Origin: an uncultured Planctomycetia bacterium
GTDB lineage: Bacteria > Omnitrophota > Gorgyraeia > Gorgyraeales > Gorgyraeaceae
Assembly: GCA_964415355.1 (NCBI GenBank)
Contig: CAYPYS010000001.1
Coordinates: forward strand, 1,361-65,360
Reading direction: 5' to 3'
Length of the DNA: 64,000 bases
Shown here: positions 1-64,000 of the stretch, piece after piece
How positions within the stretch are numbered: the first letter of the stretch is position 1
Layout of the letters: every line of letters starts with the position of its first letter
Made by a program: the position numbers and the translations under genes
The notes under the pieces: generated by a model
The model's database searches: none
What the model was told of the DNA's origin: nothing
What the model saw: only the letters and a program-made list of their open reading frames with translations

Positions 1-1
1 G

Positions 2-358
2 GCAAAGATACGAGAGATAGACGAGCAACTATCGCGTCTATTGGATTTGTTTGTGGAGGGTGCGATTTCGGCTGATGAGTATAAAGAAAAAAAGGCCTCG
101 CTTATCAATAAAAAAACACGCCATATAGAAAATCCCGTCAATGCTACCACTGACGGAAAATGGTTAGAACAGATGCGGGATTTTCTAACTCTTGCTCACC
201 AAGCCAGTTACGCCGCGTCGGCGGGGACGGCTGAAGAATTGGCCGATTTTTTTAAAAAAATATGTTCGAACTGCAAGGTCGCCAACGCAACTCTTTATGT
301 TTCTTACAGTTCTGCTTTCAAAATCCTCGCCGAAACCGAAAAAGAACAATTGGGGTAG
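2..358 (+). CDS. recombinase family protein, C-terminal fragment (large serine recombinase-like coiled-coil region); 5' end lies outside the window
   Basis: The reading frame is open from position 2 (AKIREIDEQLSRLLDLFVEGAISADEYKEKK...). The L-x-x-L-Y/F-x-x-G-x-I-S-x-x-E-Y motif is typical of the resolvase/large serine recombinase C-terminus. It is the only plus-strand gene and it abuts tRNA-His. Confidence 0.4.
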   Translation, partial: AKIREIDEQLSRLLDLFVEGAISADEYKEKKASLINKKTRHIENPVNATTDGKWLEQMRDFLTLAHQASYAASAGTAEELADFFKKICSNCKVANATLYVSYSSAFKILAETEKEQLG

Positions 359-428
359 ATGACGGGATTCGAACCCGCGACCCCTAGAACCACAATCTAG
401 TGCTCTATCCAACTGAGCTACATCTACC
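350..428 (-). tRNA. tRNA-His (anticodon GTG) with encoded G-1 and CCA
   Basis: The reverse complement folds as a cloverleaf with acceptor GTAGATG/CATCTAC, anticodon stem CTAGA/TCTAG and loop TTGTGGT. A TTCGAAT T-loop and a 3' CCA are present. Confidence 0.8.
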
Positions 429-436
429 ACAAAATC

Positions 437-1366
437 TCATGACTCGCTAAAAATAAGTTTAAAAAAATTACTCTGGAGATCTTTGATCTTTACCAATTTG
501 TTGCTAAAATTTGCCAATAAAACAAAACTTAGTTTAAGCGGCGCTTCTGAACCCTGACTCCCCTCTTTTCCTGAAAAAATATCCTCTCCTTCCAAAGAAC
601 ACTTTGCTACTAGATTTTTTCCAGATACCTGCATATCGCTCTTGATATCGACTCTGCCACCTTCTATTAGCTTGCTAAGATATTTAGTGTAAACAGGGCC
701 GAGGTTTTCCGGCTTTACATCACTTGCCAGAAGCCTGGCCTTTACCACGTTATCAGTCCCGACAAGACCTTCTATCTTCACGGGAGACAGAAAATCCGAT
801 TCTTTGTTTTTAAGAAAACCTGCTACGGCAAATTGACAGATATTATTATCTGCGAAAAAAATTCCAGGGTTTTTTACGCTTCCTTTAATATTAACTATCT
901 CTAGCCCATCTTTCTCTCCGTCATATATCAAGGTGCCATTCTTTATATCTATGCTCGAAACGCGGAAATTTATGCCGGGTTCATTATAGGAACTCTCGTT
1001 CTTATCTAAAAAATCAGCAACAAGAAAATCTTTCTTTTTTTCTTTGCCAAGTTTAACAACGGGCTCCACGATCTTAACCGATGAAACAAGGGTTTTATTT
1101 TTAAAAAAAAGCGTGGCTAGATTAGGGTAGACCTGGGCCTTTTTGATGTCCACGTAATCATTTATCCTTACATCTTTTAATTCTACGCAGAGCGGAAATC
1201 CGATCCTGACATGCCCCACAGATATTTTCCCGCCAATGCGTTCTCCTAAAAATCTTGTGACGAACATGGGCATATTTTTTGTCGCGTAAGTGTATCCAAA
1301 AAAGAATAATACAACTATTGAAAACGCGACAAGCGCCAAAATAATTTTTCTAAAAATATCCCACAT
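437..1366 (-). CDS. membrane-anchored hypothetical protein (single N-terminal TM; possibly AsmA-like)
   Basis: 309-aa ORF with a hydrophobic N-terminus (ILALVAFSIVVLFFFGY). I recognise no confident family. Confidence 0.45.
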   Translation of the reverse strand: MWDIFRKIILALVAFSIVVLFFFGYTYATKNMPMFVTRFLGERIGGKISVGHVRIGFPLCVELKDVRINDYVDIKKAQVYPNLATLFFKNKTLVSSVKIVEPVVKLGKEKKKDFLVADFLDKNESSYNEPGINFRVSSIDIKNGTLIYDGEKDGLEIVNIKGSVKNPGIFFADNNICQFAVAGFLKNKESDFLSPVKIEGLVGTDNVVKARLLASDVKPENLGPVYTKYLSKLIEGGRVDIKSDMQVSGKNLVAKCSLEGEDIFSGKEGSQGSEAPLKLSFVLLANFSNKLVKIKDLQSNFFKLIFSES

Positions 1367-1377
1367 AAATATAAAAA

Positions 1378-1454
1378 TGGCGTCCCTGGCCTGATTCGAA
1401 CAGGCGACCCCCTGCTTAGAAGGCAGATGCTCTATCCAGCTGAGCTACAGGGAC
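1378..1454 (-). tRNA. tRNA-Arg (anticodon TCT)
   Basis: The reverse complement GTCCCTGTAGCTCAGCTGGATAGAGCATCTGCCTTCTAAGCAGGGGGTCGCCTGTTCGAATCAGGCCAGGGACGCCA folds as a cloverleaf. The anticodon loop is CTTCTAA. Confidence 0.8.
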
Positions 1455-1469
1455 ACCTCTTTCTCGAAT

Positions 1470-1547
1470 TGGTCGGGGCGGCTGGACTCGAACCAGCGAC
1501 CCCCTGCTCCCAAAGCAGGTGCTCTAGCCAAACTGAGCCACGCCCCG
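1470..1547 (-). tRNA. tRNA-Pro (anticodon TGG)
   Basis: The reverse complement CGGGGCGTGGCTCAGTTTGGCTAGAGCACCTGCTTTGGGAGCAGGGGGTCGCTGGTTCGAGTCCAGCCGCCCCGACCA folds as a cloverleaf. The anticodon loop is TTTGGGA. Confidence 0.8.
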
Positions 1548-1596
1548 TACCATTTAATCTTATAATTTTACCTTAAGTTAATGCTTTTGACAATCC

Positions 1597-1635
1597 CTAA
1601 CTTTACACTTTAACGTTGTTGAAATGTAAAGTTAG
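1597..1635. repeat. 39-bp intergenic palindromic repeat, copy 1 (orientation B: ...CTTTAACGTTGTTGAAATG...)
   Basis: CTAACTTTACACTTTAACGTTGTTGAAATGTAAAGTTAG. It supplies the rdgB stop codon. Confidence 0.9.
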
Positions 1636-2223
1636 GTAGCTCTTTATGATATCTTTTGACTTTATTAAGGCCTTGCTTCTGTGGCTAATTTTATTTTTCT
1701 TTCTTAGGCCCATCTGGGCAAATGTTTTTTTATTTCCGTTGGGGATAAAAACTGGGTCATAGCCAAATCCTGTCTTTCCAGCTGGCTTAAAACCTATCCT
1801 GCCATCGCATTTCCCTTCTGCAAGACCTATTATTTTGCCTCTGTCCGCAACAGCTATCACGCATCTGAATCTGGCCTTTCTCTTTGCAGAAGGAACGCCT
1901 TCGAGCAACCTTAATAATTTACTATTATTACTTTTATAAGTGGCACCTTTACCTGAAAAGCGCGCTGAATAAACGCCAGGCTTGTTTCCTATAGCAGCGA
2001 CCTCTAGCCCGGAATCATCCGCAATTACAAGTCTTTTCAAAAATCGCGAGACCTGAAGCGCTTTTTTCTTTGCGTTGCCCTCAAGAGTATTCCTGTCTTC
2101 CTTTACTTCCGGCACATCTTTAAAGCCGTCTAAAGACAGGACTTTTACAGGAAGACCTTTCAAAAGAGTTTTTATTTCTTTGAGTTTGTCTTTGTTCCTT
2201 GTGGCTATAATGAGTTCTGTCAT
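1603..2223 (-). CDS. rdgB: dITP/XTP pyrophosphatase (RdgB/HAM1 family)
   Basis: The N-terminus [17 protein letters not shown] and the motifs IADDSGLEV and FGYDPVF match RdgB. The last residues and the stop codon are supplied by repeat copy 1. Confidence 0.85.
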   Translation of the reverse strand: MTELIIATRNKDKLKEIKTLLKGLPVKVLSLDGFKDVPEVKEDRNTLEGNAKKKALQVSRFLKRLVIADDSGLEVAAIGNKPGVYSARFSGKGATYKSNNSKLLRLLEGVPSAKRKARFRCVIAVADRGKIIGLAEGKCDGRIGFKPAGKTGFGYDPVFIPNGNKKTFAQMGLRKKNKISHRSKALIKSKDIIKSYLTLHFNNVKV

Positions 2224-2945
2224 TATAAAGCTAATTTTATGATCTTTTTCTGAGCAGCAACCAGACTATCAATGCCTTTTTTTGCAAGCGATACCAGCTT
2301 ATCTAGATTTTTTCTGGGAAAAGGTGTCTTTTCTGCAGTACCCTGCACCTCAACCAATCTCCCATCGTCAGTCATAATGACGTTCATGTCAACATCTGCC
2401 TTTGAGTCCTCTTCATAATCCAGATCCAGGCATAATTTGCCGTCGATGATCCCAAGGCTCACTGCAGCAACATAATTCTTTATCGGGATTTCGGCTATCG
2501 CGCCGCTTTTCTTCAACGCAAGAAGCGCGCCTGAAAGCGCGATAAAGCTGCCTGTTATGCTCGCGGTGCGCGTCCCGCCGTCAGCCTGTATTACGTCACA
2601 ATCTATCCAGACAGTCCTCTCGCCTAATCTCTCAAGATCCACTACCGAGCGAAGGCTTCTCCCTATTAGACGCTGTATTTCCTGCGTGCGGCCGCTCTGT
2701 TTTCCGCGCGAGGCCTCTCTGGGCGTCCTTGTCTTGCACGAGCGCGGCAGCATTCCGTATTCCGCGGTTATCCAGCCCGATCCCGTATTTCTCAAAAAAG
2801 GCGGAACCTTTTCCTCTACTGAAGCGCTGCAGATGACCCTCGTATTGCCGACCTCTATCATGCAGGAACCTTCTGCAAATTCCATTACGTCTCTTTTGAT
2901 CTTAACCTTTCTCATCTCATCGAGTCTTCGTCCATCGCTCCTCAT
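2223..2945 (-). CDS. rph: ribonuclease PH
   Basis: MRSDGRR...[15 protein letters not shown]...[18 protein letters not shown] aligns with Rph. The track start ([11 protein letters not shown]...) is a repeat-derived artefact, so the start is moved to MRSDGRR. Confidence 0.9.
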
Positions 2946-2958
2946 ATTCCCCCTCACC

Positions 2959-2996
2959 TTAAGTTTACTTTTAACATTGTTGAAAGTTAACTTAAG
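2959..2996. repeat. 39-bp repeat, copy 2 (degenerate right arm, B)
   Basis: TTAAGTTTACTTTTAACATTGTTGAAAGTTAACTTAAG lies between rph and the fumarase beta gene. Confidence 0.7.
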
Positions 2997-3489
2997 CAAT
3001 AGATACTATGGCCGGGAAATCTTCTATCTCTAGCCTATGCATTGCCTCAGTGCCAAGATCCCCGTAAGCCACCACTTTATTCGCTTTAACCTTTTCCTGT
3101 AAATACGCACCCGCGCCGCCGATGGTCACAAAATATACTGCGCCGAATCTTTTTATTGCAGAAACTATTTCCTTGGACCTCCTGCCCTTGCCTATCATGC
3201 CGATAAGGCCCTGCTTCAATAAAGACAATGTAAATGGGTCCATCCTGGAGCTGGTTGTCGGCCCGCATGAACCAATAACTTCCCCTGCCCTCTTCGGCGT
3301 AGGTCCTGTATAATATATAGTCTCGCCTTTTATAGAAACCGGTAATTTTTTGTGGGCAAGAATAGCCTCGACCAATCTTTTATGAGCGGCATCGCGCGCT
3401 GTCAATAGAGAACCGCTTAGCAAAACCTCCTCGCGCGGCTTTAAACTCTTTACAATATTTTTCGTTAAAGGTAAATATATCTTTCGCAC
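2992..3489 (-). CDS. class I fumarate hydratase, beta subunit (Fe-S hydro-lyase, tartrate/fumarate family C-terminal domain)
   Basis: [14 protein letters not shown]...YYTGPTP...[11 protein letters not shown] resembles FumB-C/TtdB. Confidence 0.8.
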
Positions 3490-4328
3490 TATATCACCTT
3501 ACGTGCCCCTCTTGTAGCATGACAGCTAATATTTACCGCAACAGGCAAACCCGCTATATGAGTAGGATACGTCAATATGCTTACTGAAAAAGCAGTCGTT
3601 TTTCCGCCCATGCCCATTGGCCCTATCTTTGTTTTGTTGATTTTTTCTAATACGCGCTTTTCCATTTTTGCGAAATGAGCCTTTTTACTGCGCTCGCCTG
3701 CATTCCTGAAAATAGCTTCCTTGGAAAGCGATGTCGCTTTATCAAGCGTCCCGCCTATGCCGATCCCTACATAAAGCGGCGGACATGCATTTGCGCCATG
3801 TTCCTTGACTGAATCTACGATAAATTTTTCAATAAGAGCTGCTGAATCAGTAGGCCTGAACATCTTTGTCCTCGAGATATTCTCGCAGCCGAATCCTTTT
3901 ATGGCAACCTCTATATGTATCTTATTGCCTGGCACGATTCGATAGTATATCAGCGACGGTAGATTTGTGCCGGTATTCTTTCTAATTAAAGGATCTTTTA
4001 CGACAGACTTTCTAAAACACCCGGCTTTGTAAGCATCGCGTACGCCTTTTTCTATTGCCTTTTCAATGTCGCCTCTTACGCTTACAGACTGGCCTACTTT
4101 AATATAAACCGCGACCATGCCTGTATCCTGGCATATAGGAAGTCTTTTCTTCTTTGCCAATAGCGCATTTTTAAGGATGATATCGAGTATACGCCTTGAC
4201 ATCCCGGACTCTTTGTTTCTAGCCCGCTTCAATGCGTCCAGGACATCTCTCCTCAGCTCGACATTTGCTTTTACGCATAACCCTCTGACCGCATCTGTAA
4301 TAACCTTGCTATTTACGATTCTCATCAT
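3489..4328 (-). CDS. class I fumarate hydratase, alpha subunit (Fe-S hydro-lyase, tartrate/fumarate family N-terminal domain)
   Basis: The LPICQDTGMVAVY motif matches the alpha subunit. The gene is adjacent to and overlaps the beta subunit gene. Confidence 0.8.
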   Translation of the reverse strand: MMRIVNSKVITDAVRGLCVKANVELRRDVLDALKRARNKESGMSRRILDIILKNALLAKKKRLPICQDTGMVAVYIKVGQSVSVRGDIEKAIEKGVRDAYKAGCFRKSVVKDPLIRKNTGTNLPSLIYYRIVPGNKIHIEVAIKGFGCENISRTKMFRPTDSAALIEKFIVDSVKEHGANACPPLYVGIGIGGTLDKATSLSKEAIFRNAGERSKKAHFAKMEKRVLEKINKTKIGPMGMGGKTTAFSVSILTYPTHIAGLPVAVNISCHATRGARKVI

Positions 4329-4996
4329 CTCACCCCCAGGATCTTGTGGACCTGCGGTATAATAGTGACTCTGCCCAGCTCTTTCTTTGCGTTTCTAAAA
4401 AAATCCGGTAGCGAAGCAATATTCTCGACCTTTCCATTATAACTTACCGGCTGCAGAATAAAAAGAATATCTTTATCTATGCCCCTGACAATAGAAACAG
4501 CCTTTTCAATATCTTCTAAAGACGTTTCAGGAGTGACGACTATTTTTATAAATACTTCTTTTTTTATTGCTTCTTTTAAAAAATCTAAATGTTCCTGCCA
4601 GTAAACCCCGAGCCCGGTAGAGCTGGGGAGCTTCATATCCATGCTTATTATATCAATGTAATCCAATACATCCAAAAGTCTGTCTTTCATCGTGCCGTTC
4701 GTCTCAAGATAGACCTGCGCGCCTTTCTCTTTTAAAACCGGCAGGATCTCTTTTAAAAAATCAGCCTGCAATAAAGGCTCTCCTCCGGTCAGGGAAACAG
4801 TGTTTTTTTCTTCTCTTGCAATGTTTTCGATAACTGCATCAGCGTCATATTCAAAAAAACCTGTCTTTTCTTTTTCGTCGCAGAATCCACATCCAAGGTT
4901 ACACCCCGAAAACCTTACAAAGACATGCTCATGACCCACGTAAGGCCCTTCACCCTGAATAGAGCTATATATCTCTGTGATCCTCGCCCGTCTCAT
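4325..4996 (-). CDS. queE: 7-carboxy-7-deazaguanine synthase (radical SAM)
   Basis: MRRARITEIYSSIQGEGPYVGHEHVFVRFSGCNLGCGFCD matches QueE. The start is moved downstream of the repeat-derived MLKCKVKDGWI extension. AGGA lies 8 nt upstream of that ATG. Confidence 0.85.
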   Translation of the reverse strand: MRRARITEIYSSIQGEGPYVGHEHVFVRFSGCNLGCGFCDEKEKTGFFEYDADAVIENIAREEKNTVSLTGGEPLLQADFLKEILPVLKEKGAQVYLETNGTMKDRLLDVLDYIDIISMDMKLPSSTGLGVYWQEHLDFLKEAIKKEVFIKIVVTPETSLEDIEKAVSIVRGIDKDILFILQPVSYNGKVENIASLPDFFRNAKKELGRVTIIPQVHKILGVR

Positions 4997-5010
4997 AATC
5001 CATCCATCCT

Positions 5011-5048
5011 TAACTTTACATTTCAACAACGTTAAAATGTAAAGTTAG
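5011..5048. repeat. 39-bp repeat, copy 3 (orientation A: ...CATTTCAACAACGTTAAAG...)
   Basis: It lies between queC (stop inside the repeat) and queE. Confidence 0.9.
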
Positions 5049-5665
5049 CAAAACGCGGCCATGCGCAGCCTGCAGGCGTCACATTTACCGCAAGGCTTGC
5101 TCCCGCCTTTATAGCAAGACCATGTAAGCTTAAAAGGCACCTTTAGTTTCCTGCCGATATTCACAATGTCTTTTTTTGTCTTATACAAAAGCGGGGTTTC
5201 TATCTTTATGCCTTTTAATTTTGTCGCCTTCTTTAATAATTCGTTAAATCTCTTATAGTATGCAGGTCTACAATCAGGATATCCTGAAAAATCCCTGGCA
5301 TTCGCTCCGATAAAGATCGTTTTTGCGCCTATTGCCTCAGCAAAAGAAAGCGCAAAGCTTAAGAATATAGTATTCCTCGCCGCTACATATGTCGAAGGTA
5401 TCTTCTTGGATGAAAGTTTTCTGCGCTCAGGAACAGAGATATTCCTGTCTAAAAGAGCGCTTCTCTTCCACGGAAGGTCTATTTTAAGAAGACAGTATTC
5501 AAATCCCTGCCTTCGCGCCAATCTTTTCGCAGAAATTATCTCTTTTTTATGGCGTTGGCCATAATCAAAGACAAGACAATACGCCTTATAGCCTCTCTGT
5601 TTGGCCATATAAAGCGTGACAGCCGAATCCATGCCGCCTGAAAGTAACACCACTGCCTTTTTCAT
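5045..5665 (-). CDS. queC: 7-cyano-7-deazaguanine synthase
   Basis: MKKAVVLLSGGMDS...CGKCDACRLR matches QueC. The stop codon is supplied by a repeat copy. Confidence 0.9.
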   Translation of the reverse strand: MKKAVVLLSGGMDSAVTLYMAKQRGYKAYCLVFDYGQRHKKEIISAKRLARRQGFEYCLLKIDLPWKRSALLDRNISVPERRKLSSKKIPSTYVAARNTIFLSFALSFAEAIGAKTIFIGANARDFSGYPDCRPAYYKRFNELLKKATKLKGIKIETPLLYKTKKDIVNIGRKLKVPFKLTWSCYKGGSKPCGKCDACRLRMAAFC

Positions 5666-5673
5666 AATATCCC

Positions 5674-5712
5674 CTAACTTTACATTTCAACAACGTTAAA
5701 GTGTAAACTTAG
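5674..5712. repeat. 39-bp repeat, copy 4 (A)
   Basis: It lies between xerC/D and queC. Confidence 0.9.
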
Positions 5713-6584
5713 GCCCTGGGATGCGCTTTGTCGTAAATAGCCTTTAAACGTTCTGTCGTAACGTGAGTATATATCTGGGTCGTGGATAGATTAGCATGCC
5801 CCAGAAGTTCCTGGACTGACCTCAGATCCGCGCCTCTGTCTAAAAGGTGAGTCGCAAAAGAATGCCTTAGAGAATGCGGCGACACCTTTTCGTCCAAGCT
5901 AGTCTTCCGTATATATTTATCTACGATCCTGCGCACTGCCCTGTCACTAATACGCCTGCCGCTTTTATTCAGAAAAATAGCCTTTTTCTCTTTTAGTTTA
6001 GATGGATTGAGCTTTTCAAGATACTTGCGCATAGCCCTCACTGCCTTATCCCCTATAGGCGCAAGTCTTTCCTTTTTTCCTTTGCCGTAAACCTTAAGAA
6101 TCCCTCCGATAAAATCCACGTTTTCCTTATTAAGCCCAACAAGTTCGCTCACCCTCAAACCACTTGAATAAAGCGTCTCGAGTATCGCCCTGTCTCTGAG
6201 ACCGTAGACATCAGTCGCATCAGGCGATTCGATCAGCTTTACGACCTGGTCTGCGTCTAAAAAAATAGGCAGGCGCTTGTCAATCTTTGGAGTCTGTAGC
6301 CCGCTGGCGGGATTGGCCTTTACATAGCCTTCTCTGCAAAGAAACCTAAAAAAACTCCTCAAGCACGCCATCTTTCTCGCTACCGTCCTCTTTGAAAATT
6401 TTTTCTCCTTCATGCGCGCCAGGAACAATCTGATATCAGTGTGAGAAATATTTTCAAGCGGCTTCTCTTTGAGAGAATTATCAAATTCCTTCAAGTCTAT
6501 CTGGTAATTTGTAACAGTGTACTGCGAGGCGTTTTTTTCAACCTTAAGATAATTTATAAATTTCTGAATATAGCGCTCTAACAT
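5709..6584 (-). CDS. tyrosine site-specific recombinase, XerC/XerD family
   Basis: The C-terminal catalytic region HSLRHSFATHLLDRGADLRSVQELLGHANLSTTQIYTHV matches the family. Confidence 0.85.
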   Translation of the reverse strand: MLERYIQKFINYLKVEKNASQYTVTNYQIDLKEFDNSLKEKPLENISHTDIRLFLARMKEKKFSKRTVARKMACLRSFFRFLCREGYVKANPASGLQTPKIDKRLPIFLDADQVVKLIESPDATDVYGLRDRAILETLYSSGLRVSELVGLNKENVDFIGGILKVYGKGKKERLAPIGDKAVRAMRKYLEKLNPSKLKEKKAIFLNKSGRRISDRAVRRIVDKYIRKTSLDEKVSPHSLRHSFATHLLDRGADLRSVQELLGHANLSTTQIYTHVTTERLKAIYDKAHPRA

Positions 6585-6607
6585 ATTTTGTTCTTTACGA
6601 ACAATGC

Positions 6608-6682
6608 CTAACTTTACACTTTAACATTGTTGAAAACTTGTGCCGCCATACATTAAGAATGACATGCGGTATGTAAAGTTAT
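6608..6682. repeat. 39-bp repeat, copy 5, split by a ~34-bp insertion (left part 6608-6635, right arm ATGTAAAGTTAT 6671-6682)
   Basis: CTAACTTTACACTTTAACATTGTTGAAAA, then a 34-nt insert, then ATGTAAAGTTAT. The topA stop codon lies at the right edge. Confidence 0.6.
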
Positions 6683-8649
6683 CATTCTTTAGGGGGCAAT
6701 TTTCGCGAGATATGTGTGCATTTGGGATAATTAGAGCAGCCGTAGAAATGGCGTCCTCTTTTGGAGCGTTTTTCAATAAGCATGCCGCCGCAACCTGGTT
6801 CAGGACACCTGACGCCGCTCGGCAATGACTTTGCGAATCTGCAGTTTGGAAAATCAGAGCAACTCAAAAACCTGCCGAGTCTGCCCCATTTTATAACCAT
6901 GTGTTTCCCGCATTTCTCGCAGACCTCAGAGGTCTTAACCGCCTCCCCCTTGACCTTCCTCATGTTTTCCTTGGCATGCGTAAGGTCTTTCTCGAAAGGA
7001 TGATAAAACCTCTTTAATACACTAACCCTCTTCTCTTCGCCTTCTTCTATCTTGTCCAGCTCTTCTTCCATCTCGGCCGTGAATTTTAAATCCAGTATAT
7101 CCGCAAAGCTCTTCATCAAAAGGTCTGTCACCACCATACCTAATTCTGACGGATGAAAATAGCCTTCCCTTCTCTTTACATAGTTGCGCGCGGCAATAGT
7201 ATATATAATAGGTGCGTATGTGCTGGGCCTGCCAATGCCGTATTCCTCTAGCGCCTTTACCAGCGATGCGTCTGAAAACCTACCGGGAGGCTTTGTAAAG
7301 TGTTGACTCGGGTCCAGCTTTATGACTTCTGGTTTATCCCCGACCTCTAATGAAGGGAGGATCTTTTTATCCTCTTTCGCCTTTTTCTCTTCATATTCTT
7401 CATAAACAACGCTAAAGCCGGCAAAAACCTTCTGTGACCCCTGCGCCTTAAAGAGAAACCTTCCTGCCTTTATCGCTACCACGACCACCGAAAACACTGC
7501 CGGTGACATCTGGCTCGATATAAACCGATTCCATATAAGAGTGTAAAGTTTTAACTGGTCCTCGGTCAAATACTTCTTTATAGCTTTCGGTTCTCTCAAC
7601 GGCAGAGAAGGCCTTATTGCTTCATGCGCTTCCTGCGCGCTCTTTTTCGACTTAAACTTATTCGGCACATGAGGCAGATGTTCTTTGCTATATTTATTAT
7701 GGATATATTTTCTCGCGGCCTCCATCGAATCCTTAGACAACCTGACCGCATCAGTTCGCATGTAAGTAATAAGACCTACATTGCCTTCTTCTCCTATCTC
7801 CAGGCCCTCATATAACTGCTGGGCAGTACGCATGGTCTTTGATGCCGAGAATCTAAGCTTATTAAAGGCATCTTGCTGAAGTTTGCTCGTAGTAAAAGGC
7901 GGCTGGGCATATTTTTTCTTTTCTTTTTTCTGCACATCGCTGACTATAAATTCTTCTTTTTTCAATTCAGAAACAATGTCCGAAGCGCGCTCCTTGCCAG
8001 AGATTTCTATTTTTTTGCCTTCGATCTTGTCAAGCTTAGCAATAAAAACTGTATGTTTTTTTAGATGCGCTTCTATGTCCCAATATTCTTTAGGCACAAA
8101 CGCCTTTATCTCGTTCTCTCTTTCTACGATGATCCTGACCGCGACCGACTGCACCCTCCCGGCTGAAAGTCCTCTTCCTACTTTTCTCCACAATAAAGGA
8201 CTTATGCTGTAGCCGACGAGCCTGTCTAGGATCCTGCGCGCCTGCTGTGCGTCGACCTTGTTGACATCTATGTCTCCTGGGCGTTTAAACGCCTCTTCTA
8301 TCGCGCTCTTTGTGATCTCATGAAACACGACCCTCTTTATATTTTTCTTCTTTCCTAAAAGATTATAAAGATGCCAGCTTATTGCCTCTCCTTCTCTATC
8401 AGGATCAGTCGCGAGAAAGATCTTGTCCTTGCCCTTGGCCTCTTTCTTGAGATCTGTTATTGTCTTTTTCTTCTTCGGTATAGCTATATAGTTTGGCTCA
8501 AAATCTTTTTCAATATCTATGCCCATCTTGGAACCAGGCAAGTCCATGACATGGCCCATCGAAGAAGTCACGACAAAATCCTTGCCAAGGATCTTATTTA
8601 TCGTATTTGCCTTTGCTGGAGATTCGACTATCACAAGCGACTTTGGCAT
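6682..8649 (-). CDS. topA: DNA topoisomerase I
   Basis: MPKSLVIVESPAKANTI is the TOPRIM N-terminus. The protein is 655 aa with C-terminal zinc ribbons (CEKCGKHMV..., CPEPGCGG...). The stop is TGA. Confidence 0.9.
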   Translation of the reverse strand: MPKSLVIVESPAKANTINKILGKDFVVTSSMGHVMDLPGSKMGIDIEKDFEPNYIAIPKKKKTITDLKKEAKGKDKIFLATDPDREGEAISWHLYNLLGKKKNIKRVVFHEITKSAIEEAFKRPGDIDVNKVDAQQARRILDRLVGYSISPLLWRKVGRGLSAGRVQSVAVRIIVERENEIKAFVPKEYWDIEAHLKKHTVFIAKLDKIEGKKIEISGKERASDIVSELKKEEFIVSDVQKKEKKKYAQPPFTTSKLQQDAFNKLRFSASKTMRTAQQLYEGLEIGEEGNVGLITYMRTDAVRLSKDSMEAARKYIHNKYSKEHLPHVPNKFKSKKSAQEAHEAIRPSLPLREPKAIKKYLTEDQLKLYTLIWNRFISSQMSPAVFSVVVVAIKAGRFLFKAQGSQKVFAGFSVVYEEYEEKKAKEDKKILPSLEVGDKPEVIKLDPSQHFTKPPGRFSDASLVKALEEYGIGRPSTYAPIIYTIAARNYVKRREGYFHPSELGMVVTDLLMKSFADILDLKFTAEMEEELDKIEEGEEKRVSVLKRFYHPFEKDLTHAKENMRKVKGEAVKTSEVCEKCGKHMVIKWGRLGRFLSCSDFPNCRFAKSLPSGVRCPEPGCGGMLIEKRSKRGRHFYGCSNYPKCTHISRKLPPKE

Positions 8650-8688
8650 AAAACATCCTCCGTTGAGCCTTCTTGCTTTTAGCAGGCT

Positions 8689-8727
8689 CTAACTTTACAT
8701 TTCAACAACGTTAAAGTGTAAAGTTAG
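8689..8727. repeat. 39-bp repeat, copy 6 (A)
   Basis: It lies between dprA and topA. Confidence 0.9.
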
Positions 8728-8736
8728 CCGCCTCTA

Positions 8737-9825
8737 TTACAATTTTACAAAATTTTTGCCTGGCAGTTGCCGCGTCAATCTGCGCATTTCCAGATTCAGC
8801 AAAATACCGGAAATACGAGTGACACCCAGGCGCGCAGCCTCTGAAAGCTCATCTATATGCTGAGGCTCGCTGGATAATAAATTATATACTAAACTTTCCT
8901 CTTTGTCCAATGCGCAAGACAAAGAATCCTTTTTCGCCTTCAGGCCAGCGGTTATCTGTAAATGCAGTTCTTCTAATATATCGTCGCAGCATTCAGCAAG
9001 TTTTGCGCCCTGTTTTATCAGCCTGTTGGTGCCTTTTGAGGTCATCGAATCTATTTTTCCTGGCACCGCGAAAACTTCTCTGCCCTGCTCCATGGCAATG
9101 TCGCTCGTGATAAGGGCTCCGCTTTTCTCTGCCGCTTCCACGACAACCACGCCCAGAGACAAGCCGCTTATTATCCTGTTCCTCTTCGGAAAATTCCCCC
9201 TATCAGGAATCGTGGCCATTGGAAATTCCGAGACCACAGCGCCCTGCTTAGAAATCTCGTCTGCTAATATAAAATGTTCTTCGGGATACATATTCAATAT
9301 GCCCGAGCCGAGGATCGCCAATGTTCTTCCTTTTGCCTTAAGCGCTCCCTTGTGCGCGCTCGAATCTATACCTCTCGCAAGCCCTGAGACAACAGTAATC
9401 CCTCGGGACGCCAATTCAAAACCAAGTCTCTCTGCGCTCTGCATACCGTAGAAAGACGCGTTACGAGAACCCACTATAGCAATAGCCAGGGCATCCTGCT
9501 CTAATATCTCGCCTTTTACATACAAAACCATAGGCGGATCATAAACATTCTTTAGTCGTTCAGGGTAATCCTCGTCTAAAAAAGTTATAACCCTCACGCC
9601 GCGTTTCTCTGCCAGCTCTAATTCTTTTTTTGCGTCGATACTTTTTATGGAATGTACTATATTCTCCGCTATCTTCGAACCTATGCCATTTACCCTTTTG
9701 AACTCTTTTTCTGTGGCTTCAAAAATATACTTTAGTGAGCCAAAATGTTCCAAAAGGCTCCGGGTCCTTACGCTACCAAGGTCTTCTATCATATTAAGCG
9801 CGACCATTCTTTCTAAATCATTCAT
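8737..9825 (-). CDS. dprA: DNA processing protein DprA (Smf)
   Basis: The Rossmann-like core IVGSRNASFYG...VSGLARGIDSSAHKGAL matches DprA. Confidence 0.85.
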   Translation of the reverse strand: MNDLERMVALNMIEDLGSVRTRSLLEHFGSLKYIFEATEKEFKRVNGIGSKIAENIVHSIKSIDAKKELELAEKRGVRVITFLDEDYPERLKNVYDPPMVLYVKGEILEQDALAIAIVGSRNASFYGMQSAERLGFELASRGITVVSGLARGIDSSAHKGALKAKGRTLAILGSGILNMYPEEHFILADEISKQGAVVSEFPMATIPDRGNFPKRNRIISGLSLGVVVVEAAEKSGALITSDIAMEQGREVFAVPGKIDSMTSKGTNRLIKQGAKLAECCDDILEELHLQITAGLKAKKDSLSCALDKEESLVYNLLSSEPQHIDELSEAARLGVTRISGILLNLEMRRLTRQLPGKNFVKL

Positions 9826-9836
9826 CGCTCACCCTG

Positions 9837-9876
9837 CTAACTTTACACTTTAACGTTGTTGAAATGTAAAGTTAAG
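9837..9876. repeat. 39-bp repeat, copy 7 (B)
   Basis: It lies between aroK and dprA. Confidence 0.9.
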
Positions 9877-10375
9877 CTTTTGTCAGGTTTATTATCTTCT
9901 CTACTACCTGCTCTATTGTCAGCTCATCTGTGTTTATACAGTGATCTGACTTCTTATAGTAAGGAAGGCGGACCTTCAGTAGCTCCTCTATCTTCTTCTT
10001 TGGATCCGCGACATTCAAGAGAGGCCGAGTCGTAAGGCTCCTGGTCCTCTGGAGTATAACACCAGGTGAAGCCTCAAGGCAAATAATAACACCGCCACTC
10101 TTCAGATTTTTAAAATTTTCTTCATCAACGACTGCTCCGCCACCAGCTGATATAATAACGCCTTTTTTTTGAGAAGCCTCTTTCACTATCTCTTTCTCGA
10201 GTTTCCTGAAATACGGTTCCCCTTTTTTCTCGAATATATCCTTAATCGAAGTCCCTGCTTTTTTCTCTATGACCTCATCGAGTTCTAAAAAATCCAGACC
10301 AAGCCTCTTCGAAAGCCTCTTCCCTGCGCAAGACTTGCCTGTACCCATAAACCCGACCAAGACTATATTACGCAT
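9872..10375 (-). CDS. aroK: shikimate kinase
   Basis: MRNIVLVGFMGTGKSCAGKRLSKRLGLDFLELD has the P-loop and SK motifs. Confidence 0.85.
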   Translation of the reverse strand: MRNIVLVGFMGTGKSCAGKRLSKRLGLDFLELDEVIEKKAGTSIKDIFEKKGEPYFRKLEKEIVKEASQKKGVIISAGGGAVVDEENFKNLKSGGVIICLEASPGVILQRTRSLTTRPLLNVADPKKKIEELLKVRLPYYKKSDHCINTDELTIEQVVEKIINLTKA

Positions 10376-10480
10376 AACCTCCTCCGCTTCTTATTCTTAA
10401 GAATATAGCAGATACCTACCTAATAGTCAAATCTTTCACTATTCTCTGTCATCCCCACAAAAGCGAACATGACACGCTTG

Positions 10481-10521
10481 CTTAACTTTACACTTTAACA
10501 TTGTTGAAATGTATACTTAAG
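10481..10521. repeat. 39-bp repeat, copy 8 (B, variant right arm GTATACTTAAG)
   Basis: It contains the hycI stop. Confidence 0.85.
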
Positions 10522-10944
10522 CTTGTCCAGGGCAGCTCTGACCTCTGGGCTCAGGTCCTGGCCAAACTTATTCGACCCAGGCCTTATGCCTAGCACGTAG
10601 ATCTTTGCGTCAGTGGAGGATTTTAAATATTGTATCAAAAGCTTGGGAGACATATCATGAGTAGATATCTTGCCTACCCTTAGGTCATCTCCTGAAAAAA
10701 GCCTTATATCTCCTGGCTTGCCGTCAAAATATACAGCATCGACTATGACAATGGTGTCCGGATCAAGCCTCTTTATGACCCCTGTGTAATTTTCAGGCGC
10801 AACTCCGGCGTCTATTACCTTGAAATTGACCTTGTCCTTTATCTCGCTGGCTAAACGCGGGCCTACCCCATCGTCTCCGCGGTCCCTATTACCAAGACAA
10901 AGCAAGACGCTTTTTTCTTTCAAGATATCTTTTAAATTTACCAT
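10495..10944 (-). CDS. hycI: hydrogenase maturation endopeptidase (HycI/HyaD family)
   Basis: LLCLGNRDRGDDGVGPRLA...IVIVDAV is the conserved protease pattern. The gene lies at the 3' end of the hydrogenase operon. Confidence 0.8.
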   Translation of the reverse strand: MVNLKDILKEKSVLLCLGNRDRGDDGVGPRLASEIKDKVNFKVIDAGVAPENYTGVIKRLDPDTIVIVDAVYFDGKPGDIRLFSGDDLRVGKISTHDMSPKLLIQYLKSSTDAKIYVLGIRPGSNKFGQDLSPEVRAALDKLKYTFQQC

Positions 10945-10951
10945 AAATCTT

Positions 10952-11554
10952 CTATGTATTTAGGGTGATTTCTCTTCGACACTTTGGACAGAGGATGTTT
11001 ATGCGGTCCTGGCGAGTCAAGCCTTCCGGCTTTACGATCTTAAGGTATGCTAATTTGAGCTCTTTTAACGCAGATAGGTATGAAGTGGGGCTAGAATACG
11101 CGAGAGGGCCTAGTTTTTTCGTAACCCATATCAAATGCTCTTTTGCTCCTACCATGCATCCGCAAGCCTCGCATAATACTAGTTCTTTCTCGACTGAATT
11201 TATCGCCTCGTGCCTGTCAAAGACAGACAGGTCATCTAATTTATTGGTCTGCTTTACGCCTTCTTTGGTAATGCATGCGGCCTGACATTGCCCGCAGAAT
11301 ATGCAGCTATCATAATGTATCTCAAGTCTCCGCTTAGGTGCATCTGAATCAATGTCATCTGTCTGCTTTATGCAGCCTGTGGTACAGACCTCGTAACATG
11401 CGCCGCAACCCACGCATTCTTTATCATTGTAAACAGGCTGGCCCCTGTACCTCTTTTCAGGCACGTGCGGCTTAAAAGGAAACTTCGACGTATAAGGTCC
11501 TGCTATCAACGCCTTTATCGCCTCGACCAATTCTCGTAATTTTGGATAACGCAT
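10952..11554 (-). CDS. group 4 hydrogenase 2x[4Fe-4S] subunit (NuoI/HycF/MbhN-like)
   Basis: Two CxxCxxCxxxC motifs are present (CVGCGACYEVC and CIFCGQCQAAC). Position in the operon supports the assignment. Confidence 0.7.
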   Translation of the reverse strand: MRYPKLRELVEAIKALIAGPYTSKFPFKPHVPEKRYRGQPVYNDKECVGCGACYEVCTTGCIKQTDDIDSDAPKRRLEIHYDSCIFCGQCQAACITKEGVKQTNKLDDLSVFDRHEAINSVEKELVLCEACGCMVGAKEHLIWVTKKLGPLAYSSPTSYLSALKELKLAYLKIVKPEGLTRQDRINILCPKCRREITLNT

Positions 11555-11565
11555 ATTTTCCCCAC

Positions 11566-11604
11566 CTAACTTTACATTTCAACAACGTTAAAGTGTAAAC
11601 TTAG
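11566..11604. repeat. 39-bp repeat, copy 9 (A)
   Basis: It lies inside the hydrogenase operon, between the MrpG-like and NuoI-like genes. Confidence 0.9.
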
Positions 11605-11921
11605 GAATTCTTGTACTCGTCTATTACGCTCTTCTCCCAGAGCTTCACGCCTGACTTGTACGCGGCTCGAGCCAGCGCGTGCGCAGATACAGGAGAAGTC
11701 AATATCAAAAATCCCGCGCACAGAAGCGCCTTCATGCCTGTTGCCGTAAATCCGCTTATAAGAAACGCCCCGAACAAGATGCTGCACGTCCCAAGCGTTA
11801 TACACTTGGTAGCTGCCTGTAAACGATTATAAACATCCGGCAGCCTCACCAGGCCCAGGCACCCCACAAAATCAAAGAAAAGACCAACTGATATAAATAT
11901 TAAGCCTATTATATCAATCAT
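11601..11921 (-). CDS. Mrp antiporter subunit G-like (MnhG/MbhC-like)
   Basis: RLPDVYNRLQAATKCITLG matches the MrpG signature. Confidence 0.7.
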   Translation of the reverse strand: MIDIIGLIFISVGLFFDFVGCLGLVRLPDVYNRLQAATKCITLGTCSILFGAFLISGFTATGMKALLCAGFLILTSPVSAHALARAAYKSGVKLWEKSVIDEYKNS

Positions 11922-12291
11922 CCAATGACTTCCCTTCTAAAAATTTAGCCAGAGCGAGCGTTGCTATAAAGCTCTGCAGCGCCCACGCAATCGCAATATC
12001 TATATACCAGCTCCTGCCAGTAGAAATACCCATTATGACGCAAAAACCTACTATCAAAACTCCCAGCATATCCAGCGTCACTGCCCTGTCAGCTGAAGTC
12101 GGCCCTCTCAATATCCGATACAGACAAAGAAGACATGCGAATAAAAGAATATAAAACCCTCTGCTCAAAAATCCCGCAAAAGGCAGGCCTTTGTAAAAAA
12201 GAATGGGCAAGGGCCTTGAGAGGATCGCTGCCATTACAACCACGATTAAAATAACGCCAAAAATATAACCAGTATTGCCCTTTTTCATCAT
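11914..12291 (-). CDS. Mrp antiporter subunit F-like (MnhF/MbhB-like)
   Basis: Small polytopic membrane protein with the RILRGPTSADRAVTLD motif. Confidence 0.65.
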   Translation of the reverse strand: MMKKGNTGYIFGVILIVVVMAAILSRPLPILFYKGLPFAGFLSRGFYILLFACLLCLYRILRGPTSADRAVTLDMLGVLIVGFCVIMGISTGRSWYIDIAIAWALQSFIATLALAKFLEGKSLDD

Positions 12292-12782
12292 TCGAATATC
12301 TTTTTCAAGATCCTTTCAAATCTCTCCACGATAACTTTTGTCGCCTTTTCAACATCCCTCTCTTTTACCTCGATCCAATGCACGTACAGGAACCCATTTT
12401 CCTTGTCAACGTCTACGGTAAGCGTGCCAGGAGTCAGAGTGATAGAATTGGCTAGAAAAGTAAGCGCAGTGTCTGACTTAAGACCCGTCTTGACCTTAAC
12501 TATGCCGGGATGAATAGGCAGCTTTGGATGAAGCACTCTGCATGCCACGTCTATGTTGGCTTTAATGCATTCCCACGCGAAAATAGGCACATAATAGAAA
12601 AACCACATATACCTTCCTGCGTGCGTAAGAAGATGCGCGCGCCTTATAAAGAAATCACCTGTCAGGAAAACAACAAATGCTGACACAAAAACGCCTATGA
12701 CCATATGCTGCCAGTCAGGCACCCAGTTTAGCAATGCCCACGCCAGAAAACCAAGTATGAATAAGATGATCCTGTTTTTCAT
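12288..12782 (-). CDS. Mrp antiporter subunit E-like (MnhE/MbhA-like)
   Basis: MnhE-like; the core region matches the family. Confidence 0.65.
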   Translation of the reverse strand: MKNRIILFILGFLAWALLNWVPDWQHMVIGVFVSAFVVFLTGDFFIRRAHLLTHAGRYMWFFYYVPIFAWECIKANIDVACRVLHPKLPIHPGIVKVKTGLKSDTALTFLANSITLTPGTLTVDVDKENGFLYVHWIEVKERDVEKATKVIVERFERILKKIFE

Positions 12783-14281
12783 TGCCTCAATGCCCCAAAA
12801 ACCACAGTTACATAATCTTTGCCTGTCAGCACTGCGTCTTCAGCGACTTTTAGAAAATCACTATAAACCATTGGCAATAGCATAACTCCGCCTACTATGC
12901 AGATAATCGCCAGCACCACCATTGAAAACTTCATGAAAAACGGCACTTCCTTTACCTTGCTCAGCTTTTCTTTTAATTCTCCGAGAAAACCATATCTCTG
13001 GACTTTCATGAAGGAAGCTAGCGTCAATATGCTCGCCAGTACGGCCCATGCCGCATAACCAAAATGATTGGCCTGAACGCACGCGACAATGATAATAAGC
13101 TTGCTCCAGAATCCATTAAAAGGCGGAATGCCCGCGATAGACATAGACGCGATCATGCTCGTACCTGCCGTGACAGGCATGCGCTCTTTAAGCCCGCCCA
13201 TCTTTTGCAGGTCCCTTGTCCCCGTGGAATATTCGACTGCTCCTGAATTTAAAAACAAAAGAGACTTAAACACTGAATGATTAAATAAATGAAACAAACC
13301 TCCTAAAATCCCGAGCGGCGTGCCCAGGCTAATGCCAAGCACGACATATCCTATCTGGCTCACAGAATGATACGCAAGAAGCCTCTTAAAGTCCCACTGC
13401 CCCAGCGCAAGACACACGCCAATGATCATAGACAGCGCGCCAAGCATCATAAACACACTCAACACCTCGCCGGTCACCCCTATGACGCTGAAAAATATCC
13501 TAATGAGCGCGTATACGCCTAGGGATTTAATAAGAATGCCTGACAGCATCGCGGATATAGGGGCTGGCGCAGAAGGGTGCGCATCAGGAAGCCATGCATG
13601 AAAAGGAACCAGGGCTGCCTTCAGTCCAAAACCCATTAAAAAGAAAACACTGGCCAGGAGCACAATAGAGGAGCTCCCTTTATCGATAAGTTCCATTGAC
13701 ATATCAGCCATATTCAACGTAGAGGTATAACTATACATAAATACAATGCCCAATAATATAAAGGAAGAAGCAACCGTGCCCATAACCGCATACTTAAATG
13801 ACGCCTCGAGCTCTTCCTGCTCAGTTCCAAATGCGACAAGCGCGTAACTCGCGATAGCAGCGATCTCAAGAAAAACATACATGTTAAACATGTCGCCGCT
13901 TATCACCACGCCGTTCATGCCAGCGACCACCAATAAGAAAAGACAATAAAAAACCCACTTTTCAGTGAATTTCTCCATATAGTTAATGGAGTATACGCTG
14001 ATTAAAAACGCGATCAGGTTCACAGTGACCAGCATAAGCACTGTGAGCCCATCCATGACCATTGATATCCCGATAGGCGGCAGCCAGCCACCGACTTTAT
14101 ATACAATCACGCCGCTCTCTTTAAATAAAAATATAGAATATATCGATATAACAGCGAGCGCAAAAGTCGCCACGCCAGACAATATATCCGAAAGCCCTTT
14201 TATCTTCTTCCCAATAAGGGAATTCAGAAACGCGGCGCCGAGCGGTATTATAATGAATAATGGCAATAAATGCTGGGTCAT
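12779..14281 (-). CDS. proton-translocating antiporter-like subunit (MrpD/NuoN/MbhH-like)
   Basis: 500-aa protein with ~14 TM segments. FHAWLPDAHPSAPAPISAML is the conserved complex-I antiporter motif. Confidence 0.8.
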   Translation of the reverse strand: MTQHLLPLFIIIPLGAAFLNSLIGKKIKGLSDILSGVATFALAVISIYSIFLFKESGVIVYKVGGWLPPIGISMVMDGLTVLMLVTVNLIAFLISVYSINYMEKFTEKWVFYCLFLLVVAGMNGVVISGDMFNMYVFLEIAAIASYALVAFGTEQEELEASFKYAVMGTVASSFILLGIVFMYSYTSTLNMADMSMELIDKGSSSIVLLASVFFLMGFGLKAALVPFHAWLPDAHPSAPAPISAMLSGILIKSLGVYALIRIFFSVIGVTGEVLSVFMMLGALSMIIGVCLALGQWDFKRLLAYHSVSQIGYVVLGISLGTPLGILGGLFHLFNHSVFKSLLFLNSGAVEYSTGTRDLQKMGGLKERMPVTAGTSMIASMSIAGIPPFNGFWSKLIIIVACVQANHFGYAAWAVLASILTLASFMKVQRYGFLGELKEKLSKVKEVPFFMKFSMVVLAIICIVGGVMLLPMVYSDFLKVAEDAVLTGKDYVTVVFGALRQ

Positions 14282-14285
14282 ACGA

Positions 14286-14624
14286 TTAACCTTTTAGCTT
14301 TCGTATCTTCGTAATGTCGAACGTGCCGTATTTCTCATACACCCTCATCGCAATCGCCGCTATAAGAGCAGTAACTGCAAGCCCTATGACTATAGCGGTC
14401 AGGACCAATGCCTGCGGAAGAGGGTCTACCATGTCAATTACTGTCTGGTCAGGAGAATGGATCGGCGCGCGGCCATTCATCTTGTAGCCCACAAGAATAA
14501 AAAACAGGTTCACAGCGTATTCCACTATGGCTATGCCTATAATGATCTTTATAAGATTCCTCTTTCTGAGGATACAATAAAGACCTACGCAAAAAAGTAT
14601 TAGACAAAGAAAATAAACGCTCAT
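14286..14624 (-). CDS. Mrp subunit C / NuoK-like membrane subunit
   Basis: 112-aa protein with 3 TM segments, NuoK/MnhC-like. Confidence 0.65.
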   Translation of the reverse strand: MSVYFLCLILFCVGLYCILRKRNLIKIIIGIAIVEYAVNLFFILVGYKMNGRAPIHSPDQTVIDMVDPLPQALVLTAIVIGLAVTALIAAIAMRVYEKYGTFDITKIRKLKG

Positions 14625-15106
14625 TTCTCTTCAGACCCTCTATCGATTCTCAAAAGCACAAGAGTAACCACTATAATAAACAGTCCCGAGCCTACTTTAA
14701 AGGCGATCGCAATATTGGATAAAGGTATCAGGCCAGAGCTAAAAAGCCTGAAAAGTTCTCCCTTGGCTGCAAAATTCAAAAAGAAATATCCGCCGGTTGC
14801 CAGCCCAAGGATACCAATGGTAATAAACATTATCGCGCCCAAGCTCTCGAAAAATGAAGCTACCTTCTGGTCCACTTTTTTAAAAGCTGCTTCTTTTCCG
14901 AACGCCAGCATGATGTGTATAAAAGAGAGCGCTATGATCACGCCACCTGCGAATCCGCCGCCAGGGCTTATGTGGCCGTGCGCGACGATGTACACGCCGA
15001 AAAGCAGTATCAGTCCCACTGTCAACCGCGTGATCGTCTTTACTATTAGTGTCATTCCCTTTTCTTGCTCTCTCATAAAACTGCCCCTAACTTTACTTTT
15101 CAACAA
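14621..15106 (-). CDS. Mrp subunit B-like (MnhB domain)
   Basis: MnhB-like (HGHISPGGGFAGGVIIA). Confidence 0.65.
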   Translation of the reverse strand: MLKSKVRGSFMREQEKGMTLIVKTITRLTVGLILLFGVYIVAHGHISPGGGFAGGVIIALSFIHIMLAFGKEAAFKKVDQKVASFFESLGAIMFITIGILGLATGGYFFLNFAAKGELFRLFSSGLIPLSNIAIAFKVGSGLFIIVVTLVLLRIDRGSEEK

Positions 15107-15125
15107 TGTTAAAATGTAAAGTTAC
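15087..15125. repeat. 39-bp repeat, copy 10 (A-like variant)
   Basis: CTAACTTTACTTTTCAACAATGTTAAAATGTAAAGTTAC lies between Mrp genes inside the operon. Confidence 0.85.
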
Positions 15126-15640
15126 TTCTTTCTGCCTACCCGCCGCATTACGGCGAGAACTCCGATCACGGCCGTAAAGAGGATCGTGGCCTCTCCCAAA
15201 GTATCATATGCCCGGTAATCCAGGACAACCGAGCTCACCAGGTTGGTCGCGCCTGTCTCTCTCATGCCGTGCGTTAAATAATTATGCGCTACTTTCATTA
15301 TTGGCTTGCCAAACTCCGGCAGGCCCTTTAAGCAATAATATCCAAAGGCCAAAAACGCGCCTATAAATATAAAAGCTATGATCGTATTAAAGAACCAGCG
15401 TCCGCTCGTAGAAAAAGGTAAATCTCTTTTGATGGTCGCCCTTATCAATATAATCACGCACAATATCTCGACCACGAGCTGAGCCATAGCCAGGTCCGGC
15501 GCCTTCAATATCAGAAACGCGAGTGACAGCCCAAGCCCTACCACGCCAACCGCAATAACAGAGGACAAAAGATCCTTGGCGTGCACAGCGATCAACGCGC
15601 CGACTATCATGAATATTAAAAGTATGTTTAACTCAAGCAT
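15122..15640 (-). CDS. MrpA C-terminal / MnhB-related membrane subunit (MbhD/E-like)
   Basis: The polytopic protein ends in ...GATNLVSSVVLDYRAYDTLGE, which is MnhB-domain-like. Confidence 0.55.
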   Translation of the reverse strand: MLELNILLIFMIVGALIAVHAKDLLSSVIAVGVVGLGLSLAFLILKAPDLAMAQLVVEILCVIILIRATIKRDLPFSTSGRWFFNTIIAFIFIGAFLAFGYYCLKGLPEFGKPIMKVAHNYLTHGMRETGATNLVSSVVLDYRAYDTLGEATILFTAVIGVLAVMRRVGRKK

Positions 15641-15651
15641 GTCTCATAACC

Positions 15652-17439
15652 TCACATCACGATAACGAAAAAGAACACCAGCATCCCCAGGATACACCAG
15701 GCCAGATACGTGGGCAATACGCCATTATGCAAATACCTGAATATACCTATAAAGAAAAACACGAGTCTTTTGCCCTGGTCGTAAATATCAAAAACCTTTC
15801 TCTCTGCCTTGGCATAAATGCTTCTAAGGAACGGCAGCTCCTTTATTGTACCATAAAATTCTGTGCCGGAAAGTCTCATATCTTTTCCGGTCTCTTCCCC
15901 GCCTATATAGCAATCCGTCTCTCTAACGCCTTTAAAATTACCCAATAAATAAATCAAAATACCAGCGCCAAGGCCTACAACTAAATAAAATGTGGCGCGC
16001 AGGGACGGCCAGCTTCCGACAAAACCAAACCTCTCGGTCAGCGCAGGCAATACAAGATATTTCAAAGGAATTACATAGGCGAACACGCCAAAGACGATAC
16101 AAAGAACCGCCAGGATCACCGGAGGAAGCCACATGGTCCAATGGACTTCATCGCGCTGGCCTGTCTGTCCATCTTTAGATTTACCTAAAAATATCGCGTG
16201 TATGAATTTTATGAATGACGCGAGGGTCAGGCCGCTCCCGAACATCGCTGCTATTATGCAGAATATCCACAGCGCCCCTCCGGACTTCCCGCTCTCTACC
16301 AAACCTTGATAAACCATCCATTTTGAAAAAAATCCGTTAAAAGGCGGCACGCCGGATATCGCGAACGAGGAAACCAGCGTCGTAAAAAATGTCACTGGCA
16401 TAATTTTTGCGAGACCACCTAGAGAATCGAGATCCGATGTCTTTGCCTTATGTTCTACATTGCCGCCTGATAAAAATAAGCAACTTTTGTATATCGCGTG
16501 ATTGATCATATGAAAAAGCCCGCCTGCTATGCCTATAGGATTCCCGGTGCCAATGCCGAGCACCATGTAACCTACCTGGCTCACCGCGTGATAACCCAGG
16601 AGTTTTTTGAAATCGTGCTGCACGAGCGCCATCATAACAGCCGCTATTATAGTGACAGCACCCACCACCATCAGAATAGCGTGGCAAAGCGCGTTCAATA
16701 TAAATATGTGGAGAACCAATCTTGCCAATAAGTAAATGCCTAGAAGTTTATCAAGGCTGGCTGGTAAAAATGCTGTCACCGGCATAGGCGCGTCTTTTGC
16801 TGTATCTGGTATCCAGGAATGAAAAGGCATGGCCCCTGCCTTTGCAAGCGCTCCTATTGTTATCAATAAAAATGCCCAGAAGGCCTGAGGATTATCTACG
16901 GCGATCTTTATATTACTCAGGCTCATATTGCTTGTAATAAGCCACATGAGCGCAAAGCCCAGGACCATGAGGCTGTCTGAGCCGCCTATTATAATAAAGG
17001 TCTTTTTGCTCGTGGCTGCTGCCTTTGGCCCAGATATGTTGATCAACATATAAAGCGTAAAACCCAAAAGGCCCCACGCCACAATAAGCAGCGCCATGTT
17101 ATTGGAAATCGCGGCTAGTATCGAAAGGCCTATGGTCCATATTGTATACGCGTAATACGAGCGCAGCTCTCTGTACGCTGACATAAAACGTAGCGAATAC
17201 ACTGTCACAAGCGCGCCAAAGAATCCCACGCCAATCACGATAAACCTGGAAAGGCCGTCTAAGTATAAAAATTCCCCCTGATACTGCGCCAGAAGAAATA
17301 TCCTAACGCAAGCCGCTGACAGATATATAGAGGTAACAACGCTAAAGCCCTCTATCACCCTCTTCAGCTTTTTAGGGATCAAGAAAATCACGCATCCCGC
17401 GAGTATCGATATTATTATCGGCTGCAATAAAACCTTCAT
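15652..17439 (-). CDS. NuoL/MrpA/HyfB-like antiporter subunit
   Basis: 595 aa. FHSWIPDTAKDAPMPVTAFL is the NuoL-type motif. Confidence 0.8.
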   Translation of the reverse strand: MKVLLQPIIISILAGCVIFLIPKKLKRVIEGFSVVTSIYLSAACVRIFLLAQYQGEFLYLDGLSRFIVIGVGFFGALVTVYSLRFMSAYRELRSYYAYTIWTIGLSILAAISNNMALLIVAWGLLGFTLYMLINISGPKAAATSKKTFIIIGGSDSLMVLGFALMWLITSNMSLSNIKIAVDNPQAFWAFLLITIGALAKAGAMPFHSWIPDTAKDAPMPVTAFLPASLDKLLGIYLLARLVLHIFILNALCHAILMVVGAVTIIAAVMMALVQHDFKKLLGYHAVSQVGYMVLGIGTGNPIGIAGGLFHMINHAIYKSCLFLSGGNVEHKAKTSDLDSLGGLAKIMPVTFFTTLVSSFAISGVPPFNGFFSKWMVYQGLVESGKSGGALWIFCIIAAMFGSGLTLASFIKFIHAIFLGKSKDGQTGQRDEVHWTMWLPPVILAVLCIVFGVFAYVIPLKYLVLPALTERFGFVGSWPSLRATFYLVVGLGAGILIYLLGNFKGVRETDCYIGGEETGKDMRLSGTEFYGTIKELPFLRSIYAKAERKVFDIYDQGKRLVFFFIGIFRYLHNGVLPTYLAWCILGMLVFFFVIVM

Positions 17440-18632
17440 CTATTCTTCCTTAACTTACGTGAGCGTCTCAAACGCTCTGTCTTTTCCTGGGAAAGCCGGA
17501 GAAGATCCTGGCCATCCATGATCTTCTTGCCTGTCTTGTGATCTACAACAGCGGTTCGCTCTGTGCAGCAATAACACGGGTCCACTGCCGCGAGTATTAT
17601 AGTTGCGTCGGAAATCGTATGTCCCACCACTGCCTTTTTGTTCGAGGCTACATTCATATAGCTCGGTGCCCTGACTTTATGACGAGCAGGGCTGTTACCG
17701 CCGTCTGACATAATGTAGTGAAATACCTCGCCGCGCGGCGCCTCGTGCCTGCCAATGCCCTCTCCTACAGGCATGTCCTTTATATTAAGGTCTATTTCGC
17801 CTTTCGGCATCTTATCTAGACATTGCAAAATAATATTGATCGACTCATAAAGCTCCAATATTCTCACGACTGCCTTTGCGAATACGCCGCCGCCTTCCTG
17901 CGTGATCACCTTCCAGTCTACCTTATCATACGCCGCATACGGATCATCTCTTCTCACATCAATGCTCACGCCTGACGCCCTCGCAGTAGGCCCGACTACA
18001 GAATAATCATGTACATCCTGCCTTGTCAATGCGCCAATGCCCTCTGTCCTCGCTCTTATCACAGGGTCATCGATAACCGCTCCTTTAAACATGTCGACTT
18101 TCGGGATCAGACCCTTAAGCATCTTTCTGATCCACGGAAAATCTGCTTCATCCATATCCCTTCTTACGCCGCCTGGCTTGAACATTGCGTAGTGCTGCCT
18201 GTTGCCTGTGACCCTTTCAAAGATATCCAGCACCGGCTCTCTATATTTCCACGCCCACATCCACACAGTATTGTAACCCAAAAAGTGCCCTGCGAGTCCA
18301 ACCCACAAAAGATGACTATGCACCCTCTCAAGTTCACCTATAATAGTGCGGATATAAAGCGCTCTCTCAGGGACCTGGACCCCCAAAAGATCATCGATCG
18401 CGTTAGTATACGCAAAAGGATGCGAGGTAGAACAGATCCCGCAGATCCTCTCCACTAAAAACGTGACCTGGTCATAACTCTTGGACTCCGCTATCTTCTC
18501 GATAGTCCTATGGTTATATCCGATCTCTATATCCATATCCACTACTGTCTCACCGTCCACGTGCAATTTAAAAAATTCCGGCTCTTCCTGCAGCGGGTGA
18601 TATGGGCCTATTGGTATGATCTTATGCGACAT
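17436..18632 (-). CDS. [NiFe] hydrogenase large (catalytic) subunit, group 4 (NuoD-like; MbhL/EchE/HycE-like)
   Basis: The N-terminal Ni-Fe ligand motif RICGICSTSH and the C-terminal DPCYCCTERTAVVDH are both present. A ~34-aa C-terminal extension follows, consistent with HycI processing. Confidence 0.9.
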   Translation of the reverse strand: MSHKIIPIGPYHPLQEEPEFFKLHVDGETVVDMDIEIGYNHRTIEKIAESKSYDQVTFLVERICGICSTSHPFAYTNAIDDLLGVQVPERALYIRTIIGELERVHSHLLWVGLAGHFLGYNTVWMWAWKYREPVLDIFERVTGNRQHYAMFKPGGVRRDMDEADFPWIRKMLKGLIPKVDMFKGAVIDDPVIRARTEGIGALTRQDVHDYSVVGPTARASGVSIDVRRDDPYAAYDKVDWKVITQEGGGVFAKAVVRILELYESINIILQCLDKMPKGEIDLNIKDMPVGEGIGRHEAPRGEVFHYIMSDGGNSPARHKVRAPSYMNVASNKKAVVGHTISDATIILAAVDPCYCCTERTAVVDHKTGKKIMDGQDLLRLSQEKTERLRRSRKLRKNR

Positions 18633-19067
18633 CTACTGGTCTCTCCTTAGGGGATAATTTTCCTTTGGCCAATCGTCTTTCAACAAAAGGTGTGTCAGGT
18701 TCGGATGCCCCTTGAAATTCACGCCTAACAATTCGTGTATCTCTCTTTCTATCCACTCAGCGCACTTTATTATAGAGGTAAGGCTTTCCGCTTCAAGATT
18801 GGGCTTATCCAATATTATTCTCAACGAAACAATAAGCCCTATTTCATCGATTGAAAAATGATAAAGTATCTCTATCGCCTTTCTTGTGTCAACGCCAGAG
18901 GCTGTCGAAAACCTGGCCTTGACGTCGCTAAAAAGATACTTTGCTATCTTGGGTAATATCTCTTTTTTGATAGTTACATAGACGCGTTTTTCTGACCTGT
19001 CATTCAAATCCAAGAGGTCTTTCCCAGCGCGCACCTTTATATTCTCTATTATCTCGAGTCTTTTCAT
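18633..19067 (-). CDS. NuoC-like (30-kDa) hydrogenase subunit (MbhK-like)
   Basis: Complex I 30-kDa domain (EREIHELLGVNFKGHP). Confidence 0.75.
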   Translation of the reverse strand: MKRLEIIENIKVRAGKDLLDLNDRSEKRVYVTIKKEILPKIAKYLFSDVKARFSTASGVDTRKAIEILYHFSIDEIGLIVSLRIILDKPNLEAESLTSIIKCAEWIEREIHELLGVNFKGHPNLTHLLLKDDWPKENYPLRRDQ

Positions 19068-19489
19068 TTCTTTCCTGTAAGCTTTCCTATTAATTTAACA
19101 ATACCTGCTATCATCGCCTCTGGCTTAGGCGGACATCCTGGAATATAGATATCTACCGGAAGCACTGAATCAACGGGATATGGCGTATTTGGCCCGTTCG
19201 CAAAAATCCCCTGACCGCAAGAGCATGCGCCGATTGCGATCACCACGCATGGCTTTGGGGCCTGCTCATAAACAGCCTTTACTCTCGGTATTGTCTTCAG
19301 ATTCAGGGCACCTGTCACAAGTATGGCGTCAGCATGCTTCACGCTCCCCACAAGCATTATGCCGAATCTTTCGACGTCGAAGCGCGGAGTCAAAAGATCC
19401 AGTATCTCTATGTCGCAATTATTGCAGCTGCCTGTCGAAAGGTGATACACCCAGATCGATTTTGTTAATGCCTTTAGCTTTAAACTCAT
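19064..19489 (-). CDS. [NiFe] hydrogenase small subunit, NuoB-like (MbhJ/EchC-like)
   Basis: CNNCDIE...GACSCGQGIF...GCPP gives the proximal 4Fe-4S ligands. Confidence 0.85.
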   Translation of the reverse strand: MSLKLKALTKSIWVYHLSTGSCNNCDIEILDLLTPRFDVERFGIMLVGSVKHADAILVTGALNLKTIPRVKAVYEQAPKPCVVIAIGACSCGQGIFANGPNTPYPVDSVLPVDIYIPGCPPKPEAMIAGIVKLIGKLTGKK

Positions 19490-19512
19490 GCTCTTCTTTA
19501 GTTCAACTGCTC

Positions 19513-19550
19513 CTAAGTTTACACTTTAACGTTGTTGAAATGTAAAGTTA
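19513..19550. repeat. 39-bp repeat, copy 11 (B)
   Basis: It lies between the NuoH-like and NuoB-like genes. Confidence 0.9.
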
Positions 19551-20453
19551 CATCCCCATCGTAGCCAGTATAACTGCGATTATAGCTATAGCTGTCATCT
19601 TTCTCCAGAAAAATCTCACTGCCTGATCTATCCTCACGCGAGGATTCGTGTTCCTGATTAAAGTTATCAGCACCAGTAACACAACGTACTTCCATATGCT
19701 AAAACCACCCCACAGTATCGTGATCAAAAATACTGGCAACGCGACCAGCATCATTGTCTTTGTAAGTTTTAATATTGCAAGCAATATCCCCGAGTATTCT
19801 ATCTGTATTCCTCCCATTATCTCTGTCTCTGCTTCTGCCATATCAAAAGGCACAAGGCCTAGTTTTGCCTGCATGCAGAATATCGCTACCAATAGCGCCA
19901 GGATCCCGGAAAAACTTGCGACAAAAGACCCGTTTGCTGCCTGATAGGCGATAAGTTGCTCAAACCTCAGAAATCCGCCACTCTTAATGATCGGGATAGT
20001 AAATATTATAATAAACGGCAATTCATAAGCCAGGAGAAGCTTGATCTCTCTCGATATGCCCACGGATGCAAGCGGATTGCCGCTGGAAGACGCGCCTATT
20101 ATCAGGGCGATCGCCGGCAAGGTCAATAGATATAAGACGACTATCATGTCACCCGTAAAACCATTGCTCCCTATATTTAGATTGGGCAGCCATATAAAGG
20201 TAGAGGCCAATATGACCGCGCTGAGTCCGACTAAAGGCGAAAGCATAAATGTAAGCTTTGAGGCACCGCGCGGCACAGTGATCTCTTTTATACTCAGTTT
20301 CACCAGGTCAATAAACGGCTGATACCATGGCGGGCCCACTCTCCACTGGACGCGCGCTGTGACCTTGCGGTCGATCCAGCTCGCCACCAGGCCAATGGCC
20401 GCCGTAAAAATAAAACCTGGGAATATCAGGAAATTAAATAAATTTTTTACCAT
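19548..20453 (-). CDS. NuoH-like membrane subunit (MbhM/HycD/EchB-like)
   Basis: WIDRKVTARVQWRVGPP is the NuoH signature. Confidence 0.8.
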   Translation of the reverse strand: MVKNLFNFLIFPGFIFTAAIGLVASWIDRKVTARVQWRVGPPWYQPFIDLVKLSIKEITVPRGASKLTFMLSPLVGLSAVILASTFIWLPNLNIGSNGFTGDMIVVLYLLTLPAIALIIGASSSGNPLASVGISREIKLLLAYELPFIIIFTIPIIKSGGFLRFEQLIAYQAANGSFVASFSGILALLVAIFCMQAKLGLVPFDMAEAETEIMGGIQIEYSGILLAILKLTKTMMLVALPVFLITILWGGFSIWKYVVLLVLITLIRNTNPRVRIDQAVRFFWRKMTAIAIIAVILATMGM

Positions 20454-20459
20454 AATCCT

Positions 20460-20942
20460 CTACGGGTGGTACTTTTTCCACTGTTTCGCGTGAACCGCGA
20501 TCCTGTCACTTACCAGATGTATGTCGTCTTTTTCCGATTCCTTTACCTCTATATACTTTGCCGCGCCTTCAATGGAGCAGGTCCTTGTGCAGAGCGGTGC
20601 TTCTTTGTCAGCCCTGTCTATGCATGCGTCGCATTGCGAAATAATATAAGGCACTGTCTCGATAGGGATCACTCCAAACGGACACGCGTGACTGCAAGAC
20701 TTACAGGATATACAGCGCATAGTGTAGCGCTTTACCACGCCGTCCTCTTGTTTCTCGAGTGCATCTTTCGGGCAAGCGTTAACGCACGGCGCATCCTCGC
20801 ACCTCCTGCATATATGCAAAAATTGCGCGATCTCTCTCAGGCGAGTCACGCCGTCATTTTCAGGGTGGTAGTAGTAGCTGCACTCGGCCGTAGGCCGCTC
20901 GCAACTATACAATTTCTCAACATCTATCAGCAATTTCTTCAT
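20460..20942 (-). CDS. 4Fe-4S dicluster ferredoxin-type electron-transfer subunit (HycB/CooF-like)
   Basis: Several Cys clusters are present (CRRCEDAPCVNACP, CISCKSCSHACP). The start is moved past the repeat-derived MLKCKVRRGE extension. Confidence 0.65.
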   Translation of the reverse strand: MKKLLIDVEKLYSCERPTAECSYYYHPENDGVTRLREIAQFLHICRRCEDAPCVNACPKDALEKQEDGVVKRYTMRCISCKSCSHACPFGVIPIETVPYIISQCDACIDRADKEAPLCTRTCSIEGAAKYIEVKESEKDDIHLVSDRIAVHAKQWKKYHP

Positions 20943-20952
20943 CTCACCCCTC

Positions 20953-20991
20953 CTAACTTTACATTTCAACAACGTTAAAATGTAAAGTTAA
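20953..20991. repeat. 39-bp repeat, copy 12 (A)
   Basis: It lies between the AsrB-like gene and the ferredoxin gene. Confidence 0.9.
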
Positions 20992-21000
20992 GCTCCTGCA

Positions 21001-21825
21001 CTAATCCCAAATCTCATGGATATTGCTTATCTTGTCATAACTAAACACGGGCCCGTCTTTGCACACATAATAATCCCCAAGCCTGCAATGCCCACATTTA
21101 CCAAACCCGCAGCTCATGTTTTTTTCCATTGACAGATATATCTGTTTCTCTTTATAGCCTATATCGATCAACTTGAATGTCGCAAACTTCATCATTATAG
21201 GCGGACCGCACACCACTGCGACGCTATTCTTCAGATTGATTTTCAATTTATCCAAAGTAGTCGTTACAAGTCCTACCTTACCCTTCCACGCATCATCCTT
21301 CTTATCGACTGTGACCCTGAAATCAACCCTCTTGTCTATTTTCTGCCATTTATCTAATACATTATCTTTGTAGATCATATCAGACGGCGTCCTGGCTCCG
21401 CAGCAAAAGGTTATACCTTTATATTTATTCAGGTCGTGGACCAACGCCAGGAATAAGGCTCGAAGCGGTGCCAACCCCACGCCTCCTCCTACAAGCAGGA
21501 TCTCCTTGCCCTCAAATTCATTAAGAGGATACTCAACTCCATACGGACCTCTCAGCCCCACTGTATCGCCTTTTTTCAAATCATGTATCTTAGAAGTCAC
21601 TCTCCCGACATTCATGACAGTAACTTCCAGTTTGCTCTTTTGATGAGGCGATGATGAAGGAGTAAACGGCGCTTCGCCCAAGCCGGGGATAGTCATCTCG
21701 ATAAACTGGCCTGCCTTAAAGTGTAAAGGTTTCTCGGTCTTGAACGATAAAGTCTTGATAGTAGGGCTTTCCTTTACAACGTCCACTACTTCGCTCTTTA
21801 TAGGTATATAAGGGTTTTCTATCAT
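21001..21825 (-). CDS. FAD/NAD(P)-binding oxidoreductase subunit with C-terminal [2Fe-2S] (AsrB / sulfhydrogenase gamma / PyrK-like)
   Basis: A ferredoxin-reductase fold is followed by CGFGKCGHCRLG. Confidence 0.7.
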   Translation of the reverse strand: MIENPYIPIKSEVVDVVKESPTIKTLSFKTEKPLHFKAGQFIEMTIPGLGEAPFTPSSSPHQKSKLEVTVMNVGRVTSKIHDLKKGDTVGLRGPYGVEYPLNEFEGKEILLVGGGVGLAPLRALFLALVHDLNKYKGITFCCGARTPSDMIYKDNVLDKWQKIDKRVDFRVTVDKKDDAWKGKVGLVTTTLDKLKINLKNSVAVVCGPPIMMKFATFKLIDIGYKEKQIYLSMEKNMSCGFGKCGHCRLGDYYVCKDGPVFSYDKISNIHEIWD

Positions 21826-22841
21826 AGCTTACTCAGAACTTCTTGAATTTTTATTTTACCAGGACACGCATCCGAACACCTGCCGCAACCAGTGCAGCCA
21901 AATCTTCCGATAAAGTTAGGAAAAAAATTAAATTTCTTATCAAATCGGTTCCTAAGGCGCTGCGCTAACAATTTTCTTGGATTTGCGTTCCCCGCGACCC
22001 TTGCAAAGGACATCAGGAGACAGGAGTCCCATAATCTCAGCCTCTCAAAGGCCTCTTCCGTCGGCTGGTCTTTTAAAATAAAACAATGGCATGCCGGACA
22101 GATCACGTTGCAGGCACCACACTCAACGCAGGTCTTGGAAGTCTCTTCCCAGAGGTTCGAATCAAAGCTTTTCTTAAAACGATTCTGGATAGACTCTTTG
22201 GCCGGTATCTTTTTTTTGTGCACATGTTCTATCAATGCCTCTTTCAGCTTCCTTCTCGCCTCTTCTTTTCTTTCTATATAAAGATCCGCTGTCTGGAACA
22301 GCTTGGCGTAATCTCTTATTATTTTTTCCCCTTTTTCAGAACCCACCTCTGCCACATAGCCGCTTCCCATCTCTGACAGGTTCATGTCAAAATCTTCGGT
22401 GGGATACGGCATTATGCCCAGGCCAACACAAAAACAACTGTCGCCGAAAGACCCGCAGTCACTGGAAATCACAAGGCCTTCTTCTCTCTGAGCGATATAA
22501 AACGGGTCCTTAAAAGATTCCTGCTTAAACACATAGTCCATCACTTTCAACGAAGCCAGGTCACATGACTTCGCGCCGATTATAGCTACAGGCCTGGATC
22601 TTTTCCCAGATATTTTTTCAGTAAAGTAATCGCCTACTTTTGCTCGGGCAGGAAAATAAAAACTTTTTATGCTCTGGACAGAACGAAATTCGCCGATGAT
22701 AGCATCCCCAAGCCCTTCGTCGCCCATCTTTTTATAATGTCTATGCTCGCCTGATTTTACAGGTAAGTAGACTCTATATGCCTTGGAAAGGGATCTGACT
22801 AATCTATCGAGGTTGGGTCTGTTTATGAAATACTTGTCCAA
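21822..22841 (-). CDS. 4Fe-4S subunit (AsrA / sulfhydrogenase beta-like)
   Basis: CVECGACNVICPACHC and CTGCGRCSDACP motifs are present. The gene overlaps the AsrB-like gene. The start is TTG with AAGG 9 nt upstream. Confidence 0.65.
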   Translation of the reverse strand: MDKYFINRPNLDRLVRSLSKAYRVYLPVKSGEHRHYKKMGDEGLGDAIIGEFRSVQSIKSFYFPARAKVGDYFTEKISGKRSRPVAIIGAKSCDLASLKVMDYVFKQESFKDPFYIAQREEGLVISSDCGSFGDSCFCVGLGIMPYPTEDFDMNLSEMGSGYVAEVGSEKGEKIIRDYAKLFQTADLYIERKEEARRKLKEALIEHVHKKKIPAKESIQNRFKKSFDSNLWEETSKTCVECGACNVICPACHCFILKDQPTEEAFERLRLWDSCLLMSFARVAGNANPRKLLAQRLRNRFDKKFNFFPNFIGRFGCTGCGRCSDACPGKIKIQEVLSKL

Positions 22842-22865
22842 GAAAAACCTTTTAGCAGTGTGAAT

Positions 22866-22883
22866 TTGTGAAAATTATCACAA
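22866..22883. promoter_or_regulatory. perfect CRP/FNR-family type palindrome TTGTGA-N6-TCACAA, 25-42 nt upstream of the first gene of the hydrogenase operon
   Basis: TTGTGAaaattaTCACAA is read directly from the sequence. It matches the CRP consensus half-sites TGTGA/TCACA with a 6-bp spacer. Confidence 0.5.
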
Positions 22884-22961
22884 GATTTTGAAAATAAAAA
22901 AAACGAATTAGCCTAAATTATAAAGTCAAAGCTTCTGACTGTCAAGAAAAAAATAACTTTA

Positions 22962-23026
22962 TGTCATTCCCGCGAAAGCGGGAATCCATAATTTCTCTAG
23001 ATTCCCGTTTGCACGGGAATGACAAT
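22962..23026 (-). terminator. two GC hairpins (GTCATTCCCGCGAAAGCGGGAAT and its inverted variant) followed on the minus strand by a U-rich tract; putative terminator after the ferredoxin gene
   Basis: The stems ATTCCCGC/GCGGGAAT and ATTCCCG/CGGGAAT are read directly. GTTATTTTTTTC follows on the transcribed strand about 9 nt after the second stem. Confidence 0.4.
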
Positions 23027-23033
23027 AAATGCT

Positions 23034-23441
23034 TTAAAAATGCAGCTCCATTGCGCGAGGCGGACATGCCTTTATACATAATTCACAGGCTATGCATTCG
23101 GCATTATAAAAATTGACCTTGCGCGTCACTGGATCGATTACAAGCGCGTTCGTCGGACATATCGGAACGCATGCGCCGCAATGCGTGCATTTTTCCTCAT
23201 TCCTCTTTATATCCTTGGAAAGCGGCTGCACTGTCACGCCCAGAGATTTTACAAAATTTATGGCCTTGTCAAAATTTTTCTCTGCGCCAGTCACCTCGAG
23301 GACAAGAAGCCCCTCTTCTTTTGGCGTAACATGTGCCTTTAATATATTAAACTGCAGATCATGATCCTTTACCATCCGGTAAATAATAGGCTGATCCACA
23401 AGTCTATGCGGAAACTTAAATACGATCCTCTTTGAAACCAT
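23034..23441 (-). CDS. 2x[4Fe-4S] ferredoxin with N-terminal NIL-like domain
   Basis: CTHCGACVPICP and CIACELCIKACP motifs are present. Confidence 0.6.
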   Translation of the reverse strand: MVSKRIVFKFPHRLVDQPIIYRMVKDHDLQFNILKAHVTPKEEGLLVLEVTGAEKNFDKAINFVKSLGVTVQPLSKDIKRNEEKCTHCGACVPICPTNALVIDPVTRKVNFYNAECIACELCIKACPPRAMELHF

Positions 23442-23455
23442 GCTCCCCTCCCTCT

Positions 23456-23494
23456 CTAACTTTACATTTCAACAACGTTAAAGTGTAAAGTTAG
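23456..23494. repeat. 39-bp repeat, copy 13 (A)
   Basis: It lies between the UPF0280-like gene and the ferredoxin-NIL gene. Confidence 0.9.
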
Positions 23495-24222
23495 GCGAGC
23501 TCGATATCTCCCAATACGCCAAGATCCTTACCGTAGATTATCAATGCGCCCCGTACACCTTTAATAGAAATAGCGAACGCGAGCGCATCTCGAATATCTT
23601 GTTTTTTCTTTACTTTATTGCAAGCAGCGGTCGCTACCGCGTCTGCTAAAGATGTTGATTTAGCTATTATAACACAGGCATCTGCTTTTCCAAAGCTCAA
23701 AGAATGCCCGACCGTGCCGGACGAAGTGCATATACCTAGAGGCGTTTGTTTCGCTTTTATCTTTATAAAAACCTTGTTTGAGAGCGGCGAATCGCCCGCA
23801 AATACTGAAACAGTACGCATTGCGTCTGACTTTATAAATATATCGCCGCCATTCTCTACTATAATCTGTTTTGAGCTAGATAAAAGTTGTTTCCCTGCGT
23901 ATTCCGCAATAGCCCCGGCCACGCTTGCCATCGGACCTACTCCTGCCAAATCAGAAGACCGCATCATCTCCTTTATAATATCTGGCGCAGATGGATCCAG
24001 CTCTAACGGCTTAAGGCTCGTTTCGAATTCAGGATGTCTTTTTATGTAAGACTCTATCTCGTTTCTGTATTTTTTTACTATTTCCTGGGCGATTTCCCGT
24101 ATTTCATTTTCCGCGTATACAAGAATATCGGTCTCGCCTACCGTGATCTCCTGCGCAATGAGATCCTTGCCCTTGCTCCATCTCCTATAAAATCTCTCCT
24201 GATATCCCCTTTTTTTTGCCAT
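23491..24222 (-). CDS. UPF0280-like hypothetical protein
   Basis: I recognise no confident family. It lies between the ferredoxin and the hyp genes. Confidence 0.4.
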   Translation of the reverse strand: MAKKRGYQERFYRRWSKGKDLIAQEITVGETDILVYAENEIREIAQEIVKKYRNEIESYIKRHPEFETSLKPLELDPSAPDIIKEMMRSSDLAGVGPMASVAGAIAEYAGKQLLSSSKQIIVENGGDIFIKSDAMRTVSVFAGDSPLSNKVFIKIKAKQTPLGICTSSGTVGHSLSFGKADACVIIAKSTSLADAVATAACNKVKKKQDIRDALAFAISIKGVRGALIIYGKDLGVLGDIELA

Positions 24223-24233
24223 CTCAAATAACC

Positions 24234-24272
24234 CTAACTTTACATTTCAACAACGTTAAAGTGTAAAGTTAG
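24234..24272. repeat. 39-bp repeat, copy 14 (A)
   Basis: It lies between hypA and the UPF0280-like gene. Confidence 0.9.
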
Positions 24273-24610
24273 GCGATCTCGATTGAGTCAACGTAAATAC
24301 CTGAGCCAGAAATAATATCTGCGATCTTGCTATTGCAAACAGGGCACTCTAAGTCGCCCACGCAAAAGAACTCAGCCTGGCAGTTTTTACATTTAAACTT
24401 TGCCTTTATTTTTTTGAAATCCAATTCTACGGCGGCAAGAGGCGTGTCTTTTGTCCTCTCCCTGAAATGAAACTCAAAGTGACCCGGGCTAACATGCTCC
24501 AGCTCGCCTATTGCTATATTGATTTTTTTAAGCCTCGAGCCTGCTTTTGCTTCTTTTAATTTGGCATTGATCGTACAAATTATATCATCTACTAATCCTA
24601 TCTCGTGCAT
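24269..24610 (-). CDS. hypA: hydrogenase nickel-insertion protein HypA
   Basis: The MHE N-terminus and the CKNC...CPVC zinc site match HypA. Confidence 0.85.
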   Translation of the reverse strand: MHEIGLVDDIICTINAKLKEAKAGSRLKKINIAIGELEHVSPGHFEFHFRERTKDTPLAAVELDFKKIKAKFKCKNCQAEFFCVGDLECPVCNSKIADIISGSGIYVDSIEIA

Positions 24611-24623
24611 AACCGCTACCTCG

Positions 24624-25622
24624 CTAGCATATACGGGGGAACTGTTCGCCTCTTAACATGTCCAATATCCGTGTCCCGCCTATCTTGGTCTTTAAATAAA
24701 CTTTTTTGTCTTTTTGCTTCGTAACCTCTCCTATGACCTTGCTATTGCTCCCAAGCGCATGCCTCTTCAGCTTTGACAATATCTTCGAAGCAGATCTATC
24801 GGAAACAACAAGTACTACCTTGCCTTCGTTCGCCATATATAAAGGATCGAGCCCTAAAATCTCGCACAGCTCCCTTACTGACTCTTTTACAGGAAGCTGC
24901 GACTCCTCTATATATATATTGCGGCTGGACTCTATAGCCACCTCGTTTAGGGTAGTGGCGAGCCCTCCTCTTGTCGGGTCTCTCATAAATCTAACATCTG
25001 GACACAGAACAGAAGACACCAGGTCATTGACTGGCGCACAATCGCTAAAGATCCTTGATTCGAATTTCAGCTCTTCTCTCGCAAGAAGCACTGCTGCGCC
25101 ATGGTCGCCTATTGTACCGCTTACAATAATTTTATCGCCAGGCCTGATGCGATCGAGCGACAATCTAGATTCTTTAAGTATCTCGCCAAACCCGGATGTA
25201 TTTATGAAAATTTTATCCACTGCACCTTTTTCAACGACCTTAAAATCACCCGTAACTATATTCACGCCCACCTTCTTGCACGTGTTTTTCATAGACAATG
25301 TTATTTTCTCCAGGTCTTTATAATCAAACCCTTCTTCGACGATCATGCCACAGGATAGATACCTTGGCCTGGCACCGCATACAGACAAGTCATTCACAGT
25401 GCCGCACACAGCTAATTTTCCTATGTCGCCGCCTGGAAAAAATATCGGGTCAATGACAAAGGAATCAGTAGTATATGCGACTTTTCGGTTTCCGGTGTCT
25501 ATAAGCGCAGAATCTCCTAATTTATTTAAGTAAGAATTGTTCAGATTCTTCACGAATAAATCCTTTATCAGATCTTGCATCAGGCTTCCGCCGCTTCCAT
25601 GGGATAAAGTTATTTTTTTCAT
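24624..25622 (-). CDS. hypE: hydrogenase maturation protein HypE
   Basis: AIR-synthase-like fold with the C-terminal PRIC motif. Confidence 0.9.
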   Translation of the reverse strand: MKKITLSHGSGGSLMQDLIKDLFVKNLNNSYLNKLGDSALIDTGNRKVAYTTDSFVIDPIFFPGGDIGKLAVCGTVNDLSVCGARPRYLSCGMIVEEGFDYKDLEKITLSMKNTCKKVGVNIVTGDFKVVEKGAVDKIFINTSGFGEILKESRLSLDRIRPGDKIIVSGTIGDHGAAVLLAREELKFESRIFSDCAPVNDLVSSVLCPDVRFMRDPTRGGLATTLNEVAIESSRNIYIEESQLPVKESVRELCEILGLDPLYMANEGKVVLVVSDRSASKILSKLKRHALGSNSKVIGEVTKQKDKKVYLKTKIGGTRILDMLRGEQFPRIC

Positions 25623-26707
25623 CGTCTGTATTTAAAATACGCGGCGCACGTTCCTTCGCTAGAGACCATGCACGCGCCTACTGGTTGCTCAGGAGTGCAT
25701 TTTTTGCCAAATAACTTGCAATCAAATGGGACCTTTGCACCTTTAAGCACGCTGCCGCATATACAACCTACATCGGGCTTTGTTTTTATTCTTGCTAATG
25801 AAAATTCTTTTTCAGGGTCGAACATGGAATAATCTTTATTCAACTTCAGCCCGCTTTTTCCAATCTCGCCTATGCCGCGCCATTCTGTATCCTGAACAGA
25901 AAAAACCCTATCCATCAAGCGAAGCGCTTTTTCATTGCCTTTTCTCCTGACCACTCTTTTATACTGGTTCTCTACCTTTGCTCTCTTCGATTCGATCTGC
26001 TTTACAAGCATTAAAATACCCTGTAAAACATCAAGAGGTTCAAAACCAGCTATGACGCAAGGTATATTATATTTTTTGGCGATTGCTTCGTAAGGCGACA
26101 TACCTATAATAGTGCTTACATGCGCAGGACACAAGAATCCCTGTATGTTCACCTCGCGATCCTCCACCAAGGCCTTCATTGCGGGAGGTATTATTTTATG
26201 TCCGGCAAAGACAAAAAAGTTTTTGAGCTTTTTCTTTTTTGCATAGACCAATGTCACTGCCACAGTTGGAGTCGTGGTTTCAAAGCCTACCCCTAAAAAT
26301 ATTATTTTTTTATCAGTGTTTTTTTCGGCAATGTCGACAGCATCCAGCGGAGAATATACGACTTTGACAGATGCGCCTCTTGCCTTTTCCTCTATAAGAC
26401 TGGAATACGAACCGGGCACTCTCATCATATCCCCAAAAGTCGAGATTATTGTCTGCGGGAGCCCGGAAAATGCTATTGCCTTGTCTATGTAACTCTTCGG
26501 AGATACGCAGACAGGACAACCAGGTCCTGAAATAAGATTTATATTCTCGGGAAGCAGTTTACGAATACCAAACTTACAGATAGACATGGTATGCGTACCA
26601 CATACCTCCATCAGGTTTACAGCCTTTAGACCTTTGGCAGTGGCAAAAATAGCCTTTGATATCTTTTTGGCAATCCTATTATCACGAAACTCATCTATAT
26701 ATTTCAT
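25619..26707 (-). CDS. hypD: hydrogenase maturation protein HypD
   Basis: The CGTH and GPGCPVC motifs are present. Confidence 0.9.
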   Translation of the reverse strand: MKYIDEFRDNRIAKKISKAIFATAKGLKAVNLMEVCGTHTMSICKFGIRKLLPENINLISGPGCPVCVSPKSYIDKAIAFSGLPQTIISTFGDMMRVPGSYSSLIEEKARGASVKVVYSPLDAVDIAEKNTDKKIIFLGVGFETTTPTVAVTLVYAKKKKLKNFFVFAGHKIIPPAMKALVEDREVNIQGFLCPAHVSTIIGMSPYEAIAKKYNIPCVIAGFEPLDVLQGILMLVKQIESKRAKVENQYKRVVRRKGNEKALRLMDRVFSVQDTEWRGIGEIGKSGLKLNKDYSMFDPEKEFSLARIKTKPDVGCICGSVLKGAKVPFDCKLFGKKCTPEQPVGACMVSSEGTCAAYFKYRR

Positions 26708-26710
26708 ACG

Positions 26711-26917
26711 CTATAATTCCGAAAGCATGCGAAGAGTTTCTTCTGCTTTCTCTGGGTTAAGCTTTTCTATTGCAAAGCCAGCGTGCACCATTACATAATC
26801 CCCTATCTTTGGACTGGCCAAAAAATTTATCGCGACTCTGCGCTGCACGCTCCCAGCAGAAACAAGTGCCCTGTCCCCTTCTATTTTTAATATTTTCATC
26901 GGTATTGCCAGGCACAT
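26711..26917 (-). CDS. hypC: hydrogenase maturation protein HypC
   Basis: The protein starts MCLAIP. The track's upstream extension MTKEIY is discarded. Confidence 0.85.
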   Translation of the reverse strand: MCLAIPMKILKIEGDRALVSAGSVQRRVAINFLASPKIGDYVMVHAGFAIEKLNPEKAEETLRMLSEL

Positions 26918-26930
26918 ATATATTTCCTTT

Positions 26931-26953
26931 GTCATTCCCGCGGAAGCGGGAAT
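26931..26953. repeat. GC-hairpin repeat GTCATTCCCGCGGAAGCGGGAAT (copy 3 of 4)
   Basis: The stem TTCCCGC/GCGGGAA has a GRAA loop. It lies 13 nt upstream of the hypC start. Confidence 0.8.
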
Positions 26954-26964
26954 CTATATCTCGT

Positions 26965-27002
26965 TTAACTTTACATTTTAACGTTGTTGAAATGTAAAGT
27001 TA
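26965..27002. repeat. 39-bp repeat, copy 15 (B)
   Basis: It lies between hypF-C and hypC, next to GC hairpin copy 3. Confidence 0.9.
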
Positions 27003-28107
27003 AAACTGCCTGGCCAAGCGCGATGCCGCCGTCGTGCGTTGGAACCCTGTCGTGCAAATACAGCTCGAACCCTGCTGTTTCCAAAATAGGTTTAATGTGG
27101 CTTACCAGGAACTTATTCTGAAACACCCCTCCGCTCAAACAAACTTTATTTATTTTATATTTTTTTCTAAGCAATTCACAAACATCCTTTATCATATGAC
27201 AAACTGCATTATGAAATTTCAATGAGATTTCTGTCTTGCTTTTTTTGTTCTGCAGATCTTTAACAATACCTTTGATAAGAAGTTCCCAGTCTATAATAAT
27301 CTTATCTTTGTCTATATACTTAAATTTATAGAACTCATTGCCGAGGCCTCCTTTTATCGACCTCTCTAATTCTATCGCTGCCTGGCCTTCATACCCTGCA
27401 ACGCTGCAAACTCCTATAATCGAGGAAACTGCATCAAAAAGCCTGCCAATACTTGAAGTCAAAGGCGAATTTATTCTTTTTTCTATGGCTTGGATCAAAA
27501 GATTGACTCTTCTTTTGTCCTGCTTCTTCAAAAAATCTATCTTCAAAGTCTTGAAGCCTGGACCAAATACACTATAAAGATAACTCAAGCCCATTCGCCA
27601 AGGCTCTCTGATCGATGCCTCCCCTCCTGGCATAGGCAGATATTTTAAATGAGCTGTCCTCTTGAATCCTTTTATATTACCTATAAAAAACTCTCCTCCC
27701 CACGCCTCTCCGTCAAGACCAAAACCTGTCCCGTCAAAAGATACGCCTATAACGTCTCCCTTGACGTTGTTATCGACTATGCAGCTGGCTATATGGGCCT
27801 CGTGATGCTGGATCTGTTTTATCCCGCATCCTCCGCGTCTCATAATGTCTTTTGCTAACTTAGAGGAAATATATTCAGGATGCAGATCGCATGCGACGAT
27901 ACCTGGTTTAATCTTCAATTTTCTCTGCAAAGATTTTATGTTCTTCTCAAAAACATTCAAATCTTCCAGACTACTTAGATCTCCTCCGGAACGCGACAGA
28001 TACATAGCCCTGCCCCTGGCAAAGCAAAAGCTACTTTTTGATTGAGCGCCTAATGCGAGAATATTAGAGCTTATTTTACGCAATAAATTAATTTTGATAT
28101 AATTCAT
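26971..28107 (-). CDS. hypF: HypF-like carbamoyltransferase, Kae1-like C-terminal domain only (no acylphosphatase, Zn-finger or YrdC domains)
   Basis: ILALGAQSKSSFCFARG...DLHPEY...QIQHHEAHIAS...GVSFDGTGFGLDGEAWGGEF matches the HypF C-terminal domain. The start is moved to MNYIKI past the repeat-derived MLKCKLRCSLQ. Confidence 0.7.
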   Translation of the reverse strand: MNYIKINLLRKISSNILALGAQSKSSFCFARGRAMYLSRSGGDLSSLEDLNVFEKNIKSLQRKLKIKPGIVACDLHPEYISSKLAKDIMRRGGCGIKQIQHHEAHIASCIVDNNVKGDVIGVSFDGTGFGLDGEAWGGEFFIGNIKGFKRTAHLKYLPMPGGEASIREPWRMGLSYLYSVFGPGFKTLKIDFLKKQDKRRVNLLIQAIEKRINSPLTSSIGRLFDAVSSIIGVCSVAGYEGQAAIELERSIKGGLGNEFYKFKYIDKDKIIIDWELLIKGIVKDLQNKKSKTEISLKFHNAVCHMIKDVCELLRKKYKINKVCLSGGVFQNKFLVSHIKPILETAGFELYLHDRVPTHDGGIALGQAVLTLHFNNVKM

Positions 28108-28120
28108 TTGCAGCGAGCAC

Positions 28121-28159
28121 CTAAGTTTACACTTTAACATTGTTGAAATGTAAAGTTAG
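28121..28159. repeat. 39-bp repeat, copy 16 (B)
   Basis: It lies between the MetE-like gene and hypF-C. Confidence 0.9.
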
Positions 28160-29190
28160 GATAAATTATCTTTTGCCAGCCTGGAGACAATAGAGAGTTT
28201 TTTGATTATAACCTCTGTAAGATCCTGAGAAAGAGTTCCCATCCCACAACTAGGCGTGATTAAAGAGCGGGATATCAATAAATCCCGCGGAATGCCTTTT
28301 CCTTCCAATTTTCCTATTTCTGACGACAGTTTCTGAAAAAGAGAATCCTCTGAGTCCTTTAAAGCTGCTTCGGAAGTGGGAATCTGGCCCCACGCAAGAT
28401 AACCGCCTCTTTTTAAAAATTTCGTTATCTCTCCCGGATACAGCGAAAGCCCTTCGGCATAAGAATAGGCGTCAAAATTTATAATATCCACGTTCGTCTC
28501 TGCGAGAAGCGACCAGTCTGTATTGCCGCAGCAGTGAATACCGCTCAAGGCCCCTTTCGAATGAACCTTATCTATGAGGGCATTCAGCATCAATACGATA
28601 TCCTTCCTCTCAATGTTTACAAAGCTAGAGCCAAAACTAGTAAGGTACGGCTCGTCTATAAATATAATAATATTTTTAAAAACACTGCTCAACTTGTCTA
28701 TTTGCCAGGAAGTCTTTATCTCCAGAAGCTTGACCAGGGCATCTCTAAGCGTCTCGTTATATATGATAGACCTCCCTTTTTCGTCAACAACGCTAAGGCC
28801 AAAACTAACAGGGCCTGTAACATGGCCTTTTACATAACCGGGATTAAATTCTCTGGCAATATCCATAAACGCATAGAGCCCTTCTGCGATATCCTTTGAA
28901 AGACCAAGTGGGTCGTAATTATTGGACATATAGACTTCATACAGCTTGCCCAGGTCCTCGCTTAGATCTTTAGTGCTGTCAACATATATCCTTCTATTCT
29001 CTGCATCTATAACCAGCGACGGCAAACCATTGGCAAACTGGACATACATGTTCTCTTTAAAACCTCTCTTTGGAAGTTGAGGCCAAAATGGTATGTCGAA
29101 TTTAGCGCACGTAATCCTAGCGCTTTCCGAGGCATCGGTATACGGTAAGCTTCCTATTCCAGTTGTGAGAAATTTTCCTTTTATCTTCAT
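28156..29190 (-). CDS. cobalamin-independent methionine synthase (MetE) catalytic-domain-like / UroD-superfamily protein
   Basis: TTGIGSLP is the MetE C-domain start motif. IFIDEPYL and HCCGN motifs follow. The protein is 344 aa. Confidence 0.5.
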   Translation of the reverse strand: MKIKGKFLTTGIGSLPYTDASESARITCAKFDIPFWPQLPKRGFKENMYVQFANGLPSLVIDAENRRIYVDSTKDLSEDLGKLYEVYMSNNYDPLGLSKDIAEGLYAFMDIAREFNPGYVKGHVTGPVSFGLSVVDEKGRSIIYNETLRDALVKLLEIKTSWQIDKLSSVFKNIIIFIDEPYLTSFGSSFVNIERKDIVLMLNALIDKVHSKGALSGIHCCGNTDWSLLAETNVDIINFDAYSYAEGLSLYPGEITKFLKRGGYLAWGQIPTSEAALKDSEDSLFQKLSSEIGKLEGKGIPRDLLISRSLITPSCGMGTLSQDLTEVIIKKLSIVSRLAKDNLS

Positions 29191-29228
29191 GACTATCTAT
29201 TTTAGCACCGCCTCCTCAAGCGGGTCAA

Positions 29229-29268
29229 CTTAACTTTACACTTTAACGTTGTTGAAATGTAAAGTTAG
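29229..29268. repeat. 39-bp repeat, copy 17 (B), first of an inverted tandem pair
   Basis: CTTAACTTTACACTTTAACGTTGTTGAAATGTAAAGTTAG. Confidence 0.9.
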
Positions 29269-29302
29269 CTAAGTTTACTTTTAACAATGTTAAAGTGTAA
29301 AG

Positions 29303-29306
<4 letters not shown>
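29269..29306. repeat. 39-bp repeat, copy 18 (A-like), second of the inverted tandem pair
   Basis: CTAAGTTTACTTTTAACAATGTTAAAGTGTAAAGTTAT. Confidence 0.85.
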
Positions 29307-31357
<2,051 letters not shown>

Positions 31358-31367
31358 ATTGGCAGGC

Positions 31368-31406
31368 CTAACTTTACACTTCAACAATGTTAAAGTGTAA
31401 AGTTAG
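31368..31406. repeat. 39-bp repeat, copy 19 (A), first of an inverted tandem pair
   Basis: It lies between the BioU-candidate gene and bioF. Confidence 0.9.
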
Positions 31407-31444
31407 CTAAGTTTACTTTTAACAATGTTGAAATGTAAAGTTAG
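31407..31444. repeat. 39-bp repeat, copy 20 (B), second of the inverted tandem pair
   Basis: CTAAGTTTACTTTTAACAATGTTGAAATGTAAAGTTAG. Confidence 0.9.
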
Positions 31445-32397
31445 CGCAGGATCATTGGCATGAAGTCAGTGGAACCGAACATGCCGTATATTTTATGTTG
31501 CTTAAGCCATAGCGCGCGCTTCATATACCCGAGGGCAGGACCCACGACATTGGCTGCCATGGATGTCTCGTCGCCAAGTATAAACCTATGGCTAGATTTT
31601 TTACCTTCGAATGTCCTGCCTGTCAGGGTCATCGTCGTAGAAACAGGTTTTTTTGCACACCTCGTATCCATCACGCCGCCCACCGAAACCTTCTTCAGTG
31701 AATCCACGACCCCTGTATTCTTTAGCAATATATCGTCGGCGTGCTCCATTTCGCGAAGCACAAGCTTCCCCTTAGTTCTATCGAGCAGCTTATCGACTTC
31801 TGTGTCTGACATGCGCTTTGCCTTTTCAACCGTGTAACCCGGAAGATGCGCTATATCCTCCCTGATAGTGGCCCTGTACGCGTCCCAATTCGAAATACCA
31901 ACGCCCCACCATATATTCACATCATCGACCTCTGCAAATGACTGGGCTGCGAGAACCGCAGCGGCAGACAAAAGACCAGGCGTCGCGCCACAGCCGGCGA
32001 TATATACGCTATTGTTCTTTTTTAGATCATTGTCCAGCTTCATCATTAATTTAATTGCCGCGGTGCGTTTCAAAGCACACGTATATACGCCGCCATACCC
32101 AGCCTTAATAAACCGCTTCACCACGCCGGGAATGAACTCATTCGGGAGATTCGGAAGCGCCACAAAGACTCCATCGAACTTGTTCTTTAATTTTATAATC
32201 TCTCCTATGGAATCATTTGAGGGTTTGAGATTTTTTAAATCTTTTACGGTAATACCTTTTTGTGAATACAGGAACCCGCCGGAATCACAGATCGCAACCA
32301 CCTTTGCCTCTTTCTTTTTCTCTACGACATCCAGACAGGCCTTGCCTAACCCACCAGCCCCCAAAACCGCAATTTTCATCTCCTTAATCTTCTCCAT
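31441..32397 (-). CDS. NAD(P)-binding Rossmann-fold protein embedded in the bio operon; candidate BioU-type replacement for the missing bioA (inference)
   Basis: A GxGxxG fold is present (KIAVLGAGGLGKA). The gene lies between bioB and bioF on the same strand. The start is moved to MEKIKEM. Confidence 0.5.
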   Translation of the reverse strand: MEKIKEMKIAVLGAGGLGKACLDVVEKKKEAKVVAICDSGGFLYSQKGITVKDLKNLKPSNDSIGEIIKLKNKFDGVFVALPNLPNEFIPGVVKRFIKAGYGGVYTCALKRTAAIKLMMKLDNDLKKNNSVYIAGCGATPGLLSAAAVLAAQSFAEVDDVNIWWGVGISNWDAYRATIREDIAHLPGYTVEKAKRMSDTEVDKLLDRTKGKLVLREMEHADDILLKNTGVVDSLKKVSVGGVMDTRCAKKPVSTTMTLTGRTFEGKKSSHRFILGDETSMAANVVGPALGYMKRALWLKQHKIYGMFGSTDFMPMILR

Positions 32398-32413
32398 GTC
32401 TCCTCCTTTTATC

Positions 32414-32452
32414 CTAACTTTACATTTCAACAATGTTAAAGTGTAAAGTTAG
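32414..32452. repeat. 39-bp repeat, copy 21 (A)
   Basis: It lies between bioB and the BioU-candidate gene. Confidence 0.9.
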
Positions 32453-33426
32453 ATATCAAATCCCAGATCTCTCGCCATCTGTAAATCTTCTTCCACAGAC
32501 CTTCCTCTCGTAGTGAGATACCCTCCTATGATCATACCATTTGCTCCTGCCATGAATGCCATCGCCTGCAAGTCTCGCAGCGCGTGTTCTCTGCCGCCCG
32601 CCACCTTTATAGTCGCCCTGGGCAGCACCAGTCTAAAAACAGCTATTGTCTTCAATATATCAAAAGGCGAAAGCGGCTCAATGCCTTCGAGCGGTGTGCC
32701 CTTGCGCGGATTGAGGATATTCAAGGGAACGCATGTAATACCGAGATTTTTTAAAGCAAAAACAAGAGATATCCTATCATCTTCGCTTTCTCCTAAACCG
32801 ATTACCCCGCCGCAACAAGGATTCAGCCCAACGCCCTTCAGTGTCTCCACCATGCTCAACCTATTCTTATAAAGGTGCGTTGTGCAAATATTTTTATAAA
32901 AATTTTCTGACGTCTCCAGGTTATGATTATATCTATCAATGCCTAATTCTTTTAGCTCTTTCACCATGTCACGCCCAAGACTTCCGAGCGAGCAATCTAC
33001 CTTTATACCAACCTCTCCGCTGATTCTCTTTATGGCCTTTTTAATACTGTCAAATTCTTTTCTCGTCGGCCCCTCTCCGCTGATCACAATGCAAAAATTA
33101 GTCGCGCCAGCCTTCTTGGCCGCCTTAGCCTCTCTGACCATCTCATCTGTGCTAACAAGAGGATAAACCTCGCAACCCGTCTTATATACTGAAGACTGCG
33201 CGCAGAATTTACAATCTTCTGAACAAAGTCCGCTTTTTGCATTTATCAAAGAACAGAAATCCATCTTATTGCCGCAAAATCTGCGCCTCACAGCGTCAGC
33301 CGCATGCATTAAAAAATGCAATTCCTCCCGTCCTGTATCTAGAAGATCCCTTGCCTCTTCAATGCTCAGCTCTTCCCCGGACAATACACTATTTAAAAGA
33401 GAGTTTATTCTACTCATGCACCTCAT
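32449..33426 (-). CDS. bioB: biotin synthase (radical SAM)
   Basis: The CSEDCKFCAQ radical SAM motif and the surrounding BioB core are present. Confidence 0.9.
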   Translation of the reverse strand: MRCMSRINSLLNSVLSGEELSIEEARDLLDTGREELHFLMHAADAVRRRFCGNKMDFCSLINAKSGLCSEDCKFCAQSSVYKTGCEVYPLVSTDEMVREAKAAKKAGATNFCIVISGEGPTRKEFDSIKKAIKRISGEVGIKVDCSLGSLGRDMVKELKELGIDRYNHNLETSENFYKNICTTHLYKNRLSMVETLKGVGLNPCCGGVIGLGESEDDRISLVFALKNLGITCVPLNILNPRKGTPLEGIEPLSPFDILKTIAVFRLVLPRATIKVAGGREHALRDLQAMAFMAGANGMIIGGYLTTRGRSVEEDLQMARDLGFDI

Positions 33427-33435
33427 CGCCTCTGC

Positions 33436-33474
33436 CTAACTTTACATTTTAACGTTGTTGAAATGTAAAGTTAG
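33436..33474. repeat. 39-bp repeat, copy 22 (B)
   Basis: It lies immediately upstream of bioB. Confidence 0.9.
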
Positions 33475-33504
33475 GATCATATAATATTTTATCTCTTATT
33501 GGGT

Positions 33505-33540
33505 AATTGTCAACTTAAGTATAAGATCAAGTTAACAATT
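33505..33540. promoter_or_regulatory. inverted repeat AATTGTCAACTTAAG-N8-CAAGTTAACAATT overlapping the LacI-family gene stop, upstream of the bio operon; operator-like
   Basis: The arms are near-perfect reverse complements. The AATTGT...ACAATT ends resemble LacI/GalR-family operator ends. Confidence 0.35.
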
Positions 33541-34530
33541 CGATTGGCAGGAACTACGCTCTATGAGCTCTGCTGGTAATGCTATTTTTTTGTGACCCTT
33601 GATCCTTTTGGTCATAATCTGCTGCAATGTCTCTGTCGCGATCATAGCCATTTTATGCAAGGGCTGCCTCATGGTAGTGACAGGGACAGGGGAAAAGCTT
33701 AAAGCAAAAGGATTGTCATCGAATCCTATCACTGATATATCGCCAGGTACGCTAATGCCGTTTTCAAGGCAAACCTGTATCGCGCCGACTGCCATCTCGT
33801 CGCTCGCCGCAAATATAGCGGTCGGGGGCTGTTTTAATTTTATAAGCTCTTTGGTAGCTTTTATCGCGGAGTCCCTTCCGAAATCTCCATGCTTTATATA
33901 GTTATCCTTCTTTGTTATCTTATTTTTCTCGAGAGCCCTGATATAGCCATTGAGCCTGTCAATAGCTACCTGAGATTTCAACTCTCCTGTAATAGTCGCT
34001 ATCCTGGAATGTTTTAGTTTAGTCAAGTAATTAACCGCCTCGATGGAAGCATTATAATTATCTATAGCTACACAAGAAACAGGCAGGTCCTTTGTGTAGT
34101 AATTCATAATTACGCACGGCAGGTCCTTCCCAAGCACATCGTCCACCTGATCTTCGTTACCGATAATATCGGAAAAAATCACACCCTCCACAGCCGACGC
34201 GTTCAAAAAACTGTCTCCGTTTGTAATATGCAATAAAAGATCCAGCTTCAGCCTCTCGACTGCAACGCCGACGCCCTGAAGGATCTGCAGGGCATAGAAT
34301 GAATGGAATATATCAGAATATCTCGGAATTATAAGGCCTATAGCGTTATTCTTTTTTGCTGCAAGTCTCTGCGCGCTTACATTTGGCCTGAATTTCAATT
34401 TTTTAATCGCTGCCTCGACTGCCAGTTTATTGGCCTTTTTAACAGACGATAATTTATTTACAACCCGGGAGACCGTTGCTATCGAAACATGCGCTTCCTT
34501 TGCGACGTCTTTTATATTGATATGTCTCAT
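33532..34530 (-). CDS. LacI-family transcriptional regulator
   Basis: N-terminal HTH IKDVAKEAHVSIATVSRVVN with a periplasmic-binding-fold C-domain. Confidence 0.85.
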   Translation of the reverse strand: MRHINIKDVAKEAHVSIATVSRVVNKLSSVKKANKLAVEAAIKKLKFRPNVSAQRLAAKKNNAIGLIIPRYSDIFHSFYALQILQGVGVAVERLKLDLLLHITNGDSFLNASAVEGVIFSDIIGNEDQVDDVLGKDLPCVIMNYYTKDLPVSCVAIDNYNASIEAVNYLTKLKHSRIATITGELKSQVAIDRLNGYIRALEKNKITKKDNYIKHGDFGRDSAIKATKELIKLKQPPTAIFAASDEMAVGAIQVCLENGISVPGDISVIGFDDNPFALSFSPVPVTTMRQPLHKMAMIATETLQQIMTKRIKGHKKIALPAELIERSSCQSNC

Positions 34531-36026
34531 TCTAATCTCTCCCCTTTCTGACCCAATATGCTGGCAGTGACAAATATCAGCAGATTCTTTCTCTCCACGC
34601 TATCCGAGTCTTTTCTGAATAAAGCTCCCAATAATGGCATGTCGCCTAAAACAGGCGTCTTGGTGATCGTATTGGTTCTCGTCTCTTTTATCAGCCCGCC
34701 AAGGACTATTGTGTCCCCGTTCTTCACCACTATATTAGTGGTTAAATTTCTTGTGGTAAATTTAGGAAGTTTGACTTCTCCGCTGAACTCAAACGCATTT
34801 GCAGTCGCCTCGCTTACTTCGGGTCTCAGCGTCATCGTTATTATTTCTTTATCCGAACCCACGCTTGGCGTCACCTTAAGCAAGATCCCCACATCCCTTG
34901 TCTCAAATCCTTGAGGCACATTGATAAACCTCGTTTCCCTCACGCCATCCACGACATCTAAAAAATCACCGTCGTTATTCAGGTCGTTCTTTGTTAATGT
35001 CGGTTCGTATCTGGTCGGATAGACAAACTCATCCACTATCTCTATCGTAGCGGTCTGATTGTTTAAAGTCGTGATCTTTGGCGCGGACAAGGTTTTCAGG
35101 TTTGTCTTCTTTTCAAGCGCGTGCAGGACCGCTGAAAACTGCGGCTTTGTAAGCATGCCTTGATAAGTAAGGTTTAATCCTTCATTAGGCGCTCCTGTAA
35201 ACGCTGAAAAACTCGAACCAGTCCCACCGGCTATCTCAGTCACAGACGTGCCTGCATCTTTATAGATAGGAAAAGAAGTATCCATGGTTAAATTTAATCC
35301 AAACTCGCTTAGATCAGTGACATTTATCTCGACAAACCTTGTTTCTATCAAGACCTGGGTAGCGTCTATATCTAAATTATACAGGATCTCCTCTACGATT
35401 TTTAAATTTGAGGGCGTGTTTGTAATAATCAAAGCGCCTGTCCGATCGTCCAGATTGATCTTTGAATCGCTGGGCCACGAAACAGCATTATCCAGGACAT
35501 CCTTGATGGTATTGACCTTTGAAATACCGGCAGCACCTCCAAATCCACCGCTCAAACCAGCCGTAGGCCCTGAAAACTCAGTAAACATGGCAAGGCCCTG
35601 GTCTAAATAATAAATCCTCGTCTCAGACGCCTCTTCTTGCATCGCATCATAGGTATCGACCCACACTGCATTGTTTTCTATCCTGTATGCCAGGCCTTGA
35701 TGTCTGAATATGTATTTCAAGAGGCTTTCCAAAGACATGTCCTTGACCCTTATGGTGACCTTCTTCTCTTCCGGATCGACGTCTGATCCGAGAATTATAT
35801 TTACCCCTGTTGCCTCAGATAAAAAATCAAGCACATAATCAAGGCTTACGTCTCTAAAATCTACTGTTATGGGGATATCAAGCTTCCCTCTGATCTCAGG
35901 CACCTCTACGATAGAATTCTTCGACTGCGCATCGGTATCCTTTATAAACTTTACCTCATAGGCAGACGCTTCCCGCGCACAACAAATAAAAATAAAGATT
36001 AAAACTACACAACCAATCCTTCTCAT
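34527..36026 (-). CDS. secretin (PilQ/GspD family), short form
   Basis: The C-terminal secretin motif PVLGDMPLLGALFRKDSDSVERKNLLIFVTASIL is present. N-terminal secretin-N/STN-like domains precede it. Confidence 0.8.
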   Translation of the reverse strand: MRRIGCVVLIFIFICCAREASAYEVKFIKDTDAQSKNSIVEVPEIRGKLDIPITVDFRDVSLDYVLDFLSEATGVNIILGSDVDPEEKKVTIRVKDMSLESLLKYIFRHQGLAYRIENNAVWVDTYDAMQEEASETRIYYLDQGLAMFTEFSGPTAGLSGGFGGAAGISKVNTIKDVLDNAVSWPSDSKINLDDRTGALIITNTPSNLKIVEEILYNLDIDATQVLIETRFVEINVTDLSEFGLNLTMDTSFPIYKDAGTSVTEIAGGTGSSFSAFTGAPNEGLNLTYQGMLTKPQFSAVLHALEKKTNLKTLSAPKITTLNNQTATIEIVDEFVYPTRYEPTLTKNDLNNDGDFLDVVDGVRETRFINVPQGFETRDVGILLKVTPSVGSDKEIITMTLRPEVSEATANAFEFSGEVKLPKFTTRNLTTNIVVKNGDTIVLGGLIKETRTNTITKTPVLGDMPLLGALFRKDSDSVERKNLLIFVTASILGQKGERLE

Positions 36027-36034
36027 ATCCCACC

Positions 36035-36072
36035 CTAACTTTACATTTCAACAATGTTAAAGTGTAAAGTTA
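36035..36072. repeat. 39-bp repeat, copy 23 (A)
   Basis: It lies between the two secretin genes. Confidence 0.9.
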
Positions 36073-38796
36073 CTGTTCGCGTATTATCTTTTCGTCTATG
36101 GGCACGCTGGCAACCATGTTCTCTTCTTCGCCCAGGACACTAGCAGTCACGAATATCAATAAATTTCTGCGCTCTACATTATCCGTCTTTTTTCTGAATA
36201 ACCCGCCTACAAATGGAAGGTCGCCCAACACAGGAACCTTTGTCTTTATATTGGTATTTGTCTCCTTTATGAGTCCTCCCATTACAATCGTCTCTCCGCT
36301 ATCGATTATAACACTGGTACTTAAATTCCTTGTCTTAAACTGAGGTATAGAAACCTCTCCCGAATAAGAGAATGTACCAGAATCCTCGCTGACCTCCGGA
36401 GTCAACGCCAATGTTACAGTCTTCTTGTCTGCCCCCACGCTAGGCTTCACATGTAAAAGTATTCCAACGTCCCTGGTAACAAAATCCTGAGGGATATTCG
36501 CCCACTCTGTCTCGCCTGCGTCATCAAAATCTCCATCACCGTTTATGTCAAACTGCACCAGGCTGACCTCATACCTGGTAGGATAGATAAACTCATCTAT
36601 TACTTCTATCGTGGCTGTTTGATTATTTAATGTAGTTATCCTCGGAGCGGATAAAGTCTTTACATTTTGTTTTTCTTTTAAGGCATGCATTACAAACTGA
36701 AACTGCGGATGACTCAGTATCCCTTGATACGTCAGATTAAAACCTTCGGTTGCACGGGTGAAGCTCGAAAAATCCACGCCACTCCCCGAAGCAAACCCAT
36801 GTAAGTTCTGCTTTGAGTTATTTTGCTTAGCGCCCCAGTCGCTGTTTAATTTCCAATCGATGCCCAGCTCATCCACGTCCGTGACCTGCACCTCTAAAAA
36901 TCTCGCTTCAATCAATACCTGTACAGGCGTTACGTCAAGATTATAAAGCAGGTTTTCTACGATCTCTAAATTCGAGGGTATATTGCTTATGATAAGCGCG
37001 CCTGTCCTGTCATCGAGCGTCAACTTTGAATCCTTCGGCCAATCTACCGCGTTTTCAAGTATGTCCTTTACGGTACTGACCTCTGAAGACGAGTCGCCCT
37101 CTTCGCCGGAACTCCCTGAAAGTTCAGCAAATCTACCAATGCCTTGATTCATAAAATAAACCCTGGTCTCTACTTCTTCATTGTCCAGTTCTTCCTTAGT
37201 AGCTACCCATACAGCATCCTCTTCTATTCTGTAAACAAGGTCCTGGGATTTCAGTACATACCTCAGCGCCTCCTCAAGAGGCATGTCTTTTATCTTTATT
37301 GTAACCTTTTTCTCGGCCATATCGATATCGCTCGAAGGTATTATATTGACCCCTGTCGCCTCGGATAGAAAATTCAACACATAATCAAGTTCCACATCTT
37401 TAAAATCTACGCTTAACGGTATTTTTAATCTCTTCCTGATCTCCGGGACCTTTACCAGAGACACTATTTTTTTCTCTTTCTCTAAAATGCCGATCTTTTC
37501 ATCAGGTATAATATGCTTCTTGGCTATTTCCAAAAGCATCTTTGCTTCTACTATCTCGCGAGCCTTTTTAAAGGCCTCTTCCTCTTTTTTTATCTTCTGC
37601 TTATCTACATAATCCTTAACATCCTTAAACCTTCTGTTTTCCGGAAATTCGGCCATCGCTGTCCCGAGCATCTCTTCGGCATCCTCAAACTGCTCCTCCG
37701 CAACATGCACCCTTATGGCCTTCAGCAGCTCTTCTATTCTTGTAATCCTCTCTCTTAATTGCTGCTCCCTGAGCCTCTTTTCAAAAACTACCTTAAGCCT
37801 CTCCTTTTCCCTCTCTTTTTTAGCGCGCTCGGCCTCTTTTATCCTGTCTTCCCGCTCTTTCTCTATCTTTGCGCGCCGCGCCGCCTCCATCTTTGCCATG
37901 ACCGCCCGCTCTTCTTCCCTCTTTATCTCTTTTTGGGCGGATTCAATATAATATTCCGACCTGGAAACCAGGTCATTATCAGGGTCTAATTCCTTTACCT
38001 TTCTGAATTCTGCTATGGCCGTTGGATAATCTCTCATCTTATAATAACTCAGGGCCCTCTCGTATGCACTTTTTGTCTCCCGGGCCAATCTATGTTCTTG
38101 TTTCTTTCTTTCCTGCTCTATCGCCTTAAGGATCATCTCTTCTTCCTGCAATGCCCTCTTGCGAGCTTCTTCCCTCTTTATCTCTATATTCGCTTTTTGT
38201 ATATAAGATTCGGCCTCGGTTACAAAACGACTTTCTGGATCCAGATTTTTTATTTTTTTAAAATTCATTACCGCAAGAGCATATTTTTCATCAATATAAT
38301 ACTCGAGGGCCTTTTCATATGTATTTTCTATTTCCCGCGCGAGCTTTCTTTGTCCCTGCTCTATCGCCTTTAGCCTGTTTTCTTCCTCGACCAAAGCCCT
38401 CTCTTGCGCCTGTTGCTTTGCCAGCTCTTCTTCTTTAGCTATGCGCTCCGCCTCGCTTATTACGTCCTCCTCCATCCTCTGCCATCTCCTGTCCTCTAAT
38501 ACGCTCATCTCTTTTATTCTGGACCTGGACTTATCGATATATATCTCTGCGAAAGGCGTAAAATAAGACTCTCCCTGCGTCTTTTCCATCTCTATGATAT
38601 TCTCAAAAACAGAAATCGCCTCTTTATATCTTCCTGTCTCAAACAAGGACATCGCCTTTTCAAAATACTTCTTCAAATCCACTTTTGAAACCGAGATATT
38701 TTTGTTACTATATAGAGCGGTTTTGGCCAAGGCAAACGCCTGCCCGTTCGATAACAAAAGTGACAATATTAATATTATGCTTAAAATCTTTTTCAT
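36070..38796 (-). CDS. secretin (PilQ/GspD family) with ~600-aa N-terminal coiled-coil/TPR-like repeat extension
   Basis: The C-terminal 450 aa are paralogous to the adjacent secretin (PVLGDLPFVGGLFRKKTDNVERRNLLIFVTASVL). The N-terminal region has an internally repeated module (YEKALEYY...IKREEARKRALQEEE). Confidence 0.8.
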   Translation of the reverse strand: MKKILSIILILSLLLSNGQAFALAKTALYSNKNISVSKVDLKKYFEKAMSLFETGRYKEAISVFENIIEMEKTQGESYFTPFAEIYIDKSRSRIKEMSVLEDRRWQRMEEDVISEAERIAKEEELAKQQAQERALVEEENRLKAIEQGQRKLAREIENTYEKALEYYIDEKYALAVMNFKKIKNLDPESRFVTEAESYIQKANIEIKREEARKRALQEEEMILKAIEQERKKQEHRLARETKSAYERALSYYKMRDYPTAIAEFRKVKELDPDNDLVSRSEYYIESAQKEIKREEERAVMAKMEAARRAKIEKEREDRIKEAERAKKEREKERLKVVFEKRLREQQLRERITRIEELLKAIRVHVAEEQFEDAEEMLGTAMAEFPENRRFKDVKDYVDKQKIKKEEEAFKKAREIVEAKMLLEIAKKHIIPDEKIGILEKEKKIVSLVKVPEIRKRLKIPLSVDFKDVELDYVLNFLSEATGVNIIPSSDIDMAEKKVTIKIKDMPLEEALRYVLKSQDLVYRIEEDAVWVATKEELDNEEVETRVYFMNQGIGRFAELSGSSGEEGDSSSEVSTVKDILENAVDWPKDSKLTLDDRTGALIISNIPSNLEIVENLLYNLDVTPVQVLIEARFLEVQVTDVDELGIDWKLNSDWGAKQNNSKQNLHGFASGSGVDFSSFTRATEGFNLTYQGILSHPQFQFVMHALKEKQNVKTLSAPRITTLNNQTATIEVIDEFIYPTRYEVSLVQFDINGDGDFDDAGETEWANIPQDFVTRDVGILLHVKPSVGADKKTVTLALTPEVSEDSGTFSYSGEVSIPQFKTRNLSTSVIIDSGETIVMGGLIKETNTNIKTKVPVLGDLPFVGGLFRKKTDNVERRNLLIFVTASVLGEEENMVASVPIDEKIIREQ

Positions 38797-39323
38797 TCTC
38801 GTGCTCCGGGTTTTTCCTTCTTGGCTTTGAGGATTATTTCCTCTCCGCCTTTTTTCTGAAGCGCGACCTCTTTCTCGCTGATGCGTAAAACCTCGAAATC
38901 TCCAACCTTGCCGCCAGCCTCCGCAAAATAGCTTTTCCCCGTGCCCTGGTCTTCTATCACAACCATTATCTTCTCGCCCATCACTACCCTGCCTTTATAC
39001 TTCAGCACTGGTTCTTTCTTTTCTTCTTTCACAGCAATAGGCTCGACCACTACAATAGACTCACCCCTGACTCTAAAAAACGGGCTCCTCTTCAAAAGGG
39101 CTTTATAGCCGTCTGCTGCATCCTGCTCCTTAATAATACCGAAATCCCACTTATCTTTAAGCTGGGCCTTTTTCTTGGCCCTGCTCTTTTTCGTCGCAAG
39201 CTCTATCTCCTGCAGCAACTCCTGGGTTGCCTCCTTCTTTTTACCCTGCGAGAAAAACCCAAAAAGCAGCACCCCTATAAATACAGCGACAAGCGGCCAG
39301 AAAATAATCTTTTCTTTTATCAT
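38793..39323 (-). CDS. PilP-like pilus assembly lipoprotein (tentative)
   Basis: An N-terminal TM is followed by a C-terminal beta domain (YKGRVVMGEKIMVVIEDQGTGKSYFAEAGGKVGDFEVLRISEKEVAL). Confidence 0.4.
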   Translation of the reverse strand: MIKEKIIFWPLVAVFIGVLLFGFFSQGKKKEATQELLQEIELATKKSRAKKKAQLKDKWDFGIIKEQDAADGYKALLKRSPFFRVRGESIVVVEPIAVKEEKKEPVLKYKGRVVMGEKIMVVIEDQGTGKSYFAEAGGKVGDFEVLRISEKEVALQKKGGEEIILKAKKEKPGARE

Positions 39324-40084
39324 CCCTTTTCCGTCCTAGTCACCATGAATGTGCTCAAAACCAGGCTTACCTCTATATCGCTCTCTATTCCTTCAGAGCT
39401 TTTTAAATGTAGCTCTTTGACCGAGATCACAGGTGTTCTATTCTTAAGCTCCAGCAAAAGATTTACAAGCGATTCCGTATCCGTCTTCACTGAAAACTGC
39501 ACCGGCAATTCAGTGTAAAGCACCTCTTTGCTCAATGGCTCTATATAATCTATTGACCTCAACGGCTTTATCGCAGAAAATTCTATGTTCTCGCTCTCCA
39601 GTAATATGCCGACCGCGAGCTCCACTGTCTCCAGTTGCCTAAGAAGCGCCTCGACCATGCTATTTTTAGGGAGTCCGTCCCCAAAGCCTAGATTCTCAGG
39701 AAGCCCGACCTCTTTTGACGAAGCCTTTTCTGAAAATTTCTTCATCGACGCGTGCAGCCTCTCTATAAAATAAAGGCCTGCCTCGCTGCTCGAATCAGAA
39801 ATCCTGACCTTCGCAGGATCTACAAAATCTACGAGTTCCTGAAATTTATTATCCAGCTCCAATTTTTTTTCTTCGATCTTTTCAAAGCTATCCTTTGACG
39901 GCAGAGAACCTGTTCGCGCTATATATTTCTTTATCTCTACGGTTTTACGCTCAAGTTCGTCATCCAATATAGAGCTGCCTTCATTCATAAGCGGTCCTAA
40001 TACGAAAAGATACAGGGCCAATAATATGCCTATCACTATCGAGCCTTGTTTTAAAATAGCTTTTTCTTTCGCTGTTTTAAACAT
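39320..40084 (-). CDS. PilO-like pilus assembly protein (tentative)
   Basis: An N-terminal TM is followed by a coiled coil and a ferredoxin-like region. Position next to the PilM-N fusion supports the call. Confidence 0.4.
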   Translation of the reverse strand: MFKTAKEKAILKQGSIVIGILLALYLFVLGPLMNEGSSILDDELERKTVEIKKYIARTGSLPSKDSFEKIEEKKLELDNKFQELVDFVDPAKVRISDSSSEAGLYFIERLHASMKKFSEKASSKEVGLPENLGFGDGLPKNSMVEALLRQLETVELAVGILLESENIEFSAIKPLRSIDYIEPLSKEVLYTELPVQFSVKTDTESLVNLLLELKNRTPVISVKELHLKSSEGIESDIEVSLVLSTFMVTRTEKG

Positions 40085-40086
40085 CC

Positions 40087-41610
40087 CTAGCTCTCCGTCA
40101 CCACGTCCATGGTAATATTAAACTTTACTGTTTCCTCACCTGTCTTCTCGTCCACTTCCAGAGACGAGGATATCGGCTTTACATCTTCAAAGCTGGGAGA
40201 GGATTTCAGAGAAGATACAAATGAATTAACCGCCTGGTACGAAAGCGCCTTGCCTCCCAGGTCCAATCTGGCAAGTCCCCCTTTTTCCATGGAAACTATG
40301 CCCGATGCATCCGTAATCCAGACCTCTTCGGACAGTATCTCTGAAATAATACCAAGCACATCCAGCCAGATCGCCCTGGAGGAAGCCTGGTGATACAAGA
40401 TATCTATCTTTTCCATTAACACGTCTTCCTTGTCCTGCATCTTTTTTATCTTTGGTTCATAGGTCCTGTATACCTCAAGCATCTCGTCTACTTTATTCAT
40501 CTTGAGTCTCTTTACAGAATAATCCTGCCTCATAAATATAGAAAAACATATAAGCGTCAATGCCGCTACGGCAATAGAAAAACGGGAATATAATACCTTC
40601 TGACTATATGCATGTCTTTCGGAGATCATCTCTTTTAAAAAATTCACCTCTATCTTTAGATCTGTCATGCCCCTAAGCGCAAGCCCGATCGCAACGCCCA
40701 ACTGATTCTTAACCGTCTTCTTTGTCTCTAGATCCGAGAAGATTTCCTTTGAGATCCTTATCTTTCTAAACGGGTCCAGTATTTTAGCCTGGGTCTTGAA
40801 CTTGGACATAAGCTTTTGTTCCAATTCCTCGATCGCGCTGCCTCCGCCTGTCAAAAGCAACTCATCCAGTTTTTTTCCGCCTTGAGCATCCTCTCCGCTC
40901 TGCATAAAATAATATTCTATGGAACGTTCCACCTCTCCGATTATCTCTTCTATGCCCTGATCCTTTGACTCAGCAATCCTGTTCCCGGCTACAGGAAAAC
41001 TCCTGACCCATATATTATTCTTTTGAAAAATAACCAGGTTGGTAGTATTAGCGCCTATGTCCAATATAGCGCCCAGTTTTTCCCTGCTATAATCTTCATT
41101 GAATACCATGCAGTTATATAAACTTATAGGTTCGACATCTATTAAATCAGTAGAAAGCCTTATCGAATCCAACCTCGAGATTATATCCTCTATGATGTTT
41201 TTCTTGATGGCTACCACTACTGCCTTTTTTGTGCCTTTTTCTTCCCTGTCAAGCAATGACCAGTCCCAGGCCACTTCTGTCAGCGGAAAAGGTATCTGAT
41301 TCTGAGCTTCAAACTTCATAGTCTGCTTCAATTTATCTTCCTTGACCTGCAGGAGTTTTACGAATCTTATAAAGACAGATTGGCCCCCGACAGAGACATT
41401 TACGTGCTTCTCTTTGACATTGTTTTCGGATAACAGCTGAGATATTAGCTGAGTAATCGCCTTCTCCTTGTCAGCCTTTAAATTACTTGGTATCTCTTTG
41501 ACCCCGAATCTATTCAAGGTGATAGCATCTCCTGACCGGGCGAGTTCTGCAAATTTTATATAATGAGACCCTATATCCAATCCTATAGAGGTCTTCTTAA
41601 GCTTAGGCAT
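40087..41610 (-). CDS. PilM-PilN fusion protein (actin-like ATPase plus TM/coiled-coil PilN part)
   Basis: IGLDIGSHYIKFA is the PilM N-terminus. A C-terminal TM segment VAALTLICFSIF follows. Confidence 0.6.
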   Translation of the reverse strand: MPKLKKTSIGLDIGSHYIKFAELARSGDAITLNRFGVKEIPSNLKADKEKAITQLISQLLSENNVKEKHVNVSVGGQSVFIRFVKLLQVKEDKLKQTMKFEAQNQIPFPLTEVAWDWSLLDREEKGTKKAVVVAIKKNIIEDIISRLDSIRLSTDLIDVEPISLYNCMVFNEDYSREKLGAILDIGANTTNLVIFQKNNIWVRSFPVAGNRIAESKDQGIEEIIGEVERSIEYYFMQSGEDAQGGKKLDELLLTGGGSAIEELEQKLMSKFKTQAKILDPFRKIRISKEIFSDLETKKTVKNQLGVAIGLALRGMTDLKIEVNFLKEMISERHAYSQKVLYSRFSIAVAALTLICFSIFMRQDYSVKRLKMNKVDEMLEVYRTYEPKIKKMQDKEDVLMEKIDILYHQASSRAIWLDVLGIISEILSEEVWITDASGIVSMEKGGLARLDLGGKALSYQAVNSFVSSLKSSPSFEDVKPISSSLEVDEKTGEETVKFNITMDVVTES

Positions 41611-41828
41611 TATCTGTTCCTTCCGATTATATCTTTTAGCTTCCGTATTTCACTGGTAGTGTATTCCCGCCAGCCATTTACAGCATTGCGCTTGGGCTTC
41701 GGGAATACCTTTTTGTTCTCGTAGCGTATCAATGTCTGCTTGGATATCCCCAGAAACTCTGCGGCCTCTGTAGCGGAATAGAATTTTTCTCTCTTCATAA
41801 GCATCACCTCGCTCATTTGCATCTCCAT
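41610..41828 (-). CDS. small MerR/excisionase-type HTH DNA-binding protein
   Basis: YSATEAAEFLGISKQTLIRYENK is HTH-like. The gene overlaps the pilMN start by 1 nt. Confidence 0.55.
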   Translation of the reverse strand: MEMQMSEVMLMKREKFYSATEAAEFLGISKQTLIRYENKKVFPKPKRNAVNGWREYTTSEIRKLKDIIGRNR

Positions 41829-41912
41829 ACAATATTAGATATAATAACTTGATATACCCTGATAGCGCGTGATACAACTATATACTATCAAGTAGAATTT
41901 GTCAAGAGAGGG

Positions 41913-41951
41913 ACTAACTTTACATTTCAACAATGTTAAAGTGTAAACTTA
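41913..41951. repeat. 39-bp repeat, copy 24 (A)
   Basis: It lies between the 607-aa secreted protein gene and the HTH gene. Confidence 0.9.
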
Positions 41952-41961
41952 CGCGGGTGGG

Positions 41962-43785
41962 TTATTCTTCTTTCCAGAATCTGAAGGGCTTTTTCTTTAA
42001 TTTCTCTGGAATAATAAAGCTCTTTTTGCCTATGGTCCAGGTCCTCTCTGCCGGCACAGGGTCTATTTCGTCTTCGTCGATCTCTTCGTTGTTATTAACG
42101 TCCTTGGCAGCCTGTACCTTGAAATAATGATTGCCCTGGGCCAGATCTTCTTTGCGAATAGAGTCTTCTGCCGACCATTCTGACCATTCTTCATTGTCAA
42201 ACTTATACCTGAATATGCAATCAGACGCTGTAGCCTTAAAAGTAAATAACGCGCTTGTGGCCTTTGTGACCGCGCTCGGCCCGCTGGTAATTATAGTATC
42301 AGGGGCAGTTATAATAAGCTCTATAGTATCACTGAATATCTCTGATTCGTTGCCAGCAGTATCCTTGAATTTCACATAGACCTTGCGCGTGCCGCTTATG
42401 GCAGGCAATGCCCAATTATCCTTGTTCGCGGCAAAGGTTTCCCATGCCTCTGTATCAAAAACGCCATCATTGGAAATAGACATGCTCTGGACTTCTGTTA
42501 TGGAATCGCTGGCACTCAAAATAAGATCCACGTAGATTGAATTTGTCAATGCGTCCTGATTATTAATAATAATAGTGCCTGTGGGCGGCCTTGTATCAAC
42601 CGTAAAACTCCAGACCAGAGGCGAAGTGGCGTTTCCAACAAAGTCGCTGACTTCCAGGGATACTACATTGTCTCCTTCGCTCAAAGGAATGGACGGTATA
42701 TATACAACGCTCTGAGCCCCTTCGTCATAAGTTGCTGCTGCAGAAGATTTGTTTACTGTCATATCTATGGCATCCGGGTTAATGCCGCTATACTCATCTG
42801 AAGCATCGATCGAAATAGTAGGAGTATCCGTAGATATAATAATGCCATTTGTAGGCGTATACGAACCTACTGAAGGCGCAGTCCTATCTACCCAAATCTC
42901 AAAGGAAGCTACCTCTGTCCAATTTTTGGCCGTATTCTGACCCTTTAGGTTAAACACCCTTATGCCATCTGATAAAAGATCGCCCGGCGTCTGGTACGAG
43001 AAGCCCGTAGTATCGATCTCATCATCTGGTATGCTGCCCCAAGAAAAACTATAGCCAACCAAGTCTGCCCCGGTCACTGGATATTCCCAATACATATAAG
43101 GATTCCCGCAATCCTGCCATAACTTCGCGGGCACATCGTCGCCCACGGCAGAGACCCTTGCCCAGATTATAGGTGTTTCTATATCTGCAGCGGTAAGCCT
43201 GAATCCAGACGTAGCTACCTGCCAACCAGAATAATCAAAACCATCGCTGGTCCTGACGCGCCACCTGTAGCTCACCCCGGCCTCATCAGTAGGAAGTATA
43301 GGCGTTGTGTAACTGGTGTCGCTCGAAGAGATCAACCCGGAGTCAATCACAGTCGTAACAAAATTATCCTTTGAGACCTGGACCTGATAATAGCGCTGGG
43401 TGTCATCGTCTTTATCGCTGTAATTCCATTCGAGGCTGGGCGTGTCATCTACGGTCAACTCGCCATCATTAAAAGAAGCGATCGCGACTTCGGGAATAGT
43501 ATTATAGGTAGGCAGGCCTCCGCCGTATATCTTGTAATTTGTCCCTGTAGCAACAGCTGTCGCCACAGGAGAACCCATGCTGTTCTCGGAATTATAACTG
43601 GTGGAAGCAGTGCTAGTGCCTCCGCCGTCTGCTATTGTCGTCTGGAGTTTATAATTATCACTGCTCGAAACCGCTGCCAAGGATACGCTGCAGCAAATAA
43701 AAAAGACCGCTATAAAAAATACAGCGGCCTTAAATACAGAGATATCACTCCTGCATCTCATCATAATATATATTATAATACTCAA
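41962..43785 (-). CDS. secreted hypothetical protein (signal peptide; Ser/Thr-rich N-region)
   Basis: 607 aa with an N-terminal hydrophobic leader. I recognise no family. Confidence 0.4.
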   Translation of the reverse strand: MSIIIYIMMRCRSDISVFKAAVFFIAVFFICCSVSLAAVSSSDNYKLQTTIADGGGTSTASTSYNSENSMGSPVATAVATGTNYKIYGGGLPTYNTIPEVAIASFNDGELTVDDTPSLEWNYSDKDDDTQRYYQVQVSKDNFVTTVIDSGLISSSDTSYTTPILPTDEAGVSYRWRVRTSDGFDYSGWQVATSGFRLTAADIETPIIWARVSAVGDDVPAKLWQDCGNPYMYWEYPVTGADLVGYSFSWGSIPDDEIDTTGFSYQTPGDLLSDGIRVFNLKGQNTAKNWTEVASFEIWVDRTAPSVGSYTPTNGIIISTDTPTISIDASDEYSGINPDAIDMTVNKSSAAATYDEGAQSVVYIPSIPLSEGDNVVSLEVSDFVGNATSPLVWSFTVDTRPPTGTIIINNQDALTNSIYVDLILSASDSITEVQSMSISNDGVFDTEAWETFAANKDNWALPAISGTRKVYVKFKDTAGNESEIFSDTIELIITAPDTIITSGPSAVTKATSALFTFKATASDCIFRYKFDNEEWSEWSAEDSIRKEDLAQGNHYFKVQAAKDVNNNEEIDEDEIDPVPAERTWTIGKKSFIIPEKLKKKPFRFWKEE

Positions 43786-43802
43786 ACCCAGGAAATCAAG
43801 CG

Positions 43803-43841
43803 CTAACTTTACATTTTAACGTTGTTGAAATGTAAAGTTAG
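43803..43841. repeat. 39-bp repeat, copy 25 (B)
   Basis: It lies between the giant GspK-like gene and the 607-aa protein gene. Confidence 0.9.
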
Positions 43842-46800
43842 CGCTCGAAAACAACCCAGATCTTCTTTTCAGAAAGCACCCTGTCTTCGTCCAGTGTCTG
43901 GGCAGTTACAATTATCCTATATACATCTGAATGAACAGTGACCAGGTTTGAGATCTGTCTGAATCTATCTCTCTTATCCTCGTCTTCTCTACCCAAGGCG
44001 TCTGTAGAAATCAGGTCGCCTATACCAAGACGAAGACCATTATTGTCGCCAAATATTCTATTTGCAACTATGTCATCTGCGATGCCCTCGTCTATCCCCG
44101 GGAGCGCACTGAGCACTTTTTTAGAAGCTGTGTTGATGTTTATCTTGCCGTCGATAGTATTTACCGGGTCAAGCCTTATAAAATCAAAATGCGCTCCTCC
44201 TGTCTTTGAAACATTTTTTATCTTCAGCTCAAGCTCATTGCTCGGCGTGGAGACTTCGCTATCTGTTCCTATCTCTATATTCCCAAAAAGCACGCTTCCG
44301 CCTGGCCCAGGACTAAGCGGAGGCGTAAACGCAGTCCACGTATCGTCAGCAAGATGTAACGACACTGCGATCTCTTCTTCCTCTTCTCCAAATATCCTTA
44401 ATGTATAATACCCGTTTCTAATTCCGTCTTTTTCTTCCCATCGCCATACGCCAACCGAATCTCCTTCTCCTTCCTCCTCCTCATCGTCTTCTTCGCTTTC
44501 GGCAGCCTCACCATTCTCAAAATGATCAGTCAAAGGTGATGCCCTCTGAACCATTTTCCATGCACCTTCAGAACCAGGCACGATATGGTCCTCTGCCTCA
44601 AGTCTTATGCCAAAAACCGTCAATCTATCGGCTATCTTGGATACATCCTCTAAAGGCACGGCATCCCACTCTTTAAGGCCGGATGAAACAAAACCTATCT
44701 CGCCAACTGATGAAAAATTCTTATTCTTTACAACTACCTCTGTGATGTCGTGCTCTATTATCTCTTTTTCAATCTGGCCTTCCACCTCTATCTCTTCTAT
44801 CATCCCTTCATTATCATTTGGCAAACCAGGAGTTGCGCCATCTTCTGCGTCTGATGTATACCAACCTTCGGGGATACCATTTAGATTTGAATCAACTACA
44901 TAGCTGGGATCTGACCGCTCCAGACTTTTATTCGCAGGGATCCCACCGCTAAAATATTCCGCTGCGTCAACAATGTGGCCCATTGGATCTTTTAGAGTTA
45001 TGATATTTCCGTCAGGGTGCGGCTCGTTAGAGAGTAAATCAGAGCCCGGCACAACTGCTTTTACAAAATGAAGCTCGGCTGATTTTTCCTGTCCCCATAT
45101 AGACACAAACGATATATCGTTTCCCTGGATGCCGTCCTGCGAATCATCTCTATCAACGCAGAGCACAAGGTGCTCGTCCGGGCCAATGACCGTGCCGAGC
45201 GGAATAGACGCTGGCCAGCCCTGCTTGCTCGGGCCCTCGACGCTCCAGCCGCCAAGATTCACCTCGTTGGATGTGAGATTTACGAGCTCGATGTATTCAG
45301 CGTCTGGCTCCTGTGTCAATTCTATTGACTGAAAATAAGCGGACCCTGAATTCAGATTATTTTGCACTCTCACCGTGATCTTTTCATTAGAGACAGTAAT
45401 AGTCTTGCCGCCTCCGAACAATTCTCCGTCCAACATGTCTCTTGAGCGAGCGCCTCCTATCTCTACATCCCCCACCTCTTGACCCTGCATGCCAAACACC
45501 TTTACATAATATTGGCCGTTCGGCACACCCTGCCAGGTCCAATCCCCTTCGCCGGTCTTGCCGCCATTAGGTTCATCATTCTGAAAATAACTGCCCTGCC
45601 AGGTCCAATCCCCTCCGGGATCCTGTCCGTTAAAACTAGCCAATGAAGTGCTGGGCCTTGCCATTATTTCATTGATCCTTATACCCTCCACGCCCCGGAC
45701 CTCGACAGCACTAAAGCCTTCCTGTCCTAACCTGGGATATAATTCCAGATAGGAAAAATAACAGACTTCGTCTTCCTCTTTATTTTCCACTGTCAATTCG
45801 AGCATGTCCCTCTCTTCAAAAGAAACAGTGCCTATCCTTAATATCTCGCCGTGCCTCACTGAACCCTGACTCACACCATTAATGGCAACATCCCCTACGT
45901 ATTCACCCGCGACGCCGAACACGCCGATATAAAATTCCCCCTCGGGTAAATTCAACCACGTGATTACCAAAGGCTCGCTATCTTCGACATCGCTTTCATA
46001 GTGTCCGCCCCTCCAAACCCAATCACCTATGGGGCCTCTGTTCACAGCGCTCAGCCTATTGTATAGCTTCGACACCACGCTCTGACTGAAATCTTCGTCG
46101 CATGCATCTATTATGTTCACTGCTTTTTGAAACGGGTCACTTGCGCCTGCGTCTTCGAGGAGAACTAAAAGCGTAGCAGCGTCCATAAAATTTATGTTTT
46201 CCCTGAGCCTTCCTTCTACGTCTAAATTTTTATCCGGAGAGTACGAGGTAATATAAGGGTATATCTTTGTAAAATCACTTTCTTTTATGGATTGGATTTT
46301 GGCTAGTTCAAAAGGTGTTTCGAACGCATTGTCATCCGCGTACGGAGAAGATGGGACAAATTCCATTGGCTCGTCAATGCCTTCGCCCGCCTCGTCTATT
46401 ATGCCGTCCGCATTGTTGTCTATGCCGTCCGCGGCCAGGATCCTTTGGTTATCATTGTCATCCACCCCCATCTCTCCAGGCTCGCCGTCCAGGCCCAACC
46501 TGTGATCCAATATATCTTCGTATGTTTTCTGGGAATCACTCAACTCAAAAGAGGCGAGGAACGATTGGAGATCGAGTTCGTGCGGTGTCCAGCCTTCTGT
46601 AACCTTCAGTGGAGAGATATTTTGTTTGTCAGCGATGTTTATGTTTAGAAAACCTGACTCGTCCCTGACTAAAACAGCGTAACGACCGATAGGCTCATTC
46701 AGATCATCGTAAACATATATCCATTTTGAATCAAGCTCGCCGTCGCCGTCATTGTCGACATCAAAGCCCTCGAAAAGCGTAGCCCATGCGTCTTGGAAGC

Positions 46801-47023
46801 TATCGATATCCGGTTCGTCTTCCTTTATCACAGCCTGGGCATAGGTAACGCCGGACTCTGCAAGATACGAGGCTCGTGTCGCTTCTAAAAAGTTGGAGGC
46901 GGATTTCAACTCAAGCCTCATGGTAAAAGCAAAAGACACGGCCATTATGCCAGCGACCGCAAGTATGCTCACGACCAGTATAAGAGCGATACCTTTATTA
47001 TTACTATTACCCATGTCCCTCAT
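43838..47023 (-). CDS. giant GspK/PilX-like minor pseudopilin (1061 aa) with C-terminal helix-hairpin-helix
   Basis: The N-terminus GIALILVVSILAVAGIMAVSF is a pseudopilin-like TM. The C-terminus ININTASKKVLSALPGIDEGIADDIVANR is an HhH as in GspK/ComEA. Confidence 0.5.
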   Translation of the reverse strand: MRDMGNSNNKGIALILVVSILAVAGIMAVSFAFTMRLELKSASNFLEATRASYLAESGVTYAQAVIKEDEPDIDSFQDAWATLFEGFDVDNDGDGELDSKWIYVYDDLNEPIGRYAVLVRDESGFLNINIADKQNISPLKVTEGWTPHELDLQSFLASFELSDSQKTYEDILDHRLGLDGEPGEMGVDDNDNQRILAADGIDNNADGIIDEAGEGIDEPMEFVPSSPYADDNAFETPFELAKIQSIKESDFTKIYPYITSYSPDKNLDVEGRLRENINFMDAATLLVLLEDAGASDPFQKAVNIIDACDEDFSQSVVSKLYNRLSAVNRGPIGDWVWRGGHYESDVEDSEPLVITWLNLPEGEFYIGVFGVAGEYVGDVAINGVSQGSVRHGEILRIGTVSFEERDMLELTVENKEEDEVCYFSYLELYPRLGQEGFSAVEVRGVEGIRINEIMARPSTSLASFNGQDPGGDWTWQGSYFQNDEPNGGKTGEGDWTWQGVPNGQYYVKVFGMQGQEVGDVEIGGARSRDMLDGELFGGGKTITVSNEKITVRVQNNLNSGSAYFQSIELTQEPDAEYIELVNLTSNEVNLGGWSVEGPSKQGWPASIPLGTVIGPDEHLVLCVDRDDSQDGIQGNDISFVSIWGQEKSAELHFVKAVVPGSDLLSNEPHPDGNIITLKDPMGHIVDAAEYFSGGIPANKSLERSDPSYVVDSNLNGIPEGWYTSDAEDGATPGLPNDNEGMIEEIEVEGQIEKEIIEHDITEVVVKNKNFSSVGEIGFVSSGLKEWDAVPLEDVSKIADRLTVFGIRLEAEDHIVPGSEGAWKMVQRASPLTDHFENGEAAESEEDDEEEEGEGDSVGVWRWEEKDGIRNGYYTLRIFGEEEEEIAVSLHLADDTWTAFTPPLSPGPGGSVLFGNIEIGTDSEVSTPSNELELKIKNVSKTGGAHFDFIRLDPVNTIDGKININTASKKVLSALPGIDEGIADDIVANRIFGDNNGLRLGIGDLISTDALGREDEDKRDRFRQISNLVTVHSDVYRIIVTAQTLDEDRVLSEKKIWVVFER

Positions 47024-47053
47024 TTTACCCTAACTCGTCCAAACTGACAATCC

Positions 47054-47092
47054 CTAACTTTACATTTCAACAACGTTAAAGTGTAAAGTTAG
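47054..47092. repeat. 39-bp repeat, copy 26 (A)
   Basis: It lies upstream of the GspK-like gene, next to the terminator. Confidence 0.9.
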
Positions 47093-47093
47093 C

Positions 47094-47133
47094 GCAAAAA
47101 AATCCCTGCGCCTCCTAAAAGGAAGCGCAGGGT
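47094..47133 (-). terminator. rho-independent terminator after the MscS-like gene
   Basis: On the minus strand CCCTGCGC-N13-GCGCAGGG is followed by TTTTTTT. Confidence 0.6.
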
Positions 47134-47176
47134 CAAAACTTAAAACAAAATCACGTTGTAAAAATATCAATGCCCG

Positions 47177-47851
47177 CTATTTGCCCTTAACCTTATTCAC
47201 TAAATCCTGTATCATTTTCCCAGCAATATCCTTTGAGCCAAGACCGACAGCTATTGCCAGCGCCAGACCAAAAGAGGCAAGGATAATATTGATGGCAAAA
47301 TTCAGGACAGACGACGCGATATTCAGCTGTTCTAATGTTATTATAGATGCGAATATCATGATAAGCGTCTGCGTTAACTGGCCTAAAAACTTTGCCTGCG
47401 TGATCCCTGCGTTACTGGAGGCAGTGCGAACTATGGTGCCGATCATGCTGGAGAAGAATATACCCAGGGCCAGTATAAACACAGCCGCAATTACATTAGG
47501 TATATACAGAATGACCTTGTCGAGCAATGAAGCCGCCACTGTCATCCCAAGGGCATTTAAGGCAGTCATAAACACCATTAACATTATCAGCCAATAAATA
47601 AGTACGCCTATCAACTCAGAAAGAGTCTGCCTTATGCCGCCGCGCCTCAACACATCGCCAAGACCTGCCTTCTCACTCGCAGTGTCCAGCTGGATCAGCT
47701 TCAACACCTTTACCACTAGACTTTTAAGCATCCCCGCTATGATCCATCCTACTATAAGTATTATAAGGACGCCTAGAAGCGTAGGTAAAAATCCAGCTAT
47801 CCTCCCCAGCATCTCTGCTACTGGAGTCATAACCACAGCATTCCAATCCAT
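47177..47851 (-). CDS. MscS-related 'conserved TM helix' repeat membrane protein
   Basis: A four-TM protein with repeated TM-helix modules, resembling the N-terminal module of small mechanosensitive channels. Confidence 0.45.
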   Translation of the reverse strand: MDWNAVVMTPVAEMLGRIAGFLPTLLGVLIILIVGWIIAGMLKSLVVKVLKLIQLDTASEKAGLGDVLRRGGIRQTLSELIGVLIYWLIMLMVFMTALNALGMTVAASLLDKVILYIPNVIAAVFILALGIFFSSMIGTIVRTASSNAGITQAKFLGQLTQTLIMIFASIITLEQLNIASSVLNFAINIILASFGLALAIAVGLGSKDIAGKMIQDLVNKVKGK

Positions 47852-47921
47852 ACGTCACCTCCCTTTCTCTAAAGAGTGAAGTATACCTTATCAACTCCCA
47901 ATCGTCAAGGGTAGCGAGCCT

Positions 47922-47945
47922 ATGTCATTCCCGCGAAAGCGGGAA
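47922..47945. repeat. GC-hairpin repeat ATGTCATTCCCGCGAAAGCGGGAATCCATAA (copy 4 of 4; 31 nt identical to the copy at 22961-22991)
   Basis: Read directly from the sequence. It lies between the MscS-like gene start and the GT9 gene end. Confidence 0.8.
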
Positions 47946-47948
47946 TCC

Positions 47949-47985
47949 ATAAAATGCCTAAGCTTACTTTCAACAATGTTAAATG
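47949..47985. repeat. 39-bp repeat, copy 27 (degenerate, A-like)
   Basis: CTAAGCTTACTTTCAACAATGTTAAATGTAAACTTAG lies next to GC hairpin copy 4. Confidence 0.75.
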
Positions 47986-47990
47986 TAAAC

Positions 47991-49196
47991 TTAGGTGGAG
48001 AGGAAGGATTTGACTTTTTTAAAGATGTCTTCGGGCTTGATATTTTTTAAGCAAATGCCTTCTTTGCACGGCGATTTTCTGTGATTATAGACATTCAGGC
48101 AGGGACTGCAGACCAAATCTGAATCTATAGATATTTTGTCGCTATCTCCTTCTCCGTATAAACGAGACGTCTCTGGTCCGAAAAGTATTATGACTTTTAT
48201 GGGAACCAGGGTCGAAAAATGAGCCGGTCCGCTGTCGCTCGTCACCAATAAATCTGCGACACAGTACAAAGTCAAAAGTTCTCTCAGCGAAGTCTCTCCG
48301 GCGAGAGAAATCGCGTCCCCCATCCTATATGCCAGCATCTTGCCCTTTTCTTTTTCTCCGGCAACGCCTGTAATGATAATGGTCGCGCGGGGAAATTCTT
48401 GCAAAATCATCCTCGCCAGTTTCACATAGTTTTCTTCAGGCCAACGCCTCACCTGCAACAGATCATCCATGTCAGGATTCAAAAGTACTATTGGGCTGGT
48501 CAGGTTTGACTTTTTCACGCCCTCGATTTTTTTTACCAGCGCACTTTTCTCGCTTTCACTGGGGGAAAAAACAGGAAGTCCTTCGGTCACATCCGGGGTC
48601 TTAAAGCACATGGGTTTATTATCAGGCGACGGGCAATGATTAAGGGCCTCTACCAATGTTGCGAACAAGACCCTTGTGTGCAGGTATGGATTATATACAA
48701 GCCTGTGAGTAAAAAGATCTCCTCTATAAGGGCCTTCGCAGGTGAACAAGTGAAACCCGACTCTCTTATCAGCCCCGGAAAGATACGAAAGGATAGCAGA
48801 GCCCCTGGAGAAAAATTCCATATCTATGGCAGCGTCTATTTTTTCTTTCCTGATTCTCGCAAGTGCCTTTATCAAGGACAAAATCATGCCGCCAGGAGAG
48901 CTCGGATCTATCTCTATTATATTTTGCGACGGCAGTATATCGAATATATCCAATATATGGCGGTTTTCTTTAAAGACTAAAAAATAAAGATTATCTTTCC
49001 CCACCATACCAGCTGCCTTTTTTAACGCCTGATAGGCGAGCATCGTGGAACCCTGCTCTATTAATTTTATGAAGAGGATTTTGGAGGGATGGCCTGTGTC
49101 TTCGTTATCTTTTTTAAGATTTCTACACACCGTGAGCAAAAAACAAAACACGCTGCCGACGTTCCTGTCTAACCACCGAATAACTCCCTGATTCAT
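47991..49196 (-). CDS. glycosyltransferase family 9 (heptosyltransferase-like)
   Basis: The GT9 fold is present (ILFIKLIEQGS...GPETSRLYGEGD). The start is moved to MNQGVIRW past the repeat artefact. Confidence 0.65.
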   Translation of the reverse strand: MNQGVIRWLDRNVGSVFCFLLTVCRNLKKDNEDTGHPSKILFIKLIEQGSTMLAYQALKKAAGMVGKDNLYFLVFKENRHILDIFDILPSQNIIEIDPSSPGGMILSLIKALARIRKEKIDAAIDMEFFSRGSAILSYLSGADKRVGFHLFTCEGPYRGDLFTHRLVYNPYLHTRVLFATLVEALNHCPSPDNKPMCFKTPDVTEGLPVFSPSESEKSALVKKIEGVKKSNLTSPIVLLNPDMDDLLQVRRWPEENYVKLARMILQEFPRATIIITGVAGEKEKGKMLAYRMGDAISLAGETSLRELLTLYCVADLLVTSDSGPAHFSTLVPIKVIILFGPETSRLYGEGDSDKISIDSDLVCSPCLNVYNHRKSPCKEGICLKNIKPEDIFKKVKSFLST

Positions 49197-49233
49197 GTCA
49201 CTATTGTAACCTGCGCTAATAGGGATTTCAACC

Positions 49234-49272
49234 TTAACTTTACACTTTAACATTGTTGAAGTGTATACTTAG
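49234..49272. repeat. 39-bp repeat, copy 28 (B variant), first of an inverted tandem pair
   Basis: TTAACTTTACACTTTAACATTGTTGAAGTGTATACTTAG. Confidence 0.85.
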
Positions 49273-49311
49273 GTAACTTTACATTTCAACAATGTTAAAG
49301 TGTAAAGTTAG
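49273..49311. repeat. 39-bp repeat, copy 29 (A), second of the inverted tandem pair
   Basis: GTAACTTTACATTTCAACAATGTTAAAGTGTAAAGTTAG. Confidence 0.9.
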
Positions 49312-49751
49312 TATTGGGGGAGGGTGAGGGTGTGGTTTTGTTCGCCGTCGGTGAGAACCACTTTGTCTTTTTTTATCTCCGCTACAGCATACCCGCCGAT
49401 CTTATCTCCTACCCCCACTAGATTATCGTTTATCATGGCAAGAGGCGCACTGTCATCCCAGAGTATGCCTGTCAAGACCATGTCAGAAAGAGTTGCCGGC
49501 TCAGAGGTCGATGGACCAGAGGAAAATGGGTCACGGCCCCAGTCAGAAAAATCAGTCCTTCTCGGCCGTTTTGTATTAGAGGTAATATTTATTTCTGCAG
49601 TAACTGCTCTTTGCTTTTTAATGTCCGCAGGCTTATTGGAAAGCTCACGTCTTACTTTTGAAGGAGTAAGTATGCCATAAATCAAACTGCAAACAGCTGC
49701 GATCCCTAAAACAATCAATAAGATCAATTTTTTATTCTGCATTTTAGTCAC
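49308..49751 (-). CDS. PilP-like protein (tentative)
   Basis: An N-terminal TM is followed by the C-domain LTGILWDDSAPLAMINDNLVGVGDKIGGYAVAEIKKDKVVL, which is PilP/GspC-like. Confidence 0.45.
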   Translation of the reverse strand: MTKMQNKKLILLIVLGIAAVCSLIYGILTPSKVRRELSNKPADIKKQRAVTAEINITSNTKRPRRTDFSDWGRDPFSSGPSTSEPATLSDMVLTGILWDDSAPLAMINDNLVGVGDKIGGYAVAEIKKDKVVLTDGEQNHTLTLPQY

Positions 49752-50265
49752 CCGAAAGGCACATATTTACCGTCAAGACAGCATTTATCCTTCCTGCCTT
49801 GTCTGTGTCAGAACTTAGATTAAGTTCTTTTACTGTAACCAGGCTTTTTTCCAGCTTTTCCAGTGAGCCTAAAAATATAAAAAATTCTTTATATGTCGAG
49901 TTTAGCTTTATATCTATAGGCAGGATCTTATACTTGGAATCCTTTGAGTCCTTTATTTTCCCAGGAGCAATAGAGATAAAATTAATACCCTTTGATCTGC
50001 CTTGTTTGGTAAATTCATCTATTGCTATAGATATATCTTTTTCGGATATCAGCACCCTCTTCGTTCCGGACTGCCTTAAAGCATCTATTGCCTCGCGCGC
50101 CCGCAATGCCTCTGCCTCGATATTTCTACATTCACCTCTTGCCAGGCTGCATTTATTGATAAGCGGCCTGTACAGAAAAAGGTATAACCCGAGAACAAAA
50201 ATCACCCCCGCGCTTACTATTATCATCGGCCTTTCTCGAATCTTAACCCATAAGACGTGACCCAT
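49744..50265 (-). CDS. PilO-like protein (tentative)
   Basis: An N-terminal TM is followed by a coiled coil. The gene lies downstream of the PilM-N fusion. Confidence 0.45.
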   Translation of the reverse strand: MGHVLWVKIRERPMIIVSAGVIFVLGLYLFLYRPLINKCSLARGECRNIEAEALRAREAIDALRQSGTKRVLISEKDISIAIDEFTKQGRSKGINFISIAPGKIKDSKDSKYKILPIDIKLNSTYKEFFIFLGSLEKLEKSLVTVKELNLSSDTDKAGRINAVLTVNMCLSGD

Positions 50266-50280
50266 AACTTATAATTCCTT

Positions 50281-51873
50281 CTAATCTACCCAACACTCCA
50301 GCTCAAACTCATTACCAACCTTACCCCTGATCTCTTTCGTGCTGATCAATCTTACATCTTTAAATATACCTTTTTCCAGGTCAAGTATAAAGCCTGATAG
50401 TAATCCTTCAGGCTCACTGGAAGCTACTACGCCTCGAATCCTAATGGCCTTATCTTTCACTATAACTCCCGTAAGGTAAATATTATCGGAAATTATGTTG
50501 CTTAATTCTTTAAATACATCTTCCCAGTATGGCTCATTCAGCAGGATCTCTTCCGCCAGATACTTGGCCTCCACTTCGGCCATCTGCGGCCCTAGGCTTA
50601 ACATCTCTGTTTTACTTGCAGCGATTCTTTTTTGAAAAACTGACAGCTGGATTCTCAGCCCTGTATAGACAAGGGCTAGCATAATGACAATGCCTGCGGC
50701 TATGCCCTGCACAGTAGCGCGCTTAAAAGTCCTCTTTGTCTTCTCTTTAATTTCCGGCGGGAGTAGATTTATGCCCTTTGCCTCGCTCAAGGCTGCTCCT
50801 ATAGCTATACCCAGGCGGTGCGTGTCAGCAGATAGCGACGCATCTATCGCACCTGACCTGACCTTGAGGCCCTTTAGGAAATTCTCGGCTTTTACCTCTA
50901 TCCCTAATTCGTCCGAAAGAAAATCCTTTAGGCCTTTAAGAGATGACCCGCCGCCCAGTAAAGCCAATGACTCGATCTTACCGCCATCTGTCTCCTCTCT
51001 GTAATAATCAAGGCACCTGTCTATCTCGCTTACCAGCTGCTCCAGTGGCGGCCTGATCATAGAAAGAATTTGAATAGTAGAGATCTTATCCTCTACCATT
51101 TCAGATTTTCCTTCACCAGGTATGCCGATCTCTCGTTTTATCCTCTCTGCATCCTCCAATGAAAGCTCTGTCTTGCCTCTATCAGAAACCAGGACCCCTG
51201 TCATCTCTTTAGTGATATTATCTCCTGCCACAGGTATCTTGCGGGAAAATATAAGATCCTTTCCTTTAAATATAACCAATTCTGTATGCCGCATTCCTAT
51301 GTCGAGAAAACACCTGGCTTCATTTTCATTAGAATGCAAGGCCTGGACAAATCTCTGCATTGCATACGGAATAGTGATAAACGAGTCTGGTTTTATACCA
51401 ACTCCTGCCAATAAAGATAAATATTTATCAATGGTCTTCTTAGGCGAAGCAGCTACCAGGATCTGATATTTCTTGATCCCTTTATCAACAACATCACCCA
51501 GGATCTGAAAATCTATTAACGAGTCATCCACTGGAAACGGAAAATAATTTTTTGCAGCCAGCCTTATGGCATCGCGAAGCTCTGATTTCGGCATATAAGG
51601 CGCTGTTACCTTTTTTATCGCGGTCCTGGGGCAATCGACAGTAACAATAAAGTGAGAATTTTTAATATCGATCTTTCTGATGATCTTCTTAAGAAGCTCT
51701 TTTATCTCTTTTTCGCGCCTTGCCTCATCATCCGTATAGTCGATCTCTTTCAAATCCGCCTTTACCAGTTTCAGTCCTTCTGGTGTTTTTAGAAACTGGG
51801 CAAATTTTATAGATGATGACCCGATGTCCAGACCCACTATGTAATCTTTTTTCAATATATTCATCATTTTCAT
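50281..51873 (-). CDS. PilM-PilN fusion protein (second copy)
   Basis: VGLDIGSSSIKFA is an actin-like fold. A C-terminal TM IAAGIVIMLALVYTG follows. Confidence 0.65.
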   Translation of the reverse strand: MKMMNILKKDYIVGLDIGSSSIKFAQFLKTPEGLKLVKADLKEIDYTDDEARREKEIKELLKKIIRKIDIKNSHFIVTVDCPRTAIKKVTAPYMPKSELRDAIRLAAKNYFPFPVDDSLIDFQILGDVVDKGIKKYQILVAASPKKTIDKYLSLLAGVGIKPDSFITIPYAMQRFVQALHSNENEARCFLDIGMRHTELVIFKGKDLIFSRKIPVAGDNITKEMTGVLVSDRGKTELSLEDAERIKREIGIPGEGKSEMVEDKISTIQILSMIRPPLEQLVSEIDRCLDYYREETDGGKIESLALLGGGSSLKGLKDFLSDELGIEVKAENFLKGLKVRSGAIDASLSADTHRLGIAIGAALSEAKGINLLPPEIKEKTKRTFKRATVQGIAAGIVIMLALVYTGLRIQLSVFQKRIAASKTEMLSLGPQMAEVEAKYLAEEILLNEPYWEDVFKELSNIISDNIYLTGVIVKDKAIRIRGVVASSEPEGLLSGFILDLEKGIFKDVRLISTKEIRGKVGNEFELECWVD

Positions 51874-51908
51874 ATATTATTCACGAGTCACGAACTATTA
51901 GGTAACTA

Positions 51909-53105
51909 TCAAACCACAGGAACGACTTCGTCCCAATCGCTCTGCGGCGTAACCGTAATAGCTCCTTCGGGTATCCCTTGAGGCAAGGAGCCGGGCAAAG
52001 ATGACTGATCATACGTTACGCTTACATCGTCTTTTATTTTATCTCCGTCATACTCATTAGCTACGACACTACCGCTGATAACCGCGTCACCTCGCAACTT
52101 CGCTGTGTCAGCATAGATGATCCCTGTGAAGGTCGTACTATCTTTCACTATCACGCTCTTGTTATTTTCAGGAGCAAGTACGCTACCTGTCACATTCGCG
52201 CTATCTCTAAGAGTAATGTCTTTTCTGGCATAGAGAACAGCGCCGCTTTGAATAACTGCATTATTTTTAATCTTCATGTTTTTTTTTGTGACAATTGTCA
52301 CGTTAGAAGAAATATTGGCACTGTCCTGTATCGTTACATCATTTTTAGCTACAATAATGCCAGATCCTGTAATTGTAGCATTATCCTTGATCTTTACTTT
52401 CTTATAGTACACGGTGCCGCCATTGAGATCGTAAGTATCGTTATTCTTTAATGTCCAATCACTGGACGCCTGACTTTCTGCGGTGGAGATTTGATTATCA
52501 TACCAGGTCGTGTCAAATGCCGGATAGGTCGGGACAGGATCCGGTGGTCCGGGCGCCTCGGTATACGTGCCGCTACCTGTCACGCTATCTGCATACACAA
52601 GCCCATTAGTAACGCTGGTGTTCTGTTCAACTTCGACATCTCCGTCATAATAGACGTCGCCCGAAATAGCGACATCGTCTTTGATCTTTAATTCGTCAGA
52701 GTTGATATTGCCGAATAATACATAATCAAAGGCAGCAGGAAAAGCTATTGAGACATCTGCGCTCTGCATGACTTTCCGGTTCAATACATCCACTGTCCCT
52801 GTTGAACTAAGATCATAAGTAGAGCCGTTCTTACTCACGCTCACAGAATAACTACCGTCTCCCAAATTCGCATTTATCGCTGTAGGGCTATTTCTATAAC
52901 CAGAGTCGTTTTTAAGCTGATAGATGGCCTGCTGGATCCCTGCCTCGGCTATCCATAATGCCTTTGAGCTGGCTACATCATTTCCCGAACCCTTGAGCTG
53001 AGCAGATGTCATAAATAAAAATCCTGCGGTAATGGCAGAGAGAGTCGCCATGATTATAAAGGTCATTATCAGCGCGGCGCCGCCTTTAGCTGATAAATCA
53101 ATCAT
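51909..53105 (-). CDS. PilX-like minor pseudopilin with C-terminal beta-helix-like repeat domain
   Basis: A TM N-terminus and ALWIAEAGIQQAIYQL match the PilX N-domain. Repeated V/I-x-x-x-x-x-I/V units follow (ITGSGIIVAKNDVTIQDSANISSNVTIV...). Confidence 0.45.
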   Translation of the reverse strand: MIDLSAKGGAALIMTFIIMATLSAITAGFLFMTSAQLKGSGNDVASSKALWIAEAGIQQAIYQLKNDSGYRNSPTAINANLGDGSYSVSVSKNGSTYDLSSTGTVDVLNRKVMQSADVSIAFPAAFDYVLFGNINSDELKIKDDVAISGDVYYDGDVEVEQNTSVTNGLVYADSVTGSGTYTEAPGPPDPVPTYPAFDTTWYDNQISTAESQASSDWTLKNNDTYDLNGGTVYYKKVKIKDNATITGSGIIVAKNDVTIQDSANISSNVTIVTKKNMKIKNNAVIQSGAVLYARKDITLRDSANVTGSVLAPENNKSVIVKDSTTFTGIIYADTAKLRGDAVISGSVVANEYDGDKIKDDVSVTYDQSSLPGSLPQGIPEGAITVTPQSDWDEVVPVV

Positions 53106-53620
53106 ATATTTCTCGGCCTCACTTCTGTCTTTGACCTTATTGTTTCATCGCCCCTTACAACACTTAAATCAATGGTAGCTATATTCCCGCTCAAAGACAA
53201 ATCAGATGTGGTCGGCGCAGCAACATCTGTCACAATAATCTGCCCTGAGCCATAGGTAAAGGTGCTATTGATGTCGCCTGTTAAAGCGGCCTTTCTAAGC
53301 TCATACTTAGTCTGCTCGAATGCCGGCGGAGGCACATAAGAGTCGCTCGCATTATAGAGATAATAGATATAATAATTGCTCCCGTCCTGTGAAAATCTTA
53401 TTTCGTCATAGCCGGCTGTGGACTGGATCTCTTTTGCCTCCCTTAAATCCCGCACCATTTCTTCTATACCTCTATCAAGGACGATATCAATGCCTGAACG
53501 CCCTTCTGTGCTTGACCAACTTAATAATACCGCGCGAAAAACAAAGACGCTCGTAACGGCCAGGACAGAAAACATTATAATGCTTATCAGGAGCTCTATG
53601 AGAGTCAGTCCTTTATGCAT
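53102..53620 (-). CDS. prepilin-type N-terminal cleavage/methylation domain protein (minor pilin)
   Basis: The N-terminus is MHKGLTLIELLISIIMFSVLA. Confidence 0.7.
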   Translation of the reverse strand: MHKGLTLIELLISIIMFSVLAVTSVFVFRAVLLSWSSTEGRSGIDIVLDRGIEEMVRDLREAKEIQSTAGYDEIRFSQDGSNYYIYYLYNASDSYVPPPAFEQTKYELRKAALTGDINSTFTYGSGQIIVTDVAAPTTSDLSLSGNIATIDLSVVRGDETIRSKTEVRPRNI

Positions 53621-53629
53621 ATCAGCTTA

Positions 53630-53977
53630 TCAATAATTCGCCACCAGCGTCGTCAAAGTAACGCTGGGCTGCCTGCCCTTGGCATTCCATGATACGGTCA
53701 CATCCACCTGCATAGGATTATCGCCTTCGGCAATATCTACAGTTGTGTTAAAATTTGAAAAATCTGCATCAGCAGCGGGTCCGCTGTCAGTCAGGCTGGC
53801 AAAATCTGTGTCTTTGATCTCTTCCATCTTTGCCTGGGCTATATTTAAAGCCAGGTCCACATTTTCGACATCAGTAAAGGCAAAAATCCCTGAGCTAAAA
53901 GCGCTGACCAGCGCGATCACGCCTACTGTGAGAATAATAATGGTAATAAGAATCTCGAGCAGGGTAAAGCCATTCAT
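53630..53977 (-). CDS. prepilin-type minor pilin
   Basis: The N-terminus is MNGFTLLEILITIIILTVGVIAL. Confidence 0.7.
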   Translation of the reverse strand: MNGFTLLEILITIIILTVGVIALVSAFSSGIFAFTDVENVDLALNIAQAKMEEIKDTDFASLTDSGPAADADFSNFNTTVDIAEGDNPMQVDVTVSWNAKGRQPSVTLTTLVANY

Positions 53978-53979
53978 AT

Positions 53980-54429
53980 CTACGGCTGCGTATCTGTCCC
54001 CATATTAGAAACATAAATACAGCTCGAGCCATTTGTCTCTACAACTGCATCGCTCGTTATCACGGCGCTGCCGTTGCCTCCGGGCCCTACAGAATAAATA
54101 ATATAGAATTTGCTGTTTGTGCCGCCCATCACGTACGAGTAATCAGCGCCGCTTCCGCTAAACGGATCTGTGGGTACAAAGGTTATAATACTGGGCACAG
54201 CACTGGCTAAAGCAGTCTGAAGCGCTGCAGCACCTGTGGCTGGGTAGGTATTATTATTATGTATATAATAGCTCTCTACGGCTGTCTGTAGTGTTCTTAA
54301 TTCAGCCTTTGCCGCAGCAATATTTCCTTCATCCTGCATGCCTTTAAAACGCGGAAGCGCAATCCCTATCAAAATAGAGATAACAGCTATTACTATTAAA
54401 AGCTCGATCAATGTAAAACCTTTTCTCAT
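53980..54429 (-). CDS. type IV major pilin / GspG-like pseudopilin
   Basis: MRKGFTLIELLIVIAVISILIGIALP is a class III signal. The protein is 149 aa. Confidence 0.8.
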   Translation of the reverse strand: MRKGFTLIELLIVIAVISILIGIALPRFKGMQDEGNIAAAKAELRTLQTAVESYYIHNNNTYPATGAAALQTALASAVPSIITFVPTDPFSGSGADYSYVMGGTNSKFYIIYSVGPGGNGSAVITSDAVVETNGSSCIYVSNMGTDTQP

Positions 54430-54454
54430 CCCCCTCCCCTTTCTTTTTTTATTA

Positions 54455-55669
54455 CTAATGCCTTAGTATCTTTATCATGTCAAACATGGGCAAAAGCATT
54501 GATGCCATAATAAAGCCAACCATGCTCCCCATGATAACTAAGAATAATGGTTCTATTATAGTCGTCAATTTTTTTATTGTATAGCCTAAAGACATATTAT
54601 AAAAATCCGATATCTTATTCAGCATACCGTCTAAATTTCCTGTCTCCTCGCCTACAGAAATCATCTGCACTGTATCTGGAGGGAATTCCTCGCTTACCTT
54701 CAGGCTCTCGGCAATACCTTCTCCTTTTTCGACAGAGGTGCGCGCATTTCCGACAACACGAGCCAGAACTTCATTCCCCATAACCTCCCTTGTTATATCC
54801 AGTGATACGAGTATGGGGACACCGCTTGATACAAGCGTTGCCAGGGTCCTGGCAAATCTTGATACTGCCACTTTGCGAAATAATAAACCCAGCACAGGCA
54901 ACCTCAATCTAAACCTGTCAAAGTTAAACCTGCCGCTGGCTGTCCTTATATAATATCTTACGCCTGTTGCGCCTATTATAGTAAAAAGCGCGAACAAATA
55001 CCAGTATCTTTTTATGCCTGTCCCCACCCTGTAAAGGATAAGTGTAGGCGCTGGCAATGCTATGCCTACCTTCATAAAGATCTCTGCGAACTGCGGTATA
55101 ATAGTCGTAACTATAAAGAGCGTGACTGCTATGCCGGCAAGCAAAAGTATCATCGGATAAAAAAGCGCGCTCTTGATCTTCTGCCTCAGGTCTTCCTGCT
55201 TTTCAGTAAATTCAGCGAACCTGGTTAAAACAGTATCTAGCTTGCCGCTGGCCTCGCCGATTTTTACCATACTTATAAACAATTTGGGAAACACTCGCGG
55301 ATGCTTTGCGAGCGCCTGGGAAAAACTATCGCCTGCTTCGAGATTTCTTTTGACACTACCGACCGTATCTCTCAGATTCTTATTCTCGATCTGCTTGTCC
55401 AATGTGTCCAGACAGAGCAAAATGGGTATGCCGGAATTTATCATATTGGCCAGCTGCACATTGAACATGATCATATCCTCGGCACTTATCCTTTTAAGCT
55501 TTTCGAATGATGACTCCAGTCTGATCCCGGGCACTGCCTCTGTAAACCGGATCACCATATACCCCATTCTGTGGAGTTTTTCTGTTATCTCGTCCTTCGT
55601 GGCCGCATCCATAGTGCCCTTCACTAACTTACCTGCAGCATCCCGGGCCTTATAAATATAAGTAGGCAC
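54455..55669 (-). CDS. pilC: type IV pilus/T2SS platform protein (PilC/GspF)
   Basis: Two GspF domains and 3 TM segments. Position next to the PilB gene supports the call. Confidence 0.85.
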   Translation of the reverse strand: MPTYIYKARDAAGKLVKGTMDAATKDEITEKLHRMGYMVIRFTEAVPGIRLESSFEKLKRISAEDMIMFNVQLANMINSGIPILLCLDTLDKQIENKNLRDTVGSVKRNLEAGDSFSQALAKHPRVFPKLFISMVKIGEASGKLDTVLTRFAEFTEKQEDLRQKIKSALFYPMILLLAGIAVTLFIVTTIIPQFAEIFMKVGIALPAPTLILYRVGTGIKRYWYLFALFTIIGATGVRYYIRTASGRFNFDRFRLRLPVLGLLFRKVAVSRFARTLATLVSSGVPILVSLDITREVMGNEVLARVVGNARTSVEKGEGIAESLKVSEEFPPDTVQMISVGEETGNLDGMLNKISDFYNMSLGYTIKKLTTIIEPLFLVIMGSMVGFIMASMLLPMFDMIKILRH

Positions 55670-57363
55670 TATTCCTCCTGGGTCGCGCGGAGCATCTCTT
55701 CCACTGTGGTCACGCCGCTCTTTACCTTTTGAATACCATCCTGTTTTAAAGTGACCATGCCGGAGGAGACAGCTTGTTTTTTGATCTCGTCGTGAGGCGC
55801 CTTGGCTATGGTCAGCTTACGTATTGCCTCATCCATGATCATTAATTCAAATATACCGATCCTTCCTTTATAACCGGTGTTCATGCATTTCGGACAACCT
55901 TTGCCTCGATAAAATTTTGTCCCTGATTCGTCTAGAAGTCCAATGTCTCGCAGTTCCTCTTTTGTCGGCGCGTATTCTTCTTTGCAACTTTTGCAGATGG
56001 TCCTTACAAGGCGCTGCGCCAGGACGCCTATGACAGAGGATGAGACTAAAAACGGCTCTACGCCCATATCGATCATTCTTGTCAACGCACCTGCTGCATC
56101 ATTTGTATGAAGAGTGGAAAAGACCAGGTGTCCGGTCAGGGCAGAATGGACAGCTATCTCTGATGTTTCAAAATCCCTGATCTCGCCCACCATTATCACG
56201 TCAGGGTCTTGTCTTAACATCGATCTCAGGCCATTGGCAAATGTCAAGTCTACCTTTGGGTTTACCTGCATCTGTCTTATGCCCGATAGCTTGTATTCGA
56301 CGGGATCTTCGATTGTTATTATATTCTTCTCAACGTTATTTATCTTGTCCAGGGAAACATAAAGCGTGGTGGTCTTTCCGCATCCTGTCGGGCCAGTGAC
56401 TAAAATCATGCCATGCGGGTGAAAGATGAGTTTTTGATATTTTTCTAAGACCTCTTTGGAAAACCCTGTATCTTTAAGGCTTAATAGGGCGCTTGAGACA
56501 TCCAAAAGCCGCATCACAATATTCTCCCCGTATATAGTAGGCATACAGGAGACGCGTATGTCAATCTCCTTGCCCTCCATCTTAAGCGTGAATCTGCCGT
56601 CCTGGGGCGCGCGCCTTTCAGCTATGTCCAGGCTTGCCATTATTTTGATCCTAGAGATTATAGCTGATTGAAGATGCTTGGGCGGAGAAGACACCTCATG
56701 CAGCACGCCGTCTACCCGGAACCTGGTCTTAAGCACGTCTTCTTCCGGCTCGATATGTATATCGCTCGCGCCTTCGCGGACAGCTTTCATGACGATCAGG
56801 TTCACCAGTTTTACGACTACAGGTTCTTCGGCTACGCCCTCCAGCTTCTTGAGATCGATCTCTCCTTCTTTTATATCAAGATTTTTCTCATCAATAGCTT
56901 TTATTACATCCTCCATCGTGCCTTTTGCGCCATAATGCTCATCTAGTGCCTTTTTTACCTCAGTCTCTGTCGCCACGGCAGGCTCGACGATCATACCTGT
57001 CTTCATCCTCACTTCATCCAGGGCGAACACATTCCATGGGTCGACCATTGCGCATGTAATGCGATTTCCTATCTTAAACAAGGGCACGAGCTCATGCTTC
57101 CTCGCTAAATTTTCAGGGATAAGTTCGATCGTCTTGGAATCTACCAGATAGCCGCTCAGCTCTATCCTTGGCAGACCTAGTTTATTACTCAAGAAGAATA
57201 CTAGATCTTCCTCGCTCATAAATCCTAATTTAACCAAGACCTTTCTCAATCTAAGCCCAGAGCGTTTTTCTTCTGCCTTTGCCTTTTTAAGCTGCTCTGG
57301 AGTCAAAATGCCCTCTTCGACTAAACTGTCTCCCAGCGACCTCTTTTGCTTCTTCGCCATCAT
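55669..57363 (-). CDS. pilB: type IV pilus assembly ATPase (PilB/GspE family)
   Basis: An N-terminal GSPII_E_N domain, the Walker A motif GPTGCGKTTT and a tetracysteine motif are present. Confidence 0.9.
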   Translation of the reverse strand: MMAKKQKRSLGDSLVEEGILTPEQLKKAKAEEKRSGLRLRKVLVKLGFMSEEDLVFFLSNKLGLPRIELSGYLVDSKTIELIPENLARKHELVPLFKIGNRITCAMVDPWNVFALDEVRMKTGMIVEPAVATETEVKKALDEHYGAKGTMEDVIKAIDEKNLDIKEGEIDLKKLEGVAEEPVVVKLVNLIVMKAVREGASDIHIEPEEDVLKTRFRVDGVLHEVSSPPKHLQSAIISRIKIMASLDIAERRAPQDGRFTLKMEGKEIDIRVSCMPTIYGENIVMRLLDVSSALLSLKDTGFSKEVLEKYQKLIFHPHGMILVTGPTGCGKTTTLYVSLDKINNVEKNIITIEDPVEYKLSGIRQMQVNPKVDLTFANGLRSMLRQDPDVIMVGEIRDFETSEIAVHSALTGHLVFSTLHTNDAAGALTRMIDMGVEPFLVSSSVIGVLAQRLVRTICKSCKEEYAPTKEELRDIGLLDESGTKFYRGKGCPKCMNTGYKGRIGIFELMIMDEAIRKLTIAKAPHDEIKKQAVSSGMVTLKQDGIQKVKSGVTTVEEMLRATQEE

Positions 57364-57372
57364 CTTCTCCCG

Positions 57373-57411
57373 CTAACTTTACATTTCAACAACGTTAAAG
57401 TGTAAAGTTAG
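57373..57411. repeat. 39-bp repeat, copy 30 (A)
   Basis: It lies between the GAF histidine kinase gene and pilB. Confidence 0.9.
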
Positions 57412-58604
57412 AGCGCGCGTATGTCTTTTGGCAGGGTAAATAAAAACCGCGATCCCTTGCCTGTTTCGCTATCCACCCATATCCTTCCTCTATGCAACTC
57501 TATTATCTCTTTTGCAATAGGAAGGCCCAGGCCTGTACTTTTTACCCCATCCGATTTTTCTTTAGCCACTGTATAAAATTTATCGAAGATCTTGTCCTGA
57601 TCTTCGCTGGCAATCCCCGCTCCATTATCTATCACGCTCACCTGTATAAATTTTCCCAGATTTTCCAGCCTTACATCTACCTTGCCATTTTCCTGCGTGT
57701 AGTTAATGGCATTGCTGATAAGATTGACAAGCACCCGCGTAATCAAATCGTGGTCAAACCACATATTGATTTTCTTGCGCGGTGTTGCCAATTTAAACTT
57801 TATGTCTTTCTTATCAGCGCTGAACTTCAAAGTATCATAAGAGTCCTTTAAAACAGGGCATATGTCCTGGTAGTTTCTTTTCATACGAAGCTTGCCGGAT
57901 TCAAGCTTTGATACATCCAAAAGGTCATTTACAAGATCAAGCACTCTATTGACATTATTTCTGACAATGTTTAAAAATTCTTCTTGCCCTTTATTGACTT
58001 TGCCAGCTGTGCCATCGAGCATCAGATTTGTTGCCTCTTTTACAGCGGCGAGTGGTGAACGCAATTCATGTGAAATAGTCGATACGAAATCAAGCTTTAT
58101 CTGGCTCAACCTCTTGAACTCTTCATATTTTAAAGATCTATTTACGGAGCGGGAGATATGATCAGAAAGTTCCTTTAATTTATTAAGGTCCTCTTCATCA
58201 AAAGCCTCTTTTGTGGCCTTATTGTTTACATTGACAACTCCTAAAAGCTCGTCTCTCGCCATAAGTGGCACACTTAGAAGAGAATCATTGTGATATTCTC
58301 CGCCTCTCCTTCGAAATCTTCTATCCTTTCCGATATCCTTTATAAGAAGCGGTTCTTTATTTTTTGCAACCCACCCCGAAACGCCCTCTCCCACCTTTGT
58401 CTTTGTGCTCTTTGCTATATCCTCAGCAATACCCTTTGCCACCTTAATGGAAAGCTCCTGGTTCTCTTTATCCAGGAGCATTAAAGACCCTCTTTCTACA
58501 CCAAGCATCTCGGTAATGCTGTCCATAGAGATCTTAAGGCAATCCTCCAGCTCAGCCTGCTCATGTATATCCCTTACTATGTTGTCCCAAGTCCTCGTAT
58601 CCAT
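57408..58604 (-). CDS. GAF-domain sensor histidine kinase (cytoplasmic)
   Basis: GAF region, H-box ISHELRSPL and HATPase G-boxes. Confidence 0.8.
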   Translation of the reverse strand: MDTRTWDNIVRDIHEQAELEDCLKISMDSITEMLGVERGSLMLLDKENQELSIKVAKGIAEDIAKSTKTKVGEGVSGWVAKNKEPLLIKDIGKDRRFRRRGGEYHNDSLLSVPLMARDELLGVVNVNNKATKEAFDEEDLNKLKELSDHISRSVNRSLKYEEFKRLSQIKLDFVSTISHELRSPLAAVKEATNLMLDGTAGKVNKGQEEFLNIVRNNVNRVLDLVNDLLDVSKLESGKLRMKRNYQDICPVLKDSYDTLKFSADKKDIKFKLATPRKKINMWFDHDLITRVLVNLISNAINYTQENGKVDVRLENLGKFIQVSVIDNGAGIASEDQDKIFDKFYTVAKEKSDGVKSTGLGLPIAKEIIELHRGRIWVDSETGKGSRFLFTLPKDIRAL

Positions 58605-58616
58605 ATATTCGTCATC

Positions 58617-58655
58617 CCTAACTTTACACTTTAACGTTGTTGAAATGTAAAGTTA
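58617..58655. repeat. 39-bp repeat, copy 31 (B)
   Basis: It lies between the first RR gene and the GAF kinase gene. Confidence 0.9.
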
Positions 58656-59027
58656 GGTCTTCTTTGTGTAAAATTTTATCTTGTCTATCAGTTCTTCCGC
58701 GTCAAAGGGCTTAGCTATAAAATCTGATGCTCCAACGTCTTTAGCTTCTTTTGGACAAGAATCTTGGCAAAGTCCTGCAGAAAATAATATTATAGGTATA
58801 TCCTTTGTTTCAGGAGTTACTTTTAATTTCTTGCACACCTCATAGCCGTGCATAACTGGCATAAATAAATCCAAAAGTACAATATCGGGTTTTGTCTCTT
58901 TTGCCTTATAAAGTGCACTTAGACCATCATACGCACAAGTAACTTCAAAACCATTGGACTCGAGCCTTGCCTTTGTAACCTCTATTATGTCCTTCTCGTC
59001 ATCCACTAATAACACTTTTGTCTTCAT
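58653..59027 (-). CDS. single-domain response regulator (REC only)
   Basis: KVLLVDDE...LLDLFMPVMHGYEV is a CheY-like receiver. Confidence 0.85.
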   Translation of the reverse strand: MKTKVLLVDDEKDIIEVTKARLESNGFEVTCAYDGLSALYKAKETKPDIVLLDLFMPVMHGYEVCKKLKVTPETKDIPIILFSAGLCQDSCPKEAKDVGASDFIAKPFDAEELIDKIKFYTKKT

Positions 59028-59398
59028 ATCTTCAATATCTCTCTCACCTTTTTGACTACATCATCCATCTCAAAAGGTTTTTCCATATAGCCTGAAATTT
59101 TCTGGAATGCAAACAAGTCGCGCACCTTTTCTTCCTCCTTGCCGCTAAGCATCAAAACAGGGATATTTTTTGTCTTAGGGAGACTTCTTAATTCTTTCAG
59201 GCAGGAGTAGCCGTCCATCTTGGGCATCATAATATCCAGTAAAATCATATCTGGCATCTCTTGTTCTGCTATCTTGACGCCTGCTTCACCATCGCCAACA
59301 GTTATAACCTGTAGATTCTCCTGCTCCAACCTGATCTTCAAAAGCTTCTGCATATCAGGCTCATCGTCTATTACTAGAACCTTCTTTTGTCCATCCAT
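59024..59398 (-). CDS. single-domain response regulator (REC only)
   Basis: KVLVIDDE...LLDIMMPKMDGY. Paralog of the neighbouring receivers. Confidence 0.85.
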   Translation of the reverse strand: MDGQKKVLVIDDEPDMQKLLKIRLEQENLQVITVGDGEAGVKIAEQEMPDMILLDIMMPKMDGYSCLKELRSLPKTKNIPVLMLSGKEEEKVRDLFAFQKISGYMEKPFEMDDVVKKVREILKI

Positions 59399-59418
59399 AA
59401 CACCCTCTCTTTATGCCG

Positions 59419-59457
59419 CTAACTTTACATTTCAACAACGTTAAAATGTAAAGTTAG
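59419..59457. repeat. 39-bp repeat, copy 32 (A)
   Basis: It lies between the RR2 and RR3 genes. Confidence 0.9.
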
Positions 59458-59461
59458 GCTA

Positions 59462-59833
59462 TTATTTTAGTAGTTCTTTTATCTTTCCTACCAACGCCTC
59501 TGGCTCGAAGGGTTTTGTAATATATGCGTCTGCACCCATTTCTTTGCCAATCATCTTATCCTTCTCCTGTGCCCTGGCAGTAAACATGATAATCGGCTTA
59601 TGCTTATGTTTTTCGTCAAACTTTAGCATTCTGCAAACCTTATAGCCGTCGATTTTAGGAAGCATTAAATCTAATATTACCAAATCCGGCCACGTAGACC
59701 TAGCCTTATCCAACCCCTCCTGGCCATCAGCTGCCTCTTTCACATCATATCCTACTGCCTCGAGGCGAAACTTCAGCATCTTCCGCAAATCTTCTTCATC
59801 ATCAACCAAAAGAATCTTTTTTTTCTCATTCAT
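59462..59833 (-). CDS. single-domain response regulator (REC only)
   Basis: KILLVDDE...ILDLMLPKIDGY. Confidence 0.85.
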   Translation of the reverse strand: MNEKKKILLVDDEEDLRKMLKFRLEAVGYDVKEAADGQEGLDKARSTWPDLVILDLMLPKIDGYKVCRMLKFDEKHKHKPIIMFTARAQEKDKMIGKEMGADAYITKPFEPEALVGKIKELLK

Positions 59834-60195
59834 AATACGCTCCTTATTTTTTCTATTAAATCCTTGGGATCATACGGCTTTTCAACAAAATACTTTATGT
59901 CCTCAAGCGCAAAAAGATCGCCCACCTTCTTTTTCTCCTTCGCTGATAGTATTATAACAGGAATATCCTTAAATTCATCTTCTTTCCTCATCTCTCTTAG
60001 GGCACTATAACCATCCATCTTAGGGAGCATTATATCTAACAATATCGCATCCGGCTTTTTGATCTTTAATAAATTAAGCATCTCTTCTCCGTCTCCGGCA
60101 CCCATAAACTCAAAACCTTCTGCCTCAAGTCTTGTCTTCATCATCTTTAACATATCCTGATCGTCATCAACAACTAGTATCCTTTTCTTTGCCAT
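59830..60195 (-). CDS. single-domain response regulator (REC only)
   Basis: RILVVDDD...LLDIMLPKMDGY. Confidence 0.85.
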   Translation of the reverse strand: MAKKRILVVDDDQDMLKMMKTRLEAEGFEFMGAGDGEEMLNLLKIKKPDAILLDIMLPKMDGYSALREMRKEDEFKDIPVIILSAKEKKKVGDLFALEDIKYFVEKPYDPKDLIEKIRSVL

Positions 60196-61363
60196 CTTCC
60201 ACCTCCTGCCTAAATGTTATTTTTTTGCCTTTCAAATCTTTCTCACTCTGTTTTATTAAACTCTCCTTATTCTCTGCCTCTCCAGGATAAACTGCAATAC
60301 CATAATTTAAAGGAACGTTAATTCTTTTCTTTAATCTTTCCAAAATGCTCTTTACGCCACATCTATTAGTACCTACCATCATAGCTAATAGCTTTCCGTC
60401 CTTGAATCTCGCGACCTTATCCTCAGGACCTCTGACCGTAGTCTTCATTGCCTCTTCTAAACTGGCTAGGTTTTCTTCGCTGTTATCCTTTTTCTTATTG
60501 ATACTAAAAACAATCAATGCTAATTCCAGCTCAGCATACCTCGCCCTCTCTATAGCTCCATCAAGCAAAAAATTAAACTCATTATCTCTCTTGTAAATAG
60601 GCAATGTAAAGATAAACTTACTCCCTTTACCCTCTTCAGACTCGACCCATATATCACCCGCGTGATAATCTACAATTCTCTTGCAAATAGAAAGTCCAAG
60701 GCCAAGGCCTGTATGTTTACGCGTCATACTGGTATCCAATGGATTATATTCTTTAAAAAGCTCTGGTATAAGTTCTCTTGAAATCCCAATGCCTGTATCT
60801 TCTACGCTGACTCTTATGACTTCTTTCCCGTCGATATTTCCATTGGAACTAACTATTGTTATCTTGCCTTTTTCTCTATTAAACTTTATTGCATTCGATA
60901 TAAGATGCTTTAATGCCTGGGCTATTCTCTTAGGGTCAAACCATGCCTGCTCAATGCCGTCGGAGAGTTCAATATTAAAATCTATTTTTTTCTTTTCTAT
61001 ATCCTCTTTAATCTCGACATACACATCATTTATGACTTTATTTATATCTGCCTTTTTTTTGTGCATTGTAATGCGTCCAGAATCCAGCTTGGAAAAATCC
61101 AGAACATCTACTACGAGTTTCGCCAGTCTATCTATATTTTTCTTTGCCATGCTTAAAAATTTCTTCTGATCATCGCCTATGGGCCCGGCAACTCCTTCCA
61201 GCACCAAAGAAATACTTTCTTTAATAGAAGTCAAAGGCGTACGCAATTCATGCGAGATTATTGAGACAAAATCCGACCTTATCTTTGAAAGCTTCTCAAT
61301 GTCCTCATTCGCCCTCAAAAGCGCCTGTTTTAATTCCATAATCTGAACTTCTTGCTTCTTCAT
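60167..61363 (-). CDS. cytoplasmic histidine kinase with ~140-aa uncharacterised C-terminal extension
   Basis: HisKA (ISHELRTPL) and HATPase motifs. No TM. A C-terminal extra domain is present. The gene overlaps the upstream RR gene by 29 nt. Confidence 0.8.
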   Translation of the reverse strand: MKKQEVQIMELKQALLRANEDIEKLSKIRSDFVSIISHELRTPLTSIKESISLVLEGVAGPIGDDQKKFLSMAKKNIDRLAKLVVDVLDFSKLDSGRITMHKKKADINKVINDVYVEIKEDIEKKKIDFNIELSDGIEQAWFDPKRIAQALKHLISNAIKFNREKGKITIVSSNGNIDGKEVIRVSVEDTGIGISRELIPELFKEYNPLDTSMTRKHTGLGLGLSICKRIVDYHAGDIWVESEEGKGSKFIFTLPIYKRDNEFNFLLDGAIERARYAELELALIVFSINKKKDNSEENLASLEEAMKTTVRGPEDKVARFKDGKLLAMMVGTNRCGVKSILERLKKRINVPLNYGIAVYPGEAENKESLIKQSEKDLKGKKITFRQEVEDGKEKDTSC

Positions 61364-61378
61364 GACTATCCCATCTAC

Positions 61379-61417
61379 CTAAGTTTACACTTTAACATTG
61401 TTGAAGTGTAAACTTAG
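61379..61417. repeat. 39-bp repeat, copy 33 (B variant)
   Basis: CTAAGTTTACACTTTAACATTGTTGAAGTGTAAACTTAG lies between the RR remnant and the histidine kinase gene. Confidence 0.85.
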
Positions 61418-61649
61418 GGATTATTTCAAGAGTCTCCTCTATCTTCCCCAAAAGCGCCTTTGGATCAAACGGTTTTGTAACATATGCGTCTGCGCCGACT
61501 TCTTCGCTTACCTTATGATCTTCGCCTATAGAATCTCGCAGCATAGTATATACAAACCAATACATCAGGATAATGACTATAAAGATAGTGGTAAAAATTG
61601 GCAAAAAAATAGAACGAAAAATCTTGCGTTTAATGCTGCTCTTGCCCAC
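61392..61649 (-). pseudogene. remnant of a response-regulator gene (C-terminal piece fused to an unrelated hydrophobic N-terminus)
   Basis: ...GADAYVTKPFDPKALLGKIEETLEI matches the C-terminus of the RR at 59462..59833 (GADAYITKPFEPEALVGKIKELLK). The end of the ORF runs into a repeat copy. Confidence 0.4.
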
Positions 61650-61698
61650 GATCCCCTCCAGCCTCGATACAATAAGCTATTTAGTGAGCTATATAACT

Positions 61699-61726
61699 AC
61701 TAGTATATATATAAATACATACTAGT
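61699..61726. promoter_or_regulatory. 28-bp palindrome ACTAGTAT-N12-ATACTAGT in an AT-rich untranslated region
   Basis: Read directly from the sequence. It lies between the double-REC regulator gene and the RR remnant. Confidence 0.35.
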
Positions 61727-61782
61727 CAAATTTAAATTTACATAGTGTTAATCCATGCAGTGAAACGTAATCAGGAAGGGAC

Positions 61783-61821
61783 TTAACTTTACATTTCAAC
61801 AACGTTAAAGTGTAAAGTTAA
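61783..61821. repeat. 39-bp repeat, copy 34 (A)
   Basis: It lies downstream of the double-REC regulator gene. Confidence 0.9.
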
Positions 61822-61835
61822 GCAGAGGTGGATTT

Positions 61836-62576
61836 TTATATATTGTCTTTTGTGATCTTTATTATTTCTTCTCTCGATATCGGTTTCATGCAGAACATGG
61901 TATTGCCGCCAATGCCATGCTCGCCCCGCTCCAGTAAATTACCCAGCTTGGAGAGGAACCCGGATATGACGCAGATCTTCGCATCTTTATCAAGCTCTCT
62001 TAACTCCGCCAACAATTCCTTTCCGTCCTTATCGGGTAATGCCAGGTCTAAGAAAGTCAGATGAAATTTTCTTGATTTGAATAATTCCATCCCTTCCTTT
62101 GCATTTTTTGCAAAGTCAAGCTCATAGTCAAGATTGCCTAAAACAGCCTTAAAAGCCTCTCTGATTAATTTGTCGTCATCTATTATCAAAATTCTCTTTC
62201 TGCCACCCTCGCCGCCCAGAAGTTCTTCTGTCATCTTTAAAAGCGAGTCTTTGAATATAGGCTTGTGGACGATCTTGCTCACCGCCCCTTCTTTTATAAG
62301 CAGCATATACTCTGCCATCTTATCCTCTGTCATTGCAGTAACAATACAGACCTTTGCGTTTCTCTTTGCCTTCTTTATCGCCCTGAAGGTATCGAGTCCG
62401 CTCATGCCAGGCATGTGTATACCAAGATAAATCAGGTCATAATTAGCGCTTTTAATTTTTTCCAGACCACTCTCCCCGCTCAAGGACGTATCCACCTCAT
62501 AACCTTCTTTTTCAAGGATACTTTTTACGCCGTTACATACTGTTTTGTCATCATCGATTATTAATATACGAGCCAT
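61836..62576 (-). CDS. tandem double-receiver response regulator (REC-REC, no output domain)
   Basis: Two receiver signatures are present (RILIIDDD at residues ~3 and ~128). Confidence 0.8.
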   Translation of the reverse strand: MARILIIDDDKTVCNGVKSILEKEGYEVDTSLSGESGLEKIKSANYDLIYLGIHMPGMSGLDTFRAIKKAKRNAKVCIVTAMTEDKMAEYMLLIKEGAVSKIVHKPIFKDSLLKMTEELLGGEGGRKRILIIDDDKLIREAFKAVLGNLDYELDFAKNAKEGMELFKSRKFHLTFLDLALPDKDGKELLAELRELDKDAKICVISGFLSKLGNLLERGEHGIGGNTMFCMKPISREEIIKITKDNI

Positions 62577-62586
62577 ATATGCCTCC

Positions 62587-64000
62587 TTATTTTGCGACAG
62601 GCAACGATATTATCACCTCTGTACCCTTATTCTCCTCTGAAACAATATCTATCTTTCCATTGTGCTGTTCTATGATATTTCTAACTATAGACATACCCAT
62701 ACCAAGGCCTTTACCAGCTGGTTTTGTTGTAAAGAATGGATCAAAGACTCTTTTCAGATTTTCCCTTTTAATGCCACAGCCTTCATCCTTTACCCTTATG
62801 TTTACCATGTCATTTTCTAGACAAGTAGAAATCTTAATTTTTTTTAATTTTGTTTTTAAAACTGCATCTTTTGCGTTCAATAAGATATTTACCAATACCT
62901 GCTGGATAGAATTTTTCGCAACCTCGACACACGGTAAATTTTCTCCAAGTTCTTTTACAAGCTCCACTTTTTTTAATTTATATTCATGCATGATTAGAGG
63001 GATAGTCGCATTTACTATCGGATTTATATTCTCTATTTTTAAAACAATCTTTTCTTTGCGCGAAAATACCAACAGCTTTGATATTACATTGGAAATCCTT
63101 TTGAGTCCGTCCACTATTTGCAATAAGGTTTTATACTCTTTTGTGCTTTTCTTTTTTTCCGAAAGAATTGTTTCTGTAAGTAGCATTGTACCCATTAGAG
63201 GATTATTCATCTCATGCGCCATACCTGCAGAAAGCGTGCCTAATGCTGCCATTTTTTCAGCCTGAATGAGTTGCTCCTCTGTCCTCTTTCGCTCTACGAT
63301 TTCTTTATTAAGTCTCTCTATAGAGGTCGTTGTGTTTTTCAGGTCTTCTGTCATCTTGTTAAAAGACGACGCTAAAGCGCCTATTTCATCTCTTGATTTG
63401 ATATCAACTTTTGTATCGATGTTACCCTTTCCTATCTTTACTGTTGCCTGTATCAATTTTCTTATTGGCTTTGAGATCGAATGCGAAATAAGAATGCCAA
63501 CTAAAATAGCGAACAGGGTAACGGCAAACGAAATAACCTTCAGGATATTCTTGAGCCTTTCGACAGGCGCGAATATCTCTTTTATCTCGTGCTCAACGAT
63601 CAAAATCCAGCCAAGCCCTTTAAAATCCTTAAAGCCCCCTGAACGAGCAAATGCAAATAATTCTTCTTCTTCGCCAGATTCAATATTAATAAAATAGCCT
63701 TCATCCTCTTTGATCTTCTCAGCATAGTCTTCATTAGAGACATCTCGCAAGAATTCGAAATCCCTCTTTTCTTTTGTAACATGGATCAACTTGCCGTCTT
63801 TATTTAGTAATTTAAAATACCTACTGTGATATTTTTCTGTTAACGCAACTGATGTTAATATATTGATAACTTCTTCTATATTTAAAACGATCTTCATGGC
63901 TCCGATAAAATTTCCATCCTTATCATCAATTCTAATCCCTATATCAGTCGAATAAACACCGGCGCTTTTGTCGTATTGAACATCACTAACATGCAAACCC
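62587..64000 (-). CDS. sensor histidine kinase with periplasmic sensor and HAMP; probably extends beyond the right window edge
   Basis: A TM segment and HAMP region (KPIRKLIQATVKIGKGN), the H-box HEMNNPL and the HATPase domain are present. Confidence 0.8.
   Translation of the reverse strand, partial: GLHVSDVQYDKSAGVYSTDIGIRIDDKDGNFIGAMKIVLNIEEVINILTSVALTEKYHSRYFKLLNKDGKLIHVTKEKRDFEFLRDVSNEDYAEKIKEDEGYFINIESGEEEELFAFARSGGFKDFKGLGWILIVEHEIKEIFAPVERLKNILKVISFAVTLFAILVGILISHSISKPIRKLIQATVKIGKGNIDTKVDIKSRDEIGALASSFNKMTEDLKNTTTSIERLNKEIVERKRTEEQLIQAEKMAALGTLSAGMAHEMNNPLMGTMLLTETILSEKKKSTKEYKTLLQIVDGLKRISNVISKLLVFSRKEKIVLKIENINPIVNATIPLIMHEYKLKKVELVKELGENLPCVEVAKNSIQQVLVNILLNAKDAVLKTKLKKIKISTCLENDMVNIRVKDEGCGIKRENLKRVFDPFFTTKPAGKGLGMGMSIVRNIIEQHNGKIDIVSEENKGTEVIISLPVAK

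Follow-up and report, generated by a model that had tools for sequence, protein, structure and literature searches.

The operon for a membrane-bound [NiFe] hydrogenase in an uncultured Omnitrophota bacterium carries in its leader a perfect 18-bp inverted repeat, which is a genuine, strongly conserved element and points to a protein-binding operator, the protein being in all likelihood a redox-responsive regulator. Comparison with orthologous loci points, with good confidence, to the NADH/NAD+-sensing repressor Rex. The evidence comes from a 64-kb stretch of DNA, hereafter the window, and from the corresponding loci of near and distant relatives. A rex gene in this lineage, the existence of which is suggested by the conservation of the operator and by the rex-linked orthologous operons, would lie outside the 64-kb window.

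The repeat, TTGTGAAAATTATCACAA on the plus strand at 22866-22883, is made up of two 6-nt arms, TTGTGA and TCACAA, separated by a 6-nt spacer. All the genes of the operon region, like nearly all those of the window, are encoded on the minus strand, and the leader is therefore read as the reverse complement; on this transcribed strand the repeat is TTGTGATAATTTTCACAA (22883-22866). A first-pass annotation of this DNA had described a perfect TTGTGA-N6-TCACAA palindrome at the head of a hydrogenase operon, centred about 34 nt upstream of the first start codon and in a leader devoid of a 39-bp element that is otherwise widespread. This description proved accurate, down to the exact coordinates: the first ORF of the operon starts with a TTG at 22841, the centre of the palindrome (22874.5) lies 33.5 nt upstream of it, and the 192-bp gap at 22842-23033 contains no copy of the 37-39 nt repeat.

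A search for further sites, which the same annotation had proposed, showed that the palindrome is the only TGTGA-N6-TCACA in the window. Dinucleotide shuffling of the window (n=100) yielded a mean of 0.04 such sites, with a single site in 4 of the 100 shuffles. Taken on their own, a lone site in the window and its occasional appearance in shuffled DNA could be read as the mark of a chance palindrome with no function. This reading is so improbable as to be negligible, since comparison with relatives refutes it: the site is kept amid a diverged background in 19 of 20 of the close ones, and 592,750 bp of orthologous loci contain 26 perfect TTGTGA-N6-TCACAA sites, against none in 30 first-order Markov simulations.

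Measured against the Rex operator consensus, TTGTGAA-N4-TTCACAA (PMC2883068; PMC6391272, citing Ravcheev 2012), the palindrome matches 13 of the 14 specified positions, including all 12 positions of the TTGTGA/TCACAA core, and it has one mismatch to TTGTGAANNNNTTCACAA. The T at position 7 is shared with the footprinted Streptomyces Rex operator, TTGTGATACGGTTCACGA (PMC5355995). The FNR-type core TTGAT-N4-ATCAA is absent from the palindrome. When up to three mismatches to the Rex consensus were allowed, the window gave 4 matches, where 3.86 were expected; since this number is close to expectation and the other three matches are intragenic or poor, no regulon is visible within the 64 kb. A third copy of the TTCACA half-site (ATTCACAC) is present at 22861-22870, 3 nt past the right arm of the operator. 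It is unique to the window, missing in relatives, and probably due to chance.

The position of the palindrome in the leader bears directly on its likely mode of action. The leader begins downstream of a NIL-ferredoxin gene, the stop codon of which is at 23034 on the minus strand. A promoter consensus scan of the leader found one promoter-like site, on the gene strand and with 12 of 12 matches, which is the only perfect TTGACA-N17-TATAAT in the window and constitutes a predicted sigma-70 promoter (22917-22945, minus strand; -35 at 22945-22940 and -10 at 22922-22917). Transcription is predicted to start near 22909. A T-rich tract, TTTTTTTTATTTT (22891-22903, minus strand), then separates the -10 from the candidate Rex-type operator (ROP, 22866-22883), which begins 33 nt downstream of the -10 and would span about +27 to +44 if transcription starts near 22909. 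The 24 nt between the palindrome and the start codon, ribosome-binding site included, contain no promoter-like hexamers. A Shine-Dalgarno-like AAAAGG (22848-22853, minus strand) lies 6 nt before the TTG start of the first operon gene, also on the minus strand, and relatives have a GAAAGG-type sequence in the same place. Since the palindrome lies downstream of a consensus promoter, its position suggests repression and not activation.

Two other symmetrical elements occur in this leader. The near-palindrome GTCAAAGCTTCTGAC at 22929-22943, which the first-pass annotation had singled out as a second element, does exist; it is imperfect (5 of 7 pairs) and falls inside the 17-nt promoter spacer, the sequence of which differs in all relatives, and we therefore rejected it as a conserved element. 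Between the upstream gene and the promoter, and so outside the operator, is an inverted pair of GTCATTCCCG-N6-CGGGAAT hairpin repeats (22958-23029), further copies of which occur at 26930-26955 and 47923-47950 (family D7). Searching 22958-23029 against Rfam gave only sub-threshold matches to WsnRNA46 (E = 2e-4) and FtrB (E = 0.01), well short of the gathering cut-offs, which probably arise from similar repeats inside those sRNA models.

[quoted passage not shown] According to Pfam, the gene order from 22841 down to 10495 is Fer4_22, FAD/NAD(P)-binding, Fer4_11, NuoH-, NuoB-, NuoC- and NuoD-like, followed by antiporter-like subunits, MbhD/E, MnhB, Mrp D/E/F/G, a ferredoxin and the HycI maturation protease. 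The first gene (21822-22841, minus strand) encodes a 339-aa 4Fe-4S protein (Fer4_22) that, judged by Pfam and its homologues, is like the beta subunit of sulfhydrogenase. The second (21001-21825, minus strand; FAD_binding_6, NAD_binding_1, DHODB_Fe-S_bind) encodes an FAD/NAD(P)-binding subunit with a 2Fe-2S motif, similar to the sulfhydrogenase gamma subunit and presumed to be the link of the operon to NAD(P)H. The remaining genes, Fer4_11 through the HycI protease, were assigned by Pfam and occupy 10495-20972 on the same strand; among them, the NuoD-like gene (17436-18632, minus strand) encodes the [NiFe] large subunit, with the ligand motifs RICGICSTSH and DPCYCCTER. With a [NiFe] hydrogenase and an FAD/NAD(P)-binding subunit, the target belongs to NAD(H)-linked energy and redox metabolism. 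[quoted passage not shown]

Upstream of the operon lie maturation genes in the order hypF (C-terminal part)-C-D-E-A. The hypF gene (26971-28140) codes only for the Kae1-like C-terminal half (389 aa), and the 344-aa ORF that precedes it (28156-29190) has no Pfam match and is unlike the usual acylphosphatase/zinc-finger/YrdC N-terminal half; a relative (L201) has the same arrangement. This 344-aa ORF and one of 243 aa, both upstream and taken as Pfam-less, were considered as regulator genes and rejected, neither being DNA-binding-like; the 243-aa product is ApbE-like (PF27030).

An alignment of the protein encoded by the first gene was used to scan species-representative genomes for orthologous loci, of which 80 were returned. 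Twenty of these make up the window clade (L003 and L004 come from one assembly, L004 being its second contig). The palindrome precedes the orthologous gene in 19 of the 20 (L001-L018 except L016, plus L029 and L030), with 17 perfect sites and two carrying one mismatch, and the flanking leader DNA has diverged. Indeed, in an alignment of 21 leader sequences, the conserved columns form only four blocks, corresponding to the -35, an extended -10, the T-tract and the palindrome, so that the module reads, in order, cTTGACA, TtTGTATTATAnT, T-tract and TTTGTGA-N6-TCACAA(A). Counted from the -10, the site begins after 30-36 nt in 18 of the 19 loci (33 nt in the window), the exception being L030 with 10 nt. 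The spacing between site and start codon, in contrast, is anywhere between 17 and 165 nt across the close relatives, owing to other repeats inserted in L005, L006 and L012. A fixed distance to the -10 combined with a variable distance to the start codon ties the element to the promoter and not to the ribosome-binding site.

These data also bear on whether the palindrome acts in the RNA. It lies in a predicted transcribed leader, where a hairpin with a 6-bp stem and 6-nt loop is possible, and it might thereby affect stability, processing or translation of the message. We consider such a role very improbable. The predicted fold of the leader is weak (-6.5 kcal/mol, z = -0.81), with 37 of 200 shuffled sequences folding equally well; both arms keep their sequence and show no compensatory changes, the two one-mismatch variants (TCACTA and TCACGA) being altered in a single arm. 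Spacing to the ribosome-binding site varies, Rfam has no matching family, and the same sequence precedes unrelated genes in unrelated phyla. Invariant arms that do not covary, a weak hairpin and the lack of an Rfam family together indicate a DNA operator.

It is similarly doubtful in the extreme that the sequence owes its conservation to a secondary promoter overlapping the palindrome, regulator or not. On the minus strand, TGTGATAAT resembles the extended -10 TGnTATAAT, and the T-tract upstream of it is like the spacer of the rex-linked promoters described below. Four relatives, however, have TTGTGATTTTTTTCACAA and no GATAAT hexamer, and they keep both arms. There is, moreover, no -35 element at a suitable distance, and conservation of the right arm would be left unexplained.

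In the sister clade (L019-L028 and L031), the same operon (66-71% identity) follows the same NIL-ferredoxin gene. Here the palindrome is absent; the promoter and T-rich leader are present, and the leader is shorter. The operator must therefore have been gained or lost within the family.

The identity of the regulator is suggested by more distant orthologues. This distant set comprises 49 loci (L032-L080) from Omnitrophota, Atribacterota and Latescibacterota, 30 of which have a rex gene (209-216 aa) immediately upstream of the Fer4_22 gene; L077, additional to the 30, has a rex fragment only. The linked gene has the domains Put_DNA-bind_N and CoA_binding (PF06971 and PF02629), which is the Rex architecture, and its product aligns over the full length to solved Rex structures (e.g. 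3ikt, E = 2e-46). One such protein (P0121) is named redox-sensing transcriptional repressor Rex by NCBI. Of these 31 loci, 28 have one or two TTGTGA-type sites, located either ahead of rex or in the interval that separates it from the hydrogenase. The commonest form in the rex-linked loci is a tandem pair 21 bp apart, abutting the -10 upstream of rex. Pairs of this kind, 21 bp centre to centre, were seen upstream of rex in L033, L037, L045, L048, L052 and L079 (e.g. TTGTGAAAAGTGGCACAAactCTGTGAACATCGTTACAA), and in the rex-linked Omnitrophota it is the first of the two operators that abuts the -10. Loci from Atribacterota and Latescibacterota have a single site between rex and the hydrogenase gene, which in three Atribacterota (L060, L062 and L065) is the identical 18-mer TTGTGATAATTTTCACAA. 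Several of the distant loci that lack rex have perfect Rex-consensus sites just downstream of the -10, such as TTGTGAATTTTTTCACAA in L059.

We found no rex gene in the 64-kb window, nor within 4-10 kb of the operon in close relatives. Three Rex proteins, used as tblastn queries on the window and every locus retrieved, gave no match for the window clade. A protein search with a Rex from Omnitrophota yielded 7411 matches spread over many phyla, and a relative retrieved with 10-kb flanks had the same synteny and no regulator gene.

The first-pass annotation had ascribed the palindrome to a CRP/FNR/CooA-family regulator. Of that proposal, the conserved operator at the head of the hydrogenase operon stands, as does its most likely response to a redox signal; the family assignment is what the context argues against. 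The palindrome does contain a perfect CRP-type core, TGTGA-N6-TCACA. This core is also common to Rex operators, and the sequence alone cannot therefore discriminate between the two. What favours Rex is the context, namely the presence of rex beside orthologous operons with sites of the same type, the repressor position of the site and the lack of a CRP/FNR gene. Thus, a regulator of the CRP/FNR superfamily (CRP-, HcpR- or CooA-like), activating or repressing in response to cAMP, a redox signal or a gas, appears an unlikely occupant of the site.

The case for such a regulator rests in part on precedent, since the consensus suggested for the CRP/FNR-like HcpR of Desulfovibrio is TTGTGANNNNNNTCACAA, with core and spacing identical to those of the window site, in a set that includes a site upstream of a CO-dependent hydrogenase (PMC545781). 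It also draws on the fact that the rex gene of this genome is postulated, none lying within the 64-kb window. Against it, no gene with cNMP_binding or HTH_Crp domains was found among the window ORFs scanned with Pfam, or among 10 upstream neighbours from 7 of the 17 rex-less orthologous loci examined, which leaves the expectation of a CRP/FNR-family gene nearby unsupported; the regulator gene that co-occurs with this type of site across phyla is rex. Nor does the geometry fit activation: CRP/FNR activator sites are centred near -41.5, -61.5 or similar positions and accompany a weak -35, whereas the window site follows a promoter that matches the consensus at 12 of 12 positions and so requires no activator. 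A Desulfovibrio sat site of this type, part of the HcpR set, was reportedly reassigned to Rex later. Sulfate reduction is listed among the processes regulated by Rex (PMC6391272).

CooA deserves separate mention, since a palindromic operator also precedes the CO-induced coo operons, which encode a group 4 [NiFe] hydrogenase. The palindrome does not match the CooA consensus, TGTCGGCNNGCCGACA (PMC545781), from which its half-site differs, and there is no CO dehydrogenase gene among the window annotations. Furthermore, CooA is an activator that binds upstream of the promoter, unlike the downstream position of the window site.

Assignment to Rex, in contrast, agrees with several features of characterised systems. 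Rex operators of Streptomyces, Staphylococcus, Bacillus and Caldicellulosiruptor are, like the window site, 18-bp inverted repeats with the same half-sites and spacing, located at the promoter of an operon for energy or redox metabolism, or beyond it. Footprinted Rex sites lie within or downstream of promoters, as at cydA1, where protection extends from -3 to +25 (PMC5355995). Hydrogenases, including those of the group 4 Ech type, are documented members of Rex regulons, and the window target is also a hydrogenase; in Caldicellulosiruptor bescii, Rex was shown by EMSA to bind upstream of the group 4 Ech [NiFe] hydrogenase operon (PMC6391272), and Rex control has been predicted for CODH/ECH operons (PMC13077300). 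Autoregulated rex operons, in which rex comes first and is preceded by its own sites (PMC5355995, PMC6391272), resemble the orthologous operons of the distant set.

The present case also differs from known Rex systems. Its host is an uncultured member of the Omnitrophota, and in this clade rex is not encoded at the locus. The operator is single and, at about +27 to +44, unusually far downstream; in the rex-linked operons the site abuts the -10, which the window site follows at a distance of about 33 nt. Finally, unlike known Rex targets, the candidate target operon encodes an Mbh-Mrp hydrogenase that has an NAD(P)-type oxidoreductase module in addition.

Occurrences of the operator outside this gene family are in keeping with targets of Rex elsewhere. 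An exact search of metagenome contigs with the 18-mer returned at least 120 stretches (L081-L200). Among the matches listed, 47 have the 18-mer ahead of atpA, at a distance of up to about 130 nt, and come from genomes with a GC content of 59-74%; 12 place it upstream of the first gene of this hydrogenase (7 of these with rex in the locus). Others among the matches listed precede a NuoE-like 2Fe-2S gene (4), FocA (3), a radical-SAM gene (3) and NDH-2 (1). In Streptomyces, control by Rex has been established experimentally for the atp, nuo and ndh operons (PMC5355995). The atpA-linked sites stand out by their composition, the AT-rich TTGTGATAATTTTCACAA lying 35-130 nt upstream of atpA in at least 47 GC-rich contigs (e.g. 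L088, L094, L116 and L146), and they share the context gTTGC...ggccTTGTGATAATTTTCACAAgctg. This pattern suggests a Rex-controlled internal atp promoter in a GC-rich lineage (59-74% GC).

The results are consistent with a model whereby the strong consensus promoter at 22945-22917 would drive the Mbh-Mrp-oxidoreductase [NiFe] hydrogenase operon under the control of Rex. At a low NADH/NAD+ ratio, a Rex dimer would occupy TTGTGATAATTTTCACAA, approximately 27-44 nt into the transcribed region, and block RNA polymerase. An operator situated some 33 nt beyond the -10 implies that repression would be by roadblock and not by promoter occlusion. Accumulation of NADH would cause Rex to leave the DNA and the hydrogenase to be made, whereupon the FAD/NAD(P)-binding module would allow surplus reducing equivalents to be discharged in the form of H2.

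A T-rich tract (TTTTTtATTTTTT) is kept at the aligned position, between the -10 and the operator, in L001-L018, and is also present in the operator-less sister clade. A similar tract forms the spacer between -35 and -10 of the rex-linked promoters, for instance in L045, L052 and L079, and the T-rich tract may be a relic of an ancestral core promoter. We might speculate that tract and operator together are a remnant of that promoter, to which a new consensus promoter was added upstream. A more radical version, which we regard as improbable, is that an ancestral rex-operator-hydrogenase unit was dismantled in this clade. Here rex would have left the locus, or perhaps even the genome, the promoter would be new and would precede what is left of the old core promoter by some 45 nt, and the operator would be served either by a distant Rex acting as a roadblock to elongation or by another regulator that took it over, for instance one of the CRP/FNR type.

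Rex operators and Rex control of hydrogenases are well known, and the element itself is ordinary; the phylum in which it occurs is little studied. The case illustrates how a palindrome that looks like a CRP site is open to mis-assignment, the same core having once been ascribed to a CRP/FNR-like factor in Desulfovibrio (PMC545781). In Omnitrophota, Atribacterota and Latescibacterota, the Mbh-Mrp-oxidoreductase hydrogenase is consistently accompanied by rex and Rex-type operators. This link across phyla provides a testable clue to the role of the enzyme, in that its expression would be tied to the NADH/NAD+ ratio, as expected of a valve by which these uncultured anaerobes would convert surplus NAD(P)H to H2.

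Several other elements of the window were noted. The most conspicuous is a palindromic element of 37-39 nt, TAACTTTACAyTTyAAC...GTTrAArTGTAAAGTTA, which is present in about 30 copies, in two orientations and in nearly every intergenic gap (e.g. 1598-1634, 5011-5047, 15088-15124, 19514-19550, 20954-20990, 23457-23493 and 24235-24271), including gaps within the hydrogenase operon. The 37-nt repeat pattern had 29 matches in the window, none in the loci of the close relatives that bear the operator palindrome and one in L023. It is nearly confined to the genome of the window, and relatives carry other inserted repeats. Three tRNA genes are encoded on the minus strand at 354-427, 1381-1454 and 1473-1547. 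At the other end of the window, a block of type IV pilus/type II secretion genes (34527-57363) adjoins a response-regulator cluster (57408-62576), in which four single-domain response-regulator genes (58653-60195) are flanked by two histidine kinases, one of them with a GAF domain, and which also holds a double-receiver protein.

Follow-up and report, generated by a model that had tools for sequence, protein, structure and literature searches.

Why does a G+C-rich hairpin recur between the genes of a DNA stretch that averages ~43% G+C? The window, as we call the whole 64-kb stretch analyzed here, has its genes on the − strand, and the original prediction had picked out from it a repeat family built on such a hairpin, with terminator-like features at the site where two copies form a doublet. 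We find that the window hairpins are very probably copies of the NTS/SRM family, an oriented hairpin repeat of ~28 nt that consists of a 5′ GTC, an 8-bp stem, a G-N-A-R loop, and a 3′ C. Membership rests on sequence, structure, the orienting flanks, and location. The assignment places a puzzling G+C-rich hairpin in a family with a known protein partner and guards against its mistaken annotation as a spurious ORF, a small-RNA gene, or a terminator.

Hairpin copies in the window

All four predicted copies are present. With up to one mismatch allowed, ATTCCC-N8-GGGAAT occurs four times in the 64 kb against 0.16 expected from dinucleotide-preserving shuffles, none of which (0 of 100) held four matches; TTCCCGC-N4-GCGGGAA occurs three times against 0.01 expected. 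Copy 1 (22962-22989, + strand; TGTCATTCCCGCGAAAGCGGGAATCCAT) and copy 2 (22997-23024, − strand; TGTCATTCCCGTGCAAACGGGAATCTAG when read on that strand) lie tail-to-tail; the predicted pair stands, with its end moved from 23026 to 23024. Their predicted single-stranded DNA (ssDNA) folds reach −9.9 kcal/mol (z = −4.7) and −7.8 kcal/mol, respectively. The hairpin itself was correctly recognized, with a stem of 8 bp (ATTCCCGC/GCGGGAAT) in place of the 7 bp of TTCCCGC/GCGGGAA. Copy 2 is indeed inverted and has a different loop, a description that left out its closing pair, which is T-A as a compensated change from C-G.

Copy 3 (26930-26957, +; TGTCATTCCCGCGGAAGCGGGAATCTAT) occupies the spacer that separates the end of hypF_C (stop at 26971) from the start of hypC (26917). 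Copy 4 was located at 47923-47950 (+), 1-2 nt off the 47922-47945 first given for it (GTCATTCC begins at 47924), between the stop of a glycosyltransferase-9 gene (47991) and the promoter and start (47851) of an MscS-like gene. The block that it shares with copy 1 is identical as predicted and measures 32 nt instead of 31 (TATGTCATTCCCGCGAAAGCGGGAATCCATAA; 22960-22991 and 47921-47952), which suggests recent copying. A fifth copy (CGTCATTCCCGCGTAAGCGGGAATCCAA; L262:6428-6455), with GTC and C kept, was found just beyond the window, and very many other genomes carry the motif, in line with the census proposed earlier. The stretch derives from a metagenomic population represented, for example, by JGI contig Ga0118727_1000707 (85.5 kb). 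The source contig thus holds five copies in ~74 kb (the 64-kb window plus ~10 kb added via edge genes), and all five are intergenic.

A candidate sixth copy at 41663-41706 was rejected, as its ATTCCCG and CGGGAAT fall within the ORF of a small helix-turn-helix protein. This lone ORF of ~60 aa (41620-41800, −), amid pilus genes, encodes a MerR/excisionase-like protein, and its two heptamers are coding coincidences rather than a hairpin copy. The JGI call for HypC (74 aa) begins at an ATG inside copy 3 (26917-26935); the family-typical MCLAIP start at 26917 and a sister protein of 62 aa point to an over-extended start call caused by the repeat. A gene for a large serine recombinase (L266:11009-12445; Resolvase/Recombinase/Zn_ribbon_recom, 478 aa), located just past the position-1 end of the window, abuts a tRNA-His/tRNA-Arg/tRNA-Pro cluster, with tRNA-His at window positions 351-427, an arrangement that suggests an integrated element starting just outside the window.

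As predicted, two of the copies sit beside a 39-bp element: for copies 3 and 4 alike, the distance to a 39-nt palindrome is 8 nt. This AT-rich palindrome of 37-39 nt (TAACTTTACATTTCAACAACGTTAAAGTGTAAAGTTA) occurs at least 32 times in the 64 kb, in both orientations of its asymmetric center, as at 20954-20990, 23457-23493, 26966-27002, and 29231-29305 (two in tandem). It occupies roughly every second intergenic spacer and greatly outnumbers the NTS hairpin; with respect to the coding strand, it falls between the stop of one gene, which it sometimes overlaps, and the ribosome-binding site (RBS) of the next. The 12-nt arms recur with a different center in a sister lineage (L272:9743-9785), and the palindrome is shared by a GTDB metagenome-assembled genome (MAG) labelled "uncultured Planctomycetia." None was found in two more distant relatives, and IMG/VR returned no match. 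We rejected the idea that hairpin and palindrome form a composite element: the intervening spacers differ in sequence, the doublet has no adjoining palindrome, and about half of all spacers have a palindrome anyway.

Probable assignment to the NTS/SRM family

The original prediction had advised a check against known motifs, and this was the decisive step, as a full-text search with the core sequence led to a description of the family (PMC11893778). Chenal et al. (2025) define the Neisseria Transformation Sequence (NTS) as CGTCATTCCCGCGMAVGCGGGAATCYRG, a 28-nt hairpin that encloses the older dRS3 repeat ATTCCC-N8-GGGAAT (PMC11893778). SsnA, a GIY-YIG protein of 95-105 aa, binds and cuts the NTS as single-stranded DNA only and on the forward strand only; GTC, the trinucleotide directly 5′ of the palindrome, matters most for cleavage, and the C just after the palindrome for binding (PMC11893778). 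NTS-like Ssn-related motifs (SRM) flank ssn genes in several phyla, and the association with ssn is strongest in genomes with more than 200 motif copies (PMC11893778). The palindromic core was first catalogued in Neisseria as dRS3, which is cited as the target of a phage recombinase (PMC11893778).

That study counts as NTS any sequence with at most one mismatch to CGTCATTCCCGCGMAVGCGGGAATCYRG, or alternatively applies a degenerate SRM pattern (PMC11893778). Copies 1-4 differ from the 28-nt NTS at 2, 3, 3, and 2 positions (26/28 identical in copy 1, 25/28 in copies 2 and 3) and therefore fall outside the strict one-mismatch definition, while three of the four, copies 1 and 2 among them, fit the published SRM pattern. 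The mismatches lie at the outermost positions, in the loop, and in one compensated pair, and the 20-nt palindromic core ATTCCC-N8-GGGAAT has no mismatch in any of the four. All five copies of the organism keep the GTC before and the C after the palindrome, positions that are 95-97% conserved among 164 variant copies from unrelated contigs. The window hairpins combine an SRM match (in three of the four), an 8-bp stem kept through compensatory change, the GTC and C flanks, and a location outside coding sequence.

Covariation and single-strand folding

A search of IMG/VR and of metagenome contigs for the exact core gave a set of 240 contigs (27-70% G+C). A metagenome scan with the exact 28-mer returned at least 120 contigs, also of 27-70% G+C, and the window organism was absent among the matches listed. 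The 240 contigs yielded 474 NTS-like copies, including 164 distinct 28-mers independent of the search patterns. Double changes in the stems of these 164 variants left the bases paired in 148 cases and unpaired in 4. In an alignment of 150 sequences, 94.2% of the cells were paired, as against 83.4% after shuffling and 22-48% with slid partners; double-change cells numbered 135 versus 27 in shuffles, and none of 500 shuffles scored as high.

Outside the stem, the near-invariant unpaired positions are G2, T3, C4, G13, A15, and C25. The loops GCAG, GAAG, and GAAA are common among the 164 variants, and the near invariance of G13 and A15 makes the rule G-N-A-R. The GNRA-like tetraloop of the original prediction does not survive this comparison, being a coincidence of the GAAA and GGAA variants in the window. 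As single-stranded DNA, the window copies fold at −7.8 to −9.9 kcal/mol (z = −4 to −5). Folded as one long hairpin, the doublet reaches −21 to −23 kcal/mol as DNA and −44 kcal/mol (z = −5.8) as RNA of the − strand. We take GCGAAAGC to be a classic DNA mini-hairpin of unusual stability, which fits a role in single-stranded DNA. The most fitting view of the element is that of a DNA feature, a single-strand hairpin site in the NTS/SRM family, rather than that of an RNA motif.

Insertion of the doublet

A search with HypD, which is encoded beside copy 3 and has its closest named homologues in Candidatus Omnitrophota, located syntenic loci in three related lineages (L272, L303, and L304; HypD identity 72-75%). 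An origin in Scalindua (anammox) was considered first and abandoned in view of these named homologues. No NTS-like sequence is present in these syntenic loci, including the sites of the doublet and of copy 3. Aligned with L272, the doublet site shows a clean 76-nt gap that corresponds to window positions 22955-23030, with the NIL/ferredoxin stop codon on one side of it and a conserved TTGACA-17-TATAAT promoter on the other. The doublet is likewise absent in L303 and L304, and copy 3 is absent from the hypF_C/hypC spacer of all three lineages, where the gene order is the same. The copies missing from these syntenic sisters are therefore gains in the lineage of the window. The 76-nt unit comprises copies 1 and 2 tail-to-tail, a 7-nt spacer, and 6-7 nt of flank next to both 28-mers, which extends the inverted repeat and so indicates that the unit arrived as one piece. 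No target-site duplication was seen at the 76-nt insertion in the alignment with L272. That the doublet was inserted as one unit, at a site left empty in each of the three sister lineages, fits mobility of these repeats and adds to the 2025 description.

The promoter next to the doublet (22917-22945, −) is of the sigma-70 type, matches the consensus at 12/12 positions, lies 16 nt from the doublet, belongs to the downstream operon, and is conserved in all three sister lineages. Two −35 hexamers, TTGACA in the interval 22940-22962 and TTGACG in 47903-47923, begin 14-16 nt downstream of the ends of the doublet and of copy 4, respectively, which places both hairpin elements at the position of an UP element. 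Preferential insertion or an influence on the promoters might explain this placement; with two cases, chance is also possible. Between the TTGACA-17-TATAAT promoter and the start of the Fer4_22/FAD-binding/hydrogenase operon lies a CRP/FNR-type palindrome, TGTGATAATTTTCACA (~22872-22887, − strand context), which is conserved in all four lineages compared and is probably the operator for a regulator of the CRP/FNR family.

Pair geometry and ssn genes

Among the 474 copies from outside the window, neighboring pairs are convergent in 92 cases, divergent in 40, and tandem in 35, for which random orientation would give 1:1:2. Tail-to-tail is accordingly the arrangement most often seen in pairs. In convergent pairs, the gaps fall mainly at 7-26 and 46-50 nt, and the window pair is convergent with a gap of 7. 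Of the 240 contigs, which had been fetched by the motif alone, 5 have a GIY-YIG ORF (PF01541, E 1e-13 to 2e-16) as an immediate neighbor of the motif. We also retrieved 30 ssn loci by protein similarity; about half have a forward copy before the gene, ending ~14 nt from it, and a reverse copy 4-34 nt after it. As the geometry is the same, the window pair looks like an NTS-ssn-NTS unit without the gene, and it resembles, by analogy, a REPIN or MITE doublet.

Across a broader neighbor census of 145 ORFs next to the motif, none of the 86 Pfam families recurred more than twice, so scattered copies have no preferred neighbor. We searched for ssn by six-frame regular expressions and phmmer with consensus sequences, and found no ssn (cd10448-type) or other GIY-YIG gene in the 64-kb window, in the ~10 kb of source contig added to it, or in the ~100 kb read from the related MAG. 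The same ~100 kb (at least 15 GTDB stretches listed, found with the 39-nt palindrome as a tag) contains no NTS copies. A profile search of a 5.8-billion-protein database returned only Sphingomonadales-like sequences among its best 120 and was uninformative for the lineage. No ssn gene was thus found in the ~175 kb of this lineage examined, and a working Ssn partnership in this organism is putative. In a metagenome contig of 40% G+C, an ssn-like GIY-YIG gene that lacks the N-terminal GIY part (L251:1921-2337) is followed by three tandem NTS copies at 57-58-nt spacing; copies of its own repeat have apparently broken up this gene.

Alternative explanations

The hairpins, and above all the doublet, could instead be intrinsic terminators or stabilizers of mRNA 3′ ends, comparable to the protection of upstream transcripts by REP/BIME elements. 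On the transcribed strand, the doublet begins 9 nt past the stop codon of the NIL/Fer4 gene, folds into the −44 kcal/mol RNA described above, and is followed by a U7 run (T7 at 22947-22953, −), with the perfect promoter of the next operon just beyond; copy 4 likewise lies between a gene end and a promoter. The U-rich tract of the original prediction is real, but a simple scan for consensus terminators called none of the copies, and the run occurs at this one site, with no U-run after copies 3 and 4. The U7 lies 8 nt from the G+C stem (or ~2 nt after a weak A-U extension), belongs to the context outside the inserted element, and is older than the insertion. T-rich stretches precede the −35 box in the three sister lineages too, where the same gene junction has no hairpin at all, which indicates that the U-run is ancestral and that the junction works without a hairpin.

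The other copies fit a terminator poorly. Copy 3 is internal to the hyp operon, has no U-run, and is 13 nt away from the hypC start downstream of it, and copy 5 precedes the next start codon by 14 nt, where its 3′ flank overlaps the likely RBS (AAGGA). The 28-mer is found in either orientation relative to transcription, with copy 5 facing the opposite way, and a terminator has no need of the non-palindromic GTC and C flanks that are conserved across phyla. As an account of the family, we consider termination or 3′-end stabilization improbable. At its single site, the doublet with the U7 run behind it might nonetheless terminate transcription, and a terminating or stabilizing effect there is possible as a by-product.

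Mobile elements of other kinds fare worse. A REP/REPIN family spread by RAYT, an IS200/IS605-like Y1 transposase, would account for short intergenic palindromes, for inverted doublets that fold into a longer hairpin, and for the insertion of a doublet without an obvious target duplication. REP elements typically carry the 5′ tetranucleotide GT[AG]G, however, and the 5′ flank here is GTCA. The gene that recurs beside the motif is a GIY-YIG nuclease, the 145 neighboring ORFs contain no recurrent transposase family, and phmmer with RAYT and IS200 queries found no Y1 transposase either in the window or across the motif-bearing loci (~2 Mb), a weak negative. This origin is very unlikely. We give as little credence to the Neisseria precedent, a dRS3-type attachment site that serves a filamentous prophage or an IS110/Piv-like recombinase. 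The core ATTCCC-N8-GGGAAT is that of dRS3, the cited target of a phage recombinase, but no IS110-type or phage gene lies next to any copy, the copies occupy tight housekeeping spacers, and the inserted unit measures just 76 nt. Neither an IS110-type gene nor a Y1 transposase was found in the ~74 kb of source contig or in the ~100 kb of the related MAG.

The covariance check proposed in the original prediction returned no known motif: at the gathering threshold, Rfam reported three tRNAs only for the whole window and no family for the hairpin, and permissive matches to WsnRNA46 and FtrB fell in the doublet region (22943-23044). Least probable of all is a doublet that constitutes a small-RNA gene of the WsnRNA46/FtrB type, for although FtrB is an experimentally detected RNA of 115 nt whose Northern probe contains GTCATTCCCGCGTAGGCGGGAATC, the scores (33.2 bits, E 2e-5, for WsnRNA46; 28.2 bits for FtrB) are about half of the gathering thresholds (65.3 and 66), the similarity is limited to the shared repeat ends and the doublet geometry, and the doublet is a lineage-specific insertion with no evident promoter of its own. 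In sum, the window hairpin does not belong with the REP/RAYT elements, is probably no canonical terminator, and scores below the threshold of every Rfam family.

Proposed mechanism

For NTS/SRM copies in the window, a mechanism can be sketched by extension from the published biochemistry. When the strand that carries the forward motif becomes single-stranded, as during DNA uptake, replication, or conjugation, it would fold into the hairpin. An Ssn-type GIY-YIG nuclease could then dock on the stem and the 3′ C and nick a few nucleotides 5′ of GTC, as would follow from the reported activity of SsnA (PMC11893778). Such nicking would restrict recombination when the incoming single strands contain the motif. 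More speculatively, it might open a single-strand route by which the element spreads to further intergenic positions, in the manner of REP/RAYT and IS200/IS605. Any 3′-end protection of transcripts or weak termination at the doublet would be a by-product.

The doublet may accordingly be pictured as a non-autonomous mobile element, that is, a gene-less NTS-ssn-NTS unit copied in trans by Ssn on single-stranded DNA. We offer this as a tentative idea with a fairly low chance of being right, and Ssn-driven mobilization is put forward as a hypothesis in the source paper as well (PMC11893778). If the idea is true, Ssn would be the enzyme of an unrecognized GIY-YIG-based system of single-strand transposition, parallel to RAYT/REPIN, and the clean insertion described above, with its empty counterpart sites, would rank with the earliest direct traces of such mobility.

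The window also encodes two type-IV-pilus/T2SS-like clusters (~36070-53105 and 53000-60000) with PilM/N/O, a PilB/MshE-like ATPase, PilC, pseudopilins, and two secretins, as well as a 1061-aa protein with LTD, HHH_3, and T2SSK signatures; dprA lies nearer the window start. The pilus/T2SS clusters and DprA may form a DNA-uptake apparatus relevant to an Ssn-type system, a gene content that is compatible with uptake and is not evidence for it.

Comparison with known systems

REP/REPIN elements and RAYT share with the present family short intergenic hairpins, inverted doublets, a probable single-strand biology, and one associated gene bracketed by repeats. They differ in that the associated gene here is a GIY-YIG nuclease instead of a Y1 transposase, with another conserved flank and no RAYT found in the loci searched. 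Closer in sequence is dRS3 of pathogenic Neisseria, whose 20-nt palindromic core is the same in all four window copies. As defined in Neisseria, dRS3 flanks mosaic intergenic elements and serves as a target for prophage integration, and neither context applies here.

Two Rfam families resemble the doublet in part. The consensus of WsnRNA46 (RF02625, Wolbachia) is a convergent pair of Wolbachia SRM hairpins, and the likeness lies in the long hairpin that such a pair forms; for FtrB (RF02748, Francisella), it lies in GTCATTCCCGCGTAGGCGGGAATC. The center and flanks of both are unrelated to the window doublet. Judged by sequence, both families appear to be built on NTS/SRM hairpins, a link that the Ssn paper does not mention (PMC11893778). 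Two Rfam small-RNA families on the same repeat would be an addition to the 2025 description.

The nearest relatives remain the NTS/SRM repeats themselves, which the window copies match at 25-26 of 28 positions, in the 8-bp stem, in the G-N-A-R loop, in the GTC and C flanks, in their intergenic sites, and in convergent doublets with the geometry of the copies that bracket ssn genes. Compared with the NTS, the window copies have T for C at position 1 and T or A for G at position 28, and copy 3 has G at a loop position where the consensus is A or C. The copy number here looks low, and ssn was not found in the ~175 kb of the lineage examined. The host differs as well, being an uncultured member of the PVC group whose closest named relatives, Candidatus Omnitrophota, go unmentioned in the published description (PMC11893778). 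In this respect, our assignment goes beyond the 2025 description and extends the family to an uncultured PVC/Omnitrophota-like lineage.

Follow-up and report, generated by a model that had tools for sequence, protein, structure and literature searches.

A HypF composed of the Kae1-like domain alone in hyp operons of Omnitrophota

In the textbook scheme six Hyp proteins (HypA to HypF) are needed, and HypF, a single polypeptide with three active sites, has to channel two labile intermediates between them. The stretch of DNA analysed here (64 kb in length, referred to as the window) contains a hyp operon in which hypF is short, and the locus raises the question of whether such a gene encodes a functional protein and, if so, where the remaining steps of HypF take place. 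The gene order is hypF–hypC–hypD–hypE–hypA, all on one strand, with hypC, hypD, hypE and hypA downstream of the short hypF. The features of the locus are the following:

10495..10944 (-): HycI-type large-subunit maturation endopeptidase (PF01750)
10952..22841 (-): group-4 Mrp-Mbh-type membrane [NiFe] hydrogenase (Pfam)
17436-18632 (-): large subunit of the hydrogenase (RICGICSTSH and DPCYCC read)
21001-22841 (-): two HydB/HydG-like Fe-S/flavin subunits of the hydrogenase
23034..24222 (-): COG2122/UPF0280 (ApbE-like) gene and NIL-ferredoxin gene (NF003323, 302 bits; NIL and Fer4; PF27030)
24269..24610 (-): hypA, nickel metallochaperone (PF01155); no hypB follows it
24624..25622 (-): hypE (TIGR02124, 470 bits); C-terminus FPRIC
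25619..26707 (-): hypD (PF01924, 518 bits; TIGR00075, 508 bits)
26711..26917 (-): hypC (PF01455, TIGR00074); true start MCLAIP, giving an N-terminal Cys
26971..28107 (-): short hypF, 378 aa, stand-alone Kae1-like (ASKHA) carbamoyltransferase domain
28156..29190 (-): MetE/UROD-fold Zn enzyme, 344 aa, probably MesB-like (AF2, Foldseek, Zn ligands)

The reading frame of hypF at its full extent covers 26971..28140 (-; 389 aa), with an alternative ATG at 28140. The start was set at the ATG at 28107 based on the family consensus N-terminus MxYxKIxLP, and the resulting 378 aa agree in coordinates with the gene of about 380 aa described in the earlier note on this DNA. Five codons upstream of the earliest possible ATG, the frame runs into the stop codon that ends the preceding gene, and an N-terminal extension would therefore not fit. 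The JGI gene call starts even later (344 aa).

Concerning the domain content, the Pfam matches are HypF_C (PF17788, 99 bits) and HypF_C_2 (PF22521, 280 bits) and nothing else, in agreement with the earlier claim that HypF is reduced here to its Kae1-like domain. The TIGR00143 hypF model aligns only with its positions 382-739 of 741, and the whole-protein score (280.8 bits) is below the curated cutoff of 466.1. The acylphosphatase domain (PF00708) was not found by the Pfam scan, and the TIGR00143 alignment begins after it; the two zf-HYPF Zn-finger motifs (PF07503) were likewise absent from the Pfam scan, and the YrdC-like domain (PF01300) was not detected by Pfam, TIGR00143, an HMM of the HypF N-half or tblastn. 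The motifs ILALGAQSKSSFCFARG, DLHPEY, HHEAH and DGTGFGLDGEAWGGEF, which had been quoted before, are all present, and those that characterise the Kae1-like C-terminal domain ((Q)HHxAH, DGTGxG, DGG) are found. The short HypF is thus the last alone of the four domains of HypF. It does not belong to the TsaD/Kae1 proteins, as it scores 30 bits against 296 for TIGR03723 and 31 against 208 for TIGR00329.

By prediction the protein folds on its own: its AF2 model has a pLDDT of 93.9 and a pTM of 0.92, and Foldseek superposes it on the Kae1-like domain of 3vth/3vti with a TMq of 0.91-0.93 and an rmsd of 1.3-1.4 Å; the match to residues 393-745 of 3vth_A scores 287 bits. 3VTI is the HypE–HypF complex, and both 3VTH and 3VTI are from Caldanaerobacter; further canonical HypF structures are 3TSP (E. 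coli) and 4G9I (T. kodakarensis). At the residue level, 52 of the 53 near-invariant columns (at least 95% conserved among the C-halves of 70 full-length HypFs) are identical in the short HypF, including Q100, H101, H102, A104, H105, D125-G126, D132, W136 and D359. The catalytic residues are thus intact, and the retention of the key columns points to strong purifying selection.

The short form is not peculiar to this genome. An identical protein is found in four independent metagenome assemblies from four different samples; the same protein was called on six contigs, and for four of them the origin in different samples is shown. The best 120 protein clusters (47-100% identity) all have the short form (294-432 aa), again with HypF_C and HypF_C_2, and every cluster among them that carries an organism name belongs to the Omnitrophota except one. 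Among the 150 nearest representatives of 50%-identity clusters about 45 are short (356-409 aa, with QHHxAH at residue ~88-112). The N-terminus is conserved over 47 aligned relatives. The order hypF(short)–hypC–hypD–hypE is repeated in loci L005, L007, L009, L016, L097 and L102, and in every hyp operon examined in the clade the short form is the sole hypF. The sequence of L008 stops inside hypD. A scan of genome contigs with the single short HypF protein gave seven loci, three of them of the Omnitrophota type. The scan of metagenome contigs with the family alignment returned full-length HypFs from other lineages in 79 of 80 loci, because the patterns [IV]QHH[EHK]AH[IV] and FDGTG[FYL]GxD are universal HypF motifs; these full-length loci were used as positive controls for the two HMMs (N-half, HypB) and in analysing conservation. 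The E of QHHEAH, in place of QHHHAH, is particular to this clade and unlinked to truncation; as a truncation signature it was rejected, since 28 of ~50 short representatives have H at the variable position.

The partners and the client of the short HypF are also intact, as their motifs show: HypE retains its PRIC end, HypC its MCLAIP start and the large subunit RxCGxC...DPCxxC, and HycI is encoded as well. The cysteine at the C-terminal end of HypE is the residue carbamoylated by HypF. The adjoining [NiFe] hydrogenase is intact and requires Fe(CN)2CO. The lack of hypB beside hypA, hypE, hypD and hypC, which had been remarked on before, extends to the entire window: a custom HypB HMM, run like that of the HypF N-half on six-frame ORFs of at least 40 aa, gave nothing at E<=10 in the window, L001-L010 or L016 and was matched in 27 control loci, and tblastn for HypB across the 64 kb returned noise only. 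No CobW/HypB-type G-protein gene is found near hypA, where the sole P-loop neighbour is BioD (TIGR00347, 170 bits). For nickel insertion HypA might suffice, or a GTPase encoded at another place in the genome might assist it.

The missing N-terminal half of HypF was searched for in several ways. The N-half HMM had no match at E<=10 in the window, while ~75 control loci matched; no N-half is present in the 10-kb flanks of 11 related loci (L001-L010, L016), and tblastn for a remnant in the window gave only noise. A candidate enzyme donating carbamoyl-AMP was likewise not found in the window or in the same flanks. The Pfam scans took in the ORFs from 437 to 47851 except for a few small ones. The ORFs at 47991-63996, inspected by eye, look like pilus/secretion and two-component genes. 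A separate search used the N-half of L017, the nearest full-length relative, as query; its best 120 matches are mostly partials at contig ends. On long contigs, two apparently stand-alone N-halves (L100, L101) came up but were rejected, as a C-half ORF directly follows each; in L101 other genes are split too, and both were therefore judged to be frameshift artefacts. A single match, P0271, bears the label Omnitrophica; it is a fragment of a full-type HypF on a contig of 3.4 kb, and it was set aside as a partner half, as it could not be linked to a genome which carries the short form.

Canonical HypF works by a three-site mechanism with an internal channel, and carbamate and carbamoyl-AMP, which are labile, are normally channelled within one HypF polypeptide (PMC6022934, PMC12134894). 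The short HypF matches the C-terminal Kae1-like domain of the canonical protein strongly and has all its conserved motifs, but the acylphosphatase, Zn-finger and YrdC-like domains are gone, and their loss takes away two of the three active sites together with the protective channel. The reading which we favour, and consider probable though by no means assured, is that the short HypF is a genuine functional stand-alone Kae1-like carbamoyltransferase, which arose independently of HypF1 of Cupriavidus necator and for which the early steps are carried out in trans. Whatever catalyses the two initial steps (carbamoyl phosphate to carbamate; carbamate and ATP to carbamoyl-AMP) would be encoded outside the 64 kb window, and the candidate donor would be an enzyme of the YrdC/TsaC family, as TsaC is for TsaD in t6A synthesis, or a second full-length HypF. 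HypE would then dehydrate the carbamoylated product to the thiocyanate, from which CN would be delivered to HypCD. We infer a supply in trans because no donor was found in the window or the 10-kb flanks; since the intermediates are labile and normally channelled, such a supply is chemically awkward. To our knowledge, there is no Kae1-only HypF with demonstrated biochemical activity, and the failure of HypF1 to complement an E. coli hypF mutant (PMC5350229) also counts against the favoured reading.

A full-length HypF, or an acylphosphatase–Zn-finger–YrdC half, encoded elsewhere in the genome could instead do the work, with the short protein as a helper or as the second piece of a split gene. 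Plasmid pHG1 of C. necator, with HypF1 plus a full-length hypF, offers an example of the first arrangement, and both P0271, binned to Omnitrophica, and the position of the full-length L017 as sister to some short forms in an NJ tree would fit such an explanation. However, fissioned halves are normally adjacent, and no N-half turns up within 10 kb in any of the 11 loci of the Omnitrophota type; the stand-alone N-halves that do occur look like frameshift artefacts. The Omnitrophota MAGs from Ace Lake have one identifiable hydrogenase each, which lowers the likelihood of a second hyp set; no hyp genes are listed in the supplements of that paper (PMC8542988). We regard this explanation as unlikely, while giving it some weight.

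Alternatively, the Kae1-like domain alone might both activate and transfer the carbamoyl group, the N-half being dispensable in these lineages; for example, the HypE thiolate could attack carbamoyl phosphate directly, or adenylation could take place in the ASKHA nucleotide site. The wide distribution of the short form as the sole hypF of each operon examined and the absence of an N-half within 64 kb are in line with this. In crystal structures a nucleotide is bound at the Kae1-like site of HypF (PMC6022934), N-transcarbamylases use carbamoyl phosphate as an activated donor in its own right (PMC6022934), and CarAB is encoded in Omnitrophota MAGs (Ace Lake paper supplements, PMC8542988). The active site, however, is almost unchanged from that of full-length HypFs, so no new chemistry is visible in it; the lone motif change, QHHEAH, follows the clade rather than the truncation; and HypF1 alone failed to complement an E. 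coli hypF mutant (PMC5350229). Self-sufficiency of this kind appears rather improbable to us.

The gene upstream of hypF had been described as an unrelated MetE-like gene and not a split N-terminal half. It is indeed not the N-half, and the MetE-like fold is borne out, but 'unrelated' does not hold, as it is a tightly conserved neighbour of the short hypF in this clade. By sequence the resemblance is weak (30 bits to the archaeal PRK00957 model, no Pfam match), whereas the AF2 model (pLDDT 91) is clearly MetE/UROD-like, with MetE structures as its best Foldseek matches. The invariant residues H219, C221, D240 and C315 correspond to the zinc ligands 214/216/235/311 of MesB (Dehalococcoides DET0516; PMC7857596), and the two proteins agree in length (~340 aa), in having one MetE-type barrel and in their H-C-D-C zinc site; from sequence and model, the gene most likely encodes a MesB-type core methionine synthase and not a part of HypF. 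It adjoins the short hypF in L001-L005, L008, L009, L016 and L097 (in L010 at the cut end), and lies 6-52 nt upstream of it in six loci (the window, L005, L008, L009, L016, L097). Farther upstream the window, L005 and L097 differ in their DNA, which puts the start of the conserved block at the MetE-like gene. At least 31 pairs of short-hypF and MetE-like clusters match by the size of their longest contig, two pairs have consecutive NCBI locus tags, and the gene is never found beside a full-length hypF among ~75 control loci.

Such synteny could suggest that the MetE-like protein, perhaps together with the COG2122 and NIL-ferredoxin proteins, takes the place of the lost HypF half or supplies a new ligand route. 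This is very improbable, and the candidate was rejected. The MesB-type zinc site stands for thiol methylation chemistry, not for carbamoyl activation; homologues at 45-49% identity adjoin agmatinase and arginine decarboxylase genes without hyp genes, and the short hypF operons of L007 and L102 do without it. In Desulfovibrio vulgaris, homologues of COG2122 and NIL-ferredoxin are required for making homocysteine, and in a methanogen they are linked to its synthesis (PMC5764234); the two genes here lie on the opposite side of the hyp genes, and as neighbours they make a methionine-pathway reading of the MetE-like gene coherent. A 72%-identical homologue comes from Ca. Gorgyraea, reported to have the Wood-Ljungdahl pathway (PMC8542988), to which Price et al. 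tied MesB (PMC7857596). That the short hypF is a truncation artefact, one of the outcomes which the earlier note itself had named as fatal to its observation, or a decaying pseudogene is scarcely credible: apart from the unusual length and the even shorter JGI call nothing favours it, and the identical copies in four assemblies refute it, as do the conserved N-terminus, the frame shut by the neighbour's stop codon, the 52 retained columns and the lack of an N-half remnant.

The observation that the locus had first prompted is confirmed and its interpretation is partly supported. Whether the Kae1-like domain is the sole HypF-related protein in the genomes of a large anaerobic Omnitrophota clade and of other uncultured lineages is a tentative proposition, somewhat more doubtful than not. 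If true, the acylphosphatase/Zn-finger/YrdC half of HypF and its channel would not be universally required for cyanide-ligand synthesis; either an unrelated or a housekeeping enzyme would release diffusible carbamoyl-AMP, or carbamoyl phosphate would be used directly by the Kae1 domain. The compact hypFCDEA set makes the source of carbamoyl-AMP testable, and 'partial HypF' calls in the annotation of MAGs can be genuine.

The Kae1-only architecture is not a new kind of HypF, as it is already known from HypF1 of C. necator (Ralstonia eutropha) H16 (pHG1 10034-11218, 394 aa), the one Kae1-only HypF that has been studied. Residues 13-369 of HypF1 align end to end with 14-367 of the short HypF (BLASTP, 30% identity); both consist of the Kae1-like domain alone, with the same boundaries, and have the same place in the operon, directly before hypC–hypD–hypE. 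The features of the HypF1 type (~390 aa, Kae1-like domain only, upstream of hypCDE) are thus all found here. HypF1 is inferred to need pre-made carbamoyl adenylate (PMC9100943), and the choice posed in the earlier note, adenylate from elsewhere or a non-canonical route, had accordingly been suggested for it in the literature. The differences are also clear. HypF1 retains QHHHAH, as opposed to QHHEAH in the Omnitrophota clade; its operon carries hypB and hypX, whereas here no hypB lies within 64 kb; and pHG1 carries at least one full-length hypF besides it (tblastn gave three HypF-like places, and the two inspected are HypF1 and a full-length hypF). In a rough NJ tree HypF1 falls among full-length HypFs of proteobacteria, at a distance from the short Omnitrophota clade; this and the 30% identity speak against descent from one truncation event, and the Omnitrophota form is an independent truncation. 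The client here is an anaerobe-type group-4 hydrogenase, which is a further difference. HypF1, inactive in E. coli and accompanied by a full-length copy, could be dismissed as a degenerate duplicate; a conserved, sole hypF serving an anaerobe-type group-4 hydrogenase indicates a genuine mode of action under selection, and it also speaks against the idea that only aerobic cells have carbamoyl adenylate at their disposal (PMC9100943).

The t6A system is the model for a supply in trans, as its adenylate-forming enzyme (TsaC/Sua5, of the YrdC family) and its transferase (TsaD/Kae1) are separate proteins, between which a labile acyl-adenylate passes. The two systems differ in the acceptor, which is a protein cysteine for the short HypF and A37 of tRNA for TsaD, and in the intermediate, carbamoyl-AMP in the former and threonylcarbamoyl-AMP in the latter.

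The gene for the short HypF, which contains only the Kae1-like half of the protein, and the genes discussed with it are listed below (window coordinates; counterparts in related contig loci in brackets).

34527-57363, minus strand: large type II secretion/type IV pilus-like cluster
28156-29190, minus strand: MetE-like gene, 344 aa (L005 8917-9948, L016 1245-2270, L097 8922-9953)
26971-28140, minus strand: short hypF ORF, 389 aa
3' of short hypF, same strand: hypC (actual start MCLAIP)
3' of short hypF, same strand: hypD
3' of short hypF, same strand: hypE (C-terminal end PRIC)
3' of short hypF, same strand: hypA
23034-24222, minus strand, between hypA and the hydrogenase: COG2122/UPF0280 (ApbE-like, PF27030) gene and NIL-ferredoxin gene
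Further downstream of the hyp genes: group-4 Mrp-Mbh-type membrane [NiFe] hydrogenase
After the [NiFe] hydrogenase genes: HycI-type protease
21001-22841, minus strand: two additional genes ahead of the Mbh module

Pfam places HypF_C at residues 25-123 and HypF_C_2 at residues 132-377 of the 389-aa ORF and nothing else, and the alignment to the full-length HypF model of NCBIfam is limited to model positions 382-739 of 741 (280.8 bits, under the cutoff of 466). The reduction of HypF to its Kae1-like domain, which the earlier note had proposed, is thereby borne out. The TAA of the preceding gene closes the frame five codons ahead of the first ATG, therefore an N-terminal extension is impossible. 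The second ATG, at 28107, fits the common N-terminus of the relatives (MxYxKIxLP...) and gives a protein of 378 aa; because this N-terminus is conserved, we consider this start correct, and the coordinates 26971-28107 originally assigned to the gene are the same. The public JGI gene call (related locus L001, 10001-11035) begins at an internal Met and, with 344 aa, cuts into the HypF_C domain. In the 53-nt spacer between hypF and hypC (26918-26970) there is a short, perfectly paired hairpin (TTCCCGC-TTCC-GCGGGAA) that no T-run follows and that could serve in RNA stability or processing; a similar element, CCGCGGGA, is found within the 3' end of the MetE-like gene (about 28282-28289).

The short form is real and robust. 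The gene calls of six contigs include an identical protein; four of these contigs are shown and represent four JGI samples. An artefact is ruled out by this identity in independent samples, and the short form is not confined to this genome. The closest 120 clusters at 90% identity (47-100% identical) have lengths of 294-432 aa (median 378); all but one contain both Pfam domains and none contains the N-terminal HypF domains according to Pfam. Those with names are Candidatus Omnitrophota/Omnitrophica, except one labelled just 'bacterium'. A wider search covered 1.84 billion cluster representatives at 50% identity; about 45 of the best 150, which were examined, are 356-409 aa long, with QHHxAH at about residue 88-112 and the same start point, while contig-end partials are instead scattered evenly from 430 to 630 aa. 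The order short hypF-hypC-hypD-hypE is found in L005, L007, L009, L016, L097 and L102, and L008 has the same hypF-hypC-hypD order, with the contig stopping within hypD; none of these seven loci has hypB or the N-terminal half of HypF (N-half) within 10 kb. In L102 (10001-13485) short hypF (40% identity) and hypCDE are located among oxidative stress genes (rubrerythrin, desulfoferrodoxin and flavodiiron protein), and no hydrogenase, hypA or hypB is present within 10 kb of short hypF; the short-HypF cassette is therefore also found apart from a client enzyme.

For the missing parts we used an HMM of the N-half (acylphosphatase, Zn fingers and YrdC) built from four full-length HypFs, and, for HypB, an HMM that started from C. 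necator HypB1. As positive controls, the former matched about 75 of 80 metagenome loci (E <=1e-24, mostly <1e-100) and the latter found HypB within 10 kb in 27 of about 80 control loci with full-length HypF. Neither has a match at E<=10 in the six-frame ORFs (>=40 aa) of the whole 64-kb window or, at the same E-value, in the 11 Omnitrophota-type loci (L001-L010, L016), and tblastn of the window, without ORF calling, gives only noise for both. The absence of hypB and of the N-half is therefore valid for all 64 kb: the lack of hypB, which the earlier note had seen in the hyp cluster, extends to the whole window, and the separate N-half for which it had suggested an HMM search is not found there by either method. 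The sole P-loop gene near the hyp cluster is a clear BioD. A hypB gene could be encoded elsewhere in the genome. High nickel rescues E. coli hypB mutants, therefore HypB is helpful and not strictly essential. In L007 (1-551), a relative at 47% identity, the Mbh-hycI-hypA-hypF(short)-hypCDE cluster is immediately preceded by CbiM and a gene with a PDGLE domain; this pair is possibly a Ni/Co uptake system and may supply nickel in a lineage where hypB is not in view.

In the large subunit of the hydrogenase the two Ni-Fe cysteine motifs, RICGICSTSH and DPCYCC, are both present, and its C terminus is extended; a client enzyme requiring the Fe(CN)2CO cofactor is therefore present, and all other proteins of the cyanide pathway look intact. 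Concerning the gene pair at 21001-22841, one contains Fer4_22 and the other FAD/NAD-binding and DHODB-type Fe-S domains; the pair is similar to sulfhydrogenase beta/gamma or AsrAB subunits, is kept in L005 and L097, and may provide a link between NAD(P)H and the membrane hydrogenase. The secretion cluster encodes two secretins, one of 499 aa and a larger one of 908 aa that carries TPR repeats; it also encodes two PilM-PilN fusions, pseudopilins, GspF, GspE and a protein of 1061 aa in which lamin-tail and HHH domains occur.

By sequence, the short HypF matches residues 393-745 of Caldanaerobacter HypF (3VTH) with 287 bits. The AlphaFold2 model of the short HypF alone is confident (pLDDT 93.9, pTM 0.92) and fits the Kae1-like domain of 3VTH and of 3VTI, the HypE-HypF complex, with TM 0.91-0.93 and rmsd 1.3-1.4 Å. 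Across the C-halves of 70 full-length HypFs, 53 columns are >=95% conserved; 52 of these are identical in the short HypF and 48 are >=90% kept in the short family. The Kae1-like domain is under strong purifying selection for its normal function. The sole departure is QHHHAH to QHHEAH at residue 103 (about 27799-27801); QHHHAH is found in 67 of the 70 full-length controls (96%) and in C. necator HypF1. E occupies this position in most of the 120 closest clusters (91), but of about 50 short forms in the wider set of representatives just 5 have it. As 28 of these short representatives retain H, QHHEAH was rejected as a correlate of truncation, and it is specific to this clade.

The MetE-like gene had been regarded as unrelated. 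Yet within the clade short hypF has no neighbour that is better conserved. It is located 6-52 nt upstream of short hypF in the window, L005, L008, L009, L016 and L097, and the DNA further upstream is dissimilar between the window, L005 and L097. The protein is 58-92% identical across the Omnitrophota clade, the longest contig is equally long in both members of at least 31 MetE-like/short-hypF cluster pairs, and in two pairs the NCBI locus tags follow on from each other. It has no sequence match in Pfam or PDB; its AF2 model (pLDDT 91) shows a MetE/UROD fold, and the nearest structures are cobalamin-independent methionine synthases. The invariant H219, C221, D240 and C315 match the H-C-D-C zinc ligands (214/216/235/311) of the core methionine synthase MesB (PMC7857596). 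The COG2122 and NIL-ferredoxin genes flank the hyp genes at the opposite end; homologues of both are needed for homocysteine synthesis by the DUF39 pathway in Desulfovibrio vulgaris, and homologues are linked to homocysteine synthesis in Methanosarcina (PMC5764234); no DUF39 gene is seen in the window. That methionine-pathway genes bracket the hyp genes is a coherent reading. Genes for more distant MetE-like homologues (45-49% identity) adjoin those for agmatinase and a pyruvoyl arginine decarboxylase, where hyp genes are lacking, and some short-hypF operons lack the MetE-like gene; a role of the protein in hydrogenase maturation is highly improbable.

In canonical HypF, the acylphosphatase domain cleaves carbamoyl phosphate, the YrdC-like domain forms carbamoyl-AMP, and an internal channel shields the labile intermediates (PMC6022934, PMC12134894). 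Being the Kae1-like domain alone, the short HypF can only be the third site of the canonical protein. The best-supported reading is that it would act as a stand-alone transferase to which carbamoyl-AMP is supplied from outside, in trans; we infer the step from a transferase domain to this supply by analogy with the t6A system, where the YrdC-family and Kae1-family members, TsaC and TsaD, are two distinct proteins. No donor gene for carbamoyl-AMP was found in the window or in the 10-kb flanks of the 11 related loci. A full-length or split HypF elsewhere in the genome is unlikely: among the sequences binned to Omnitrophica there is one partial full-type HypF (P0271), but fissioned halves are as a rule adjacent, yet there are none at the 11 loci, the apparent stand-alone N-halves on other contigs resemble frameshift artefacts, and each Ace Lake Omnitrophota MAG has one identifiable hydrogenase (PMC8542988). 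Those N-halves are on two long ENA contigs (L100 6001-8284, L101 6001-8404), and each has a C-half ORF next to it; these were rejected as natural fissions since they look like long-read frameshift artefacts, and in L101 the adjoining LytB and FolD genes are split too. A self-sufficient Kae1-like domain, using for example carbamoyl phosphate directly, seems rather doubtful.

We found no mention of HypF in Omnitrophota in the literature, and truncated HypF is not discussed in a review from 2025 on how the [NiFe] cofactor is assembled. The Kae1-only architecture is already known from C. necator H16 HypF1 (pHG1 10034-11218, 394 aa), which has exactly the same architecture, aligns end to end with the short HypF (13-369 vs 14-367, 30% identity) and is likewise encoded directly ahead of hypCDE. 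HypF1 has a single domain out of the canonical set and likely requires carbamoyl adenylate (PMC9100943); it does not complement an E. coli hypF mutant (PMC5350229). In a rough NJ tree HypF1 is found among proteobacterial full-length HypFs, whereas the Omnitrophota short forms are nested among other full-length HypFs; the truncation therefore arose more than once. There are also differences: the locus here lacks hypB and hypX, the client is an anaerobe-type group-4 hydrogenase, and the closest relatives show the short form alone, not as a duplicate. What is new is a short HypF that evolved independently and is the sole form found among its closest, mostly Omnitrophota, relatives.

Follow-up and report, generated by a model that had tools for sequence, protein, structure and literature searches.

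The paired palindromic repeats in this 64-kb stretch of DNA (hereafter the window) probably belong to a REP/MITE-like family of miniature palindromes in which second insertions happen occasionally and the polarity of a unit is a flip/flop state; we put the probability of this reading at roughly 0.6. Judged from comparison with related genomes, two of the three pairs (doublets) were single units (singlets) until a second unit, from a distinct subfamily, joined them; since the added units resemble each other and not their own neighbours, local inverted duplication is ruled out as their source. The 39-bp unit would be the commonest member of a family which is defined by its termini and belongs to one Candidatus Omnitrophota clade. 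Copies typically start on the stop codon of the upstream gene and end just before the next ribosome-binding site, leaving both proteins intact, and a doublet would arise when a second unit reaches a junction already holding one. On their own the three pairs matter little, as rare secondary insertions whose orientation carries no mechanistic signal. The family as a whole is an undescribed, very dense, stop-codon-anchored palindromic repeat in an uncultured phylum, where it is found in several species.

Anatomy, placement and family of the unit

The window is a piece of bacterial chromosome in which nearly all genes lie on the - strand and the GC skew is uniformly negative. Its genes include tRNAs, ham1, rph, fumarase, queE/queC, xerC, topA, dprA and shikimate kinase; subunits of an MBH/Mrp-type hydrogenase, hyp genes and a MetE-like gene; bioD/bioF/bioB behind a LacI-type regulator; and two secretins, T2SS/T4P genes and histidine kinases. 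Homologues of the window proteins are named Omnitrophota or Omnitrophica, and the matches to the unit found by an exact-match scan fall in Candidatus Omnitrophota MAGs. Scans with single units had at least one metagenome (JACKQG01) and three GTDB MAGs among the matches listed.

We found that the repeat unit is a 39-bp imperfect palindrome with the consensus YTAAC TTTACAYTTYAAC-RWY-GTTRAARTGTAAA GTTAR, in which two 16-nt arms surround a 3-nt centre (16 + 3 + 16) and which is nearly its own reverse complement. The pattern of its 35-nt core, allowing ≤ 3 mismatches, gave 58 matches on both strands of the window and none in 100 shuffles. By fuzzy search and an nhmmer profile, 31 canonical units were located at 28 gene junctions in the 64 kb, a density of about one copy per 2 kb; 25 of these junctions carry a singlet and 3 a doublet. 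The unit holds TAA in all three frames of both strands. When 102 units drawn from at least five populations were aligned, TA was present at both ends in 96–99 of them, within a YTAR context. Core pair 3/33 was C-G in 83, G-C in 12 and mismatched in 7, and pair 10/26 was a C.A mismatch in 53, T-A in 28 and C-G in 21. Outside a full 39-bp unit the 16-nt half-site (≤ 1 mismatch) occurs only once, in a long form at 6610.

All 31 units are intergenic, lying between - strand genes, and none is inside a gene. The first TAA of the unit (cTAActtt, at its 5' end) is the stop codon of the upstream gene at 18 of the 28 junctions, and an internal unit TAA is the stop codon at 4 more; 18 first-frame stops out of 22 in-unit stops differs from a random frame, with one third expected, at p ~ 4e−6 by our own calculation. 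AGG(G/A)G then follows the unit, with the next ATG usually 7–18 nt further on. A few units are followed instead by promoters of TTGACA/TAAAAT type or lie within a 5' leader, and in relatives some units flank tRNA genes. Relatives with an empty junction have abutting or overlapping genes, with no shift in the last residue of the upstream protein. The unit can therefore be said to sit right on the stop codon while both proteins are left unaltered.

The singlets include one between the MetE-like gene and hypF (28121..28159), whose TAA is the stop codon; one between bioB and the ribosome-binding site of the next gene (32414..32452), whose TAA is the bioB stop; one in the bioB 5' leader (33436..33474), 3' of a TTGACA-16-TAAAAT promoter, an arrangement which is kept in the related locus L074 and has a long form in L077; one between the two secretin genes (36035..36073); and one with the A form on the + strand (1597..1635). 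The 20 remaining singlets span 5010..61821, all between - strand genes, with cores starting at 5012, 5676, 8691, 9839, 10484, 11568, 15089, 19515, 20955, 23458, 24236, 26967, 41916, 43805, 47056, 57375, 58620, 59421, 61381 and 61785. A shortened (deletion) subfamily, family D4, is present as single copies at 2960..2997 and 47959..47996. There is also a 78-nt long form at 6607..6684, with the termini CTAACTTTACA...TGTAAAGTTA and a different interior, and its TAA is the topA stop codon.

The termini of the family follow the pattern (Y)TAA[C/G]TTTACA...TGTAAA[G/C]TTA(R), with a variable interior and long forms of 59 to 150 nt. In relatives, long forms were found in L073 (512–641) and L077 (5005–5063), both with the 19-nt insert TACCRCTTCGTGGCRCAGG. 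The termini TAACTTTACA/TGTAAAGTTA are common to the 39-bp unit, the 6607–6684 form, the L073 and L077 forms, and the family in the more distant relative L030 together with its 150-nt form, and all of these have no other part in common.

High copy number, strict extragenic placement, variable interiors and turnover among closely related genomes indicate a REP/MITE-like repeat which, we infer, is spread by an enzyme acting in trans. No transposase or RAYT was found among the approximately 50 of about 62 window ORFs scanned with Pfam or PHROGs, and the only recombinase in that scan was an XerC homologue of housekeeping type in a dprA-topA-xerC context. This homologue (5709–6584) was considered as a partner enzyme and rejected, given its housekeeping context and the fact that the "half unit" preceding it is the end of the 78-nt long form. 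The terminal TA would suit an insertion targeted to TA within TAR stop codons and could equally be part of the inverted termini; the filled and empty sites compared (L051 vs L018, and the junctions) are too divergent to show a target-site duplication.

A literature search on REP, MITE or palindromic repeats in Omnitrophota found nothing relevant, and we regard the repeat family as new for this phylum. Against Rfam 15, only three tRNAs reach threshold in the window, and the doublets gave sub-threshold matches to miRNA precursor hairpins. A phage or viral origin was rejected, with no megablast match in 50,697 phage records and the unit absent from IMG/VR; nine viral matches to the short junction pattern between paired units were chance matches with no unit present. 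An integron attC or cassette array was likewise rejected on account of the mixed polarity, the syntenic housekeeping operons which make up the genes, and the XerC homologue as sole tyrosine recombinase. DUS/USS sequences were discarded on the near absence of lone half-sites. No unit was called as an intrinsic terminator in 26500–36500, and the stems are AT-rich and followed by AGG. As a promoter, TTTACA...TAAAGT has an unfitting spacing of 19 nt, and real TTGACA/TAAAAT promoters stand beside some units. A CRISPR repeat was also considered and rejected.

The initial annotation had likened the repeat to REP elements in BIMEs, and this likeness holds in part. Like the REP elements of Enterobacteria and Pseudomonas, which are associated with RAYT Y1 transposases, the unit is a strictly extragenic, high-copy imperfect palindrome of 35–40 bp which is co-transcribed at gene 3' ends, its conserved mismatches give it a polarity, and its occasional adjacent copies of opposite polarity recall BIMEs. 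Unlike REP, it ends in YTAAC...GTTAR and does not have a GTAG/GTGG head at a fixed flank; unlike BIMEs, it has no alternation of Y and Z subtypes with named linker motifs, and its 39-mers abut without a linker. Further differences are that doublets are here rare and not typical, that units start on the stop codon and that polarity flips in place. We know of no RAYT gene for the Omnitrophota repeat family.

Correia elements (CREE/NEMIS) of Neisseria and ERIC/IRU resemble the family in having TA-bounded terminal inverted repeats, long and short forms with shared termini, insertion next to or overlapping ORF ends, and co-transcription. The hairpin formed by the termini of these elements is a known substrate of RNase III or RNase E. 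They differ in being 100–160 bp long with distinct interiors, including an IHF site in Correia, whereas the Omnitrophota unit has 39 bp, consisting essentially of two termini and 3 nt.

Turnover and core inversion between relatives

Syntenic loci were gathered via two of the window proteins and a metagenome scan. At 72–76% protein identity, the element is absent from L032–L034, and L030 has a related family (TTTACATTTTAGTCAATGACARAARTGTAAA) with only the outer arms in common, as well as a 150-nt form whose termini are the same; at this distance these junctions are also occupied by other, unrelated palindromes. Relatives at 87–93% identity (L074, L077, which is the CAYULJ MAG, L073 and the JACKQG contigs) carry the same family and differ in which sites are occupied. 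Between the two secretin genes, the window and L077 carry a unit and L074, in which the genes overlap, does not. L074 has a unit between a 172-aa gene and a secretin, two genes which overlap in the window. Between the MetE-like gene and hypF, a unit is shared by the window and L074 and absent from L077, and in L073 an unrelated palindrome stands between the same flanks. Units have thus been gained, lost and replaced between relatives at 92–93% protein identity. The pattern of occupancy fits a repeat which comes and goes at permissive junctions.

The polarity of a unit is carried by only seven positions of the 35-nt core (10, 13, 17–19, 23 and 26). The A form reads AACTTTACAC TTT AAC GTT GTT G AA A TGTAAAGTT, of which the B form is the reverse complement. 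Most units are assigned clearly by profile score, their two strands differing by a median of 21.5 bits. The split is 10 A to 15 B among the single units and 12 A to 17 B overall.

We found two orthologous sites at which the polarity had changed in place. The singlet at 1597..1635 (core start 1599) has a flipped core in its L042 orthologue; the flanks are approximately 86% identical and the cores differ at exactly the seven polarity positions. At an orthologous site in L005 and L072, the 17-nt core is likewise reverse-complemented between conserved flanks. In addition, one arm has changed between the unit with core start 28123 and its counterpart in L074. Polarity is kept in eight other orthologous pairs. 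The remaining differences seen among orthologues are compensatory or in the loop: 3/33 from C-G to G-C (twice), 10/26 from C-G to T-A, and 9/27 from A-T to G-C. Because the 17-nt core can be inverted while the flanks stay as they are, polarity is no record of how a unit arrived; it is a labile flip/flop state. The "orientation" of near-palindromic repeats should thus be regarded as unsafe evidence of insertion history.

The 17-nt core would invert from time to time between perfect outer arms of 9–11 bp. The likeliest cause would be template switching between the arms during replication, or gene conversion from a copy which is aligned either way. It is documented that template switching inverts the spacer between inverted repeats and homogenises their arms (PMC8604942, PMC8794818), and that compensatory-looking changes arise by this route without selection (PMC8794818). 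The likeness to quasipalindrome template-switch mutation lies in the concerted multi-base change, which reverse-complements a segment between two perfect arms, and in the symmetric, compensatory changes of the arms. Such mutation is a process and not an element family, and it accounts for the polarity states but not for the origin of the repeat. In this family, inversion of the core in place and compensatory arm changes in a quasipalindrome can be seen in clean natural cases.

Orthologous units are almost identical while their flanks differ by 7–17%. It should be noted that this near-identity, together with the compensatory and loop changes, fits functional constraint as well as homogenisation.

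Possible functions of the unit

The unit may instead be primarily a functional intercistronic RNA hairpin which serves in translational coupling, in protection from 3' exonucleases, or as a processing site for RNase III or a protein. For coupling, a terminating ribosome would melt the 16-bp hairpin and expose the downstream site, and the doublets would be stronger versions of the same device. The geometry is the classic one for translational coupling, with a stop codon at the 5' foot of the hairpin at 18 of 28 junctions and a Shine-Dalgarno AGG(G/A)G at the 3' foot, followed by ATG 7–18 nt later. Single units are predicted to fold with −12.5 to −18.2 kcal/mol and z-scores of −4 to −7, about equally well in both polarities. 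Units are kept at 11 orthologous sites in relatives with compensatory changes, and the sequence is conserved in at least five populations.

Several observations weigh against this explanation. Because the same operons in relatives lack the unit or carry unrelated palindromes in its place, the unit can be dispensed with and replaced. Some units are found beside tRNA genes or ahead of promoters, positions at which coupling is impossible. Conservation is far stricter than hairpin formation would require, yet 53 of 102 units retain a C.A mismatch at 10/26, and the compensatory-looking changes are of the kind that template switching yields without selection. We therefore consider a primarily functional hairpin unlikely, though to be taken seriously, and it should be noted that such a function does not exclude a selfish origin.

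A more specific and rather doubtful proposal is that the unit is a portable intercistronic module, comprising a stop codon, a hairpin and a Shine-Dalgarno fragment, which is read by a sequence-specific factor and sets coupling or processing at about half of the junctions in the window. If this were true, the doublets would be a stronger setting, the flips would be neutral since both polarities fold alike, and the conservation between orthologues would reflect selection.

E. coli BIMEs bind IHF, gyrase and Pol I, which is established knowledge and makes it conceivable that the units are DNA-binding sites of a dimeric or tetrameric chromosomal protein (a nucleoid-organising protein, one of gyrase or IHF type, or a global repressor), with selection for binding keeping them uniform and the doublets as cooperative double sites. 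The two-fold symmetry and very high uniformity across species are in keeping with this, and a function independent of orientation fits the split of 12 A to 17 B. We regard it as improbable all the same, since lone half-sites are almost absent, close relatives differ by gain and loss of sites and by their replacement with unrelated palindromes, anchoring at stop codons has no obvious DNA-binding rationale, and no candidate protein was found. The REP/MITE-like family remains the preferred reading, and it is the one applied to the doublets below.

Composition and origin of the doublets

The initial annotation had reported three loci at which two units are directly adjacent, and the sequence reads as described, with the two 39-mers abutting in the same 39-nt register in all three. 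The pair-junction pattern gave 3 matches in the window and none in shuffles. Pairs 1 and 2 are real and not an assembly artefact, since both recur in two assemblies made independently from the same population, L001 (ENA) and L002 (JGI). A difference in the L001 scaffold which might have been an insertion polymorphism was ruled out as an N-gap artefact.

In pair 1, the older unit (29230..29268) is canonical, has A polarity on the + strand (51.3 vs 26.4 bits) and is distal to the stop codon with respect to - strand transcription. The extra unit (29269..29306) is B-like and belongs to family D4, being a deletion variant with a 34-nt core (AAGTTTAC-TTTTAAC), and its TAA (29303–29305, - strand) is the stop codon of an 82-aa ORF. 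In pair 2, the older unit (31368..31406) is B-like on the + strand and adjoins the bioF start; the extra unit (31407..31444) is the same 34-nt deletion variant as in pair 1, is ambiguous in polarity, and provides with its TAA the stop codon of a saccharopine-dehydrogenase-like gene. Pair 3 consists of a stop-codon-distal unit (49234..49272) with a variant inner arm (GTATACTT) and A polarity on the + strand (43.8 vs 26.3 bits), and a stop-codon-proximal canonical unit (49273..49311) with B on the + strand (46.8 vs 28.9 bits), whose TAA is the stop of the upstream 153-codon ORF. The deletion-variant subtype is found in pairs 1 and 2 and not in pair 3.

The pairs had been described as always opposite in orientation. 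By profile score, this is clear for pairs 1 and 3, which have A followed by B on the + strand. In pair 2 the second unit leans towards inversion (31.4 bits on the + strand vs 28.2 on the - strand) but is ambiguous, with its arms and its centre pointing opposite ways. Given the 10 A to 15 B split of the single units, three inverted pairs out of three would be expected by chance with p ~ 0.11, and the orientation bias at n = 3 is not significant. Because polarity flips in place, the opposite polarity within doublets is best regarded as incidental, or at most as a matter of better survival. A direct doublet would repeat 39 bp exactly in tandem, an arrangement expected to suffer deletions, and an inverted one may survive better.

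Each pair had also been described as a higher-order palindrome of about 78 bp. Folding predictions do indeed give a single long hairpin for each, with energies of −27.7 to −43 kcal/mol whichever strand is used. In pairs 1 and 2 the palindrome is inexact, however, because their second units have 34 nt and not 35 nt (a 1-nt deletion), and pair partners differ at 3–5 of 35 positions. An ideal inverted doublet is predicted at −51.9 kcal/mol, a direct doublet at −33.7 and two single units at approximately −30. In these folding predictions inversion thus improves the long hairpin, yet the real doublets remain far from the ideal value, pair 1 most of all with −27.7 kcal/mol on the mRNA strand.

The extra unit of pair 1 has its closest relative in the extra unit of pair 2, and vice versa: the two differ at 2 positions and share the 1-nt deletion and the junction TTAGCTAAG. 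Compared with the reverse complement of the unit beside it, each shows 4–5 differences, including an indel. Both lie on the stop-codon side of their pair. Because the extra units resemble each other and not their own neighbours, pairs 1 and 2 are not local inverted duplications. The sites in relatives agree with this. At the site of pair 1, L061, L074 and L077 have one unit each, L073 has a complex long form, and L030 and L032 are empty; the unit of L061 and L074 matches the distal unit of the window at 35/35 core positions and has the same flanks. At the site of pair 2, L077 carries a singlet which is orthologous to the distal unit of the window and shares its downstream flank (CCTGCCAATATG); an unrelated 108-nt repeat stands there in L074 and a related family of its own in L030, and L032 is empty, its TAA running straight into ATG.

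On the preferred reading, the 34-nt variant in pairs 1 and 2 would have landed after the stop codon and ahead of the resident unit, with its register fixed. It probably came by insertion or, in one of the two pairs, by gene conversion from the other, 2.1 kb away. At pair 1, parsimony across four relatives favours a probable insertion; the indel can be placed anywhere within a 10-nt repeat, and its sequence alone is equally compatible with insertion and with deletion by slippage. The 39-nt register shared by all three doublets suggests that the site of arrival was specified. A simple model of TA insertion does not account for this identical register, and it predicts at pair 1 a further 4 nt (TAGC) which the relatives do not have.

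The REPINs of Bertels and Rainey are alike in that two inverted units are predicted to form one long hairpin and that copies are inherited at fixed sites in the long term. They are unlike in that the doublet is there the form which replicates while singlets decay, whereas singlets are here the norm (25 vs 3) and doublets would be derived from them. The idea that the doublets are a distinct BIME- or REPIN-like element draws on the two clearly inverted pairs and the third which leans that way, the common 39-nt register, and the advantage of the inverted over the direct arrangement in predicted folding energy, with real doublets folding as long hairpins. It is nevertheless highly improbable, since the partners differ at 3–5 positions and by an indel and are no fold-back copies, the extra unit is from a different subfamily with a singlet as the earlier state in relatives, polarity flips in place, there are three cases at p ~ 0.11 and no linker motifs, doublets are missing from about 95 other units and from the junction scan, and the real folding energies are well below the ideal. 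The same in-place flips, partners which are not inverted copies, singlets in relatives, rarity and small number (n = 3) speak against the mobilisation or duplication mechanism inverting the unit which had been put forward with the pairs, and the tests made gave no indication of the selection for a larger cruciform or hairpin which had been offered as its alternative.

Doublets are rare beyond the window. None was found among approximately 95 units of four or five related populations (38 in L004–L020, 46 in JACKQG contigs and about 11 in L074 and L077), a count which should be read in the light of short-read assemblies breaking at these repeats. The junction pattern had 0 matches in a metagenome contig collection, a weak negative given that the collection is without the window's own population. 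The family itself breaks short-read assemblies, and many JACKQG contigs end at a unit.

Other small repeats and the setting of the window

The window carries around 60 genes, essentially all on the − strand, and GC skew runs from −0.06 to −0.31 across its whole length (1–64000); it lies wholly within one replichore, and the co-orientation of its genes is extreme. A second small repeat family was found in the window besides the 39-bp unit, namely a GC-rich hairpin, TGTCATTCCCGCGAAAGCGGGAATCCATAA, of the form ATTCCC-N8-GGGAAT, with three copies (22962–23015, 26930–26983 and 47923–47976), two of which are immediately adjoined by a 39-bp unit.

In related Omnitrophota, several palindromic repeat families which are unrelated to the unit occupy the same gene junctions. 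These were found in L030, a relative at 72–76% protein identity (5645–5777, 6742–6936, 14565–14708 and 19818–19990), in L074 (10559–10668) and L073 (1713–1787), two relatives at 87–93% identity, and in intergenic regions of L035; examples include GTCCGAACTT..., CCCGCCCTTTT.../...AAAGGGCGGG and CGAGGTTTAAACCTCG. These junctions seem to act as landing sites for small repeats in general.

Long and nested forms of the unit

A 78-nt long form at window 6607–6684 has the termini of the unit but differs from it in the interior. The TAA of this long form serves as the stop codon of topA, and a gene encoding a XerC-like recombinase lies directly downstream. An identical 19-nt mini-hairpin, TACCRCTTCGTGGCRCAGG, was found inserted after TTTACA inside units of two species at two different junctions (L073 512–560 and 5005–5063 of L077, a CAYULJ MAG), which suggests that nested or modular variants of the unit exist.

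Assembly effects

Many of the JACKQG01 metagenome contigs (L037–L072, 1–3 kb) start or stop within approximately 100 nt of a unit, in line with what a repeat that breaks short-read assemblies should produce. At 1332–1447 of L001 (an ENA assembly of the window's own population), within the saccharopine-dehydrogenase-like gene, the sequence seems to differ from the window by 100 nt; this was rejected as a real insertion, as it consists of a scaffolding gap (a run of Ns) and mis-joined sequence.

Units beside particular genes and sites

Units immediately flank tRNA genes at window 1597–1635, at 5000–5280 of L014, another unit-bearing sequence, and at 170–370 of the JACKQG01 contig L064, where the mature tRNA 5′ end is 1–2 nt from the end of one unit. 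Upstream of two histidine-kinase/response-regulator gene sets there is a 142-nt direct repeat (window 59419–59560 and 61379–61520; 71% identity), each copy of which has a unit at its start and then runs on into the following sequence. Between pair 1, the doublet of abutting units at 29230–29306, and the start codon of the MetE-like gene lies a promoter-like TTGACC-18-TAAAAT site that includes GAGGAGG (window 29199–29228); the promoter-like site is conserved in L073, L074 and L077.
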